This document shows positions 1 to 64,000 of a DNA stretch of 64,000 bases, piece by piece. Numbering within the stretch: the first letter of the stretch is position 1; each line of letters opens with the position of its first letter. The position numbers and the translations under genes are program-made. Below the pieces are notes generated by a model. That model was given only the letters and a program-made list of their open reading frames with translations, did no database searches and was not told the origin of the DNA. Source of the stretch: Octopus bimaculoides (Eukaryota); the NCBI RefSeq assembly GCF_001194135.2, contig NC_068981.1, positions 115,681,528-115,745,527 of the forward strand, written 5' to 3'.

Positions 1-637
1 AAGAAATTATCTAGATGATTTGCATTTTTGCACCACTTTTAAACATCCTAGTAAGTTAGAAATGGTTTGCATTGAATTGTTGCTCTTGCTGTTGTTGGGT
101 AATGTCTATCAAAAATACCATTCTATTTAGAAGCAATTAGCACAGAAATAGATGATCTTTATTGTGGAAAAAATACTGACTTCAGATTTTAGAAACTTAA
201 ATACAGGGTTTCAGTTTTTAAATTAAAAAAATTTATTCATAGTGATGTGGTTGTTCCACTGAAAACTCTGAGAAATTTCAGAGAAATTCTGCTTGGATAG
301 TATTTCAGTCTACCTCTTTCTTATAAAAAGTGAGAACAAGTATGATAATGTACTCCTAGATATATTATGATTAAAAAAATGAATTGTCACAGCTGGAATG
401 TCATTGATCATAAATCCACTTAAACAGGACTCATTTGGAGCTACAACAAAATCACACACATTCTTTCTAATGTAACACTCCAGATGGCCTATTACAGCAC
501 TTCTATACACCTAGGTAAACTGTGGCATGCAAATTAGGGGTTCTAATCAATAGACATTTAATCCAATAGATGTTTTTTTACTTCTACAGACTTCCCTGAT
601 GTAAAAATATCAATGTAATTTCTGAGGAAATATTTAC

Positions 638-785
638 CAACAGACTCCAAACCAGATTCTGGAGAATCATCATCTTCACTGGTATCATTCAGAAGATCTC
701 TGTTTAGTTTTGGAAGTTTGCTTTCTAATTCACGTTTGGCTCTGAGAAGGTTCTGAATTTCACTTTCTTTTGTCTCACGAAAAAT
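638..785 (-). CDS. NPHP3: Nephrocystin-3 homologue, coding exon 2
   Basis: Acceptor TTCCAG at 786-791, phase 0. Encodes [24 protein letters not shown] (human [24 protein letters not shown]). Likely donor GTAAAT at 637; the 3' boundary is uncertain. Confidence 0.88.
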
Positions 786-1418
786 CTGGAAGAAACATAT
801 ATTTTAGGGAGTTAATTCAAATATTTCTTATTCTAAATGTCAAAAAGGGTTTTCTTAAGAGTGATTTGGCTGTTACACTGAATAGACAGAACAGCTTGAA
901 ACAATCTCCTTTCTAGGTTTGCATGAATTAGCATCTCCACCAGTGCCATTGTCTCATAATTTCAGTATAACTCTTTACTTTCCATTCTTCTCATCAGTTC
1001 TACCAGCATTTCTGCCAACCAGTCACCTCCCTTTTTCTCCATTATTTTTTCCATCTTTTTCTTTTACATTTTCAAACCTATTTAATCAGCTATATCAGGA
1101 AATATTTCATCCCCTATCCATGAAGGGCTCTCTGTGAAAAGCTAGAATTCACATCTTTCCCACAGTATACAAAAATTATTAATATCTGTGAGCTTTATGA
1201 ATTGATCTGTAAATATAAATAGCTTTTAGTTTCGTATAATTTTGGTATTTATAAGAATTAAATGATAAATGAAAATACAGATGCAATGTTTTAAAAATAC
1301 TTCTTTGAGGCATTTATTTTATTGTTTTTATATACATTTGTCCCTGAGGGCATAGGTGGTGTTATTTTCTCTTTATCTGCCATCACAAGTTTGTCTTGAG
1401 ATGTATTGGAAATAATCT

Positions 1419-1458
<40 letters not shown>

Positions 1459-3183
1459 TTCAGTTGAGATTTTGCATTCAGTTATACTGCAGACACTTGG
1501 ACAACATTTCATTTTACTTAACAATATACTATCTCAAGACAGTTATCTCTCATTCACTTAAAACTATTATCTACATTATTCTCGGGGTACCATGAGAGTG
1601 CTATTAATGCTTACACTCTACAAACTTAACCAGTTGTAATTTGTTTTCTCCGTGTAGTTGGTTCAAATGTCTTTTGTATCTGAATATCGTTCCTGCTACT
1701 CATTCATTAGCATACTGGTACTGTCACCAGGCTTTAATAAAATTAAATGAATGAAGCAAGAGTTAGCACAGTCATGAGAGCAAAGGATAAAATACCTAGT
1801 GGTATTTGTTCCTGCTCTCTTTGCTCTGAGTTCAAGGCCTGTCAGGGTCCAATGTGGGGGAATGGTGGGATTGCTAAAGTATCAGACAAGACACTTTGTG
1901 ATATTTGTTCTATATTTTTGGTTTCTGAGTTAATATGAAGTAGATTGAATCCTATGCCTGGTTTAATACTGCCAAGTTGTCTTTGGGTACCAACAATGCA
2001 GATCTTGTGTTGCAAGTATTTGGGCCAGGTTTCCAGTTTGAGAATTACTTACTCTTTTCCCCGCTACAGTTTTATAGATTTGTAACAAATAGCCATGGTC
2101 ACTGCCTCTTCTTTCTGACTAAACAGTAAAAAAAATATAGTAGCTAAGAGAAATACGACATACTTTGAAGTAAGGCTTCAAATCCTTATCGTGTGGTCAG
2201 CAGTCTAGCAGCCTAAACTTATATGATATTGGACAATATACAAAAGGTGCCGCAAGCATGGAGAGCCTAAAGTGTACTCTAACATAATGTAGTGAGCTAA
2301 AAATAATTTTCAATGCCAGTGTCACATAACTGGCACCTGTGATGGTGACACGTAAAAAGCACCCTTCAAATGTTGGGCCTCACAGAGGTAATGATAAGTG
2401 ACCAAGGCCTTTGGCGATATGCTGTGCTTGAGAAAACTCATTAAGCCAAGTAAAATCATAGTTGTGGCTGGTGCCAGTGTCATGTAAAAAGCAGCCATCA
2501 CACTCTTGGAACAGCTGTTGTTAGGAAGGGCATCCAGCTGTAGAAACCATGCCAAATCAGATTGGAACCTGGTGCTACCCTCCAGTTTACCAGTTTCAGT
2601 CAAACTGTCTAACCCACACTAGCATGGAAAGCAGACGCTAAATGATGATGATGATGAGTAAGGAAAAGAATCATTAGCATTAATTATAATATTTGCAAAG
2701 AGGTACAAAGTATGATTTTCTAGATTATTTTTGTATCAGTAATTTCTTTTAAAAGCTGGCTGCCCCACTCTAGAGACAAACAAAATATTTTCAATGAAAG
2801 GCTTAGGTGTTTTCCTTAAGTAAATGTTCATTTTTCTAAAAATGGAATTCATTGCTAGTCTTTTGTTGAACATCATATTTACAATTGCACCAAACAAAAC
2901 TGATGTACACAACAGCAACTAATATATTTGTACTTGGATCTACTAAAACATATTAAGAATAAATATGCAAATTATTGTTTCAGATCTTACTGTACAAAGT
3001 GTAAATGGTGATGCTTTATTGGTTGGCAGATATAAACACTGATCAGCAAACAGTTTGTTCACTGAAATTATAAACAAAGTTAGGGACCAGTTTAGGCTCC
3101 AAAGTCCAGGTGCTTCTGACTGACATCTTGAAACACCAGTGTCCTAAAACCCTTGAAATGAGTGTGTTATGAAAACATTGTGA

Positions 3184-3939
3184 GGATCTTTCTGAATTGA
3201 CAGGTGCCACTTGTTTTCTGAACAAAACACTTTCAAACTTGGGATACTGGTAGAATGTGTCATATAAAACATCTTTTTCTCTTAGCCTTCTTAACAAAAA
3301 TTTCTATATTGCAAGTTATTTCATGTTAAAGTTGTCATATTTCTGTAATTTCAACCAATCACTGACGTCTATTCAGCTGAATACAGTTACTGCTGTTTTT
3401 GTAAACAATAAATTTTGCCGGTGTCAAGATCGTTATTCCCTAGTAAGGGTTAGGGTTTTAGAGTTAGGGTTAGGGGGTTAAGGTTAGGGTTATGAGTTAG
3501 GGTTAGTGTTATGAGTTAGGTTATGGCAAAAATAATCATAACCCTAACCATAACTCTAAAACCCGAACTCTAACCCTAAAACCCTAAAGCTAAAACTAGT
3601 ACAAACGCACGAACGATGTTATAAATAACAGTACCGCCGATAGTTGTTGTTGACAAACAATGGCACTAATTTTATTCAAGGGAAAAGATCCCATTACACC
3701 GCACAACGTTTTGTTTACAATCCATAGCAGTAATTGTTTTCACCTCAATAGACGTCAGTGATTGGTTGAAATTACCGAAATATGACAATTTTTTACATGA
3801 AATAACTTCGAATACAAAAATTTTTATTTGTTCTATAAAAACAAAATATACAAGTATACGAAGTTTGAAAGTGTTTCGGTACCAAAAACACTACATAAAA
3901 CATAGATAAAAAGTGGCGCCCGTCAATTCAGAAAGATCC
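3184..3939. mobile_element. GGATC-TIR non-autonomous DNA transposon (copy 1) with internal telomeric repeats
   Basis: TIR GGATCTTTCTGAATTGAC.GG.GCCACTT at both ends. Perfect 8-bp TSD CATTGTGA (3176-3183 and 3940-3947). Degenerate TTAGGG then CCCTAA tracts at about 3445-3590. Confidence 0.92.
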
Positions 3940-4123
3940 CATTGTGATTTTGAAAGAGGGTAGTGTTTCTCCTGTGATGTATACAACAGCGATGAGAAGA
4001 TTTGCCTGAATTGACCAAAATCAGTAAAGAATAAATATGCGATTTACCATTTCAGATCTTGCAGTACATTGCAAATTATTTATATCCATACATATATATA
4101 TATAATACAAAGAATATATATAC

Positions 4124-4430
4124 ATGTATACACACATATATGTACATACTTACATCTACATGTGTATATACATGCATATCAGGGTACAGGACGTTAGAAC
4201 AATAAACTACAGACAACGGAACGAACACATAGGAAAACGGAAAGCCCCTTGGAATATCCCTTCATCAGCTGTCTCTATTCTATCCAGACGTTTCGAAGAC
4301 CAGACAGGACGTACTCTAGAATAGTCTCTTCCTGAGTAGTGGATCAACCAACTACACAGAGGATTCCAAGGTGGCAAACACAAACCAAGACAGGAAAAAA
4401 TGGACAGTGAAAACAACATTCAAAAGCCGT
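4124..4430 (-). mobile_element. Penelope-like remnant, homologous to 59540-59800
   Basis: Shared GGGTACAGGACG...CCTTCATCAGCTGTC...CGTTTCGAAG motifs and a (TACA)-rich tail. Confidence 0.5.
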
Positions 4431-4494
4431 NNNNNNNNNNNNNNNNNNNNNNNNNNNNNNNNNNNNNNNNNNNNNNNNNNNNNNNNNNNNNNNN

Positions 4495-4780
4495 ATGGTG
4501 GAGGGAGGAAATGGAACAAGGAGGAAGGGACAGAAGCAGTGAAGTAGAGGCCAGGACAGAAGGGTAGATAGGAAGATAGAGGAAGACATAGATAATAGAT
4601 AGAGAGGATGGTGGAGGGAGGAAGTGGAACAAGGAGGAAGGGACAGAAGGGTATAGCAGTGAAGTAGAGGCCAGGACAGAGGTATAGATAGAAAGATGGA
4701 GGAAGACAGATAGATAAATAGATAGAAAGATAGATAGATAGATAGACAGATAGATAGATAGATAGATAGAAAGATAGTCA
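4495..4780. repeat. Purine-rich minisatellite (units of about 110-120 bp) followed by (GATA)n, next to a gap
   Basis: ATGGTGGAGGGAGGAA.TGGAACAAGGAGGAAGGGACAGAAG occurs twice. Confidence 0.8.
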
Positions 4781-5359
4781 CGTCAGAATAATAGTAGACT
4801 TACTTGTAAAATAGGACGTGTGCGTTCAATAATGTAATAATACAATGTAATAATGTAATAATACATATATATATATATACATACATACATGCATGCATGT
4901 ATGTATATGAGTATATATATATGAATATACAATAACACAGATGGTTGAGGTTCACTACAACTGTTTCAGACATGATCTTTATTGATGAATTTCTCACCAA
5001 ATACAAAGTAGTGCAAAATGATCCTACCAACCAGGTTACAGCTGAGAGACTCTCTCAGCCATAACCTACGATAGTTGTAAGTAATCATCACCATTTTACA
5101 AGCAATGTCATTTATTTTCAATTTTTGGTGAAAGCATATCTGGTTATGAGGAAATATTTTGCTTCAAAATTGATGAGGTCTAGAAAAAGGAAAAGCAGTT
5201 GACCGTAGCAAATGCATTTCATCTGTCCCCTACAAGCATGCAAAGTTGACTGGTTATGGTATATGCAGGACAAACAAGATAAAAACAAAACAATTAACCT
5301 CACTTTTTGTCAGTTACAACAACAACAACAAAAATAATATTTGAAAATCATTATCTTAC

Positions 5360-5791
5360 TTTGAATTGCCTTTGTATCTTATCTCGATCATTTTCAAATG
5401 CAGCAGCTCTTGCAAGTGCTTGGCTTTCAGCTTGAGTTGCCAAATCTCGTTCACCTCGTAGTTTGGCACAAGTTTTCTGAAGAGCCAACAACTCTGCTCG
5501 AAATTTCTTGTTCTCATTTATTAGCTTTTGTTCTTTCTTCTGCATGTTAGCGATCTCCTGTTCTTTATTTCGCCGATACATCTCAAATTCTTTGTTTTTG
5601 CGTTCAAGTTCCTGGCTGTCTAAGTCGATTGAACGCAAGCTTTCATCTTTGGGTTTTCGAAGTCCTAGACGTCCCCTTGGTTTCATTTCAATCGGGATCC
5701 TTTTAATGACACCATGGCTATTGCCATCACAGTCGGCGCCAATGATATCATCATCATCAGGCGAATGTAAGAAAGAACTGCCAGTTCCCAT
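5360..5791 (-). CDS. NPHP3: Nephrocystin-3 homologue, coding exon 1 (N-myristoylation motif plus coiled coil)
   Basis: ATG at 5791 gives MGTGSS...EFEMYRRNKEQEIANMQKKEQKLINENKKFRAELLALQKTCAKLRGERDLATQAESQALARAAAFENDRDKIQRQFK. This matches the NPHP3 N-terminus as I recall it (MGTASS...ENKRLRAELQALQKT...FEHDRDKVKRQFK). Phase-0 donor GTAAGA at 5359. Confidence 0.93.
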
Positions 5792-8157
5792 GTTGAATAT
5801 ATTTAGTTCCGTAATTTTGAGTATAGGTGGGGGCCAATATGTTACAATAAGAGCCTTTAAGATATATTCACTTTTATATCTAATATTTGGTGGGAAGCTA
5901 ATATCAACTCCTGGAACAAAAAAAAACAACATTTTTTTTACCTTCTATTATTTTGCTTTTCAGGTTAGCATAGCCAAAGTAGCTATGCAAATTCAGACAT
6001 TAATTAAACAGCTAAAATTTGATGCTTTTCATACCATTCATGATCTGGCAGGTGTATTTATTGTTGAGTTGTATTGACTAAAACAAACATGCGGCTCATT
6101 CAAAATTTGTCTACTTTAGTGAGTTTATGATAGAGTTAAAAAAGGGGTGCTTCTATCTTGGTCCAGGCACATGGTAGTTCTCAAACATGTGGAAGTTCTA
6201 CTTCGTTCCTGCTGCCATCAGCAGTGTACTGTAGCTATTTAACCCTTTAGCATTTAAACTGATATTCAAAGCAGTGAGATCAAGCCTCTTACACCTACAC
6301 TACGTTATTCTAAACATAAGCTGTCGTATCATCAAAATCTCAAAGTTACAAGATAATGTATGACTAATTCAAAATGATGTGAATAAATAAGGATTGCATC
6401 TGAATGCTAAAGGGATAATGTACCTATTTACAGCCAGATAGACGTGGGAGGGGGCTTTGCCATATTCATAATGCAACACTATTTGCGGAATATAAACATT
6501 GGTCTACCCACTGGTAATCAGATGCCATTTTGAGTTAGCCTACTGTGAGGTTTGAAGAATATAGTGTTCTTCACTCAATCATAAACAACAGAATGGTTGT
6601 TGCAAAGTTAGAACTGCAGCATTAATAAATGGATTGATTAAAACAGTGGTCTTGTTCTAAAGATGGCTGCTCTTTTGAACATTAAGTAAATAAAAGTGGC
6701 ATGGACATATATCTAATTTACATCTGAAACAGGGAGAAAGAAAGAGAGTAAGGTATCTTACCTATAGCAGCACAGAAAGGTTAATCCATGCAAGACATAT
6801 TTTAGTCAATTTGGGGATGATTTACTTCATTATATATACCTCAATTTACCTAACTACAAGAAATATGCACCAAGCCATCTAGAAATATTACTTTTGATAG
6901 CGTAGAGTTGATAACATGTGTGTGTGTGTTGTGTGTGTTGTGTGAGGAGCGTCTATGTTTTGTGTGTGTGGATGTGTGCACATGTGTGTGTGAGTGTGTG
7001 TGATAGTGGAGATTTATCTGTCATTTTAGAGAATGAATTAGTGAGAGAAACTATTCAAGGTTGCTGCTTGTTTGAAGAACAATAGTTACAATATTCAAAG
7101 CAGTGATCATTAAAATAAAATTAATTCAGAATAATTTGTGCAGCAATGAAATGGCAATATTGGTCCAATGATTAATATTATTATAATTATTCCAGGAAGC
7201 ATGGGAGACAACCTCACTCATGTTTTGATCTAATCTGACTCTGCAGCTAAGCACAAGCTTTCACTGCACTTGCTGAAGTAGTGATGTAAGAATTAGGAAC
7301 TAAATGTACAATGTTGTACATTAGTAGGTTTGAAATTGACATATTTTAGATAATATTTAACTAAGAGACACCAGAAATATGAAAAACAATGGTCAATTTG
7401 TGTTACATAGCATTAGAAGGTTAATTAGACATACTTAACGTATTGCGCATTAAAAGGCTAATTAGACAGTGACAAAAATACAATACCAGGCAATGAGTAT
7501 AATTATCCTAATTAGGGTAATTGACTGTCCTTTCCTCACTGCATAATTATTCTTAATTAATCTTTTAATCATTGCATTAAATATGATAACACTACCTTGA
7601 CACTATCGTTGAATTAAAACTAGGAACTGATTGTTGAAACCACTGGACACATATTTTATTGTAAAGGAGCACATGACTTTTATTTATAATGTATGGATGC
7701 AACAGACGTTATTTATAATACTGTAGTAAATGAGTGAATCTGAGAATAAAAATGAAACTTTGTTAAGAAGAGCTAATGACTTTACAGCCTAATGAAGGAT
7801 ATTTTGGCAAATTATTTCTTCTCTAATAAAATTGTGGCTTTGTGTTAATCTAAAGAATCCATATTTGGATCCAAAAACTCTAGAGAAATCACTAAGTCAA
7901 TAAAGATTGTGAGCTCAGATTTACTGCAGCTCTTCATTGTGACAGAATACCAACTTATATATCTATGTGACATAAATACATGTCAGATCAGGTGAGAGTG
8001 TTAGCTGCAAGAAAATACTGTTCTATCCAAGTGATGTTTGATACATACGTTTCTCATTATGGAACAGGAACCAGGCAGTCTCACTAAGAAGTTAGCAGCT
8101 GAATTTCTTTAACCAATATGCCACCATGTTTTTCTCAATTAATCCAAGGCAATAAGG

Positions 8158-8350
8158 TGGCAAGCAGATAGAAACATTAGCATGCCAGGTGTAATGCTTA
8201 GCAGTATTTTGTCTGTCTTTACGTTCTGAGTTCAAATTCTGCCGAGGTCGAGTTTGCCTTTCATCCTTTCGGGGTCGATAAATTAAGTACCAGTTGTGTA
8301 CTGGAGTTGTCTAATCAACTGGGCCCCTTCACCACAGTAGAGCAGAAAAG
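8158..8350 (+). mobile_element. SINE family A copy
   Basis: GTTCTGAGTTCAAATTCTGCCGAGGTCGAGTTTGCCTTTCATCCTTTCGGGGTCGATAAATTAAGTACC. Confidence 0.8.
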
Positions 8351-9269
8351 AATTAATCCAAAGCAATGGAACTGCAGAAACACTAACTTGCCAGACAAAA
8401 TACTTTAAAATATCAAGTTTTGTTGACTTCAATATTTATCCCTCCAGAGTAAATAGAATCATCAAAATCTCAAAGTTACAAGATAATGCATGACTAATTC
8501 ATAAACTGATGTCAAAACAGCTTACAACACTCTTTCATCCATAAATTTGTGGCAAGTTAAATCAATTAGGTTCGTTAATAGGACTAAGACATGCGTTAAG
8601 ATTGCAAACACAACAAACCTATGCCAGCATGATAAATGAAATGTAAAACCAGTGATAATGACGATGATTATAATGACAATGATGATTATAAGTGTCAAAA
8701 AGTTAAGAATTACAGTACTTACAGAGAACCAATTCCTTTTGTGTTCTTTTTCATAAGATTTCATCATAGAACATTTTATAATGTGCTGTGAAAAAAAAAT
8801 CAAAACTACAAATAAAAATTCAATTTTGAACATAAATATTCTCAGTCAGGTTTGAAAACCTTTTACACATTTTTAGAAGGTCATACTTTACATAAGTGAA
8901 AATCTGTACACTGTATGATAAAAATTTTAACTAATTCATAATTGCTATATTTGGCATTTGCATGTAATATACAAGTTATTGAATGCTTTAAATATTCCTT
9001 TGCAGATGGATAATAACATTTTACACACAAGCATCATCCACACACGCACGCACCCACACACAACTTAGACACAAACTACTTCCATGAATGGGAACCATAA
9101 AACATTCTCTATCAGAGACAACTTAGCCGCTTTCAATAGCACTGAGACACAATTGCCACACACATTGAAGAAGCAGTCTTGCACTGTACCTTCATTATAT
9201 CTGAACAAAAGAAAATTAACACTTTCGCATTTAGATCAATTTATCAAACATAATGCTTATTTCAGTTCT

Positions 9270-9326
9270 ATATTTAAGAGCACGGGCTACTAACACGAAG
9301 ATTCCAAGTTTGATTCCAAGCAGTGA

Positions 9327-9365
<39 letters not shown>

Positions 9366-9520
9366 CAACAACAATATTGAAAAATACCTTAGGAATGAGA
9401 ACCCAGGTTCGAAATTTCCCCAAGACACCTGATGAAGGCTGGAGGGTATATCAGCCAAAACGTCGTGTTAACAACAAGCAAGATGAGGACAAATATCCGT
9501 CAAATGCAAATAATGTATAA
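9270..9520 (+). mobile_element. Penelope-like element terminal remnant with a minimal hammerhead-ribozyme core
   Basis: GACAC-CTGATGA-A-GGCTG..CAGCC-AAAAC-GTC-GTGTT at 9424-9469. Confidence 0.6.
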
Positions 9521-11068
9521 TGCTTATTTGTTAACATATTTTAAAATTAATCATTGTAGCTTCAATATTTTGAAGATGTGATAGTTTATTTTTAGAATAA
9601 CATCACAGGGTAGATGTGAGATGCAGGATCTGGCTAGTTTGAACATACAAGAGAGAGAATATTTGGGCTGGATGTGGCTAGTTTAAATGTTAAGGATTAA
9701 AGCCTTTAAATTCACTACTAGGCTCCACAATCTGTGGTAATCTTCTCATATATTATTGCCAAAGCTGAATCACAAATATTATATATGTGTGTGTGTGTGT
9801 GTGTGTCATTGTGTATGTGTTTTGTCCCTGACCACCACTTGACAACTGGTGTTGGTGTGTTTACATCCCTGTAACTTAGCAGTACGACAAAGAAATCAAT
9901 AAATTATGTACCAGGTTTAAAAAAAAATACTGGGGTTGATACATTTGACTAGAAATTCTTCAAGGTGGTGCCCTAGTATGGCCGCAGTCAACTAACTGAA
10001 ACACAGAAAAGATAAAAATTATATGTAATTATGCCATGGGAAAGGACAGTACTTGTTAATGAGTAATTTTAATTATTCTGGCAAGTATGAGAAACAATTC
10101 CAGACATGCTTCAGTCTTAATAGACCTCATCAACAAAGTACAGAGTTTATCAAATAATACAAAGTAGTGATAAGATAACTACTGAGTATATGTACAATAT
10201 TGTACACAAGTATTTATTGCCTACTGCAGCAAGTACAATGAAGTCACTACTTTGCTGAGAACTGCAGAACCAAGGTTTCAAATTCTCCATCTGGGTACCT
10301 TTTACTCTAAAGTTAAATTAGATACTTTAGAACAACAACCTCTTCCTTTAATGTCTGTTTTCAATGTTGGTATGAGTTGAACAGTTTGACAAGAACTAGC
10401 AGGCTGCATCAGGTTCCAGTCAGATTTGGCTTGGTTTCTACATCTGGATACCCTTCTTAACACCAACCACTTTACAGTGTGTGCTGGATGCTTTGAATGT
10501 GCCACTGACATGAGTGCTTTTATATGGCTCTGATTGTTAAATCTCTATCCAAGTTCCCTCTACAGTGATTTTTAACATTGGTATAAGGCTCCAAATATTT
10601 GTTGAGACATAAATATTTGATCAAGTCCTGGATCAAATGTCTATGTTTATACTTGTGTAATGAATCATTAATGTCAATGTAATCATAAAGGATAAAAACT
10701 GATAACCTTAGAACTTGGTTGTTACTTATTTTATTGACTATGAAACGATTTAGAGTTAGAACAAAAAGAGACACAATTCAAGACAAGTAAACATTTTGTC
10801 CAACACTCTATTGAGTCTGTCAGCCACAGTCTTTCCCAAACTGGAAAGTTTTCACAATGCAAGAGAATGAATATCATTAAATTTTCTAGCGAAATAAACA
10901 ATAATGCTTCCACGATTAAATTACCCAACATAGGTAAATTTGTGTTTTTTAATGTATTTAACATGGTTTTATCCAATAGAGCTGTCACTCAAGCAAATTG
11001 TTCTTTTATAAGCATGAAATCATGCACATGAGCACTCTTTAGGGGTCAGCTGTAATTTAAAATATTGG

Positions 11069-11285
11069 TTTCAAATTTTGGCAAAAGGCCATCAGTTTCA
11101 GGGGAGGGGGTAAGTTGATTACATTGATCCCCCAGTATGTAACTGGTACTTATTTTATTGACCCTGAAATGGTGAAAGGTAAAGACAACCTTGGTGGAAT
11201 TTGAACTCAGAATGTAAAGATGAATGAAATGCTGCTAAGCATTTTGCCCAGCATGCTTGCAATTCTACCAGCTTGCAGCCTTATG
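11069..11285 (-). mobile_element. SINE family A copy (diverged)
   Basis: Reverse complement of the same core. Confidence 0.7.
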
Positions 11286-11988
11286 GTCAACCATAATATA
11301 AAATATTATATCCAAATTTTTATATCAATACCTGAAAAAGTAGTACGCAACATTATACAAGACAATTCACAACTAAACTGGAAGAAGTAAAGCTAAATCA
11401 CTTAAGCCATTCCATCATTTCATATGTATTGACCAATTTGAGAACCATTGCTCCTCTAATTTAATGTATTCCATTATCATAAACTTCTAAAAAATTGTAA
11501 TATAACTATTCATCCGTGATGTTCTGACACATTTGAACATGAATATCTGATCACTTTATTTTTCATCAGCAGAGAACACTTCTCTGTAGATGATGTGTAT
11601 ACATAACACTCATGATTCACTGGTCTCTGAGAGATTGCGGTGTTTCGATCTTATAGTGCGTCACCTCAATCAAAGCTATTCCACCAGATTGATGAATCTC
11701 ACAAGAGCACTGAATTTAGAATTTAGCAAACAAATTATTTGCTGATGAATGCTGATGTCGGCCTAATATATAATAATTCATGAGGTGAATAGAGAACAAT
11801 GAGAATGCAAACAATAAAGTGTATAGTCATTCTTAATACATTTTGCTATATTCAAATGAGAATATCTGATTCCTGTTATTTTTGGCACCAGAGAACACCT
11901 CCTCTCTTTCAACATTATGTATTCAAAATACAAATGATTCACCAGTAGAGAGGTTTTGACATTAATGCATGTATGGAAGACATAGCTC

Positions 11989-12508
11989 GGTGGAATTTTG
12001 GTTTAAGTACACCATATAACTAACACCTTATAACTCTTATTTTTTGATATTTTCAGAAAATTATTGTAAGTTTGTGTTCTACTCATGGGAATTCATACGA
12101 TTATAAGAAAAGATGGAAATTCTCATAAATTCTAAAGTTTCCACTTTTTTTCAAATTTTTTAAAATTAGAGTTTAAAGGAAGGACAGTGAAAATTGTTTG
12201 CTTAAATCCCAGCAATGGACTGCCCTTGGGTGAATCATCATTCCATTAAATGTGTTTATGGGAAGAAAATATTGAAAAACATCAATACCTGTCAGAGACA
12301 CAAAGAAACGAGGAAGATATCAGGTGGACGTGAGATGTGTGCTAAAAATAACAGCTAAATCACCCTTAAATCATTTTTTTTTCTTTTTGTGTAATCGTAT
12401 GAATTCTTGTCTGTGGAACACAAATTTGTAAAAATTTTCTGAAAATAGAAAAAAAAAAATCAGAAAAAAATCGAGGGTTATATGGGGTGCTTAAACCAGA
12501 ATTCCGCT
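11989..12508. mobile_element. Older MITE with a TIR of about 30 bp
   Basis: GGTGGAATTTTGGTTTAAGTACACCATATAAC versus the reverse complement of GTTATATGGGGTGCTTAAACCAGAATTCCGCT. Flanks CATAGCTC and CATAGTTC (7/8). Confidence 0.6.
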
Positions 12509-14024
12509 CATAGTTCCACTATAGGTAAGTATTGCGACAGTTTGAGAGACAAACGTGTCTATCGGGTTATAAAGTCCCTATTAATTTTCCGTGTATATGG
12601 AAATTACCAAAGTAAATGGATCTCTGTTCGATCAAGTGACTTACTCGCTCATTGAAGTTGCGTTTAAGTCATTGAACATTTCTTAGGCATGTGTACCCTT
12701 AACGCAATGGAATTTGTGATATAGTGTGACAAGGCTGGACGTTTAAATTACAGGTATAAATTACCAAAGTACAAAACAATGAACACCACGAATGGACGAG
12801 GGAACTTCTATGTGGCTACTCAACCTGCTAGAAATGTTTACCAAGAGGAGAAATATGTTGAATAATATAGATCTAAACACTTTAACTGCGAAAGAAAAAG
12901 ATACAAGGGATGACCACGTTTGGTAGGCCTTTGATCACAGGTTTGCTCGATTAGAGCTGGTTCGCAGTTGAATAACAACGGCAACTGTATTCAGAATACC
13001 TAACTTTTAAATAGAGTTTACGAAAACTTAACAATAGACTTATTTATAAGTTATGTTAGAGATTTTAAAAATACATGAAAGCAATTAGACGAATATATAT
13101 ATATATATATATAAAAAAAAACATGAAGTTTAGAGAAAGTATATAAACACAAGTATATATTTAAAATGTCAAGAGAGAGAGAGAGAGAGAGCGGAGGAGG
13201 AAATCAATAAACATTACAGTAAGTATACCTGATAACATCGACAATAGTTGTGGTAGTTTAATAAGTTATCTTACATCTATAACTTTATAATGTATCCAAG
13301 TGTCAGCGAAACGTCAATCAGTATTAAAGTTTTATTCTTAATTGGAGATAAAGTGATAACGTCACGCAGCTTCCCATTTTGGTTTGTTGATGAAATCTTC
13401 AGAAAAGTTTCAAAACTCCGGAAACATCAGTTTTAAGTTGTAATTTCAACTGTTTCGAAATACTTTTGTAAATGTTATTGTAAAACATAATTATCTTGCT
13501 GGACTTACAAACTTTTGAAAAGAATAAAAGTTATGCTTTAAAAAAATAAAGACCAATTAGTCGGAAACATCCGGAAGTTTTCGTTTTAAAGGGAGGTTAC
13601 TTGTCTCAACACATCACCAAGTTTTCATACTACAGCAGGTTTTACTACTGGTTTCTTTATTAAATTTTGTTTACTAATTGACTTTTTAATGAGTGTTTAC
13701 TCATCAAGTCATTTATTTATTCGTTTTGTTATCTTACAATAAACTAACGATCATTTGATGGTTCTTTCTAAAATGTTTGTGTTCAATTTTGCTCTTAAGT
13801 TTGTGAGAGTTATTTCCCCTCCTAAAACTTTTTCTTTTAGAACATAGTTATTTTGTAAGATTTTGCTGGCAAATTCTTAAAATAACACAAACATTTATTT
13901 ACATAAAAGAAAATTACCGGAGAACTTTTCTTCCAATTCTTCCAAATTTTTCTGTTAAGGCTATATTGAAACCATTTGTGAAGAATTTTTTTTTATTACA
14001 GCAACTGGTTGCACACCACAAGGT

Positions 14025-14273
14025 TCAGCGGAACCTATTGAAGCAAGCCAGCACGCCCGCAACATTACCATGGGCGAGGCTAAGGCGTTGGGAAAGCCAA
14101 GCGCCCTCACTGGCATCACCTGACTCCTTGGTGAGACGAGCTGCCAACGTTGACAAGAACTTCGCGGTTTGTAGCTCATTCCCTCCGAACGTCTCAAATG
14201 CCACAGGTTGGAAGAGATAGTTCACTGTCAGGTCCCGACACTTCATTATGTTTTTGAGAAGTAGACATCTCAC
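14025..14273 (-). mobile_element. CRE-like non-LTR retrotransposon, C-terminal restriction-like endonuclease fragment
   Basis: FQPVAFETFGG...FLSTLAARL...WLSQRLSLAHGNVAGVLAC resembles the PxAxETxG...QRLSxAxQRGNA motif. Confidence 0.7.
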
Positions 14274-14347
14274 TCTAAGAAGTCATTTAGTGTTAAAATT
14301 TTGATGGGGACAATATTAAATTATGAAAGGCTGCAGATTAAAAGGTA

Positions 14348-15480
14348 TGTAGTGAAACTACCTACCGCCATTAGATACAAAACTGCTATGGCCATTCTTC
14401 TCATTTAAATATAAATAAATGCGAGCGTAGCAGAGAACCCATTCCTTGTCATCACGTGACTGATTATTATTCGAATCGGCAATTTCTTCGAACCTTTCCC
14501 GCCAGAACGCAAACTGACCAATCACAGCCCCTAATAAGGTCACGTGATAGAGTAAAATTCTATCACCGTCTTGGAGCCCTCTTAACGCTATATATAGATC
14601 AACTCATACCCCACAATTTGTCTCGGTCCAGTTTCCCTTTGAGAACTGTTCCGTGTACCACACGACAGCAGCAGCAGTTCCAGCGACCACTTCAACAGCT
14701 TCGTCCAGCCAACGATGACCTCCGCCGTCGCCACATCAGCAACAAGAGTCTACTACTACTATCCAGCATCATCGTCATGACCAACACGATTTCTACTNNN
14801 NNNNNNNNNNNNNNNNNNNNNNNNNNNNNNNNNNNNNNNNNNNNNNNNNNNNNNNNNNNNNNNNNNNNNNNNNNNNNNNNNNNNNNNNNNNNNNNNNNNN
14901 NNNNNNNNNNNNNNNNNNNNNNNNNNNNNNNNNNNNNNNNNNNNNNNNNNNNNNNNNNNNNNNNNNNNNNNNNNNNNNNNNNNNNNNNNNNNNNNNNNNN
15001 NNNNNNNNNNNNNNNNNNNNNNGCCACGACATCACAACTAGTGATCAGCTCTGCCACACTCAGCCAACTCACTTTCACATACAGAACTTTTCCTATAGTG
15101 TACTAAAGATCTGGTATAATTGCTCACGTGTTATTGACTCTTTCTATTTGCTGTAAACACTCATACACACATGTATCACTCACATACACACTTTTCTTTG
15201 TATGACGGCCTGTCTTTGATTATGTTCTTATACGTCGCATTCACACTCTCACACAGACATACATCTTTAACGCCATAATAAATATCTCTGTTATTCATCT
15301 TATACGGTTGTGGTCTTTCATTACTGGTCATCTATGTTATCGTCGTATAACATGACGTATATCATATCTGATATATATTATTTTGTGTTCGACCGTGTGA
15401 CGCGTTTAAATAAAAGGAGTCCTCTGTTTTTCCATTCGTCACCATTTCTCCTTTTTGAGTTCGCACGGTCGTCCCTTACA
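14348..15480 (+). mobile_element. Probable solo LTR (contains a gap)
   Basis: TGT...ACA ends, 4-bp TSD GGTA (14344-14347 and 15481-15484), CCAAT at 14518, TATATATA at 14589, AATAAA at 15409. Confidence 0.62.
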
Positions 15481-17055
15481 GGTACATAAATTCGTATCCT
15501 GCCACAACACGAAACTGTGATTGTGACAAAGACAACCAACAAAACCCATTTGTTTGCTTTTGTTTTAATTTTGTAGTTTTGAAATATAGAATAGTAGTAT
15601 CGGTTGAGCAGTAGACAAAATGCTGAGCAGTATTTCATTACTACTATTATGTTCTGAGTTCAAATACTGTCAGAGTCGACTTGCTTCGCTTCTTAAGAGA
15701 TCGACAAATTTAATATCAATTAAATGGATGGTTTGATTAAATTCAGGTGTCAGTCATACCAAGATAAAGGCAGTGCATCTAAGAATTATTGGACAAAGAG
15801 CTGGAGCAGTGCTTAAAAGATATAAACAAATTAAATTTGAGGAGTTGTCTAAGATGTAATGAACTAACTGGAGTTGGTTAAAGTTAATGGTAACCGGACC
15901 ATCTGATATTGATTATTAGTTGGAATAGGGTTGTTCACCATTTTATAACTGAACAAATTGTGAATATAAGTTAGTGTCTGCACACATACAGTAGTAGACA
16001 TCTATGCCTTCTTGAAGTTAGCTTTATGACTGTATAATACAGACTGATAATACAGAAGATATTGACGTGTTCAGCTGCTCTCTTGACAAATCGAAGTCTA
16101 TAAGCAAATTTGAATATGCTGTGAAGTCACTAAAATTATATATCTCTTCCAAAATACTAGAAATTCCTGGTTCACATCTACTGCAAATACACCATTCGAT
16201 TGCAAACATTTTATTCTACATCCTTCAGCTCACCAAAGCTGAAAGGTGTCATATCAGTTTGTGGGTAGATACATGTGATGAGATGAGTTTTTCTTTTTTT
16301 ATTATTATTATACGTCGCCTTCAATCAGAATTAAACTGGACCATGACGACTTGGTATTTCTAGATAGTTAAATGAGCTGGGGCAATATGGAAACACAGTG
16401 ACTGCCTGCAATGAAGTTGAACTCATGACCTATGAGCATGTAACTCAATCTTTTATCTACTCGGCTATTCATCTCAGATTTTCCAGTTAAATAATGGTTT
16501 CTGATTTAGGGTCAATTTTGAATGGTGGGGTTAATTGATGCCATCGATCTCTGGACTCGACTGGTTTCAATACTTAATTGATCCATCACGAAACGATGGA
16601 AAGCAAAGTTGATTTCGGCAGGATTTGAACTCAGAAGGTAAAGAAAGTAAAGATCGAATGTCACAAGAAACATTAACGATGCGTTAACGATTTTGTCAGC
16701 TCATCGTCTTTGCTTGTTAGATAATTAGGAAATATATCTCATGCAGACAAGCGTCAATATCTGTGAGAGAATGTTCTCTCATATGCTCAATGCTATACAT
16801 TGTAGAAGATAATCAGTAGTAATAGAAGTTTGTAAAGGTATAGGACTTATTGGGTTTTATTTATAAATTTAGCCATTTTTATTTGTATTGATTTTATTTC
16901 TTATGTAGCAAAATTATTTGTTGAAAGTCTCGTGAGAAATTTCCAAATATGTTAAAAGTTAAGTAATATTAGAACACCAATATACTGCGAAGTATGTAAG
17001 TATTTAGAGATTACTTATATAAAAAAAATACATTTAAGAAATCTGGAATCTCTTG

Positions 17056-17628
17056 GGATCTTTTTTAAAACGGAGGCCACATTTTTCATTAATGTTTTAC
17101 GTAGTGCTTTTGGTACCGAAAGACTTTCAAACTTCGTATACTTATCTATTTTGTGTTATAGAACAGAAAAATATTTTTGTATTCGAATTTATTTCATGTA
17201 AAAAAATTGTCTTATTTCGATAATTTCAACCAATCACTGACGTCCATTCAGCCGATATACATTAAGTGCCGACTACATAAACAAACGATTCTTCGTTTTA
17301 TTTGCTTTTTTCATTTTAAATTTGCTTTAACCCTAACCCTAACCCTAACCCTAACTCTAACCCTAGGGTTAGGGTTAGGGTTAGGGTTAATTGTTTCAGA
17401 ATCGTTTGTTTATGTAGTCGGCACTTAATGTATATCGGCTGAATGGACGTCAGTGATTGGTTGAAATTACAGAAATACGACAACTTTAACATGGAATAAT
17501 TTATGGATTTCTTTTTTTTTAAAGAAGACTAAGAGAAAAAGATGTTTTATATGACACATTCTACCTGTGATCCAAGTTTCAAAGTGTTTCGTTAATGAAA
17601 AATGTGGCCCCCGTTTTAAAAAAGATCC
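17056..17628. mobile_element. GGATC-TIR MITE (copy 2, 573 bp) with a central telomeric palindrome
   Basis: TIR of about 37 bp (GGATCTTTTTTAAAACGG.GGCCACATTTTTCATTAA). TSD ATCTCTTG (17048-17055 and 17629-17636). Confidence 0.95.
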
Positions 17629-19260
17629 ATCTCTTGTACTAAGATATCGATACAGTGATTTTTGTCGGTGCGTAATGAACTTATGATAGACTATTGCTAA
17701 CTAGCTATCAGACTTAATTGGCAACTGGAGCCAAGACTCAGATTCAATGGCAGAGTTAACCATGACAAAATAGTGTCTCAAGACTAATACTAAGTACTGA
17801 AGTAGTTTCTTATTGTCAGTTGTCTTGCTCGATGAGTTGTGAACTCAGCGAAGAAAACTTAACTAAAAAAAACAAAATACTCGCTGATTGTTCAATGATT
17901 CTATTCTTTAATATGATTTTCTTCAACTACAATTTGAATCATACTTAGGACGCGTGAAAGGAATATAATTGTGCGTCAGTTCTTAGCAGGTACTTCATTT
18001 TGTCTATCTTGGAAGTTTGAAAGGCAAAGCTGGCTACGACAGGATTTGAACAGAAGTTGAAGGGCCGTAATACGCTCATATTTTCACATCCTTCCAATTC
18101 GTTAAAGTTTTCGTTCAGATCAAATATTTCTTCTGTTAAGAAACAGAAAGGAAGTAGTTGTATATCTACTTGTTAAAGTTATTCGTTTGCGTGAGGTCTG
18201 TAATCCATTTGGTCATATTTATACACCTTGAATTATTCGTTGAAGCACTTTTTTTGCATTATCTGTCTCACAAATGTCACCCCACACGAGAGCAGTCTTA
18301 GAAGATTTTAATTATTCACTGCGTGCTAATCATGTGATATGTTATGAATCCTTCAACCATGCATGATACCTATTTGAAATAGCTATTTGAGTGTGAAATG
18401 TCATCGATATGAACAGAACACAATTCTAATAAAGAGGGATAAAACAGAATGGTCAGCGCTTCGGTCTATCAATTAGGCTAGAAAACTAGCCTTTATGTGT
18501 GGGAGTAAATTTCTAAATAACTGAGATGAGTTAAGCATTATCTTTAGAGACATGTCAGTTGTCTAAGAGTGCTCTCACTCCCAGAATAGAACTAAAGGTT
18601 ACTGTTTCGAATCCAGTTTGACACTTTGTATGTATTCTGGAGTAAGACATCCGATGATAATCGGAGATCAAACCAATTGAAACTTGTCAGTATGAATATC
18701 GAAGACTATTATTTCTGTCCAAAGTTACTTGCCGGGCAAGGTTCTGTTTTTATGAAAGGACAGTAGTTGTCAACGTAATACAAGTGTCCCCTCTTCAAGC
18801 CACCGATATTGTCTATGAAAAGGCAAAAACCTATTAAAATTTGGACGTAATGTCATCGCAGATATTGCTGTAAGGAGGCAAAGAATCAACTGGTATTGCC
18901 CTACATTCTGATAGACTACCTTGAACCAATACTTTATACATCAACATTGAACAGATGAAAAACAAAATTGGCCTCGACAGAATTTGAGCTCAGAGCGTTG
19001 AGAGCTGAAATTAATACCGCGATGCATTTTGCCTTTCATTGTATCGGCATTGCCAATTTGTTGTGAAATAGCAGAGTCATTTAAATATCGTCTAAAATAC
19101 ATTGCGGTATTTGTTCCGGACCTTCAAATTCCATAGAAGTCAACCATGTCTTTCGATTCCAAAGGTCAGGTTAACAGTCCTTAATATCACAAGCTGATTA
19201 AAACATATAGATTGACCTTATTTAAAAATTCAATGCAAAAACGAAACAAACGTCAGCTAC

Positions 19261-19342
19261 CGCTGTGAGCAGGATTTGAACCTGCGCGGGCATTGCCCAT
19301 TGGATTTCGAGTCCAACGCCTTAACCACTCGGCCATCACAGC
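19261..19342 (-). tRNA. tRNA-Ser(CGA)
   Basis: GCTGTGATGGCCGAGTGGTTAAGGCGTTGGACTCGAAATCCAATGGGCAATGCCCGCGCAGGTTCAAATCCTGCTCACAGCG: perfect 7-bp acceptor stem, A and B boxes, long variable arm, T5 terminator downstream. Confidence 0.96.
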
Positions 19343-20349
19343 AAGATTAATAAAAGCTCAAAATATATTATTGATAAAAAGAAAGGGAGACAGTATTTCT
19401 AAAAAGGTGCAGCAGAACTTTATTTTCAGTGAATAATTTATCTGATTTCTACGACAGCTGTCAGTACTTGGAACATAGTCTAGTAACTGATAAAAAGTCT
19501 TCCTCTATTTCTGCAAACTTATATTTGAAACAATGAATGGATGATTCATTTATCAAGGAATACTTTTTATAACCAAGACAAGAAATACTATGATTACGTT
19601 AATACAAAACCTATGGCACGGGTATAGCTGGATAATTGAAGAAATCCTACTCACGATTATGAGGTCCTGGATTCGATCCTACTACGCGGTATGTTGCGTA
19701 AGTGTCTTCTACCATGTTCTGGAGTCAACTCAAACCTCAAAAGAGAAATCTTGGTAGACAAAAATGCGGGGGCCCGTCTGTTGGGCTGTACCGGTAATTT
19801 AAAGGTCGAACATTGACACATCACTGGCGTAGCTAGAGGGGGAAGTCTACCTCGGCACTTTCATGGAAGACGCACCACTTTTGGGTCTGCTGTTGGTAAT
19901 ATGTACTTTTGTGGAGACCTGGGGATGGCAAAATGAAGGGCCTCCACGGGTGACACACACTGTATCATGTTGACTCTATCTGAAGATTTATTAAAGATAA
20001 AAATATCGGTAGAATATTCAACCACAATAACTCAAGAAGGTGGTTCGATTGATTGAACATTTGGAAACAGAAAGAGGGCCAATTTGATACAAAGACATTG
20101 GTGCATGAAGATTTGATTAAAGAAGAAGACAGATGGATTGATTTGCCCGAAATTTTACACAAACACTGAAATAGCAATTTTTAATAAAGGCTTTTTTTTT
20201 TTTTATTAATTGATGCTACGCAGCCCAAATTACAATATACAACTTAAGAAATATTGTTTTTGTCTTTCTTGGCAACTAGGCAAAATTGTCAACCATTCGG
20301 TGAATATTTTTGCCAGAAAACATGTTAGAATAATTTAATTCAGTATTTA

Positions 20350-20560
20350 TTTCAAATTTTGGCCACAAGACCACGAAGTTCGGGGGAGGAAGTAAGTCGA
20401 TTACATCGACCCACGTACTCAATTTTTAGTTATTTTATCGACCCTGAAAGGAAATGCAAAGTCGACCTTGGCAGCATTTGAACTCAGAACATAAAGCCGA
20501 ACGAAATGCCGCTAAGCATTTTGTCCGGCGTGCTAACGAGTCTGCTAGCTCACCGTCTTA
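20350..20560 (-). mobile_element. SINE family A copy
   Basis: Same consensus, boundaries approximate. Confidence 0.8.
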
Positions 20561-22909
20561 TTTTTTACTCAGTATTTAGTAGTACTTCACAGTTTAGTTA
20601 GCCCATTGTCCTCTTTAGATTATATTTTCATTCGTTTGAGGCTGCTGAAGGAGCACTTTATAAAACATGACATGACAGGAATAACTGTCAAAATATCAGC
20701 GATTTTGTTGGAGATCATTCACGTAATCAATTGCAACAAAATTTGCTTCAGTTGCATGTAAACTTTGAAGGTGTATGGTTCGTGACAAACTTTATTTTTT
20801 ATCTTTGAAAGACCCATAGTAACAATAGTGTGGTGCAACAAGTTATTAGTACTAAATCTTCTAAGCATCAAATATTACCTAACACTCGTTAGCCCAGCAA
20901 TCACGAGCTTGTCGAACACACTTTGATTATAATAAGCAGTCAAAAAATAGCAACTACTTTCAAGTTAATCTGTCATCTCAGATGAAATATTGAGAGTTCT
21001 TATTTTTCTCAACGGTATTACATTTTGTTCAAGTCAGAGCATTAAAACGATAGAGTTAATATTCATTCCTTAAATCCAAGAGATTGAGGCTGGTTAGTAT
21101 TAAAAGTATTTTCAAGTGAATTGGAAAACAATAGAAAATGAAGCTTAGGATTGAGTTGAATTTTTGAAGTTGGGGGGAGGAAGTGAAGGAAACTGGGAAA
21201 GGAAAGACTGCGGAAAAAGTATAGCACGATGTGTGCATTACAAGTGGAGAGAAAGCTAATTAGGGTTTTTATTGGACACAAGTGAGAACAAAAAGAAGAG
21301 CTAGGACAGTTATCAGTTACAGAGCAGAGAGAGGAGAAAGAGAGAGCGAGGGATGATAAAGCAGAATAAGCAAATATTTAATACATAGAAAGAAAGATAT
21401 TTTGAGAAAAAAAAAATCACTCGTTTCCCCCCCGTGTACGGAATACAAATACGGACGTATCATAAGGAAATCTTCATGATGCTATTGAATATATTATCTA
21501 TTAAATGTTAAAAATATTTGTATTCAATATAGCGTAGTTTGTCGAGTTCGATCGAATCAAATAAAGAGTCGATTTCTATTTCAGCGACATCAGTTATACA
21601 TCACTAAATAACAATGAACATAATAAATTAGTCCCCTCGAGTCCTCTTACAAAGTGCAAAAAGAAATTGCTGCCAAGTTTCCGTACCACTTTTAAAAAGG
21701 ACGTATTGGATGGATAAATTCAATCTCGAAAGAATAGAGTGATATTATTTGTCTTTGGTCCTAGTTTTTGCACGATCAGGTTTGACTCGGAATACATATT
21801 GCCAATGTAACCTTTTTTTAAAAATAGGCGTCGCATGTTCTAAGTCTTTCATGCTCAACAATGGACACAGGGACTACTCGAAATGGCTTCTATGTGGTTA
21901 GCTATCTAACCAGTTAGAAATAGCAACTAAACTTTCTCAAATCATACCCCACAGCCAAGGGAAGACACATTGCGTGTACCTAAGTCAAATTATTTAACTC
22001 AGAATTCAGCACAGTTTGCGCCTAAAATAATTAATGACATTCCTCATGTTTACATCTTAATAAAAAAAAAAAGCCAGCTCCGCCTGTACCCCTCTCACAA
22101 AGCTACCAAGATGGTAGATAACAAAGCCTGGTACTTTTACTACTTGCACAATCACTCAGCATCACTCCATATTTCAGCTGGTATAATGTCCTTTCGCTTA
22201 ATTTCACTCGAAAAGATTCGCGATAGCCACTTGGTGTATGTACTGATGTCAGGTGCATCTAGTCCACCGCCCTCCCCAAACAGTCAGGCCAAGTTTCACT
22301 GATTTAAATAGCAAAAATACCACCTAAACATAATGAATCTAGTATCGTTTCGGCAGCAAATCTTTCCAAAGTAATTCTTATTTTATGTTTGCATCAGAAG
22401 GGAAAGGGGACTCCGACTGTGAGGAGTGCGTATCCTCAAATCGATAACCAGATCCCAAATGCTTACAATAGCGTGGACTCTGCCAAAGTCACCCAAGGTG
22501 ACAGGTGGTTTTAAACTGGGCGACATTTTGAACCGAAACCTACATTCACGCCAAGAACATATTAATCAACTTATGTGAAACAGCTGGTGGGTGGGGGAAG
22601 GACATCAAAGTCACAAATACGAAGGTCCCATTGAAATATATTCGGAGGCATGAAAATTACATTTCAAAGTAAATGATACAATTGAAAAATAAAATGACTG
22701 CGCAGTAAATTAAACGCACTGCTGACAGACACTGAATTTGTGCTAATTGCCCATCGGCGTGCATTTTTACGAGGAAATAATTGTTTTACTCAACCAAGCA
22801 CAAATGTTATTTCGTAAAGGCCTCTCAATCTGAATAATCTTACAAAGGCGGTGCTTTATTTTGCTAGTCACCACACAAGAATTTAATTATAGAAAATAAA
22901 AAGATAATA

Positions 22910-22991
22910 CGCTGCAGACAGGATTCGAACCTGTGCGGGAATAACCCATTGGATTTCGAGTCCAACGCCTTAACCACTCGGCCACCACAGC
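22910..22991 (-). tRNA. tRNA-Ser(CGA), second isodecoder
   Basis: 82-nt cloverleaf with CGA anticodon, two G-U pairs in the acceptor stem, TTTTT terminator just downstream. Confidence 0.93.
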
Positions 22992-23189
22992 TCAGTGGCT
23001 GGAAGCGTTATTAACTATAGTAAAGTAGTTAGCATCTGTTGCAGAAGTCAGAATTTATCAAGTGCGTGTGTAAGACGTGGGCGCGCGTATGTCTATGAGT
23101 GTGTGTGTGTGTGTGTGTGTGTACTATATCGGAGCATGGCAAAGAGGTTGATACATCCGCTTCTAAATCACGAAGTTTCAAGTTCAATC

Positions 23190-24735
23190 GGATCTAGTTC
23201 AAAACGGGGGCACCAGTATTTTCTTAACGAAACACTTTGAAACTTGGGACACTGGTAGAATGTGTCATATAAAACATCTTTTTCTCTTAGTCTTCTTAAG
23301 AAAAAATATTATATTGCAATTTATTTCATGTTAAAGTTGTCGTATTTCTGTAATTTCAACCAATGACTGACGTCCATTCAGCCGAATACATTAAGTGCTG
23401 ACTACGTAAACAAACGATTCTCAAACGATTCTGGCGGTGATAAAATTATTATTTCCTTGTCAAAAAATGGCTGAAGCATATTGGCAGTAGCTAATAAACC
23501 TTTCTATTATAGANNNNNNNNNNNNNNNNNNNNNNNNNNNNNNNNNNNNNNNNNNNNNNNNNNNNNNNNNNNNNNNNNNNNNNNNNNNNNNNNNNNNNNN
23601 NNNNNNNNNNNNNNNNNNNNNNNNNNNNNNNNNNNNNNNNNNNNNNNNNNNNNNNNNNNNNNNNNNNNNNNNNNNNNNNNNNNNNNNNNNNNNNNNNNNN
23701 NNNNNNNNNNNNNNNNNNNNNNNNNNNNNNNNNNNNNNNNNNNNNNNNNNNNNNNNNNNNNNNNNNNNNNNNNNNNNNNNNNNNNNNNNNNNNNNNNNNN
23801 NNNNNNNNNNNNNNNNNNNNNNNNNNNNNNNNNNNNNNNNNNNNNNNNNNNNNNNNNNNNNNNNNNNNNNNNNNNNNNNNNNNNNNNNNNNNNNNNNNNN
23901 NNNNNNNNNNNNNNNNNNNNCGAATCACGTCGGGGGTCACCAGTATATAAAAAAGTGGGTTATTGCAGATCAGCGGGCTGCGTGTTCGAATCACGTCGGG
24001 GGTCACCAGTATAGGAAAGTTGGTTATACACCATTAGATGTATACCTGACTTTCCTATATAAAATTAAAGAATTAAACGGAACGCTGAACTCCAGACTAT
24101 CAACCTAAACAACATTTTATTCAGGTGGTAAATATATACATCTTTAGCTCTTGTTTGTTGTTACAGCTTCTGTGTGTGTGAGCATAGTTGTTGGGACGTT
24201 GTTATGTAGATGTAAGCGAGCTGTCGAGCGTAAGTTCGAAAGATGAAGAGAGACAGCTAAACACGTAAAGAGACTGTCTCCAGAGTTGGAATGTTGGAGA
24301 CACTGCTTGACACGTCCATGCTCATGGCCGGCCGACCAAGAAAGAGAATGAATTGAGCGGGAACGCTTGGTTATTGAATTGCACGCATGCATGAGACTAC
24401 GCATGCGCACAGCATTACTACAAGGGTTAGGGTTAGGGAAAACGAACACACGCGTGTTGCCTCTCTGCAAAATGTCAGAAGTAATGGAGATTAAATACGC
24501 TTTACACCGCTTAAACTGCCAAAGGAGTAAGTATAAACAGCTGAATACTTGTCAGTGATTGGTTGAAATTATCGAAATAAGACAATTTTTTACATGAAAT
24601 TAATTCGAATACAAAATTTTTTTTCTGTTCTATAACACAAAATAGATAAGTATACGAAGTCTGAAAGTCTTTCGGTACCAAAAACACAACATAAAACATA
24701 AATGAAAACTGGTGCCCCCGTTTTGAACAAGATCC
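23190..24735. mobile_element. GGATC-TIR element (copy 3, contains a gap) inserted into a tRNA-derived SINE
   Basis: TIR GGATCT.GTTCAAAACGGGGGCACCAGT. TSD GTTCAATC (23182-23189 and 24736-24743). GGGTTAGGGTTAGGG at about 24423. Confidence 0.92.
23921..24008 (+). repeat. 66-bp tandem repeat of tRNA-Trp 3' half + CCA + 23-nt spacer (at least 2 units, runs into a gap)
   Basis: CAGATCAGCGGGCTGCGTGTTCGAATCACGTCGGGGGTCACCA at 23966-24008. Same 3' part at 23921-23942, period 66 bp. Confidence 0.85.
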
Positions 24736-24839
24736 GTTCAATCCCATTGTGCAGTAATTTAATAAACTGTTTTCGTCCATAGCCTCGTGGAGACTCGAAT
24801 TTGGACGGAAACTATGGAAGCCTACAACATGAGACAGAC

Positions 24840-25121
24840 CAGTGGTTCTCAACCATTTTTCACTTATGAACTCCTTTAATTCCTAGTTTACTCCACTGGA
24901 CACTCATAGCCGTTCGAGTTTTTAAAAACTCCTATTATATTTCTATAATCAGATATTATTTGGAATTGCAAAATAAATAAAAAAACATGTTAAAATACTT
25001 TGTGTATTGTACAAGTATAACCAATTTGTTGCATATAAATTTTACCAACAAAATCTTACACGAACCCCTAAGGGTCATATGGACCTCTAAGAGTCCTATG
25101 CACTCCTGTTGAGAACCACTG
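24840..25121. mobile_element. hAT-like MITE
   Basis: 14-bp TIR CAGTGGTTCTCAAC / GTTGAGAACCACTG. No matching TSD. Confidence 0.7.
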
Positions 25122-25401
25122 GGATCACCGGCAACTCGTGTATAGGCACTGCGGAACTGCAGCACCTCCTATTTCCACTCGATATTATCAATAACGTTCA
25201 ATATAATGAGTCCTTTTTTCTTTATTCCTTTCTTTATACTTGTGCATTATATAATCCTTAAGCTTAATGTCAGTAACCATCTCTTAGTTTATGAAAAAGA
25301 TACAAAAGTCCTTGTCTAGAACTGTGTACTTCACAGTTCCAGCAAAGTGGTGTTTGGCTATTGTGTGCATGCTCACATGTCCGAGATCAGAAGCTGCACG
25401 C

Positions 25402-25402
<1 letters not shown>

Positions 25403-25448
<46 letters not shown>

Positions 25449-25457
25449 AGAGAGAGT
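25403..25457. repeat. (GA)n microsatellite
   Basis: Direct reading. Confidence 0.95.
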
Positions 25458-25954
25458 ACTGTCGTTCACGCAGTGCCGACCCTGGTGTGCTGGTGAAAGG
25501 TTGTGTTTCTTTTTGACTCCACGTGTGTTGTGCTTAAAAACTTGTTTATATTCTTGAATGTGATAAAGTGTAGAATTAGATTATGATCCTGCTTCCAGCT
25601 ACAGTGTTGCTGCCAGCATTTNNNNNNNNNNNNNNNNNNNNNNNNNNNNNNNNNNNNNNNNNNNNNNNNNNNNNNNNNNNNNNNNNNNNNNNNNNNNNNN
25701 NNNNNNNNNNNNNNNNNNNNNNNNNNNNNNNNNNNNNNNNNNNNNNNTCAGTGAACAAATTAAACACAATACCCGGCAGTGGCTAAAACGCGAACCGGTC
25801 AAGTTTATGCATAAATTTTCTTTTTATATGCTTGTTTCCTTTTACATAATATTAAAACAACGGCTGAAAAATTTCTGAAGCAGTACTAATTTTATCTAGG
25901 AGCCGTCACTGACTGGGATAGACCAATAATTGAAATGGCTAATATTCTTTTCTA

Positions 25955-26162
25955 CTCTACGCACAAGGCTCGAAATTTTTGGGGAGGGGGCTAGTCGATT
26001 AGATCAACTCCAGTACGCAATTGGCACTTAATTTATCGACCCCGAAAGGATGAAAGGCAAAGTCGACTTCGGCGGAATTTGAACTCTGAACGTAAAGACA
26101 GACGAAATACCGCTAAGCATCTCGACCGACGTGCTAACATTTCTGCCAGCTCGCCGCCTTAA
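25955..26162 (-). mobile_element. SINE family A, well-preserved copy
   Basis: Reverse complement of the head AAGGCGGCGAGCTGGCAGAA...GTTCAGAGTTCAAATTCCGCCGAAGTCGACTTTGCCTTTCATCCTTTCGGGGTCGATAAA. Boundaries approximate. Confidence 0.85.
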
Positions 26163-29100
26163 AATGGCTAATATTGTCACACATATTTTGACTGAAGAAT
26201 AGGTTAACAACTATAATTAAGGTGGCATGCAGGCAAAATACTTAGACTGTCAGGTAGGATACCTTGCGGTATTCGTTCCATTTCTCTGCGCTCAGAGGTA
26301 TCTTTGCCTGTCATCTCGTTGGGTTTATTAAAAAAAAAAAAAAAAAAAGGCAAATTTTGTAGAAGATTCTTCATTCTCACTGAAAAAACAATCAAGTGTG
26401 GTCACATTTGGAGAATGATGAACTCAAGCAGGTTTAGATTCCCAAAGTACGTTATATCTCCCGATTGCATTCCTATGACTACACGTGGAATATTCAGCCA
26501 CTTACACAGTAATTAGTTACTGACACTGTAATAAGTTCATCAACAATTATTAACTTTTTACAAAGCTGAAGTGCTACAACATAGACATAATTTACTGCAT
26601 CCCAAGACAGGTCATTTTGGTGGATTGACATGAAGTCACACGCCCCCATACACTCAAGCCACTGACTCAGGAATGTGTTATCTCCGTGTTATCTTCTCAG
26701 CTTGATCTGCCGCAGCTACAACGAGCTCTCTTCCTCGGATCTGGCTACTTCGTACTACCTTCACTTATGTCTACCGATTCACCCTCCTGTCTTCCCCTTC
26801 GGCAAACGAATCTGAGGAACTCGAAACCAAAATTAATTCTAAAAACACTTAATTTATAATAGCTGGGTACTACTACCATTGTATCCAATCTATAAATAAT
26901 TAGGTGTCTCTTTGTTTTTCTAGTCCACTCTGATATGGCAAAAACCATTGAAATTTTCTAATTCCACTTTGAATTATGGTAAAACAATTATCTCCCACAT
27001 ATTAGCTTAGGCCATTAAAATTAGTCCTAGCTATTACAAGGGAGATCTTTCCAACGGCCAATAAAATATGCATAAACCTTGGTTTACTTCTTTCTATGTT
27101 AAAACATTGGTGTTCGTCATATCGATGATTTTCTAGAATGCTGAGTGTAGAACTCGGCTTTCATTCTCATTTGGAGCAATTTACTTAATTTATCATGCAA
27201 ATACTCATGATAATGTATGGAACATTAAAATACTCAATAATTTTTCTTTTTCTTATTATTCGTGATTCGTTAGCAATGCTGAATGAATATTAATTGTAAC
27301 ATATTTTCGAACGAAAAATGAAATACAACACCATGGAGACGTATCTAAATATATCTAAATACAATAAACCATTTAGTTTGACGTTCTAATTCTTACGGTT
27401 GGCTGCACCTAATTCCTGCTATTAACAAGAATATGACAGTTATGTGAATTTGAAGATCCAGTATTCGGTGACCTGGTCTTATTAATGAGCTGTCATTTTG
27501 TTCTTTTGTTATGATTTAGTCAGAGGACAGTGTTCATGACTTTTTTTTTTGTTTTTTCGGAATACTTAAGGCTGGCAGAAAGTAGGGAGGAAGTTATCAG
27601 ACAGGTTGGAATCTACTAAAGTACCTAAGATTTCAAGTGATGACGTTAAACCGAGTAAGGAACAAAATCTATTACACAAGAACAAGAAAGGCTGTCCGTT
27701 CACTGGACTTAGTTGTTTCCCTCTACCAAATTTCAGTCATAATGTTTTGCTTCGGCAAGGGGATATTGTAGAAGATACTTGCTCAGGGCAAGCGTACAGT
27801 TGGCTCAAACTTGAAACCCGTAACTAAAAAGGGAAATTTTTAACCACACTATCGTGTGCTGAGAAGACGCTGTGGCCGATTCAATCGATGCCATTACTTG
27901 CATAGCACATATGTTATCGATAATAGAGGGATGAACGTAAAAGTCACTTGGCGGGTTTTCAGCTCAGTAGGTTTTCGGACGGATATAGATGCAATAAAGT
28001 ATTAATTTTTTCGAGATTATATCAGTGACCTAGCGCATAAAAATGACCGTATAGGTAAATTTAAATTTCAGGTATATAATTATAATTAAGCGCTACTGAA
28101 AAGACCAGCCGCCTACGTGGCTGAATATAGAGAACAAATGTGGTTGAATATAGAGAACAAACTTTTGAGTGGATTGTAGGTATTTGACATCTACTTCTGG
28201 CGTAATTGTGATATTAAATAATAACTGCCTTTTTATCGATATATATTAATGGAGGAATTTATAAAAATTTTCCCGAGAGTCAAACTCGTTAAAAAATATG
28301 TCGTACCGAATATTTAAATTTGTGAAAATAAGAGGAATGACCAGTCTGTTGTGTCGCTAAATTTTTACTAAGAACATTTTTTGTGGTTAGATGATTCGGC
28401 ATCTATTTCTAGCATATAGGAGTCCACTTTTGCTGGTCATCCCTCTTATTTTTGTATGTAATATAATTTTAATCTTCGGATTCTTTTAATATGCTAGACC
28501 ACTGGTTCAAATTGATTACTATCAATTTCAATGCTTCAGTAGACATATCATTGAAATTATACGAACTTTAGATACTGTTTATTATATCCAAACAGACTGG
28601 TAAATGAAGAACGAAATTAATCTACAATCACCAAGCACATTTGAGAGTTTTAAAATTTCACGAAACCAATCTTAATTAAATCACGATATCCATGTAGGTT
28701 TTCAACATTGGCGTATAAATGCATAGTTCAATAGAACACACACACACGCACACTTCTATAGGTAGTGTATGTGTGAGATTGCATAGCAAAACAAACATCT
28801 ATTAAACAAGCTGTACTTAAATGAGCTTTAGGTAAAGGGTACCATTGCAAACCTGCCTGATAATCTGAAAATGCAGGTTTATCTCTTGACTGAACGTCAG
28901 CAATAATTCGTGCAATGATATATGGATGTCATTTCCACACATCTTCGCATCGAGAGAAGCTGAATTTTGTTTGTCAGATTATCTAATAAATCATCTACTG
29001 GTCTCAAGAGTTACTGAAGTGCACATTGAGGTATAACTGAATCTTCCTGTTGTTTAATCTCACATTACGATGTTCGTTGTTGGTGCGTTGACCATATATA

Positions 29101-29566
29101 CATACATTAACTATGACTCGAATAAACTCACCCTATTACGTACACTGTTCAAACATAGGAGAATAAGCAAAGTAAACGAGAGTTTACGAAAGTAAAAAAA
29201 TTATTTATTTATAAGTTTTAATCGTTTGTTAGTGATGGCTATAGTTATCAGGTGAATCTGATATTTTCAGAATTGTTTCTCCTCTTGGGGAATAATTAGC
29301 TACAACTTGCTGTCCTTGGCATGAAGTATGGCTTTCACAATGTCAAAATGTGATACCATAATGGTATTGTAGGTTCATTTATACCTTAGCACAAATGGTT
29401 TGTAAGTCTTGAATTAAACTTCTCAATTTTCGCTAAGCTTAGGACTATATCCGGCTATTTATTGAAAAGCCTCAAAATTATGGAATGTTTGATTTTGATT
29501 TGTAGTGTAGCTGTTATCATTGCTGTTGTTGTCACTGTCCTCATTCTTATTGCTGCTAACGTGAAT

Positions 29567-30117
29567 CTATTCATGAAGTGAAATATCAGAGGTCTTGGTT
29601 GGTGTGTTTGCCAATGTCATGAAGCCGTTAAATAATTCGTTTGTTTCATTACTGCGCAATGTATCCAGATGAGTGTTTAAAGGGTAATCAGCAGGTAATG
29701 GCTCATCAACTCTAGATCTATAGAAAGATGACTGGCTTGCATCTGACATCTGCACGATTTCTGTGGAGTTAGATTTTGGTGCTTCATTATTTGAGCAATG
29801 ATAATACATGGGGATATTTGAATGCTCAAATTCATTGTCATTGAAATTATATTTTCCAGCTACAAAATTACCATCCGTTTGCCCGATTTCCGAATTGCCA
29901 AAATAGCTAGATGGGTATGCACAGAGGTTTGGGTAGTTGACGTACTGTCTTGGTGGACAAAATAATTGTGTTTGTGGTCCAACTGGTGCAATCTGTTTAT
30001 GAACAAAGCACTCGTTTGCTTGGTATAAAGGTATTGAATATGGACACATATGTATAGGTAGTTCCTGCTTTATGTAATTTTTCTTGTTTGCATTGTCATT
30101 AACCACAGGAATTAATC
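29567..30117 (-). CDS. SOHLH2: SOHLH-like terminal exon 10 (P/Q/Y/N-rich C-terminus)
   Basis: Polypyrimidine-AAAG acceptor in phase 1, contains the 179-aa ORF, stop at 29567-29569. The spliced CDS totals 2016 nt, i.e. 671 aa plus stop. Confidence 0.8.
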
Positions 30118-30428
30118 CTTTAGTTTAAAAGAAAAAGAAAATATTAAAAAAAAAAATTAATACAAAGAAACAAAAATCTATTTCTCATTCATATATGTTA
30201 TCAATGTTTATTTTAATCAACAAACATGATTTGAACTTAAACGGTCGAAAATATCAAAATCACCACTATAAATTACCTTGAAAGTTTCAAATTGATGAAA
30301 AAAAATCTAACATAAGTTATATGCGAATTGAATACTTCTGTATTATTGGTTGCCTTGACTGATCATACATGCACATACTTTCTACTCAGAAACTCGTCCC
30401 TCTAAGGCGGCGAGCTGGCAGAATCGTT

Positions 30429-32714
30429 TGTCGTTGTTTTTTAGTAGAAAGTGTGTACGCTATATGCGAGTCCTGTTATTGTTAACGTTATTTCTTGGAT
30501 TGTTGAATCATTGTTATTACTTGAATTTGTTAGAATCTTTATTTGTTTTCCCCATTTATGGGCGAAGTTGTGTAGAACATTATTATGGAGAATAGACAAG
30601 TGCAAAATGGCAGTTATGCTGCGGTGACTGGAAAAAGCCTGTCAGTGGAGCTACTGCAGGTCCGTGAAATAGAAGTCAAAGACAAGGACTTCAAGAAATA
30701 CACCACCTTGTTGAGAAAGGAGGGAGACCGTCTCAGACTGACGCCTCCCAAGGAAGTTATTGAGAATACAGAAAAGAGAACTATCATCTATAGAACGCTA
30801 AACATGGCGTCGAAGAAAGTAGAGATAGCAGCCGTTGAAGTGGTAGAGGAAATGCTTGAAAGAGGTGAAAGAATCGACTACATTCTACACCAGAGGACGG
30901 GAGTTCAGCACGGTGGAAGTGCGCTTCGAAAATGAAGCAAAGTAGTACTCCACTGTAGCCTTGAAATCAGCGGAGCGGGCACTACCTACTTACTGTGGCA
31001 AACGTGTGGCTAGAGTAAGGATAGGTAGAGTGACCCCTGAAATTGACGAGGTATGGCTGGTGGCAGTCATCCTCTGTCATACAGAGGAAGAAGCAAAAGT
31101 TTTTAAAATGTCAAAGACTACAAAGGTGAACTGATGGGGATATGGGCTAAAAGTAATAGGATCTTTTTTAAAACGGGGGCCACATTTTTCATTAATGTCT
31201 TACGTAGTGTTTTTGGTACCGAAAGACTTTCAAACTTCGTATACTTATCTATTTTGTGTTATAGAACAGAAAAATATTTTTGTATTCGAATTCATTTCAT
31301 CTAAAAAATTGTCTTATTTCGATAATTTCAACCAATCACTGACAAGTATTCAGTTGTTTACATTTACTCCTTGGCTGATTAAGCGATGTAAAGCGTATTT
31401 AATCTCCATACCTTCGTTTTATTTGCTTTTTTCATTTTAAATTTGCTTTAACCCTAACCCTAGGGTTAGAGTTAGGGTTAGGGTTAGGGTTAATTGTTTC
31501 AGAATCGTTTGTTTATGTAGTCGGCACGTAATGTATATCGGCTGAATGGACGTCAGTGATTGGTTGAAATTACAGAAATACGACAACTTTAACATGGAAT
31601 AATTTATGGATTTCTTGTTTTTTTAAGAAGACTAAGAGAAAAAGATGTTTTATATGACACATTCTACCAGTGTTCCAAGTTTCAAAGTGTTTCGTTAATG
31701 AAAAATGTGGCCCCCGTTTTAAAAAAGATCCAAGTAATAGTCCATATAAGCCTGGCAGACCTCCATAAGAATGTGGAAGAGCTGGTGTTGCCAGATGAGA
31801 CTAGATTAAGGATTGTTGTGGAGGGTAGACCTCCAATATGTTTTGCGTGTGGAGTAAGGGTACACATGAAGGCTAAGTCACCCCAGAAACACGAGGAGGA
31901 AATAATAGAAACAGAAATTCAAGAAGAGAGTACAGCTGTAGCAGAGGATAAAATGGACAAGCAATCTACGGTGGTGAAAAGAAAAAAGAATTTAGAATCA
32001 CCACCTAAAAGCTCCAAGGAAAAAAAAAAAAAAGAAGAAAACAAACGAGGAACAAGAAAGAAAAGAAAAATGGAAAATCAAATGAAAAATCAAGTGAAAT
32101 GTGAACTCAGGAACCGTTGTCTTCAACCAGTAAGGAAAAAGGAGCATGGCAGGAGAATGAAAACGAAAGAGACAGCGAATTTGAGACAGAGAAAATTGTG
32201 TCGGGCGAAGAGAGTGGTGAAAGATATCAGAGAAAGAGATGCCTACAGGGAGAAATTTACGAAACCGCGTAGTATACGAAAAATGTGTTGAAATCGAAAA
32301 GATGGTAACAAAGATGATAAATGTTATCAGAGTAAAATTGGCAAACCATGAAGGTAAGAAGGGCGTGCTATTGGAGAGAGATTAATAGAACAGTTTGGGG
32401 GAAAAAAAAAAGAGTTGAAATATCACCACTTCAGTTTAGATACGACGAGTTGCCGCCTGTTGTAATTTTCGACTATATAGTACAATATTCGTCGCAATTT
32501 TGTGTTAAAAAAAATACGTGACTAAAGTGAACTGTAATTTAAAAGAACAATAAAATGAAACTGCTTGCTTTGGGGGGCGAGTAAGCCATTTCATCCTCAT
32601 TTTTTTTGTCATAGTCCATTCGAAATGTGTTTTATATGTACCCCAATGTCTTGTTTTGTCTGTCCTTATGGTGTCCACTCTTTATAAAGGCCATGTGCCT
32701 AAATAAAAGAAATT
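30429..32714 (+). mobile_element. ORF1-only L1/Tx1-type retroelement, copy 1 (degenerate, MITE-interrupted)
   Basis: Gag-like ORF with VVEGRPPICFACGVRVHMKAK knuckle, 3' tail ...AAATAAAAGAAATT, and 17-bp TSD GAGC(T/A)GGCAGAATCGTT (30412-30428 and 32715-32731). Confidence 0.8.
31159..31731. mobile_element. GGATC-TIR MITE (copy 4, 573 bp) interrupting a retroelement ORF1
   Basis: Same TIR as copy 2. TSD AAGTAATA (31151-31158 and 31732-31739). Removing it restores GYGLKVIVHISLADL. Confidence 0.95.
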
Positions 32715-32758
32715 GAGCAGGCAGAATCGTTAGCACGCCGGGCGAACTGCTTAGCGGT

Positions 32759-34412
32759 CTCTGTGAAGTTGATGCATGAGTTTGTGTTGAACTGTTTATT
32801 GAATTGCTGCCAAAGATGTTGGTTGTTGTTTGTTTCCCATTGTGGAAGATGGGGAACCGGGGTTGTGCGGCCGCGGCGAGCAAAGGAGTGGACACGCGAG
32901 AGTTAGAGGTTCGCGAGAGTTAGAGGTTCGCGAGATGGGGGTGGAGCCTAAAAAGATGAAGGAGAGTGAGAAATTAATCACAATGGAAGGAAACATTTTT
33001 AAGCTGACACCGCCTGAAGAGCTATCGGCCAACGTGACAGAAAAAGAACGGTTATATTTAAAACCATGAAGGCAGCCACGAGAAAGATAGAAATAGCACC
33101 AATAGAGGCCATAGAAGAATGTGTTAAGAATATAAAAAGATTCACAACATACATTACGAGAAGGAGAAGATACGTCACTCTGGAGGTGCTCTTCACAACG
33201 GAGGAGGAAGTAATAAAGCACTCCACAGAGGCAGTAAGGACAGAGGAATGGATACTCTTGCTTTTGTACTGTGGCAAATGTGTGGCCAAGGTGCGAGTGG
33301 GTAAAGTACCACCCGAATTGAAAGAAGAATGGCTGATGACAGCCATAACGTATAATATGATTGACGGGAAGATTCTGAAGGCTACAAGAACTCAGAAGGT
33401 GAACTACTGGGAATATGGTATCGAATTAACGATTCAGGCAACGACGGAGGACTTGAATAGTGTAGTAGATGAGATTGTGCTGTTTGAAGATGTGAGAATG
33501 AGAGTTACTGTGGAGGGTAGACCACCATGTGGAAAAAGGGGCCACATGAAGGCATGTTGCACCCAAAGAAAGCCACAAACAGAACAGGAGGAGAGACATG
33601 AGAGTGTGGACCAGGTAGTACAGGACATGGCAACAGAAAAAGAAACGGAGAATTGGATTCACTATGGTTAAAAAGAAAAGAAGGTGGAGCGGAGGAATGA
33701 GTTCTTCGCCAGAGAAGCAGAAAAAGAAGAGAGAAGAGGCGAGAAAAAAAAACTGTGAAGGAGGGCAGTAGGAAGGAAAAAGAAAGTGGAGTTACCAGTA
33801 GAGAAAGAGTCGGAAACCCAACTGTATGAAAGTGAGATGGAGAGACTATTTATGAAGGAAGAAAAGAGAGAACCAAAAGTCCAAGAGAAAAAGAAAGAAG
33901 ATACGAGGAGGAGACAGAGTGTGGTATTATGTGACGTACCCAAAAAATGTTAAAACAGAGAAAAAGATAATCAAGCTTCATTCAATAGTAAGAGTGAAGG
34001 TGCCTTCATACGTCTACGCGGAGGATATGAAGGCAATATTGATTGAAGAGGAAAACTACAGAAAATCGAAAAAGATGTGTGGAGATAGCATTGACCCACC
34101 AGGAGTGGAGGTGCAATTTAAAGAGTTACCACCAGTGGTAAATTTAAGAGATATCGATCCACTAATGAAGTTCTACTAAAGACAAAAAAAAAGTATGAAA
34201 TTAAAGAAAAAAAAGAGCAATTGTAGATAATACATATAACGGTTCAAATGGTAATGTATGGAAGTGGGGCCCATGCGTCCATTTTCATTATTTCATTTTT
34301 ATATAATTTTCATCTCATTTACATTCGTTTTATGTTTTTGTCCCCACTGTAGTCTTGTCTGTCCTTATGGTGTCCCCATCTATGTTTAGGGCTTTATGCC
34401 TAATAAAGAAAT
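32759..34412 (+). mobile_element. ORF1-only L1/Tx1-type retroelement, copy 2 (frameshifted)
   Basis: ORF pieces 32830-34179 homologous to copies 1 and 3. Shares the 3' motif TTGTCTGTCCTTATGGTGTCC...AATAAAGAAAT. No endonuclease or RT coding sequence. Confidence 0.8.
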
Positions 34413-34423
34413 CGGTATCCCGT

Positions 34424-35450
34424 CTCTGTGAAGTCATTGCGTGAGTTTATGCTGAAATATTTATCGAATCATTGCCATTGTTATTTGATTTGAATTGCTG
34501 TTAGAACTATTGCCGTTGTTAATTTGTTAATTGTTGTCCCCCCCCCCCATTGTGGGAAAATGGAGAAGAAGCAGGAGGGAGGCCCAAGTTATACGGCCGC
34601 AACGAACAGAGGAGTAGATGTGCAAGAGTTGGAGGTGCGCGAGATAAAGGTGGAGCCTAGAAGGATGAAGGAGAGTGAAAAATTAATCACTAAGGAAGGT
34701 AATATTTTGAAGCTAACGCCACCTGAAGAATTATCGGTCAACGTGTTAAAAAGAACGGTAACATTTAAAACCATGAAGACAGCCACAAGAAAAATAGAGA
34801 TTGCACCGATAGGAACCGTAGAGGAGTGTAGCAAGTAGTTGAAAAGATTTACAGCATGCATTACGAGAGGGAGAAAATACGTCACTGTGGAGATGCGCTT
34901 CACATTAGAGGAGGAAGCAATAAAGCACTCCACAAAGGCTGTAAGGTCAGAAGAATGGATGCTCCTGCCTTCGTACTGCGGCAAACGTGTGGCCAAAGTG
35001 CGAGTAGGTAGGGTGTCACCCGAGTTAAAGGAAGAATGGCTGATGACAGCAGTAACATACAATATGAAGGATGGGAAGATTTTGAAGGCTACTAGGACCC
35101 AGAAGGTAAACTACTGGGGATATGGTATTGAATTGACAATACAGGCAACTACGGAGGATTTAAACAGTGTGGTGGATGAGATTGTGTTGCCAGAAGATGT
35201 AAGATTGAGAGTTAGTGTAGAGGGAAGGCCGCTGATATGTTTCACATGTGGAGAGAGGGGCCACATGAAGGCGTGGTGCACCCAACGAGTACAACAAGCA
35301 GAACAGGTGGAGAGACAGGAGAGTGTGGACCAGACATTGGTAACAGAAAAAGAAACAGAGAATGGATTCACTATGGTTAAAAAGAAAAGGAGGAGGAGCG
35401 GAGGAATGTGTTCTCTGCCAGAGAAGCAGAAAATCTTTCCTGGGTACCCT
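34424..35450 (+). mobile_element. ORF1-only L1/Tx1-type retroelement, copy 3 (3'-truncated)
   Basis: Intact CCHC knuckle CFTCGERGHMKAWC. In-frame TAG at about 34836. 5' start CTCTGTGAAG shared with copy 2. Confidence 0.8.
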
Positions 35451-36164
35451 GTATCTATCATCGTTCAGGAACCGACCAAATAAGTACTAGATGAGCATTA
35501 AAGTTGATAAAGCTGACTGTATCGTGTCATTACATGTCTTCGCCACGTGCTAACTAATAATTTATGTCAATAAATCATTGAAATACTTACGGATTTCTGA
35601 ATTTAAAATGCTACTTTGTATAGGTTTCGAATTTGTTGAGACAGTGGTGGTCATTCGACTGGGAATAGAATTATCTTTGAAGTTTTTCTTATATTCAAGA
35701 ATTGTTATTTCATCACTCTCTGCAGTTCCAGTCATTTCCAATCGAGGTTCTTTATGGACAGCATATTGTAGATGTGTATCTGAAAGTGTTTGGCACGTTA
35801 TCTTATATAGCATACTATAAATAGGATTCGAAGAAACAAATAGAAATTAATGCGTTTGATTAACAAGAGAAGTTTTACTAGAAGATCGCTCAGAACAAAG
35901 ATAATTTCAGTTTATTACTGGTATTTTATTTTTACCTATGACAAAGTAACTCCGACAGGATTGGCATGTAAATTCCTAATGATTATGTAGTCTTGTTCAA
36001 TGCTGTTTTGGGCATTAGAACCTCTGGTTTGACTTTAATGAGCATAAAACCTATATATCAGATGAAAGGAGGTTGGAGGTATACTGTTAATACCTATATT
36101 AGGAAATTGGCTGTGCTTTGGAAATTCTTTTCAGCGTGTCTCATTACGGAAAAGTGATTTATCA

Positions 36165-36350
36165 AAATAAGGCGCCGGGCAAAATGATTAGCGGCATTTC
36201 ACCTGTCTTTATGTTCTGAGTTAAAATACCACCGAGGTCGACTTTGCCTTTCATCCCCTCGATAAAACAAGTACTAGTTGAACACTGAGGTTGATGTAAT
36301 CAACTTACGCGCTTCCCCGAAATTGCTGGTCTTGTGTCAAAATTTGAAAC
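36165..36350 (+). mobile_element. SINE family A copy
   Basis: CGCCGGGCAAAATGATTAGCGGCATTTC...GAGGTCGACTTTGCCTTTCATC. Confidence 0.75.
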
Positions 36351-37205
36351 CAATACTGATTTATTAAAACGTTTTAGTCATTAGTACATATTACCATATC
36401 GATATTTAAGTATTTAAATATACACTTCAGCTGCAATCCGTTTCAATTCCTAATATTTGGAACCAACAAGGGAACTTTTAATTGGTTGTTGATGCTTTTC
36501 CCAAGTCATTGATTACTTCTTTATGTTGTAATTTAAGGAAAATTCAGATAATTTCATATTACATCCTGTAAGCTCAAAATAATGTCAGCCGTGGCATTAA
36601 TATCGTTATATTTTGGTGGTGGTGGTGGTGGGGGGGATATAATATAAGATTAGTATAACCAATATATTCTTCTGCTTATTAGAAAGACAGTAAAGTATAA
36701 TTCTATATTGTTTTTATAGAGAAGGGACACGTTGGATAATATAATTCTAGGTATACTATGCCTAAAAAAATTGATTATCATGTTTGGAACACCTGGATTA
36801 ACAAATAACATGGTGAATTTTTGCTTTACTTTTGTTAAAAAATAGGATACCGAAATGTAAAATTGTAATGCCTCAGTAGAGACATCACTGATTACTTTGT
36901 GTTGTAATTTAAGGAAAAAATAAAGCGATTCAGATAATTTCATATCACATTCTGTAAGCTCAGAATAACACTTATTAACAATTATGAACTGTACAATAAA
37001 AATTAAGTGTTTTGCCTCTGGAATAAAAGCAGCACTGGTGATGAAAAGCAAACTGATGTTTTATATGTTTTATATAGATGTTAACACCTGGAAATATTAC
37101 TTAAAGGCATTACATCGAGTAAACCTCCACCCCATGCATATATATAAAAATGTCATACAAATTATTTTATGGGAAGGTGATAGCACAATTAGTAAGGGAT
37201 CTCAC

Positions 37206-37342
37206 CATTTGTCTCCAGGTACTTAGCACTTGTAGTTCCATCCATTTTGGAATTAGGTCTCTTGACCGGTGACGTTGCAACATTTGCAGCACTGTTATTG
37301 GACACACTTTTCACATTGAGCCGTTGTACTTGTCCTTCATGG
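37206..37342 (-). CDS. SOHLH2: SOHLH-like exon 9
   Basis: TTGTCTAG acceptor and GTGAGA donor, phase 2 to 1, open frame. Confidence 0.78.
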
Positions 37343-38205
37343 CTAGACAAGAGAAATAATAAACAATAATAAAAAAGAACAAGAATAACGGCTTCTAACT
37401 CGTATGCGAACTAAGTTGTTTAACAATGGCTAAAGCTCAAAGGAGGATTTGAACTTAGCACTGAAACATGAGATGATCCTGCATCTATATCCTCAAATCG
37501 ATATGAATTGTATTTACTCATGGTATTCATTTTCAACTAAATTCGGTAGCATCCACAGAAGCTTTCACATCATGTTCAGAGATATTAACAGTTTGTATCT
37601 TTCTGTCTCATAGTTCAAACAGATTGTACAACATTCGTGCGAACATACACTCTGTTAGTTCATTCATTAGTAGACCGACATCATGTTCAGTCAGCTATCT
37701 GCAACTCATTAGTGAACTGAGTCTCGTAAAAGATCTCCTGAAACGCAACATGGCAGATGATTTGAAATCCCGATCCATGAACTGGAACGCTAATAAGTAT
37801 TTCGCCGCTGCCCTAGAGCATATTTATCTTAGTCTTTCTTTTCCACCAAGCACATTAATAACTTTTTGTATACTTGTGCGATTGACCTTGATAGATTGAA
37901 ATTCTTCGACCAAACCCTCCTCCTGAAATAAGACGGAAGAAATTGAGCTAGGACGTGCATGTCATAAAAGTACTCAGTTTTACTCTTGATAGATCTTACA
38001 GTCGTGACCTACGCTATTTACAGCCAAGTAAATTGGGCCATTGAGATTTAAGCATCTTTCAGAGCAGAAACCGCACAAGATCAATGGAAAGATACGAACT
38101 ACCTTCTTGATGAATGTTGTCCGATACATCTGTGGCTGTCAGAGAATGTTAGTGGATGTAAGTGCAATGAAATATAAAGAAAGCCACAAGAAAGAACAAA
38201 AATAC

Positions 38206-38375
38206 CAAAATTCGGAGACTGGAGTTAGTTTATTGGACGTGTAATCTTGATCTTTATTCGTTTTGATAACTTTTTGCACCGGAGCCGTTGTTTTTCTGGA
38301 GGATGCTATATTCGGTTGATTACTTTTCATTGTATTCTCTTTCATTATGTAGTCTTTACTGAGAATATTTGTAAT
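38206..38375 (-). CDS. SOHLH2: SOHLH-like exon 8
   Basis: TTGCAG acceptor in phase 0, open for 170 nt, GTATTT donor in phase 2. Confidence 0.78.
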
Positions 38376-39964
38376 CTGCAATGAAAATAAACGACTTGAA
38401 TCCATGCAAATTTACAAACCACGAAGGCTATTATGTGAATAAGTTCGTACAATGTCATTAATGCATTACATTTTCTTAAGCTGCATCCACCTTGTTGCAC
38501 CATACTCAATACAATTGTGTACCATAGTGAATGAGGTACATGGTAAGCTAATCAGTATAAACAGTAGTTACATGAAGCAGTTTTAGGATGTTCACTATTG
38601 ATACTATTGAAATTCTTTCATATATTTTTCGTATGGCTTAGAAGTAATGAGAAGAGTGAATTTAATAGAACACACGTAATTTGTAATGTATAAGTGAGAC
38701 GAATCAGTGAAAGAGCTTCTACACAGTCAATTGCCTTCCTTGAAATAGCAGCGTAGTTGCCCTTATATGGCAGCACCAGATGAGTATCTTGATTCTTTAG
38801 ATATACAGTTTCTGTGACTACTTTATTCAAATACATTCATAAGAAAAGTGTTATTTGAAAGAGTTCTGACTGCTATTTCTAGCAGATCAAACAAGAGCAA
38901 GATGTTTCCTCTTCTGTCCAATCATCGAAATCATTTCAATGGTGTATCAGCAAACTTGAAGATTGCAGAGTACCACTATTAGAAGTTCAAGTTCCTAAAT
39001 GCTGGTTTGTTTGTGACGGAGTGCGAATACCATAAATATTTAGAAATGGAAGAAATGAAATACACGTTAAGTGTTATGAATTTGCCAATGACATAAAAAT
39101 ATCTTTGGGAAGTTGAACTCCTGATTAATACCAGACAACCAATTTGTACCCTGTCATTAGAGTTTTATTTGTGGTCAAGATAATACTTTCAGTATCCGGG
39201 AACATCTAATGAATATATCCAAGAACTGTCACATGTGTATTTGTAAACTATACGGTAGCAGAGTTATGGAATTCAGAAATATTTTGTTAGATTTCTGGTT
39301 CTTTCAAGGAAGTCACATCTAACAGGATAGCGTCATGAACCTGAGTAAGATTTATCTTATTGACTCAACACTAATAAATCTGTATTTCAGCACTTACCGA
39401 ACTCTGTTAGCGCTATAGTCCAAGGAAACTTGTGTCAGCTGACAATTGAAGCCAAACCGAATTCTAGAATTTGTCAGGAGCTACTGCTTGCTCTATCTTA
39501 AATCTAAAACATATATTTTCCAGAGGTGATGGATATCTTGACACTATTCTAATAGTCTTAGAGTAATAGAAATAATCGCGTCATTCAGGGACGTTATTGT
39601 TGACAACCAACTTGTTATAATGAAGGCATTAATTTCACAGTAATATACTGAGTTTGGTCAATTAGCTGTCTGCTACAACCCAAATAGTCTTAACTTATTG
39701 AGGAGCAGCGTTCACTCATGGGGCTGCTACAACTGATGAAGAGAAAAAACACTGAAACACAGTGAAAGGGAACTCAATTCATTAAAAGATCCCAACCAAC
39801 CTCAATTTTTTTTTATCCATGTGTGATATGTAGCAAAAAGGTTTTCCCAACCAGAGTAGCCTAATCAGTTATTTCTTAATACATCGCTTCATTAATAATT
39901 TAATACACAGAAACATTAATAAAAAATTTAAAATGTAAGCAGATTATTATGATTTTTTTTTTAC

Positions 39965-40112
39965 CTGAGACTGTAATTCTTGTGGTAAGATAGTGTTGAC
40001 TATTTTTATGTAATTAACACCTAATTCTAGAATGGACGCCATGTCAGTTTTCCTGCCTCTGACGTATGGTAGTAGTACTCTTAATTGACCACAGCTTTCT
40101 TTAATGCGTTCT
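39965..40112 (-). CDS. SOHLH2: SOHLH-like exon 7, helix-loop-helix (ERIKESCGQLRVLLPYVRGRKTDMASILELGVNYIK)
   Basis: Close match to the SOHLH2 bHLH as recalled (ERIKYCCEQLRTLLPYVKGRKNDAASVLEATVDYVK). TTTGCAG acceptor and GTAAAA donor, phase 2 to 0. Confidence 0.93.
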
Positions 40113-40709
40113 CTGCAAATGAATGAATAAATATATAAATACGTTAATAATATCCAAAGCGATAAATTAACGGTTTAGTACTGTATACAAATCTAAGACG
40201 GTACTGCTCTAATACATGGATATCAAATTCTTAGATCGAATGCCAAAATAGAACTTTTAGTTGTTTGGCAACGACTCATTTACCAACTTGCTACAACTAA
40301 GTCACATATAATCACCTCCATCTGTATTAATAGTAGCTTCTAAAACAGCTTCTGAGCTGGTAACATGTCCATCACATATAGGTATGTCCACCTGACTCAC
40401 TTCCATCTTCTCCACTTGTCATCAACAGTGGGTCCCACTACTCAAGGTCCACACTGACTGCTTCGCATAAACCTTCATATGAAGCAAATCATCCTTCTAG
40501 AAACTATTTGCCAATACCCCCCCCCCNNNNNNNNNNNNNNNNNNNNNNNNNNNNNNNNNNNNNNNNNNNNNNNNCGCCACAAGGAGATTGAAACTGAACA
40601 CATTTCAGGCTAAATATCAGCCTGAGAAGACTTGCAAAGGTCAGAGTTTCTCTCCTCCACATCTTCCTTTTCAATAATACAAAAATAGTCTCAATATCGT
40701 ATGCGTGTG

Positions 40710-40741
<32 letters not shown>

Positions 40742-41691
40742 GAGACATGGACATTTGTGCGCATGAATACACAGAAGCACATCATTGACATGCATACACA
40801 AACACACACAATCGTACACAAATATACATATGGACATACATACACATACACCCGCACACACATATGGACACAAAACGGACTCGCCCACGCACATGCTGAC
40901 ATACACACACACACACATTTTCCACTCCTCGCTTGCCCGGCACAGAAACATACACGGATTTACATACATGTTGACGTATTGATTCGAGAGATATATGTCC
41001 ACCACACATTATTTAACAAATAACTGTTATAGTCTGGGTGCCAGCTGGAAGATTTCTACATGATGAGGTACAGTTCAGTGGGGGAAGCACATCATATATA
41101 ATGGAGATGTTTAGATGTATTTATGAGGTGCACTTTGACCTACGAAGAAGGCAACGTGAAAAGAGTCATTCTGGAGCATCATTATATGATGTGAAAAGAA
41201 AACTTTCAGTGGTGTTCAAAATTACAAATTATTATATATCGTCCAGATTGTTAATGTTTAATCCAGTGATAGAGAGGTCGTCTCCAAGCAATATATGGGA
41301 AATATTGTTCAGGAAATTAGTTTGAGGTCAAATTTCACAGTTCATTTCGTTGATGATTAATTTTTGTGGTGAAATGGATAAGGGGGAATCTTATTCTAGA
41401 TATGATGCCAAGTAAATTCTCTAATAAGAAAAACTGGACTTAGCACACTAAACTAATGATTCACTCATTAAATTTACTATGTACAATTAAGATGTCCCTT
41501 AATATATGTTTAAATCAAAGAATACAGTTAAGGGATTGCATTCAACGTCGACGTTGTGCAATGCTTACAATAAAATATGAACTACCAGCTGGCTGACTGT
41601 CTGGTAATGTATTAACTCAACTATCAGTATTCACTCTTAACGAGTAATAGTCAAGGATATTACATACAACTGAAGACAATGTTCTACGTAC

Positions 41692-41847
41692 CGACGTAAC
41701 TTTTCCTTGGCTGTGTGATCATGTCCGTTAGAAATGTTTGGAGATTTCAACTGACCAGTGATTGTTGTTATATTTGTTTGTCCTAGCCTGGTAGCATATT
41801 GGTCGAATTCACGGATATGAGGCGGAATTCCTTCATCGCAATCAACA
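41692..41847 (-). CDS. SOHLH2: SOHLH-like exon 6, ending in the basic region HTAKEKLRR
   Basis: Long polypyrimidine tract plus TTTCAG acceptor, GTACGT donor, phase 2 to 2. Human SOHLH2 basic region is HSSKEKLRR. Confidence 0.88.
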
Positions 41848-42992
41848 CTGAAACCAGTTTGAAAGCAAAAAAAAAAAAAAAAAAAAAAAAGAAAAAAAGT
41901 GATTACTAATAAAGATACAGAGTTACATATTTTGGGTAAGTCACAATGGATAATATCCATTCCAGTATTTTAAATCACAGCTATATTATCTACTCTTGAA
42001 AGTAGATCCACAGCAAGTTTTAAAGTTAAATATAAAAAGGAAATAATACAACAAGCATTCTGGTTCAGCGCTGTAATGATTGTAACTAATAATAATCCTT
42101 CCTACTGTAACTCACACTTTTTGTCTCCTCTTTCCCAGAGTAAGTGATAATTAATAATCAATCTCCTTACCACATCAAATGCTGTTTATAACCTCTGACC
42201 TCTCCTGTGCTGTGCTGGAAGAAGAGATCCACCGGACTCTCGACCCGAATGTGGTAGTACTAACGAGGAATCGATTTCGTTTTCTTCTGTTCTGACTGTA
42301 TACAGAACTGTAACCAGTAATGCTCTAGAAATGCTGTTTGGCAACAGCCATGGTCTCGACCTCTAGGGCCCTGCTGTCGTTGCTGTTTGCCTCATCCTTT
42401 TTTTTCTTTACCTATTTTGGAAAGAAGGCTTTCATATGAGCGTCTGCCTTGCACTACCAATCTGATTGACCTCCCTGCTCCCTCAATTGGGTACAGCTGA
42501 AGGACGTAGTCTTGTGTTATTCGATCAGGACATTGAGTTTCCTGCATACCCTACCCAGCCATGTTGTTGCACTTTCATGCTCACAACATGTCCATATACT
42601 TGCATAATGGCAACAAGAAGCCAGATGTCAATTCTTGTGTCAATATCCCTGGCAGTGATCCTTGTATTCTTATAGAGTGACACTAGCCTGTGACATGCTA
42701 GATCTGCCTCCTCGCCTGATTCTCTGACTATACAAATGCTTCCATATAACCCGTCCCGATCTAGAGGAAATACATCCTACCACGCATCAGCTAGGATTTA
42801 ATTACTATTGTTGAGCGAAAGAAGACAGAAGCGATCGTTACCTCTTAAATAATTACCATAATACAGCGTGTCCTGCACGACAGCCTTAATTTCAAGAGAA
42901 AACCAATTTAGTTAATTAAGGCTTCGCGTCATAGTCACACCCTACCATAAAGTATGCAATAAAATGGCTCATTATTATGCAATTAAGATATT

Positions 42993-43155
42993 AGTTTCAA
43001 ATTTTGGCACAAGACCAGCAGTCGTGGGGGAGAACTCCGAAAGAATGAATGGCAAAGCTGACCCCAGCAGAATTGAACTAAGAATGTGATGCTGGAAGAA
43101 ATGCCGCTAAGCATTTTATCCGGTATGCTAACGATTCTGCTACTCGCAGCCTTCT
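42993..43155 (-). mobile_element. SINE family A copy (internally shortened)
   Basis: GAAATGCCGCTAAGCATTTTATCCGGTATGCTAACGATTCTGC on the plus strand. Confidence 0.7.
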
Positions 43156-43731
43156 GCTAGAGTATTAACGACATAAATGAAGTGGCTAGAGCTAGAATTC
43201 GAATCCTGTCAAGTTCGCATAAAAAATAAAAGACAATATTTGTTTTTTTAAAAGAAACCACTTTAAAGGGCTGAACAAATATAATTCGATATGATACACT
43301 TGAAAAGGTGGTGTTTTAGCAGTCTCTAAAGCGTCAAATTGAGTGCCTTACGATACAGGTTTCGGCTCGCTGCTCTCTGAGTTCAAATGCCGCTACGGTC
43401 AATTTGTTTTTTATTCTCTAGAGGTCAATAAATAAAGAACAATCCAGATACGAGGACAATTCTTCTCTCACTCTTTCTCTTGGGAAGAAATCGGCTGCAA
43501 CTCAGGCTATTTTAAAACTACCAGTTTTAAAATACTAGGTCACACCGTATGTTTCAATAGTGCTTCTTCGACTCCATCAAACATTAAAGATCTCTTCTAT
43601 CGTTTCTCTTGAAAGTTATGTGGACAGGGATTTCTATAATAATAAAAGCATGATTTAAGATACCACAAAATATTTGTACAGAATTTTAGGTCAGTACCTT
43701 TATAAGAACTATTTCAATTCGCCATACTTAC

Positions 43732-43804
43732 TCTGCTAGATTGGTAGAATCCTCTGAGCAAGAATTAGTATCACTTGAGCAAGTCTCTGTAGTCACTTGT
43801 TCCG
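43732..43804 (-). CDS. SOHLH2: SOHLH-like exon 5
   Basis: TTCCTTAAAG acceptor and GTAAGT donor, phase 1 to 2. Confidence 0.8.
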
Positions 43805-44249
43805 CTTTAAGGAAATATACATTTTTAAAAATTATGTTATAACTTGAATATATAAACAAATACATGAAATAAAAAATAAAAGAAATACTTATGTAATGTA
43901 TATTTTCTTTCTTCAAACAATAACGATTATTTCATTGATTTGAATAGAAGTTCAGTTCAATGAAACATTCGTCATTTATATAATATTTGAAGGCAATGGA
44001 CCATAGAATCGTTCTAGGGACGGATAAAATGTCTTGCGATATATAGTTGCTTCCTTTTACGTTCAGAGGTCAATTTCTGATTTATTCTTCGAGATTTGAT
44101 GAAATGAATAAGTACTGGTTTTGATATTCTTGAGTATTTTCTCCCAACAAAGTGTAACCATGCATATCAGAAATAAATCACTTGTATTATGTTTTAATGA
44201 GTGAAAATCCAAGCCCAGATTAATTCCTATAAAGACACATACAACTAAC

Positions 44250-44354
44250 CTTCATTCAGTTGAACAGATGTCAATTTGCTGTATTTATTTTGGACAATGG
44301 ACTTCGTGACTGGTTGAACAACGGTTTCATCAATACCATGGAGTTTAAGATCAA
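44250..44354 (-). CDS. SOHLH2: SOHLH-like exon 4 (DLKLHGIDETVVQPVTKSIVQNKYSKLTSVQLNE)
   Basis: Poly-T-CAG acceptor and GTTAGT donor, phase 1 to 1. Resembles human SOHLH2 HGMDIALTEPLT. Confidence 0.85.
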
Positions 44355-45383
44355 CTGAAAAAAAAAAAAAAATGAAATAATGAAATTAACAATTATTAAT
44401 AAAATAAAACGAACATAATTTCCTCAGTTCCTATTTTTTACGGAAATTGTTTTCTTTTGATTTGCTTATGTATCAAATAAAGAGATTTATATAAAATCTT
44501 TTTCTTTGCACAATCATACTTTATATATTGTTATCATTCAATTACATCTGATAGAGACGGTCAAAAATTCAAACAAAAAAGCCAAAAGTTCTTGTGAAGG
44601 TACCTGACTTTTATTCAACCGATAACGATTCGGATTAATTTAAAGAACTGAGCAAAACCAGTGGGTCAAACTTTATTGTTGAATCATCATTTTGACTCTC
44701 ACAGATAAACAATTGAGAAAGCTGCGATGAACATCAATTTTGGTGGAACTTTTTAAGTGTCTGAATAAGAAATCTGAAGTTATGCAATATCATATTTCAC
44801 GAAAAATGATATCAGAAGGACGTTTGTATCAGTGACATGAATCAATTAATTTGCAGAATCAATCATATAATTCATGATTTTGACGACAAGGAGTGTTGGG
44901 ATTTACTCCAGTTTTCACCACTTTAAGTGACTGAGTCATTTTACTTTTCAGGTCATTTATCGCAAATTTTATTAATGAGAGAATATAAGTTAACACAAAA
45001 GCCTACAGAAAGATAAGGAAACTCCAGCATTTGTAGTAGCTTTTCGGTAAATATTACATATATTCCGAGTTCAAATCATGCTGAGGATTGTCGTTGCTTA
45101 TCTTATGAAGTCAATGAAAATAAGTACCTTACTTGTACTGGTATCGATTATTCTAAACAATCAGATTTCCTTAACCTATTACACCAATACCAGAACTCAT
45201 TTGTACATTTTTCGATTGGTGGCGTATGTTTAAAACAAGATGGATTGGGCTATTTGAGAGTTAAGCCAGTAAGCATGAGGGATGAATACTTAAAGCGTTT
45301 TTACCAAGGAACTGGTACAGAGATGACGGCTCATGTAATTCAATAATTATAAATATAATAAATAAGCTTTAGAAAAAACTTAC

Positions 45384-45445
45384 CATCAATTTTAGTTGGA
45401 GAGACTCCGATAACGATAGTATTTTTGTTATATTTACTGACATAT
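45384..45445 (-). CDS. SOHLH2: SOHLH-like exon 3 (YVSKYNKNTIVIGVSPTKID)
   Basis: TTGTTTAG acceptor and GTAAGT donor, phase 2 to 1, joins both neighbours in frame. Confidence 0.85.
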
Positions 45446-46003
45446 CTAAACAACAAGAGAGATTTTCTATATCAAAACGAAATTAAAAACAAAGGACAAA
45501 ATACAACTGTTTTCAAGCAAAAATAGCACACTTTTATCTTATAACTTTCTTATATTCCTTTCCTATCCAACAGTGCGCTACGAACAGTTGATAACTAAAC
45601 TTTCAAGATGTGATTGTAGCAAAGAATGCACTAAAACTTTTAAATATTTTTGAGAAAGATCTGCAAGATAATTATGCACTAGAAATTAAACAAGTTCCTA
45701 AGTATTTTCTTGAAAAATTGATGAATTCTACCAAGAGAATCGACTGAATACATTAAGGGATAACATACTTAAGTATGTAAGTGGTTTGATTGATAATGAT
45801 TAGCTATAGTAGAAATTTTGTGTTTAGATAATCCCCCCAAAAAATTTTAGCGAAGCAATAGTGGGTATTATAAGGAAAATGCCCAAATTAAAAAATAATG
45901 CTGTAAGTCTCGTAACTAATGTTATCATTTTATAATGTTTTGGTGAATTGCCTATAAGAACCGAGTCTAACTCCATGTCGTAGTGATTTTCATTCAGCCA
46001 GTC

Positions 46004-46065
46004 TATGATTAATATACCACGAGATTTAAGTTTGTAAACTTAAATCTCGTGGTATATTAATCATA
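46004..46065. other. Perfect 30-bp inverted repeat with a 2-nt loop (intron of the SOHLH-like gene)
   Basis: TATGATTAATATACCACGAGATTTAAGTTT-GT-AAACTTAAATCTCGTGGTATATTAATCATA. Confidence 0.97.
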
Positions 46066-46334
46066 TTTTTGTATCAGGTTGAGAAGTAAGTGCTATATCC
46101 TCAAGACACTAAGTTGCATGAAGTGAATTATATGTTCTTCCTTACAAGCTTCTACTTTGTAAACGAGAGGAGTGTTTTTACAATGCTTTGATGAAAGACA
46201 CCGCCACGTGCTATACAGAGCAATCAATAATGAACGACTAAACCAAACCACTTATCAACATTACAGAAAAACTATGCACAAATAAAGCAAAATAGACATA
46301 ATTTATAAAAAATATTTTAGTGAAAACGACTTAC

Positions 46335-46831
46335 CTAATGGAAGTTGTAAGACTAAGTAACTCTTGATTGACTAGTGGGTTTACTAGAAGCCATATCAAG
46401 CTATAGGCTTGCCTGTTGCACATCTCATACGCACTTTCATCATCCATACACACTTGCACTTGATGACCAATAGTGAGCCGGGCTATTATTTCAGTTAGTT
46501 CTGTACACCATTTCAAGTTGCCTATCACTAAAGAGACACCGGCTGAGCACAACGGAGTTGATTGTGGTGATGGTGAGGCAGTTGGAATTGGTGGGCAATC
46601 TGAGGTTGTTCGTTGAGTAGCTGCAAGTGGTGAGCTTGGAGAAAGTGACTGAGCTGAAAGTGGTGATTGTGAAGTTGAATTATTAAGGCAATTGGGATAC
46701 TTATCTTTGGATGGCCCTGAATCACACAATACTTCTGTGCTTGTTGGAATCAAATCTGACGAAGAATCATCTGAAGTTTCAGGACTTGAACAATTGGTAC
46801 AAGTAAGATTTTTTTCATTGCCATCGTTGAC
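46335..46831 (-). CDS. SOHLH2: SOHLH-like exon 2: Ser/Pro-rich linker plus first half of the receiver-like domain
   Basis: TTGTTTAG acceptor, 497 nt open, GTAAGT donor in phase 2. Confidence 0.85.
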
Positions 46832-47045
46832 CTAAACAAGAAAGGGCATAATAGATGGCTTCGAATTTAAACTGATTAAGTTCTTTTAGCGAAAACAGTG
46901 TGTGGCACGTTAAACATTAGCTGAAAAACTATAAATGAAAACTCTTGCATCTCGTAATCAGAACAAGATCCGAAATCCAATGTTATAATATTCTAAGAGA
47001 TGAGACTGTAGTTACGTCCCCGTTCGTTAACACTGCATCTCAGGA

Positions 47046-47677
47046 GGCCTTTAACTCAAGGTGTTGCATTGGTCAGGGCAGTACATAGCTGTACTTACCA
47101 AGGCATCTTTAGAAGGCACAATCGTCGTTAGTCAAGTTTGTCTGTTGATCATAGATACCCGAAAACGCCAACGACGGGATGAAAGTGATTTGTCCTCCAG
47201 CTGCGATGCTGCTGACACTTTCATTGTACATATCTCCCGTTTCCCGTGGAGACCGGCCGAAAGTTAACAAGAAGATCAGGTAAAACGGCTGCGATTAACT
47301 GGTCGCACCACCCTGAATTAGGAGGATCCAAATTAGTCTTGTGGAATCCACTTCATGGGAATACAAGAAGAAGAAAACGTCGTCACACTTACATCGACAA
47401 CTTGATTGCAGACACTGGCCTGGAATGTATCCAAGACCTCGAGGCGGTGAGGTTGGACCAAGAAATGTTGCGAGTGGACTTTGTTGCTGCAGCCCGGGTA
47501 GGAATCCAGTCATAATAGTAAATATTGCATTCTCTTGGGAAGGACGCTAGTATATAGCAAGTAACTTTTCCCACTTTGTGAATCGACAGAATCCTCATCA
47601 GAAGTGGATTCCAAAGATGCCTTGATAAGTACAGCCATGTACTGCCCCGACCAATGCAACACCTTAAGTTAAAGGCC
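47046..47677. mobile_element. 69-bp inverted repeats enclosing an RTE-clade LINE 3' fragment
   Basis: Arms 47046-47114 and 47609-47677 (5 mismatches). Interior encodes SKLVLWNPLHGNTRRRKRRHTYIDNLIADTG, an RTE-like C-terminus. Confidence 0.75.
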
Positions 47678-49057
47678 AACAAGCTCTACCGCCATTGAAG
47701 GTTGTTGGAAGGTAACTGTTTTATTTATACAACGTATGCTGCCACAAAATACCAACCAACAACTTTCCAACTGGTGTCTGATACTGCTAGCGATTCAGCT
47801 CTTTCCTTCGTTGTGACTACTACTACTTCCCGCATTCCACCGAACATTTATATCAAAGGATAGAGGATATTTTCGTAGCCAGAAGACAAATATATTAAGC
47901 TTTCCAATAGAATTCATTACCGTTATAACTATTCGAATATCAAGAATTAATTAAAACCAAGGAAAATAAGGAAATAATTAATCTGTTCGTACGTCCTGTA
48001 AACTAGTGATTACAAAAAAGTAACCGATAGAATAAAGTACCAGACGTACAAAAAATTGCGTGATCAATTCCTTCTTCAAAGCGGTACTTCAGCATGGCTG
48101 CAGTCTAATGACTGAAGCAAGTAAATGATTAAAAAATGTATATGTAACTAATTAAAAATATATTGAGAAAAATAAAACGCACAAGAGATATTTTGGGTAC
48201 GGAAAAGTAAAGCGTTTAAGGGAAATAATTATTATTTATAATTCTAAGTTCTCTCCCTTGATATTTTTTTTTTGCCAGTATTAACATGATAAAAGTTGTT
48301 AGCTGGCGACTAAAGGCACCATCTTCAATTTGTCACTATTTAACCCCAGGCTAACCCTTACTGGGCACGTCTATGATCGTTGACGTTCCAATTGTGACCG
48401 TTTCGTCATTTCGTATATTTATGACCACATGGTCTTATAAACACTGTATTTTTAAGGGTATAGGATATGGTTTCAATGAGTGATGACTGCTATCTTTCGT
48501 AAGCTGAGTGACTACACAGTGGTTCCCACCTTTGTTACACGTCACGTCAGACTTGTATTATCTTTTTATAGTATGAAGAGTATGAAGAGCTGGAACGCAA
48601 ATAGAATTAAACTCTCAACGCAGTTGCTTGATTTGCTAGAAATAGATCCATAACATTCTGAAATAGCACTCTACCGTTTTTATTTTATTTTCAGAAGGAC
48701 ATTGTTTTAACATAGAAATGGCTAACATGCCTTTGATGATAGATCTCCTTAGTTAGAGATAATATGGAATTAAAAAATATCCTCCATGGTGCCGAATAGT
48801 ATTCATTAATTCTCAATGGCTCCATCCACCTAGTTGTTGATAAGCAAAACTATACAGTTGTAATCTGTATATCATTGGTTGCACACAACATTTCTTCTTC
48901 ATGCACTACTGAGGTGAAATTCTCTCACCGATATATCTATATAGAATGATGCAAGAATTTGGAAAATCCTCAATGATATAGAAAGCATTCATTTTCAATT
49001 CATATACACTTCGGTGTTGTTTTCTAGTCTTTTATCATTAAAATTAATAATGAAGTT

Positions 49058-49355
49058 GAGGCGTGTCGCTTAGTGGTTAGGGTATTCGCTTCACAATCAT
49101 AAGGACGCGAGTTCAGTTCCCGGTGGCGCCTTATTCCCGTTGCTCCAGTCCGCTCAGTTGGTGAAAATGAGTAGTACATGTATTTCAAAGGGCCATCCTT
49201 GTCACATTCTCTGTCACGCTGAATATCCCTGAGAACTACCATAAGGGTATATGTCTTGGAGTGCTCAGCCACATGCACGTTAATTACATGAGGACGCTGT
49301 TTCGTTGATCAGAGCAACAAGAACACTCGTCGTCGCAATCATCGGAGTGCCAGTA
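49058..49355 (+). mobile_element. tRNA-headed SINE family C
   Basis: GGCGTGTCGCTTAGTGGTTAGGGTATTCG...GAGTTCAGTTCCCG tRNA-like head followed by a non-tRNA body. Confidence 0.6.
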
Positions 49356-50737
49356 ATAATTAAGATTCACTACAGGCATATTTTTATTGCCATTTTTTGA
49401 TTCACTACATTCAATACGTTAAGAATCATTGACAGCGTTGATACGGTGATGTATTTTTCAGCCTACCCAATTATATAAGTGATTCTGCCGAGTTTACAAT
49501 CGATCTTTTAAAGGTTGTTAGCCTGATAATATTTTGAACTCAGCAGTAAAGCTCATGATAAATATTTTGAGCAAGCTGTACTGAAACCATAGAGAATTAA
49601 ATTTTCTTGACAATGTTACAACACAATCTGGAGCTGTTGGAAGGACACTGACAAGTTTTCGACAGAGAACTTTATATCGTATCTTTTTTTTTTTTGTTGC
49701 AATATTTGAATGGCGCTCTCAAAACTGGTGATGAACACCAGTCTCTCGGATCTTTGTGTTTTAGAAATATATATCGGACTTTCAGATTGTGAATGAGTCA
49801 ACACATTAGACAATCGAGAGGAAAGTCGAAGATTCATCTGTACACCAGGTGTGTTGTGTGCGGCCGACAACTTAATTATAAAATAATCCAATACATCTAA
49901 ATATGGATGAATACAGTAGTATCTAAGAATAAGCTCCGTAGGTTGCACTGGTAATAAGGTGGTGTTAAATTTCAGACTGTGAGTAGAACTTCAAGAGGAA
50001 AATTGTCAATGTTCCTCGACACAGAACAAATTTAAACGACAGTTTCAAGTTTACTCAAACAGACTTTGAGATTAGTTGCACGTCCATTCATAGGGTTTAG
50101 CTGGTTGAATTACAGATGTCAGCTAATTTTATACTGGGGTAAAAGCATGAATGGTTGCAGGTTTCTAGCAGGCCAATCACCGGCTCACTACACTTCTAAA
50201 AGTGCAAGGGACCAGAAACTGTAACTCGACAAAATTAAAAAAACTGCACGGGAAATTGTTTTCTAAAGTATTGGTTTTTCAGTCTCCCCGCCGAAATATA
50301 TATAACCGTTATATATATACTGTATCTTATGTGCACAAAAAGATATACGACTGCTGTGGTCAAGTTTAGAGCACTACGTAGATTATCATTATTCAATCTG
50401 ATCCTTAGTATAGTGGTTGAGCAACCAATATACTTAGTCGTATTACTAGTTATGCAGAGCAAATGTAGAACAAGTTTATTTTATTCTTTCCTACGTACGT
50501 TCCACCATTGTCGCTGTTTGAAACAAATGATTGTGTTTATCGTAAATTGTACGTATGTATGAATGATAGTTTCCTCAGTTTCTGTCTATCAAATCCCATT
50601 GACGAGATTTTAGTGACGCCGTGGCCATGGTAAAAAACAATCGCCACGGTGCCGATTGAAGTTCGTTTTGCAATGCCTACTTCAACTTGGCGGCGAACTG
50701 GTAGAGTTGTAAAGGGCGTCGGTTAGAGTACTGTGCA

Positions 50738-50774
<37 letters not shown>

Positions 50775-52252
50775 NNNNNNNNNNNNNNNNNNNNNNNNNN
50801 NNNNNNNNNNNNNNNNNNNNNNNNNNNNNNNNNNNNNNNNNNNNNNNNNNNNNNNNNNNNNNNNNNNNNNNNNNNNNNNNNNNNNNNNNNNNNNNNNNNN
50901 NNNNNNNNNNNNNNNNNNNNNNNNNNNNNNNNNNNNNNNNNNNNNNNNNNNNNNNNNNNNNNNNNNNNNNNNNNNNNNNNNNNNNNNNNNNNNNNNNNNN
51001 NNNNNNNNNNNNNNNNNNNNNNNNNNNNNNNNNNNNNNNNNNNNNNNNNNNNNNNNNNNNNNNNNNNNNNNNNNNNNNNNNNNNNNNNNNNNNNNNNNNN
51101 NNNNNNNNNNNNNNNNNNNNNNNNNNNNNNNNNNNNNNNNNNNNNNNNNNNNNNNNNNNNNNNNNNNNNNNNNNNNNNNNNNNNNNNNNNNNNNNNNNNN
51201 NNNNNNNNNNNNNNNNNNNNNNNNNNNNNNNNNNNNNNNNNNNNNNNNNNNNNNNNNNNNNNNNNNNNNNNNNNNNNNNNNNNNNTTTTACTCTAATAGA
51301 AACGGAATTACTGATTTAATAACACTCCAAAAATTATGACGCTAATCGAAGTATATTATACTTAAATTATTTTGTGCCAAAATAACGTTCACATGTACAA
51401 ATTCTACGTGTTGACCCAAGCTGTTTGAAAAAGGTGTGTCTTCAGAAAGACAAGACACTTTGGATATTGTAGCCTTGACCCATAAAGCGCTGGGATTTGT
51501 ACTTACATAGCATGGACTGCTGAGCACATTTTATGAAAATGAAACTACTGTGCACACATTAAAAAAAAAAAGATAGCTAGAATATCTTCTTAGTATATAA
51601 TGGTGACAAGTTTTACATCATCTGAAGTCATTAGTTGAATTATTAGTCCTCTTGCATTCTGGCGGGTATCGGAGCATTTGAGTGACATTAGACCTCAACA
51701 AATGCTCATAAAGTAAATGCATCTATCTGGGCCTCGATCGTGGCCTGTCAACCTGTGCCTGACGGCCTCGATGGTGGCCCGTCACGCTTTATGTGTTAAG
51801 TACCAACTGGAGTGGGCATGGGTGGAATGCTTTTGATCATAGGTTTGTTCAATCAGGTTTGGGGTCTTATCTGTTGCTGTCACAATTTTTGAAATTTGAA
51901 ATATTGGCGCAATTTTTCACGTTGAATCTGATTCTGTTATACATTTATTTTAGAAAAACGTTAAAGAATTAAAGTTTGATAAATTTTACTCTATCAAAAA
52001 AGAGAATTCGGAAGCTGGTATTTTCTACGTGATAGCTGCCTATTACAAAATGAAATCAGAAACATTACAACGATGAATCGTTATTTAATAAAATAAAAGC
52101 AAAACATTACAACGACAAAAGTCGTAAGACATGTTGAAGTTTTAAGTTTTAATGACTGAAATAATGTGAAACGATCGAACAGATATGTAAATAATTTCAA
52201 AAGGAAAAAACGAAATTTTGTGAAAAATTACAAAAAAATGTACGTTAGTGTT

Positions 52253-52337
52253 TAAGGTTAAAGTTAGGGTGTAGGGTAAGTTTAGGGTTAAAGTTAGGGT
52301 GTAGGGTAAGTTTAGGGTTAGGGTTAGGGTTAGGGTT
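52253..52337 (+). repeat. Interstitial degenerate (TTAGGG)n with a 30-bp higher-order duplication
   Basis: 52261-52290 and 52291-52320 are identical, followed by pure TTAGGG units. Confidence 0.85.
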
Positions 52338-53638
52338 TAAACGATTGAACAGGCAAGTAAATTATTTAAAAAGGAAAAATTACAAAAAAAAAAAAGCTAC
52401 GTTATAGTGTAGTAATAGTTGAGTTCTTGTTAACAAAGTACATTTTTTGCAACAACAATTCAAAAAAAGGAACTTCAGAAAATAGGCACTCGTCAAAGAA
52501 AATACATGTGGTGGTAGTTTTAAGCATTTAAGGTGCCTATAGTAACAGCTTGCTTGTTACTATGCAAACAGGCATCAATGTGCCCGTAGCTTTCGATTGA
52601 CTAAAATTACCCAAAATTTGCAAATTTTCAAAGCTATTGATTTTTTATTCATTCATTTATGGTAAAAATGAATTTCATTTTCAGAATTAATATAGAAAGC
52701 TATACCAGTACTCTCGATTTGAAAACAATTGGAGCAAAAAGAAAGAAAGAAAGAAAACGTGACAGCAAAGATAAATTTGATCTAGAACATTGGGTAGGTT
52801 TCGAAATTCAGATGTGTGACAGCTATTCTCCTGCCCCCTAAATGCCGCTAAGTGGTAAGAATTTAATCGAGAATTGAAAATGCTTCGCTTTACCTGCTTG
52901 CCTGGAGCTCACCTATTAACTCTACATCATTATTGTAAAAACTTAAGTAAAACTGCCACACGCATATCTTAAATTCAGCGTAACTAAAAAGTGTACCCTG
53001 CAGACATTATTTCCTCATGTATTTCTTAAACACTTTTTTAAAGAAATTTTCCATAGATACGTTTTCGTTGGTGTGCACTACGATTAAGGGTTTTAAATTT
53101 TATGAAGATAAATCGTTCTCTACACGCTGAATATATCTCCGGAAAATTTTACGGAACCATACGTATTTTAAAGGAAGTCATAGGGAAACAAAGACGTGGG
53201 GTACACACTTACGCAGTTAAGACTCTATTCGTTAAAGACTGAAGCTATTTGTGTGGCTGTTAACGTGAGAAGATAACCTTACAAAATATCATTAATACAT
53301 TTTAATACAAAATGCCAAAAGCAGTACAATTTATAAAATTAAAAGAACACCCAAAACTATTCATGCCTTTCGATACATAGCAATATAGCTAGACATAAGA
53401 AAAAAAAGGTTTGCATATAGAATGTACTCATAAAAGGAAATTGTTGAAAGCAAACTTGAATTTTACGGGTAGTTTAATAAACCATTGATTTTATAAAGTA
53501 TACTTTAAAAACTATAATACAGGACACGGTATTTAAGTTTTAGATTTAAGTTTTAAATTAAAAAGATATGTATCCCGGGAAGGCCATAAAACAATGAATA
53601 AAAGGTAAATAAGTGGAAACTGAAATGAAATTACTAAC

Positions 53639-53755
53639 CCATTCGGCACAATTTTTTTTCATTAAGGTCGTTACATAGTTAAGAGCAAAAGACATAACAC
53701 CTACCACCTGATCGAAACCAATTTCAAACTCGTCTGTAATATCATCAATATCCAT
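53639..53755 (-). CDS. SOHLH2: SOHLH-like gene, putative first coding exon (MDIDDITDEFEIGFDQVVGVMSFALNYVTTLMKKNCAEW)
   Basis: ATG, 39 open codons, phase-0 donor GTTAGT matching the phase-0 acceptor at 46831. A TATATAA motif lies about 60 nt upstream. No homology support, so tentative. Confidence 0.55.
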
Positions 53756-55443
53756 CGAAATAAAATCAATTTCGTTTCGGTTATTGAAGTTTCTAGATAT
53801 TAATTGCGGTTATATATAAAGCAGTGAAACGAAGTCTAGAAATACATACACACCGTCATTACTGACAAATGTAGTATTTATGAAAGTGCAAACCAATTTA
53901 AGTCACGTGATAATTAACTGCTGAATTTTGAAAAAAATAAACCAAAATAAAAAAAAACAGGAGTCAAATTTCCGTTTATTCAGCAATATTGTAAAAAAAA
54001 ATTTATGTATGTATTGCAATAAAATATTTAGTGAAAAAAAAAAGTCAAGAAAGAGACAAATATATTTTTTAATTAAAAGAATTCATCTATGGTTGCAGTA
54101 TTGAAAAACAATAAAACGTTGCTTAGGCAGAAAGTTACCTTTTGTCTATGGACGGAAGAATCTATTCATTGTATTATTCAATGATAAATACTTTCAAATG
54201 ATAAATACCGCTTTGGTGGAAACTGAACACAGACTGTAGAATTACGAAGTAAATTAAGGTTATGTATTTTGTTTCCGACAATCGCTCTCAAGACACAGTA
54301 ATACAGGTTTGAGTTAAACATTTGTGGAGTAATTCTGATTCGTCTTTGAAGACGGATCACCTCACTTTCGTAACAAATACCTACATAATGCATAAACTCC
54401 TTACAACTTCTGCATCGCCTGTTAATCACCAAGAGCAAGAATCTTGGAGATTCTGCGTGGGTCACTGCATTTGCTAGAGGTAGTTAATTCTTACATTGGT
54501 CACACCTAACAATCCTAAGAAAAGCGGGAACTCATTGAATGATGTCGATTGTGATACTGAAGAAAAAAATATCGCAATGATCACAGTTGGAACATCGTTG
54601 ACCGTAAGTTTGCTTAATCAGGACTCGCCTGAGACTAAGTTACAGTATACATATGCTGTCACCGAGTTAAATCCGTAAACTTTGAAATACGCAACACATC
54701 TCGTAATGCAACAGCTTCACATCTATAAGATCCGGGGAGGGAACGCTCTGGAAGACTTCCTCAGTGTAATTTGTTTAAAGTTTTTGTTTCACTTACAAAT
54801 GTGTTATAATTCGATACAGCTCCCTACGTTTTAAGTAGAAAAATATGACGCAGTGGCGTTTATTCTTTTCCGAAGACTATTATCTGCATAAGGGAAGTTA
54901 AAATACGTCAAACTAGAATTGAAACCGCTACACAGATTTAATTTTCCTCCAGCATTAATATTTTCAATTGCAGCGTTTTCCAAGATTTGCTTTCTTCCAT
55001 TTCATTACAAAAGAGAACTTCAGATTTACGATATAAATTACATTCAATCTCCTAGTTTTCTTTTCTTTTTTTTTTCTCTTTTTGATTATGTACAAAAATC
55101 TGCAGTTTTATGGTAGAGTGTATTGATTAGGAAAGAGCGATTTCTGTTTTACTGAAGTAAAATTAGTGACCTAACAGAAATGGCTTATAAAGGAATCGGG
55201 TTTCCATTTGCATTAAATAAAAGCGCGTACAAATCCTGAACACGAGCAAGTTAAGATTTTTTTTTTTATCGTAAAAAGTAAATTATAATGCCAAGCAGAG
55301 AATCCGTGGAAATATGCTCGTGCGAAGCATGTCCGTGCAAACTGTTTCTGTATGAAGTGTAAGTACATCGTGCAGAATAACAGAGATAAATCGCAAATTA
55401 CAATGTTGTCATGGAAATCAGATAATATTTAAAGTATTTAGAC

Positions 55444-55714
55444 GAGTGGTTCTCAACTGGGGTTCTCATGACCGGGGGTGGGGTGGGGTGGGGGGCTGTT
55501 GATATAAGATTTTGTTAAAAATTATGTGCACTAAATTGGTTATGCTTCCACAATACACAAAATATTTTAACAATTTGTTAAGACAATTCCTAATAATATT
55601 TTAATTATAAAAATATAATAGGTTTTTTTAAAGCTTCAAATGGTTATAGGGCTCCTATTGGGGTTAAATAGGAATCAAAGGGGTTCACAGCCAAAGAATG
55701 GTTGAAAACCACTG
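55444..55714. mobile_element. hAT-like MITE related to 24840-25121
   Basis: AGTGGTTCTCAAC / GTTGAAAACCACTG ends. Flanks ATTTAGAC and ATTTACTC (6/8 match, possibly a decayed TSD). Confidence 0.6.
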
Positions 55715-55896
55715 ATTTACTCAGAGAAATGACTGTCACTAAATGCTCTACAGTATTTAGTTTTATCATTCTCTACGTTTTGCGTTCAAATAAGGTCAAG
55801 TTTAACTTCCTTGTTTTTGATCCAACAGACAAATAAATGAATAAATACCAATTAATAAATTAATTTATCGTGAGTGAATTTCCAACTGACTATATA

Positions 55897-56075
55897 TAAG
55901 GCGGCGAGCTGACAGAATCGTTAGCACGCCCGCCGAGCAAAGTGCTTAGCGGCATTTCGTCCGTCTTTACATTCTAAGTTCAAATTTCACCGTGGTCGAC
56001 TTTGCCTTTCATATCTTTCGGGGTGGATAAAATAAGTACCTGTTCGATGTAATCAACTTTCCCCTCCTCCTCTAA
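55897..56075 (+). mobile_element. SINE family A copy
   Basis: AAGGCGGCGAGCTGACAGAATCGTTAGCACGCC head. Confidence 0.85.
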
Positions 56076-56636
56076 AATTGCTCAAAAATTTGAGAGAAAA
56101 AAAATGCCTTGATGTAGTATTAGGCAGTGGCTCTCATATGGCTTTTATCTTAACTGATTGGCAGTGTTATCATGTACATCGTTTTGTCTTTGTATAAAAG
56201 ATGGGCTACAGCAAATGTTCTGCTCAATACCACAGATTTGCTTGTCAGTTGTTTGACCTTAACCAATCGAATATGTCCCTTAGTGGCTGATGATCTGTGC
56301 ATCTCTGATCATGAGCAGAAGGGGAACATCACAGCCATGTGTAGAGAGGAATTCTTATTGGTTTTGGTTAATTCACCTTTGGAAATGTGGATGTTTCGTT
56401 CAACATCCTCAATCAGCCCTTATTCAGGCACCTTTTGAGCAGGTAAGGCTACTCGACTTGAAGAAAATTCTAACTAGGCTTCACCTGCAAGGTCATGCGC
56501 TGTTTATCTTGATATGAGATCACCGTGTCGCGCACATATAGTTGTGATGCATATGCCTAGTACCCTTATCAGATGGGTACTGTCTTCGTATATTTTACCC
56601 CAGTGCCACTTTGATGGCATGCACTACTCACTCACT

Positions 56637-56637
<1 letters not shown>

Positions 56638-56720
<83 letters not shown>
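56638..56720. repeat. (ACT)n(AAT)n microsatellite
   Basis: Direct reading. Confidence 0.95.
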
Positions 56721-57095
56721 TAATAGATTCAAATTTAGGCACAATTATTCATCAATTATTATTATCATTATTATTTTCATTAGCATCTTCCTTCAATTCT
56801 GTTTCCATTTCTTGCCGAGTGTCTTCCTGACACTTAGGGCAGAGAAACGAACTGTATACATTAGTAGGCCATTAAAACGAACACACCAGATTGTTCATTT
56901 ACAGAGTCATGTGATAGAGAAAAAGGGGAAGACAGAGAGAAAAAAAAAAAAAGAAAATTAAACATAAAATAAAGGAGGGAAAAGAAAAGAATTTACAGAG
57001 ACAATGTTCTTCTCAGTATGTGTGACGTACCAGTTAAGACAATATTTTGCTCTTCCTTCATAGATGGTAAACCAGGGATGATTCATAAATAATTT

Positions 57096-57339
57096 TCAGT
57101 TCCTTTTTTTGATAATTTCAAGTGCTCCTACAATCACTGGTATTGTAACCGTCTTGAGATACCACATCTTTTCGATTTCGATTAGCAGATCTTTAGCAGA
57201 TTTGAGCTTATCAAATTCTTTTGCCGAGATGTTATGGTCACAGGGTATACTTTTGTCCTTCACAACAATATCTGGTTTATTTGCCCTGATGGTGCGATCT
57301 GTACATACTGGGAAGTCCCAAAGAATAATTACATTGGCC
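57096..57339 (-). mobile_element. R4/Dong-type non-LTR retrotransposon, C-terminal RLE fragment
   Basis: ILWDFPVCTDRTIRANKPDIVVKDK...KDLLIEIEKMWYLKTVTIPVIVGAL. Confidence 0.82.
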
Positions 57340-57845
57340 ACCGCCGCCATCCCTTTCAGGGATAGCCACCGTCAAGACCAGGTCTTGATTATTGCAGCCA
57401 CCCTGCTCGAAACCTCCGTCCAGTTCTTCTCTATATGGAGGCCTGGTTCAAACCAGACTCCCAGCAATTTAACCAGTCCCTCCGTCCAGCACTCAACAAT
57501 GCTGTCTGAAGGCATTGACTTGCCAACCCAGGTGCTGAACTGCAAGCTGACCGACTTTTCCCGGTTGATCTTTGCTCCTGCCACCGTCTCGTAAACCTCA
57601 ATAGCCTTACCCACTTCACGTAGGCGTGCTACTGTGGTAACGCTGATAGTGATATCGTCCGCGTAAGACCAAACAAACTCTTCTAAACCTGGTTCTCTCT
57701 AGATGTCACTCAACTTTAGCAGTAGGGGGTCAAGAACCACCGCATACAAAAGTGGTGAGAGCAGACATCCTTGACGAACCGAGCGTCTGATGCAGAACGG
57801 CTTCGGAAGGAAACCGTTCTCCCGAACTATCGAGTCAATGTGATA
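57340..57845 (-). mobile_element. L1/Tx1-clade reverse transcriptase fragment (degenerate)
   Basis: SVRQGCLLSPLLY...YADDITI...YETVAGAKINREKS...KLLGVWF motifs, with stops. Confidence 0.88.
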
Positions 57846-57923
57846 CAGATAATAATAATGTTAATAATAATAACAATAATAATAATAATAATAATAATTA
57901 TTATTATTAGTATTATCATTATT

Positions 57924-58128
57924 AAGGCGGGGAGCTGGCAGAATCGTTAGCACGCCGGGATAAATGCATAGCAGCATTGCGTCAGTCGCTGCGCTCTGAG
58001 CTCAAATTCCGTCGAGGTCGACTTTGCTTTTCATCCTTTCGGGGTCGATAAATTAAGTACCAGTTGAGTACTGGGGTCAGTATTATCGACTATCCCCACC
58101 CCAAATTTCAGGCTTTGTGCCTATAGTA
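57924..58128 (+). mobile_element. SINE family A copy, tail interrupted by the hAT element
   Basis: Full head to tail. The tail CTATAGTAGAAAAGATTATT resumes at 58827. Confidence 0.85.
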
Positions 58129-58826
58129 CAGTGGTTCCCAACCTTTTTGTGATCGCGTACCTCGTGGAGGTTTTGTACAGCCGCCACGTACCAGAAAAAT
58201 TCAGATATCAATTTAATTACAAGTAGAAAACACAAATGAACTAGCAATAAAGAACACAACTCAGTTTAATGCGAGGGCCGAATCTGTTTCTTCTCCACCA
58301 GCTGGTCAATGCAGGGCATAACCTTGTTTACAGCGCATCGGAAATCATATCCGGGCGCACCAAGAGGGTTCCGGCTCTTCGACTTGGTGGCCAGTAAGGC
58401 AGAGAACCCCTGCCCACACTTCCACGTAGAAGGGAAAATCAGTAGCTAGGGAACAGCGTAACGTGCTAGCATCGGGTACGAGAAGGCCATGCTTAGAAGT
58501 TTATAGGAGAGCATTCTTTGTGCTTCGTCTTTACTGTTTCGTGAACCTGGATATCTGTCACTCCATCTTGTTCCCCGGTCCCGACAGGCAGCTCGGCTGG
58601 TTCAACGGAGAATGTTTTGGCGATACAGTTGCAGCATGTCACATCCGAGAAGTAAGGTATCAACTCAGTCTTGAGCAGTGAGAGGTGACGGATGATTTCT
58701 TGGGCAAATTCATATTGAAAACGGCACAAACTAAAAATCGCTTATTACCCCGAAAGTGCTCGCGTACCACTTAGAAAGCCCTCGCGTACCACTAGTGGTA
58801 CGCGTATCACAAGCTGGGACCCACTG
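58129..58826 (-). mobile_element. Internally deleted hAT (Buster/Charlie-type) transposon with a transposase C-terminal remnant
   Basis: TIR CAGTGG.TCCCA.C, perfect 8-bp TSD CTATAGTA. Minus strand encodes LLIFPSTWKCGQGFSALLATKSKSRN...DFRCAVNKVMPCIDQLVEKKQIRPSH* (hAT dimerisation domain). Confidence 0.9.
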
Positions 58827-58842
58827 CTATAGTAGAAAAGAT

Positions 58843-58889
58843 TATTATTATTATCATTATCATTATTATTATTATTGTTGTTGTTGTTG

Positions 58890-58970
<81 letters not shown>
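58843..58970. repeat. (TAT)n compound microsatellite
   Basis: Direct reading. Confidence 0.95.
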
Positions 58971-58971
<1 letters not shown>

Positions 58972-59190
58972 GGCGGCGAGCTGGCAGAATCGTTTGAACG
59001 CTGGACGAAATGCTTAGCGGTATTTCGCCCGTTGGTACGTTCTGAGTTCAAATTCCACCGAGGTCGACTTTACCATTCATCATTACGGGGCCGATAAAAT
59101 AAGTACGAGTTAAACACTGGGGTTGATGTGATCCACTCATCCACCCCCACCAAAAATTGGTGCCATTGTGGCAAAATTTGAAGCATTATT
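58970..59190 (+). mobile_element. SINE family A copy
   Basis: AAGGCGGCGAGCTGGCAGAATCG head following (TAT)n. Confidence 0.85.
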
Positions 59191-59310
59191 ATTATTAAAA
59201 TTTTTTATTTATTGAAACATTATATTGAGCACCAGTGAAACACTGGAGCCGATATAATCGACTATCCCCCTTCCCCAAATTTCCGGCCTTGTGCCTATAA
59301 TAGAAAGGGC

Positions 59311-59359
<49 letters not shown>

Positions 59360-59371
59360 TACATATATATA

Positions 59372-59536
59372 GGAGTTGCTGTGAGGTAAGAAGGTCGAGT
59401 GGCTGCTTCCCAACCACACGGCTCCGGGTTCAGTCGCACTGCATGGCATCTTGTGCAAGTGTCTTCTACTATAGCCTCGGGCCGACCAAAGCCTTCTGAG
59501 TAGATTTAGTAGACGGAAACTGAAGGAAACCCGTTG
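59372..59536 (+). mobile_element. tRNA-derived SINE family B (related copies at about 19615-19790, and split across 23131-23189 / 24736-24825)
   Basis: GCTTCCCAACCACACGG...GGGTTCAGTC...GCAAGTGTCTTCTACTATAGCCTCGGGCCGACCAAAGCC...GACGGAAACTGAAG. Confidence 0.75.
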
Positions 59537-59539
59537 TAT

Positions 59540-59800
59540 ATATATATATATAATACAAATAATATGTGAGTATATGCATATATACGTACATGTATGTACA
59601 TACCTACATCTACATGTATATATAGATGCATATCTGGGTACAGGACGTCACAAAAAACCTGGACAAAATGAAAAACAGAACATAATCAGAGCACAGAAAA
59701 CACACAGGCCACATAGAGAACATTTCCTTCATCAGCTGTCACCATTTTAAAACTAAGCGTTTCGAAGTGTTAGGGCAGGACGCATTGTTAGAATGGCTCT
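59540..59800 (-). mobile_element. Penelope-like remnant, homologous to 4124-4430
   Basis: Same motif series as 4124-4430. Confidence 0.5.
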
Positions 59801-60231
59801 TCCCGCAGAAACAAATTTAATTTGTAATGCAGAGGAATATAGTGGCGAACAGAAAACACGACAGGAAAATAAAACAGTGAAAATAAACAAGAAGGGCTAG
59901 TAGGGCCGGACGTGAAAAAATATATATGTATACTGAACGCTGTGATGTGACGAAATGAAAGGAAAAGAGAAGTTCGTGCTAGCTTGGCAATGGCCAAGAT
60001 AAGAAAGGAAGCAGTAGCCGGACACATGTGACCAGCGAGGGGTAAGAAGAAAGAGTGGTAGAGAGAGAAAAAAGGGGAGAAAGTAGCATATAAGTGAGCA
60101 ACGAGAGACAGGGAGGAAGAGAGAGAGAGAGATATATATAGTAGTGAAGGGGAGAGGCGAAGAACAACAGAAGGAAGAACAAGAGGGGGATATATATGTA
60201 TATATGTATGAATGTGTGTATGTATTTGTGT

Positions 60232-60410
60232 CTGTGTTTGTCCCCCACCAGCGCTTGACACACCGATGTTAGTGTATTTACGTCCCCGTAACTTAGCGGT
60301 TCGACACTAGAGACCGATAGAATAACTCCTGAGGTCCATTTGTTTGACTGAAGTCGGTGCTCCAACATGACCGCAGTCATATGACTGAAACAAGTAAAAG
60401 AATAAAAGAA
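60232..60410 (+). mobile_element. SINE 3' module (related copy at about 9790-10010)
   Basis: TGTTTGTCCCC...CTTGACA...TTTACGTCCCCGTAACTTAGCGGTTCG...GACCGCAGTC..GACTGAAACA shared between the copies. Confidence 0.65.
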
Positions 60411-60825
60411 TAATTTATTTATACACACACACACACAACCACACACTCAAAAACTCTCACACACACGCACAGGCACGTATTTGTGTGTGAAGAACGGCGT
60501 CTACAGAATGACTGGGTGGTCCACAAGTTTTTGTCACCGACAGATTTTACATTTCCCTTTGATGTTGCATGTTTATGTTAGATATGAACAATATTAAGTA
60601 GACCCGTCAACAGCCGCTACCGCCATAAGGACTACATCAGTAACAACAATAACAAAATCTAGACAGTCATCGATTCTTCTTTATGTACGAGTAAAGATAT
60701 CAATCGACTCCCGTATAATGGGACGTGGAGCAACAAATGAACAAGAAAAGAATGGTTTATTATAACTCCTACCGTGTAAGAAAGTGAGGCTGATTGTAGT
60801 GGTTGTAGGGTGTTGGTGATAGTAT

Positions 60826-60887
60826 TAGTAGTAGTAGCAGTAGTAGTAGTAGTAGTAGTAGTAGTAATAGTAGTAGTAGTAGTAGTG

Positions 60888-60920
<33 letters not shown>

Positions 60921-60950
60921 ATAGTAGTAGTAGTGGTAGTAGTAGTTGTA
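60826..60950. repeat. (TAG)n microsatellite
   Basis: Direct reading. Confidence 0.95.
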
Positions 60951-62401
60951 GTGTTTGTTGGTGGGAGTTGTGGTGGTGGCGGCGTTGTAAATATAGTAGT
61001 GGTAGGAGAAAGTGATAGTTGTAGTTCTAATAGTGGTAGTCGTCACTGTAAAGAAATGCGTTGCAATTTTAAGGGTCGGAATGATAGTGTTAGCGTTGGG
61101 AGAGGTAATGACAATGACGATATGTAGTAAAAAAAAAAAGGCGGAGACGGGTAAATTTCACTTCAATTGTATACTTCGTTAACTTACTTGGAAAACTTAT
61201 TTAGGATAGCGTGGCATCTGATCCAGGAGGTGATTTCATCTGTGAAATGATATTAAAATTAGAATTATAAACTTGGTCCTTGAGATTTCAGGGTTCCACC
61301 ATATTTTTTTGAGTTTTCATTATACGAAGCATGGACAAGGTTCTGCATCATACGGCAGAAAAAAAAACTGTGTATATCAGTTGAGGTTATGACCACTTCC
61401 CTTCTTTATTTTGAAAAACAAATAGTATATTATTGATCTTCTTCCTAAGATGTGAATCATACTTTCAGTACTAATTCCTCAGAGACTGCATCGGTTGTCA
61501 CGTTTAAGTATTTTACCTATATTCCTATTAATTTTATGCATCAGGTATTTTGTTATTTTCTGTCATTGAATTGCAGAAGAATGCTCTTGAAAGTGATAAC
61601 TAATACAACGTTTGTTGATCCAAGGTAAACTATTTGGTTTTCTATGTTACTTTCATTCTGAAGTCTTTTCAAAAGAGAGCCACGTAGGGTCTTCTGCTGA
61701 TAGACAGGGTGCTGTTGATGATCTGTTGCGTAAGAGTTGTGCAACTTTTCTACGTCATAAATTGTAAAGGTGCTCCTCAAAGAATTCTCTGCCCCGGTCA
61801 TCTTTCCGTGAAGCACCTTTCCAATTTTCAAGACGCTATTTGTCTCATAGGTGCAGGTTCAATTCAGTCAACGTACGCTGTCGAAATGATATAATGCGAG
61901 TCTATGTTAAACCCTTGTCTCCTTTTCATTTTAGATAGAGAATGTGGAAATTTCTGAATGTAGTTAGTAGCTTTTAGGTTTCATTATCAAAGGCCCGGAT
62001 TTCATGAAACCGATTGACTTAAACGTTGGTCTGAGTACTGATTTAGCAAACACATTTTAAGCAATTGATTAATTGTAAACGGATAGCTCGGAACACCATG
62101 TGTTTACGCGTTCTTTATTAGGAGTACTTCAAGGAATATATTTTTGTCCATCACCTGCAAGATTCTTCGCAAGATACTCGAGAAATAGCGAAGTCATTGG
62201 AAATGGTGTTGCTAGAGTGGCTTCTAGATCTATCTTGGACAAATTCCATCCCTATATTCTCTGAGAATGTTGTAATCACGTTAAGGTTTTTCATATTATC
62301 CACATTCTTTTGTTTATTCTTTCAGGAATGTGTCAGGTTGGTGTTTCTGTCTCCTATGAGTCAATTATCAACCCTTCAGGTCTCTTTTGGACCCCACCAC
62401 C

Positions 62402-62432
<31 letters not shown>

Positions 62433-63821
62433 ACATCCAATTCATTGAAATTATAAATAGTATCTTTGCGGTCTGCGGTACCATATTCAATCGATGACAG
62501 TGCAACCACTTCAGAATGGTGGATGATGCAAGTTTGTGCCTGGTTTTGATTATGGATTCTGAAACTTCGAGAAGTAGAAGGGTCCTGAGCACTCACGACG
62601 AGGGTACAAGATTGAATGCTTCTTTTAATCCAGCTATAATGCAAACTAGTCTAAGTTTAGCTTGTAAGGTCTAGTGGTGGTGGTGGTGGTCACCATGAAT
62701 GTGGAGTCTATTGAAGGGCGCGAGTTGCTAATGTATGTAGTAGTGCACAGAATGGTGAAATGATGATCCTTGTACCCGAAAGTAATCGGAAACGTTCTCT
62801 GTGGGACAAGTCCGTTGTAGTTCAGGTTTCTGCCGCTAGAAGCCACTTGATGCAACCCTCAAGCATATCAGTCTGCCGACCGGCGGCGTTGTGTGGGATC
62901 ATACTGCCACATGGTACTTCTTTGTTTTGCAGTGCTTCTCTCCTGTTCGTCGATTTTTGCGATGGCTGAAACGAAGGAATAGCATGCTTCCGTGAAATTC
63001 TGTTTCCTGCTAGGAAACTTTTTTGATACAACTTTTTTGTTGTATGGGACCAAAGCTATGAAATTCGTCATGCTTTCTTCTATCATTGAAGCTAAGATAA
63101 ATATATTTTGCTTTTAAAATAAAACAGTTATTTAGATTTAAACATCATTGGTGGTGTTACTGACTCTCCTATAACGTTGCTACAAATTTTGATGCAAACT
63201 TTTTTCTACTGGATCAAATCTCAATATTTTTATGCCAAAAATGTAGCTAGGGCCCATTCCTCTTCAAAAATGTTAACAGTTTTCAATGTTGTTAAGAACT
63301 GAATTAGCAACAAGCTCTGAAAGATGCTGCATGTGAGTAAATTGCGGTCTTAAGAATATTATTCAACTACTACCGTAGTTGAATGATATGTTCCCTCGGT
63401 GCAACAACACTTCCGTTGTTTTTTCTCTCCTGACTAGTTTTGGGAGAGATATTTTACCCCTTCATGTCTGTCTGTTATTATTTCGTCTCATGTTATTGCC
63501 TTTCACTTCTCATCTATCTCAAAATAACTCAAAGAATTCCTTGTTTGAACTTGAGTCCGTTTGCTTTTTATTGGTTATGCTAAACAGAGACTGGATGTAG
63601 ATACTAGACTCCTTACTGTATGCATGGAAAACAAACTCCGCCCTCACACAGAAGATTTCCAGGAATTCGTCGGTTCGTCGGTTTGTTTGAGCGTTTGTTT
63701 TGTTTTGATTTTCATTTGTGTTTTTTTTTTATTTGTTTTGTATTTTGCTCTCCCATATATTTTGTTCTATTGGTACGTCTAACACGTGGAAGTTGAAATG
63801 ACTATTTTTAATGGCGTCTGC

Positions 63822-63852
63822 ATCATTATCATCATCATCATGATCATCGCAG

Positions 63853-63894
<42 letters not shown>

Positions 63895-63895
63895 A
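63822..63895. repeat. (CAT)n microsatellite
   Basis: Direct reading. Confidence 0.9.
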
Positions 63896-64000
63896 TAGCG
63901 GCAGCATATTAATTTTCATCATTACTATATTAGCATCATTCTACTCACCCAAATTATCATATTCATTGTTATCACCTACTCAACCACCACCACCACCACC

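Follow-up and report, generated by a model that had tools for sequence, protein, structure and literature searches.

A CCA-tailed tRNA-Trp repeat in an octopus MITE most likely derives from the primer-binding end of a retrotransposon

Results

We analyzed a 64-kb stretch of Octopus bimaculoides DNA, referred to here as the window, in which a tRNA-like repeat lies inside a small transposable element (Table 1). The TIRs of this MITE match at 27 of 28 positions, measure 28-32 bp and begin with GGATC (the host TIR is also given as GTTCAAAACGGGGGCACCAGT). Four copies of the family are found in the window, flanked by 8-bp TSDs (GTTCAATC, CAAGAGAT, TATTACTT and CATTGTGA). The three others are shorter and carry no tRNA insert, and comparison with these relatives places the insert exactly at the telomere-like center of the family. 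TIRs, TSD and relatives together uphold the claim of an earlier note on this DNA that the fragment is carried in a DNA transposon. With its 8-bp TSD, the MITE may be a hAT-, P- or Merlin-like element, but its GGATC start is not the terminal motif usual for hAT elements, YARNG. No autonomous partner was found in the window and no paralogous empty site at the second tRNA-Ser gene, and L001 and L002, 37 kb of Octopus DNA from elsewhere, contained no MITE copy, no repeat unit and no tRNA. A protein search with the neighboring bHLH gene returned no Octopus protein.

Table 1. Features of the host element and its insert (positions are those of the window)
Feature	Positions	Strand	Description
Left TSD copy	23182-23189	.	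8 bp, GTTCAATC, direct reading
Host element	23190-24735	+	MITE: TIR transposon, palindromic and non-autonomous; 1546 bp with the gap counted in
Left TIR	23190-23221	+	GGATCTAGTTCAAAACGGGGGCACCAGTAT; similar to a shortened tRNA-Trp 3′ end
Assembly gap	23514-23920	.	407 N; abuts the partial tRNA-like copy directly
Partial tRNA-Trp 3′ copy	23921-23942	+	22 nt, CGAATCACGTCGGGGGTCACCA; T loop to acceptor plus CCA; contig edge
Spacer	23943-23965	+	23 nt, GTATATAAAAAAGTGGGTTATTG; copy, now diverged, of the left hairpin arm beyond the last unit
Full tRNA-Trp 3′ copy	23966-24008	+	43 nt, CAGATCAGCGGGCTGCGTGTTCGAATCACGTCGGGGGTCACCA; tRNA positions 35-76 including CCA
Hairpin, candidate U5 stem-loop (minus-strand reading)	24010-24059	.	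21-nt arms, 8-nt loop
Candidate LTR remainder	24060-24422	-	Unique in the window, absent from the other MITE copies; by reading only
(GGGTTA)2.5	24423-24437	+	Remnant of the telomere-like palindrome at the center of this family; bounds the foreign insert on the right
Right TIR	24704-24735	-	GGATCTTGTTCAAAACGGGGGCACCAGT
Right TSD copy	24736-24743	.	8 bp, GTTCAATC, direct reading

The full tRNA-like copy was compared with the human tRNA-Trp sequence printed in PMC6379413, to which CCA was added. End-to-end alignment over 43 nt gave 38 matches in 42 positions, with four mismatches and one extra G; for tRNA-Gly and the window's two tRNA-Ser genes, the match to the copy is confined to the T loop. 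By this comparison we identify the fragment as derived from tRNA-Trp. It starts at anticodon position 35, within the anticodon loop, and both visible copies terminate in CCA directly after the discriminator base. The earlier note had described a CCA-tailed tRNA-Trp 3′ part starting in the anticodon loop, and our alignment agrees on each point. The two tRNA-Ser genes carry no CCA (3′ flanks GTAGCT.. and TATTATCTTTTT), so that the accompanying statement that eukaryotic tRNA genes do not encode it holds for the two genes at hand. With CCA present in both copies and missing from these genes, a reverse-transcribed mature tRNA is the most economical source of the fragment.

Neither ARAGORN nor the Rfam tRNA model, even at E values up to 10, calls the fragment as a tRNA. 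It does not have the makeup of a SINE or of a functional tRNA gene: positions 35-76 are all that is present, and there is no complete head of A and B boxes. A B-box-like GTTCGAATC is preserved without an A box, and the T-arm hairpin is retained in the computed fold. A 24-nt core has no further occurrence in the 64-kb window (chance expectation, 0). Candidate diagnostic variants of the unit are the CG and the extra G (AGCGGGCTGCG and five Gs). Its end, CGGGGGTCACCAGTAT, matches the left TIR (CGGGGG-CACCAGTAT), including the fifth G and GTAT, both of which tRNA-Trp lacks.

The two tRNA-like copies lie 66 bp apart, and their tRNA parts are identical at 27 of 27 positions, 27 nt also being the exactly repeated stretch returned by a repeat search. 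What is visible is a single full unit preceded by 22 nt of another (about 1.3 units); Tandem Repeats Finder did not report the 66-bp repeat. The contig ends inside the repeat, which suggests that the units may form an array. The tandem array of two visible units described previously thus keeps its 66-bp spacing and its adjoining gap, but shrinks to one full and one partial unit. Nor does every unit contain a TATA-like motif and an antisense T6, as had been stated: both (the latter as A6) are present in a single spacer, and the diverged version that follows the full copy (GTATAGGAAAGTTGG...) has neither. Around a quarter of the positions differ between the spacer and this counterpart. Identical tRNA parts next to diverged spacers fit poorly with one simple duplication followed by uniform decay. 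The flanks of the gap have no mirror-image relation, apart from a weak AT-rich similarity, and a 9-nt match between the spacer and a tRNA-Ser variable arm was judged likely to be due to chance. Two reading frames of the 66-bp unit are open; a fourfold repeat peptide had no match in the protein database, and exact-product look-ups of the window ORFs beside the repeat and of P0001 and P0004 gave none. When viral, metagenome and prokaryote-genome collections were scanned for DNA patterns of the unit and of a conserved MITE core, 0 matches resulted.

Read on the minus strand, the insert presents a TATA-like motif, AATAAA, a strong hairpin, a single base and then TGGTGACCCCCGACG... The 43-nt copy here becomes TGGTGACCCCCGACGTGAT, a tRNA-Trp primer-binding site (PBS) lengthened from 18 to 43 nt and containing one extra C, and it thereby offers the complementarity of at least 12-18 nt to a tRNA 3′ end, CCA included, that marks a PBS. 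The same reading of this strand, with one extra base and an extension past 18 nt, had been given in the earlier note and is confirmed. The hairpin folds with -24.1 kcal/mol (z -6.5) and lies one base from the tRNA complement; its left arm (24009-24031) is similar to the 23-nt spacer. On the minus strand, the candidate LTR remainder starts with TGTAG, and its TATA-like motif (24137-24126) and AATAAA (24112-24107) are located about 100-125 nt upstream of the tRNA complement. The putative LTR ends in ...CTTTCCTATAC, followed directly by TGG, with no CA within 5 nt of the PBS. A second LTR, a polypurine tract, a TSD of the insert and gag-pol were not found in the window, and neither the window nor the further 37 kb of Octopus DNA contains a second copy of 24009-24422. 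Past the gap, whose size of 407 bp is an estimate, the MITE arm starts again after about 80 bp, and at most a fragment of an element is thus present.

A scan with a 28-nt pattern, composed of the tRNA-Trp PBS and 10 further tRNA bases, led to two unrelated eukaryote-like contigs (L003 and L004). Both contain a 5′-truncated tRNA-Trp 3′ part ending in CCA (39 and 32 nt), with differing 5′ limits at tRNA positions ~38 and ~45. On the PBS-sense strand, a stem-loop precedes this part by 0-4 nt and a TATA box by 250-480 nt, and a terminal CA lies before the PBS (..CTCA ATAG TGG in L003, ..CACA AC TGG in L004). The same strand of L003 runs on into gag-like ORFs, with a weak DUF1759 match below the Pfam cut-off and, by reading, two CCHC knuckles in the ORF at 435-896. 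A hairpin followed by an extended tRNA-Trp complement is the layout common to the octopus locus, L003 and L004. Because the hairpin lies one base upstream and this layout recurs in two unrelated contigs, an LTR-PBS junction is the better architectural fit for the octopus unit. The earlier note had named a standard LTR-PBS junction as the finding that would count against its own interpretation; the architecture is there by analogy only, with no named element and no terminal CA.

Discussion

The tRNA-like repeat is most likely a broken-off retrotransposon primer-binding end stranded in a small DNA transposon, and the locus as a whole is most likely junk DNA of some interest and not a new RNA system. 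On this reading, to which we give somewhat less than even odds (a probability of roughly 0.45), the locus would be a 5′-end fragment of an LTR retroelement. Synthesis running through into the primer tRNA would have lengthened its PBS, and the fragment would afterwards have undergone a local duplication. About 410 bp of LTR-like sequence (minus strand, 24422 to 24009) would end in the stem-loop, followed by one base and the 43-nt tRNA-Trp complement. The CCA would be present because a PBS pairs with a mature tRNA. The 25 nt by which the complement exceeds the usual 18 may stem from plus-strand synthesis that continued into the primer tRNA up to the anticodon loop, with the longer copy becoming fixed. 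The last 23 nt of U5 and the 43-nt complement would then have been duplicated head to tail at least once, via slippage or template jumping of the reverse transcriptase (RT); further copies possibly lie inside the gap, in which case the array would be longer than the 1.3 units seen. The fragment would have come to lie at the palindromic center of the MITE, replacing half of the telomere-like palindrome. This center is a plausible break-and-repair site that may have captured stray cDNA or other DNA, the insert being passenger DNA. The LTR reading has several points against it besides those given above (no terminal CA, second LTR, polypurine tract, insert TSD, gag-pol or further copy of 24009-24422, and a DUF1759 match below the cut-off). 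Replication of retroelements does not normally yield a U5 end and PBS repeated in tandem, and the likeness of the host TIR to the tRNA 3′ end is left unexplained by the model.

The alternatives are taken up here from the more to the less probable. It is unlikely that a free CCA-tailed tRNA-Trp 3′ half, cut in the anticodon loop, was reverse-transcribed alone, multimerised and captured by the DNA transposon. The start at position 35, the CCA end and the identical tRNA parts of both copies would suit this origin. Known eukaryotic tRNA-Trp has RT-blocking methylations at positions 58 and 37, and the copy runs past both, so that run-off at a cut end accounts for its start as well as a modification stop does. 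However, the 5′ limits of the two analogues vary and indicate no fixed cleavage site, the hairpin right after the CCA at all three loci finds no explanation, no poly(A), LINE tail or TSD surrounds the unit, and a single 5′ boundary is visible. The earlier proposal of a stress-cleaved tRNA half as template is unsupported. Quite unlikely is a tRNA-Trp gene or pseudogene fragment formed at the DNA level, without reverse transcription and with the CCA acquired by chance or by recombination with the TIR-like CACCAGTAT. A simple crossover of tRNA-Trp (CGGGGTCA) with the TIR (CGGGGGCACCAGTAT) could not produce the T together with the fifth G, even though the unit end shares the fifth G and GTAT with the left TIR. 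The chance of a CCA after a tRNA gene is about 1/64, but CCA follows a truncated tRNA-Trp 3′ part at two independent loci as well, and the window's own tRNA genes are without it. A chimeric retrocopy appears improbable. Here a LINE or Penelope RT would have jumped from another RNA to the 3′ end of mature tRNA-Trp and halted in the anticodon loop, comparable to U6-L1 chimeras. Such an event would explain a 5′-truncated copy with its CCA fused straight to non-tRNA sequence; the window contains a LINE-type RT fragment, and LTR elements are far fewer in Octopus than LINEs and Penelope-like elements (table in PMC13282606). Against it, no LINE or SINE tail, poly(A) or match to the window's RT-bearing repeat follows the CCA, and the hairpin-PBS layout is found elsewhere beside gag-like ORFs.

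We consider it very improbable that the repeat is a contig-end assembly artefact and that a single tRNA-like copy exists. Both copies lie within one contig, and the join (...CCAGTATATAAAAAAGTGGGTTATTGCAGATCAG...) is unlike the sequence past the second copy, which argues against a simple unmerged overlap, although the gap is immediately followed by the partial copy and gaps are frequent in the assembly (6 in 64 kb; of the 20.7 kb of L001, 4.9 kb are N). It is highly improbable that this MITE subfamily acquired tRNA-Trp/PBS-like sequence in two places, its TIRs and an internal array, and now spreads units that soak up tRNA-Trp primer, that yield antisense or sense 3′-tRF-like RNAs against tRNA-Trp-primed retroelements, or that attract PBS-ended cDNA by homology; if true, this would be a DNA transposon with an anti-retroelement or cDNA-capturing module. 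Least probable of all is a functional array spread by the MITE that makes sense or antisense tRNA-Trp fragments, acts as a decoy for tRNA-Trp-primed retroelements or binds TFIIIC. The B-box-like motif is kept, the T arm still folds and the carrier TIRs resemble the tRNA 3′ end, but the A box and any ARAGORN or Rfam tRNA call are lacking, TATA and A6 are limited to one spacer, and the unit occurs in one of the four MITE copies. The decoy, TFIIIC-array and small-RNA roles suggested in the earlier note found no support.

Should the retroelement reading be true, 24009-24422 would be an LTR end followed by the PBS (TGGTGACCCC...), and the locus a small fossil of retroelement replication, in which the primer tRNA was copied up to its anticodon loop, stranded at the fragile center of a palindromic MITE. 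It would also lend an example from a cephalopod to the long-standing idea that hybrids of primer tRNA and cDNA seed new repeats. For annotators, it would illustrate that a CCA-tailed tRNA 3′ fragment beside a hairpin is best read first as a PBS on the opposite strand. The locus would gain in weight if the likeness of the TIRs to the tRNA 3′ end proves general in the subfamily, which would be a sign of homology-guided capture or conversion involving retroelement cDNA and the DNA transposon.

We compared the locus to known systems that join tRNA sequence with mobile elements. Like the tRNA-Trp PBS and U5 stem-loop of LTR retroelements, the minus strand has an 18-nt complement including CCA one base past a hairpin, with a TATA-like motif and AATAAA upstream, in a layout shared with L003 and L004. 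Unlike them, the octopus complement has 43 rather than 18 nt, one extra base and no terminal CA, and it forms a tandem unit inside a DNA transposon, without a second LTR or gag-pol. In 1993, Ohshima, Koishi, Matsuo and Okada (PNAS 90:6260) reportedly put forward a strong-stop-DNA model for tRNA-derived retroposons, with a squid SINE, in which a CCA-ended tRNA joined to U5-like sequence is said to represent primer tRNA still attached to retroelement cDNA. Our locus likewise has a tRNA part ending in CCA next to U5-like sequence in a cephalopod. In the strong-stop SINEs, however, the tRNA is complete, A and B boxes included, and these SINEs are related to tRNA-Lys and spread by retroposition, whereas the octopus locus holds the 3′ 43 nt of tRNA-Trp alone and gives no sign of SINE-like spread.

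Among DNA transposons, tandem-repeat-bearing MITEs (for example a minisatellite in a MITE, PMC4596501, and a review, PMC9659126) are non-autonomous TIR elements that reportedly also carry a short repeat in their variable central part; the octopus core differs from these in being a putative retro-derived tRNA fragment of 1.3 units in one family copy. Dada transposons, a family known from molluscs, insert into genes for tRNAs and snRNAs (Kojima and Jurka 2013, PMC3706591) and thus resemble our host as DNA transposons associated with tRNA sequence. They have no TIRs, have 6-7 bp TSDs and lie within small-RNA genes, whereas the 28-32 bp TIRs, 8-bp TSD and non-tRNA flanks of the octopus host rule out a Dada transposon. 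Li et al. 2022 (PMC11042837) described how cDNA can be inserted without integrase, through single-strand annealing at sites homologous to the PBS. Although the octopus insert lies at the MITE center and not in a TIR, this would offer a possible route for PBS-ended cDNA into PBS-like DNA, and the octopus MITE TIRs do resemble the tRNA-Trp 3′ end.

Identity and repetition of the tRNA-Trp part

The 43-nt tRNA-like part of the 66-bp unit aligns over its full length with human tRNA-Trp, the complement of which has been printed including CCA (PMC6379413). It agrees at 38 positions, differs at 4, and has an extra G, and the alignment covers the tRNA from position 35 in the anticodon through the final CCA. 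Similarity of the unit to tRNA-Gly (PMC6379413) and to the two tRNA-Ser genes of the window is limited to the T loop. Its T arm keeps its fold in computed folding. ARAGORN and the Rfam tRNA model (E up to 10 included) both leave the fragment uncalled, and it is therefore not a gene. The window's genomic tRNA genes, two tRNA-Ser(CGA) genes spaced by 3.65 kb, are normal for a eukaryote, as expected, with no CCA in their 3' flanks (GTAGCTGACG... and TATTATCTTTTT). Because CCA is present in both tRNA-like copies and absent after these tRNA-Ser genes, the only genes compared, the sequence points to a mature tRNA as probable template. The alignment and the two CCA ends thus support the reverse-transcribed origin from mature tRNA-Trp that an earlier note had proposed. 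The variable arm of the second tRNA-Ser gene shares TGGGTTATT (14/18) with the spacer/unit junction at 23956-23973.

The tRNA-Trp repeat described in that note is real but smaller than claimed, with one full and one partial unit visible. The two copies lie 66 bp apart and are identical over 27 nt (repeat finder); the 66-bp repeat is missing from the Tandem Repeats Finder output because only these units are visible. A 24-nt core has no further match in the 64 kb with ≤3 mismatches allowed; the number expected by chance is likewise zero. Downstream of the second copy, GTATAGGAAAGTTGGTTATAC is a diverged version of the spacer and at the same time the left arm of a hairpin. Although the tRNA parts are identical over their 27 nt, about one position in four differs between the spacer and its counterpart. 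This contrast fits either homogenisation in a longer array or units derived from different templates; a single duplication followed by even decay does not fit.

Features of the window and of two comparator contigs
Feature	Position	Strand	Remarks
Assembly gap	23514-23920		407 N; abuts partial copy
Partial tRNA-Trp copy	23921-23942		CGAATCACGTCGGGGGTCACCA; immediately past N run
Spacer, 23 nt	23943-23965		GTATATAAAAAAGTGGGTTATTG; between the copies
Full tRNA-like copy, 43 nt	23966-24008		CAGATCAGCGGGCTGCGTGTTCGAATCACGTCGGGGGTCACCA
Carrier MITE	23190-24735		TIRs GGATCTAGTTCAAAACGGGGGCACCAGT and GGATCTTGTTCAAAACGGGGGCACCAGT
Carrier TSD, 8 bp	23182-23189; 24736-24743		GTTCAATC
MITE relative	17056-17628		TSD CAAGAGAT
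MITE relative	31159-31731		TSD TATTACTT
MITE relative	3184-3939		TSD CATTGTGA
TGTAG... start	from 24422 downwards	minus	directly past (CCCTAA)2
TATA-like motif	24137-24126	minus	
AATAAA	24112-24107	minus	
Hairpin	24059-24010	minus	then one base, then TGGTGACCCCCGACGTGATTCGAACACGCAGCCCGCTGATCTG
tRNA-Ser(CGA) gene	19260-19343	minus	CCA not encoded
tRNA-Ser(CGA) gene	22910-22991	minus	CCA not encoded; 198 bp from carrier
tRNA-Trp part, L003			39 nt; start near position 38
tRNA-Trp part, L004			32 nt; start near position 45
Small TIR element	24839-25122		just right of carrier; perfect 15-bp TIR CCAGTGGTTCTCAAC
Relative of small TIR element	55505-55714		75%
Related gag-like CCHC-knuckle ORFs	30585-35483	plus	row; 78% identical to O. 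bimaculoides protein
bHLH gene exons	46334-46831; 39950-40174; 29570-30124	minus	SOHLH-like of other molluscs
LINE-type reverse transcriptase fragment	57099-57698	minus	YADD motif; weak RVT_1 match
Coding exons, coiled-coil protein MGTGSS...	5351-5932; 561-803	minus	weak bZIP-like match

Among the gag-like ORFs, 34839-35483 has protein matches in Octopus bimaculoides and O. sinensis, one of them in assembly GCA_001194135.2, gap-rich like the window, and 31698-32291 begins inside the TIR of the MITE relative at 31159-31731. The bHLH gene has an HLH domain (E 4e-6), and a protein search with it gave no Octopus protein.

The carrier and its terminal repeats

The proposed location inside a DNA transposon is confirmed, because the stretch ~23470-24422 is foreign to the family within a MITE bounded by TIRs and an 8-bp target-site duplication (TSD). 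This carrier also has long sub-terminal inverted repeats. BLAST within the window found three relatives, palindromic MITEs with 8-bp TSDs and a telomere-like palindrome, (TAACCC)n(TAGGGT)n, at the centre; in the 3184-3939 copy the centre is longer and the palindrome halves are in reversed order. None of the three contains the tRNA part. In the carrier, the centre is reduced to (GGGTTA)2.5 at 24423-24437, and the gap, the units, the hairpin, and ~360 bp of unique sequence together make up the foreign stretch.

The carrier's TIRs (23190-23221 and 24704-24735) look like a shortened version of the tRNA-Trp 3' end with its CCA. On both strands of the window, the best non-self match of the unit is the left TIR (CGGGGG-CACCAGTAT versus CGGGGGTCACCAGTAT), and in the TIR segment GTTCAAAACGGGGGCACCA all 19 bases can be placed on the canonical tRNA-Trp 3' end by allowing three short gaps. 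The left-TIR score was reached by none of 5000 shuffled units and the right-TIR score by 8. Since the TIRs of the other three MITE copies are less tRNA-like, the likeness is peculiar to the unit-bearing copy. It may possibly have arisen by chance, the family TIR already having CGGGGGCCAC, by gene conversion, or by homology-guided cDNA insertion of the type demonstrated for Tf1 and HIV-1 (PMC11042837). The carrier's TSD is T-loop-like.

A putative LTR-PBS junction

Read on the minus strand, the putative LTR (24009-24422) and the tRNA-Trp complement would follow the U3-R-U5-primer-binding site (PBS) order of a tRNA-Trp-using LTR retroelement. The hairpin next to the complement is very stable (21-nt arms, -24.1 kcal/mol, z -6.5), and its Rfam matches are microRNA/snoRNA look-alikes only, all sub-threshold.

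A scan with a tRNA-Trp PBS extended by ten more bases of the tRNA returned two eukaryote-looking contigs, L003 and L004, which are filed under bacterial MAGs and resemble animal DNA mis-binned into prokaryotic MAGs. Each contains a 5'-truncated tRNA-Trp 3' part ending in CCA and, on the PBS-sense strand, a stem-loop that precedes the PBS by 0-4 nt, with a TATA box located 250-480 nt upstream. The layout of a hairpin and an over-long tRNA-Trp complement thus recurs, and occupies the expected PBS place in at least one case: on L003, the PBS-sense strand runs on into gag-like ORFs with a weak match (22 bits, under cut-off) to DUF1759, a gag domain of BEL/Pao elements, and two CX2CX4HX4C knuckles are readable in ORF 435-896. 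L003 also has a ~925-bp tandem duplication inside the gag-like region (12-1489) and a tRNA-derived SINE-like sequence (7790-7880).

Origin of the units

We tentatively favor, at a probability of roughly 0.45, a 5'-end fragment of an LTR retroelement whose PBS was lengthened by read-through and which was then repeated. Plus-strand synthesis would have continued into the primer tRNA; such read-through products are familiar from retroviral work. The last 23 nt of U5 and the 43-nt complement would then have been repeated at least once, and the fragment would have lodged in the palindromic MITE centre, where breakage and filler-DNA repair are plausible. A tandem repeat of a U5 end and PBS is a non-textbook product and a weak point of this reading. 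Further weak points are that CA is missing from the end of the putative LTR, that neither a second LTR nor gag-pol nor a TSD of the insert is present in the window, and that 24009-24422 has no second copy in the window or in 37 kb of other Octopus DNA.

Copying of a free tRNA 3' half by itself, as the earlier note envisaged, would account for the 5' limit of the copy but leaves the hairpin layout and the variable limits of its analogues unexplained; the three differing limits (35 in octopus, ~38 in L003, and ~45 in L004) argue against a fixed tRNA-half cleavage site, and we consider this origin unlikely. Slightly less probable is a tRNA gene fragment moved at the DNA level, with CCA acquired by chance or from the TIR. 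A template-switch chimera of a LINE or Penelope element, plausible from the abundance of these elements in Octopus (PMC13282606), has no supporting tail or poly(A) and is improbable, and an assembly artefact at the contig end is more doubtful still. A functional tRNA-half array is very improbable: the fragment has no A box, the unit is found in one of four MITE copies, and the TATA-like motif and A6 (antisense T6), previously assigned to each unit, are confined to one spacer.

Comparison with known elements

Dada, a tRNA-targeting DNA transposon superfamily, was ruled out as the identity of the carrier: Dada elements are without TIRs, have TSDs of 6-7 bp, and are located within small-RNA genes (PMC3706591), whereas the carrier has TIRs and an 8-bp TSD. 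The tRNA-Trp complement differs from a standard LTR retroelement PBS in its length, 43 nt rather than the usual 18. Most likely, the units are a fragment of a retroelement PBS, neat but otherwise ordinary.

Follow-up and report, generated by a model that had tools for sequence, protein, structure and literature searches.

A probable degenerate receiver domain ahead of the bHLH region of octopus SOHLH2

Introduction

What precedes the bHLH region in the octopus SOHLH protein, and could it be a piece of two-component signalling that has survived in an animal? SOHLH2 is a germ-cell transcription factor. Its annotation is confined to the bHLH, and the literature that we searched treats the remaining protein as featureless. 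The gene considered here lies in a window of 64,000 nucleotides of Octopus bimaculoides (contig NC_068981.1), i.e., the whole stretch of DNA that was analysed, and all positions are counted from its first letter. A first-pass annotation, made from the letters alone, had read exons 2-4 of this gene as a CheY-like pseudo-receiver and proposed an ancient fusion of that domain with the bHLH, the receiver fold of which might sense a ligand or partner in germ cells.

Nothing in the searched SOHLH/SOHLH2 literature links the protein to a receiver, CheY, response-regulator, flavodoxin or Rossmann domain, the word receiver occurring only in 'receiver operating characteristic', and neither a paper on the domain nor a Pfam model for it was found; InterPro/Gene3D, ECOD and AlphaFold DB clusters may already assign the fold automatically. 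With a receiver-like domain in this protein one could ask whether two-component signalling left any surviving piece in Metazoa, and studies of deletion, interaction and variant interpretation would have a defined region to work on.

Results

Gene structure and conservation

The octopus SOHLH2 gene is intact, its 11 exons splicing into an uninterrupted reading frame of 711 aa on the minus strand with canonical splice sites throughout, and it is the orthologue of Octopus sinensis XP_036357740.1. Every 8-mer of the peptide quoted in the first-pass annotation was placed on the minus strand, at 46334-46537, 45385-45444 and 44284-44355, and the numbering of these pieces as exons 2-4 was right, exon 1 being located upstream at 53755-53708. 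The features of the gene are as follows.

53708-53755, minus strand: exon 1, start codon, MDIDDITDEFEIGFDQ (tblastn of O. sinensis XP_036357740.1; GT donor)
46335-46831, minus strand: exon 2, whole (spliced reading frame)
46538-46831, minus strand: first part of exon 2, Ser/Pro/Thr-rich low-complexity linker, aa 17-114
46335-46537, minus strand: second part of exon 2, receiver-like beta1-alpha1-beta2-alpha2-beta3-alpha3, aa 115-182
45384-45445, minus strand: exon 3, end of alpha3 and beta4 of the receiver-like domain, RYVSKYNKNTIVIGVSPTKID, includes Ser197
44250-44354, minus strand: exon 4, shortened alpha4, beta5 and alpha5, VDLKLHGIDETVVQPVTKSIVQNKYSKLTSVQLNE
43732-43804, minus strand: exon 5, acidic/Ser-rich linker (tblastn and splicing)
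41692-41847, minus strand: exon 6, linker and basic region of the bHLH (DHTAKEKLRR)
39965-40112, minus strand: exon 7, helix 1, loop and helix 2 of the bHLH, ERIKESCGQLRVLLPYVRGRKTDMASILELGVNYIKIV (Pfam HLH match)
38206-38375, minus strand: exon 8 (tblastn and splicing)
37206-37342, minus strand: exon 9 (tblastn and splicing)
35591-35779, minus strand: exon 10 (tblastn and splicing)
29567-30117, minus strand: exon 11, C-terminal region and stop codon

The three pieces of the receiver-like domain are joined by canonical AG/GT introns, and an assembly gap inside the locus (40527-40574) falls within an intron. Identification of the gene as a SOHLH gene follows from several features of the spliced protein, which matches Pfam HLH (E 4.3e-9), carries the SOHLH-type bHLH pattern KEKLRRERIK...LLPY.[KR]GRK.D.AS.LE and is 53% identical to primate SOHLH2 over 66 aa of the bHLH; its orthologues in O. 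vulgaris and Plakobranchus bear the names SOHLH/SOHLH2 in the source. The oyster Sohlh2 gene has the same number of exons (11), and its expression is gonad-specific (PMC6529535). Compared with O. sinensis, the receiver-like domain (94.9% identity) is conserved on a par with the bHLH (94.5%), and the remaining protein reaches 83.6-85.2%, including the exon 2 linker (aa 17-114), which at 85% is less conserved than the receiver-like domain that follows it. Recognition of a folded domain that equals the bHLH in conservation provides a concrete hypothesis for the difference between SOHLH2 and SOHLH1.

Bacterial contamination of the assembly, or horizontal transfer into it, was considered and rejected: two introns interrupt the domain, which is conserved in molluscs and mammals, and a segment spliced from three exons across canonical introns is therefore not a contaminant.

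Sequence relatives of the domain

A single octopus sequence of 124 aa was compared by phmmer with a library of 1.84e9 proteins, and matched two metagenomic hybrid-kinase proteins with real receivers, one (P0018) at E 3.8e-5 summed over five receiver copies and the other (P0022) at E 3.8e-4 in a single domain. Profiles gave a clearer picture. All 11 PDB matches of a 14-sequence mollusc profile were receivers, so that the family matches obtained by profile search were those which the first-pass reading had anticipated; the best was 3c97_A (E 7.7e-7), the alignment covering positions 4-115 of 129. With mammalian sequences added to the profile, the match to 3c97 strengthened to E 9.4e-9 and 26 of the 27 matches were receivers. 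The alignments with receivers run the full length of the domain and are in register. A direct hhalign comparison with real receivers gave a probability of 97.5% and E 8e-12, a flattering value because the receiver alignment was built from proteins previously matched by the query. The mollusc profile scored 1.3% (E 0.04) against one E. coli CheY sequence, an uninformative result that counts neither way, a one-sequence template being too weak for this comparison.

Other searches returned little. With a limit of E 1, the Pfam Response_reg model (PF00072) failed to match any of the domains from molluscs (14 in all), and the octopus domain had no match to it up to E 10. In PDB the single sequence had no significant match, a lone response regulator scoring E 0.92 and tubulin E at least 0.39. 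Neither the octopus domain nor the mollusc alignment found homologues in a word index; these came from exhaustive HMMER searching. The only single-sequence Pfam match, DUF4971 (E 0.075), fell far short of the cut-off and was rejected.

Judged by the phmmer and profile comparisons, the resemblance to receivers is far beyond chance, and residues 115-232 of octopus SOHLH2 very probably form a degenerate receiver (REC, CheY-like) domain. The domain appears homologous to receivers of His-Asp phosphorelays, its closest sequence matches being the receivers of hybrid histidine kinases.

Predicted structure

The AlphaFold2 model of the octopus domain (pLDDT 90.1, pTM 0.85), which like the mammalian model discussed below is a prediction from a shallow alignment, places strands and helices in receiver order, b1-a1-b2-a2-b3-a3-b4-(short a4)-b5-a5. 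In a Foldseek search of PDB, the best 50 neighbours of this model were all receivers (TM 0.6-0.8), the matches including the HP1043 structures 2pln and 2hqo, and the predicted fold is thus the receiver-type flavodoxin-like fold expected from the first-pass reading. The five alternations of beta and alpha that had been read from the letters were partly retained: the model has all five strands and just four complete helices, since helix 4, from which 3 residues present in receivers are deleted, is cut down to a turn of three residues.

Landmark residues and the former active site

Receiver landmarks were tabulated for 20 sequences (13 mollusc and 7 mammalian). Three losses had been called from the octopus letters, and all three were confirmed. 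The position of the phosphoacceptor Asp is occupied by Leu165 (codon 46385-46387), in the LIWLL at the end of beta-3; the beta-1 acidic pair, which binds Mg2+ in receivers, is replaced by Asn121-Leu122; and Gln216-Pro217 stands at the Lys-Pro position. Two of these losses extend to all 20 sequences. At the phosphoacceptor position, molluscs have L/M/K/Q/Y/V/H/R and mammals K, with D or E in none of the 20, so no surveyed orthologue retains the Asp. The Lys position is likewise Q/E/G/P/L throughout, and the next Pro is invariant. The acidic pair is partly or wholly kept in some molluscs (Lottia D-E, Aplysia D-E, Plakobranchus E-E), and mammals have G-D. The Thr/Ser position of beta-4, Ser197 in octopus, is S/T in eight of the 13 molluscs and Ala in the other five; in mammals it is Ile in six of seven.

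Other landmarks are kept in octopus: beta3 is followed by its Pro, beta4 has its Ser, 'G-x-D' precedes beta5 and the invariant Pro follows it, and the HGIDE of exon 4 is the counterpart of the receiver 'aGaDd' motif. The SOHLH2 domain and receivers have in common a Pro following beta3, the beta4 motif IIGV[ST] and the beta5 motif G-x-D-[ED]-x(4)-P. We class the domain as an aspartate-less receiver (pseudo-receiver), given its predicted receiver fold, apparent homology and non-acidic phosphoacceptor position.

Mammalian SOHLH2 and distribution of the domain

SOHLH2 of mammals and, among molluscs, of bivalves, gastropods and a chiton carries this domain at the same place in the protein. The first-pass annotation had pointed to a similar N-terminal segment in human SOHLH2, and this was upheld with real mammalian sequences; a human N-terminus served only as bait, one retrieved sequence was 100% identical to it over the shared part, and conclusions were drawn from the retrieved database sequences. 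Mollusc and mammal domain profiles align by hhalign at a probability of 88.6% (E 2.7e-6, 111 columns). The mammalian model (pLDDT 80.3) has the same topology, and its best 50 Foldseek neighbours were receivers or CheY-like domains. A mammal-only profile gave no significant match against PDB or against four real receivers, and the mammalian assignment therefore rests on the mollusc link and the model.

Mammalian SOHLH2 resembles the octopus protein in having an N-terminal alpha/beta domain of ~120 aa, a linker and then the bHLH, and in having lost both the phosphoacceptor and the Lys. It differs in that its domain is more diverged, falling short of receivers by sequence when taken alone, and carries Lys at the Asp position where octopus has Leu, while the octopus protein, at 711 aa, is the longer of the two, with an N-terminal extension of low complexity. 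The proposal of an ancient pseudo-receiver-bHLH fusion thus holds for SOHLH2-type proteins of molluscs and mammals, and since the fusion is common to both it dates at least to their common ancestor.

Discussion

The explanation that fits these results best is that the domain is a degenerate, homologous receiver working as a phosphorylation-independent module, to which we assign a probability of roughly 0.75. Sequence profiles and predicted structures together indicate descent from a two-component phospho-receiver whose phosphorylation residues were lost.

Receivers of hybrid histidine kinases and phosphorelays provide the best matches in both sequence and structure, among them Aspergillus oryzae 3c97, yeast and Candida Sln1, Chaetomium HK3 and HK6, Arabidopsis AHK5 and ETR1, and Pseudomonas GacS D1. 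Like the SOHLH2 domain they follow the (beta-alpha)5 order, with beta1 and beta3 hydrophobic, a Pro following beta3, the pattern IIxxT/S in beta4 and G-x-D-x(5)-P in beta5. Unlike octopus SOHLH2 they carry the acidic pair, Asp and Lys and are phosphorylated, they have the three residues of helix 4 that the SOHLH2 domain has deleted, and they are joined to a kinase, whereas the SOHLH2 domain is joined to a bHLH.

Aspartate-less receivers provide a functional model. Those described, i.e., HP1043, ChxR, FrzS, RitR, KaiA and CikA, perform no phosphotransfer and usually work by dimerisation or partner binding (PMC4395418). They share with the SOHLH2 domain the receiver fold and the absence of a phosphorylatable Asp, but occur in bacteria, where the attached outputs are winged-helix or other prokaryotic domains; a confirmed animal example is not recorded in the review, which is based on Pfam matches (PMC4395418). 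The SOHLH2 domain would, by its residues, neither be phosphorylated on Asp nor bind Mg2+, and would therefore act as a phosphorylation-independent module. Most probably it would provide a surface for protein-protein interaction or dimerisation, the likely face being the conserved side of alpha3, beta4-beta5 and alpha5, and would set the pairing of the bHLH or the partners recruited, as aspartate-less receivers and plant pseudo-response regulators do. This partner-binding mechanism is drawn by analogy, and we put it forward tentatively, at somewhat less than an even chance.

Plant pseudo-response regulators (TOC1/PRR) have another residue in place of the Asp and interact with proteins through the domain, and both these proteins and type-B response regulators are transcription regulators in which a receiver or pseudo-receiver is followed by a DNA-binding or CCT domain. 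Their output is CCT or Myb/GARP and that of SOHLH2 a bHLH; they also belong to lineages with a working phosphorelay, and no specific sequence affinity of the SOHLH2 domain to them was seen.

Rather than binding partners, the pseudo-receiver may sense a small molecule or redox state, the ligand option of the first-pass annotation, like the quinone-binding KaiA and CikA of the cyanobacterial clock or the cysteine-switched RitR, although we consider this improbable. Most mollusc domains keep two cysteines, one where beta2 ends and the other in the 'CN' of alpha2, and aspartate-less receivers with ligand or redox inputs are documented (PMC4395418); however, these cysteines are not kept in mammalian SOHLH2, and the former active-site pocket holds variable residues at the Asp position, which disfavours a conserved binding pocket there. 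It is very improbable that the domain is a still switchable receiver, phosphorylated by animal kinases on Ser197 or another Ser/Thr/Tyr. The Ser/Thr found at beta4 in eight of 13 mollusc sequences is replaced by Ala in the rest and by Ile in most mammals, helix 4, the transmitter of the switch, is truncated in both the octopus and mammalian models, and there is no conserved kinase motif, even though Ser/Thr phosphorylation of atypical bacterial receivers is known (PMC4395418).

Both of these readings accept homology with receivers. That the domain is instead a generic flavodoxin-like or Rossmann-like fold which converged on receivers seems to us scarcely credible: its pairwise identity to receivers is just 12-20% and the Pfam Response_reg model finds no match, but sequence-based profile searches yield receivers almost exclusively (E down to 9.4e-9), the landmarks shared at beta3, beta4 and beta5 reach the level of motifs, and the best 50 Foldseek matches include neither flavodoxins nor TIR domains nor any other fold family. 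Finally, the idea that the segment is foreign to the SOHLH gene, through an assembly or gene-model artefact or a neighbour fused by prediction, can draw on the gap within the locus and on a 1246-aa Liolophura homologue that is clearly an over-extended prediction, but is practically dismissed by the intronic position of that gap, the canonical splice sites and continuous frame, and the recurrence of the N-terminal domain followed by the bHLH in independent annotations of at least 12 mollusc species and mammals.

Returning to the degenerate homologous receiver, its origin can be considered further. Bacterial receivers predominate in PDB, and despite this nine of the 11 best PDB matches of the combined mollusc and mammal profile were fungal, yeast or plant phosphorelay receivers. 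This hints that the receiver of SOHLH2 may have come down by vertical inheritance from an ancestral eukaryotic His-Asp phosphorelay, as a relic of hybrid-kinase type which was joined to the bHLH before the protostome-deuterostome split and outlived the loss of animal histidine kinases, a scenario that is possible but that we regard with doubt. Were it true, response-regulator transcription factors would have their animal counterpart in SOHLH2.

The receiver-bHLH architecture joins a short list of receiver-like domains in animals. The PDE8 REC is a receiver-like domain of an animal phosphodiesterase without a known cognate histidine kinase; it is joined to PAS and phosphodiesterase domains, and the SOHLH2 domain to a transcription factor.

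The gene and its exons

The window has the composition of AT-rich animal DNA (G+C 31-41%), and all 8-mers of the reader's peptide, i.e., the ~120-aa segment proposed in the first-pass annotation as a CheY-like pseudo-receiver, map to three blocks of its minus strand, at 46334-46537, 45385-45444 and 44284-44355. An exhaustive HMMER search retrieved Octopus sinensis XP_036357740.1 (706 aa), which is 94% identical across the domain. This protein was aligned back onto the window and exon boundaries were set by eye, giving 11 coding exons from 53755 to 29567 with AG/GT ends at 10 of 10 introns and a spliced product that is a 711-aa frame without interruption. Exons 3 and 4 and the latter half of exon 2 encode the peptide, in agreement with the first-pass annotation, and it sits ~75 residues upstream of a bHLH encoded by exons 6 and 7 (Pfam HLH, E 4.3e-9; 53% identity to primate SOHLH2). 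Based on this bHLH match, the depositor names of the O. vulgaris and Plakobranchus orthologues (SOHLH or SOHLH2) and the 11 exons also reported for the oyster Sohlh2 gene (PMC6529535), sequence comparison identifies the gene as the SOHLH2 orthologue of an octopus closely related to O. sinensis but distinct from it.

A Ser/Pro/Thr-rich, low-complexity extension (aa 17-114; 46538-46831, minus strand) precedes the receiver-like domain. Its length differs among molluscs, from none in some models to >300 aa in heterobranch gastropods (Aplysia, Biomphalaria, Plakobranchus), and in mammalian SOHLH2 the domain begins almost at the N-terminus. The model of the chiton Liolophura sinensis protein (P0009; XP_064616805.1, 1246 aa) extends beyond SOHLH2, where it adds C2H2 zinc fingers and a lengthy transposon-like stretch, and is almost certainly a fused gene prediction, not a real architecture.

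Homology and predicted fold

Pfam and PDB scans with the single octopus sequence gave no significant match. The same sequence found 22 matches among 1.84 billion proteins, 20 of them mollusc SOHLH2-type proteins or fragments (bivalves, gastropods, a chiton, an octopus) and two metagenomic proteins with genuine receiver domains, labelled CheY-like by their sources: a hybrid kinase with five receivers (E 3.8e-5) and a kinase-receiver fragment (E 3.8e-4). Built from 14 mollusc SOHLH2 domains, profile A1 had 11 PDB matches at E < 1, every one a receiver, the best being 3c97_A (E 7.7e-7, spanning positions 4-115 of 129 profile positions). When seven mammalian SOHLH2 N-termini were added (real database entries, for which a human sequence served only as retrieval bait), the receiver signal rose, with no dilution (3c97, E 9.4e-9; 26/27 matches receivers). 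Aligned by hhalign to four real receivers, A1 gave 97.5% probability (E 8e-12, 111 columns), an optimistic value since these were chosen as query matches. The Pfam Response_reg model misses all 14 mollusc domains, and the missing annotation of the domain is probably due to this.

The AlphaFold2 model of the octopus domain, built with A1, has a mean pLDDT of 90.1 and a pTM of 0.85.

Predicted secondary structure (128-aa construct numbering; +110 gives protein numbering)
beta1: 5-9
alpha1: 12-25
beta2: 30-34
alpha2: 37-46
beta3: 51-55
alpha3: 62-73
beta4: 82-87
helical turn replacing alpha4: 96-98
beta5: 102-105
alpha5: 110-118

Foldseek returned 170 PDB matches at E <= 0.001, and the best 50 of 170 are all response-regulator or hybrid-kinase receivers (TM up to 0.80). 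Both the profile matches and the predicted structure are thus of receiver type, as the first-pass annotation had anticipated; its five beta-alpha alternations hold for the strands, predicted in receiver order, but alpha4 is only a helical turn.

Conservation and age

Identity between the window and O. sinensis is 94.9% for the domain, 94.5% for the bHLH and 83.6-85.2% for the three remaining regions; therefore, selection acts equally strongly on the domain and on the DNA-binding region. The likeness to the human SOHLH2 N-terminus put forward in the first-pass annotation was borne out, as mammalian sequences align to the mollusc profile (88.6% probability, E 2.7e-6, 111 columns) with receiver landmarks in register. 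The mammalian domain, modelled from the joint alignment (pLDDT 80.3), has the predicted topology of the octopus domain without helix 4, and its top 50 structural neighbours are receivers or CheY-like domains only. A mammal-only profile gave no significant match to receivers, either in the PDB or among the four real receivers. Since the same domain occurs in mollusc and mammalian SOHLH2, the receiver-bHLH fusion is at least as old as their common ancestor. The proposed ancient pseudo-receiver-bHLH fusion therefore stands for SOHLH2-type proteins of these two groups. Fungal, yeast and plant phosphorelay receivers are enriched among the best PDB matches of the mollusc and mammal profile, which hints that the domain may have descended from an ancestral eukaryotic phosphorelay.

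Active-site landmarks

Landmarks were taken from HMMER alignments to 3c97, GacS D1 and Chaetomium HK3, and tabulated for 13 mollusc and seven mammalian sequences.

Receiver landmarks in SOHLH2 domains
Phosphoacceptor Asp, end of beta3: octopus Leu165; other molluscs L/M/K/Q/Y/V/H/R; mammals Lys
Acidic pair, end of beta1: octopus Asn121-Leu122; partly or wholly kept in Lottia, Aplysia, Plakobranchus; mammals Gly-Asp
Thr/Ser, end of beta4: octopus Ser197; other molluscs S, T or A; mammals Ile, one Thr
Lys, end of beta5: octopus Gln216; other molluscs Q/E/G/P/L; mammals Glu
Pro following the beta5 Lys position: octopus Pro217; invariant in molluscs and mammals

The replaced phosphoacceptor, absent beta1 acidic pair and KP-to-QP change noted earlier for octopus are all confirmed. 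None of the 20 sequences has an acidic residue at the phosphoacceptor position or Lys at the beta5 position, while the strongly conserved 'LHGIDE....P' corresponds to the receiver motif 'aGaDdyl.KP'. With scaffold motifs retained and chemistry lost, the domain is therefore a true pseudo-receiver; alignment and model together show a receiver-fold domain devoid of any residue required for Asp phosphorylation and metal binding. Cys144 (end of beta2) and Cys154 ('CN' of alpha2) of octopus are kept in most mollusc domains of A1, not in mammals.

Proposed role

The domain would work without phosphotransfer. It is conserved in alpha3 ('LSLTTSIRY'), beta4, the stretch joining beta4 to beta5, and alpha5 ('IRQKYSKW'), all of which serve receivers in output and dimerisation; by this analogy, a partner-binding or dimerisation module is the most likely role. 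Ligand or redox sensing is possible with less support, cysteine being a redox switch in some bacterial aspartate-less receivers, and the same applies to an alternative phosphorylation. Convergence, in place of receiver homology, is unlikely beside the profile matches, as is an artefactual association of domain and gene beside the uninterrupted frame. As a partner-binding or dimerisation module, the domain may modulate which bHLH complexes assemble, e.g., SOHLH2 with SOHLH1, for which heterodimerisation has been reported (PMC4086951). Aspartate-less receivers (PMC4395418) and plant pseudo-response regulators offer analogies for such a phosphorylation-independent role.

In full-text literature we found no link between SOHLH/SOHLH2 and receiver, CheY, response regulator or related terms; no Pfam family was found covering the domain in molluscs, nor does precomputed Pfam annotation of mammalian SOHLH2 proteins place one over it. 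Pseudo-receivers as such are well known, and what appears to be new is the receiver-bHLH architecture in animals, though automatic structure-based resources may already assign the fold. A 2015 survey of aspartate-less receivers had few animal Pfam matches, regarded as possible contamination (PMC4395418).

Other features of the window

Within SOHLH2 intron 10 (31593-35483, plus strand) lie three related ORFs of ~200 aa in the same orientation, all ending in a zinc knuckle, 'VEGRP..C..CG..GH....C'. The interval has strong positive GC skew and resembles a gag-like retroelement fragment repeated in tandem.

31593-32288, plus strand: gag-like ORF copy 1
33018-33668, plus strand: gag-like ORF copy 2
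34839-35480, plus strand: gag-like ORF copy 3 (Pfam zf-CCHC, E 6e-4, just under cut-off)

Upstream of the SOHLH2 gene, a reverse-transcriptase-like open frame (57375-57698, minus strand; '...FVWSYADDITISV...', YADD motif) is probably a LINE fragment. A large open exon (5354-5944, minus strand) starts MGTGSSFLH... and continues as a long charged coiled coil (...ELERKNKEFEMYRRNKEQEIANMQKKEQKL...); its sole Pfam match is bZIP_1, sub-threshold (E 0.006), and a neighbouring gene probably has its first coding exon here. In mammals, too, SOHLH2 has a coiled-coil gene as neighbour.

The window holds six assembly gaps (N runs).

4431-4494: assembly gap
14798-15022: assembly gap
23514-23920: assembly gap
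25622-25747: assembly gap
40527-40574: assembly gap in SOHLH2 intron 6, ~400 bases upstream of exon 7 (helix-loop-helix exon)
50775-51285: assembly gap

The gap at 40527-40574 adjoins a long TG/CA-rich microsatellite region (~40600-41020).
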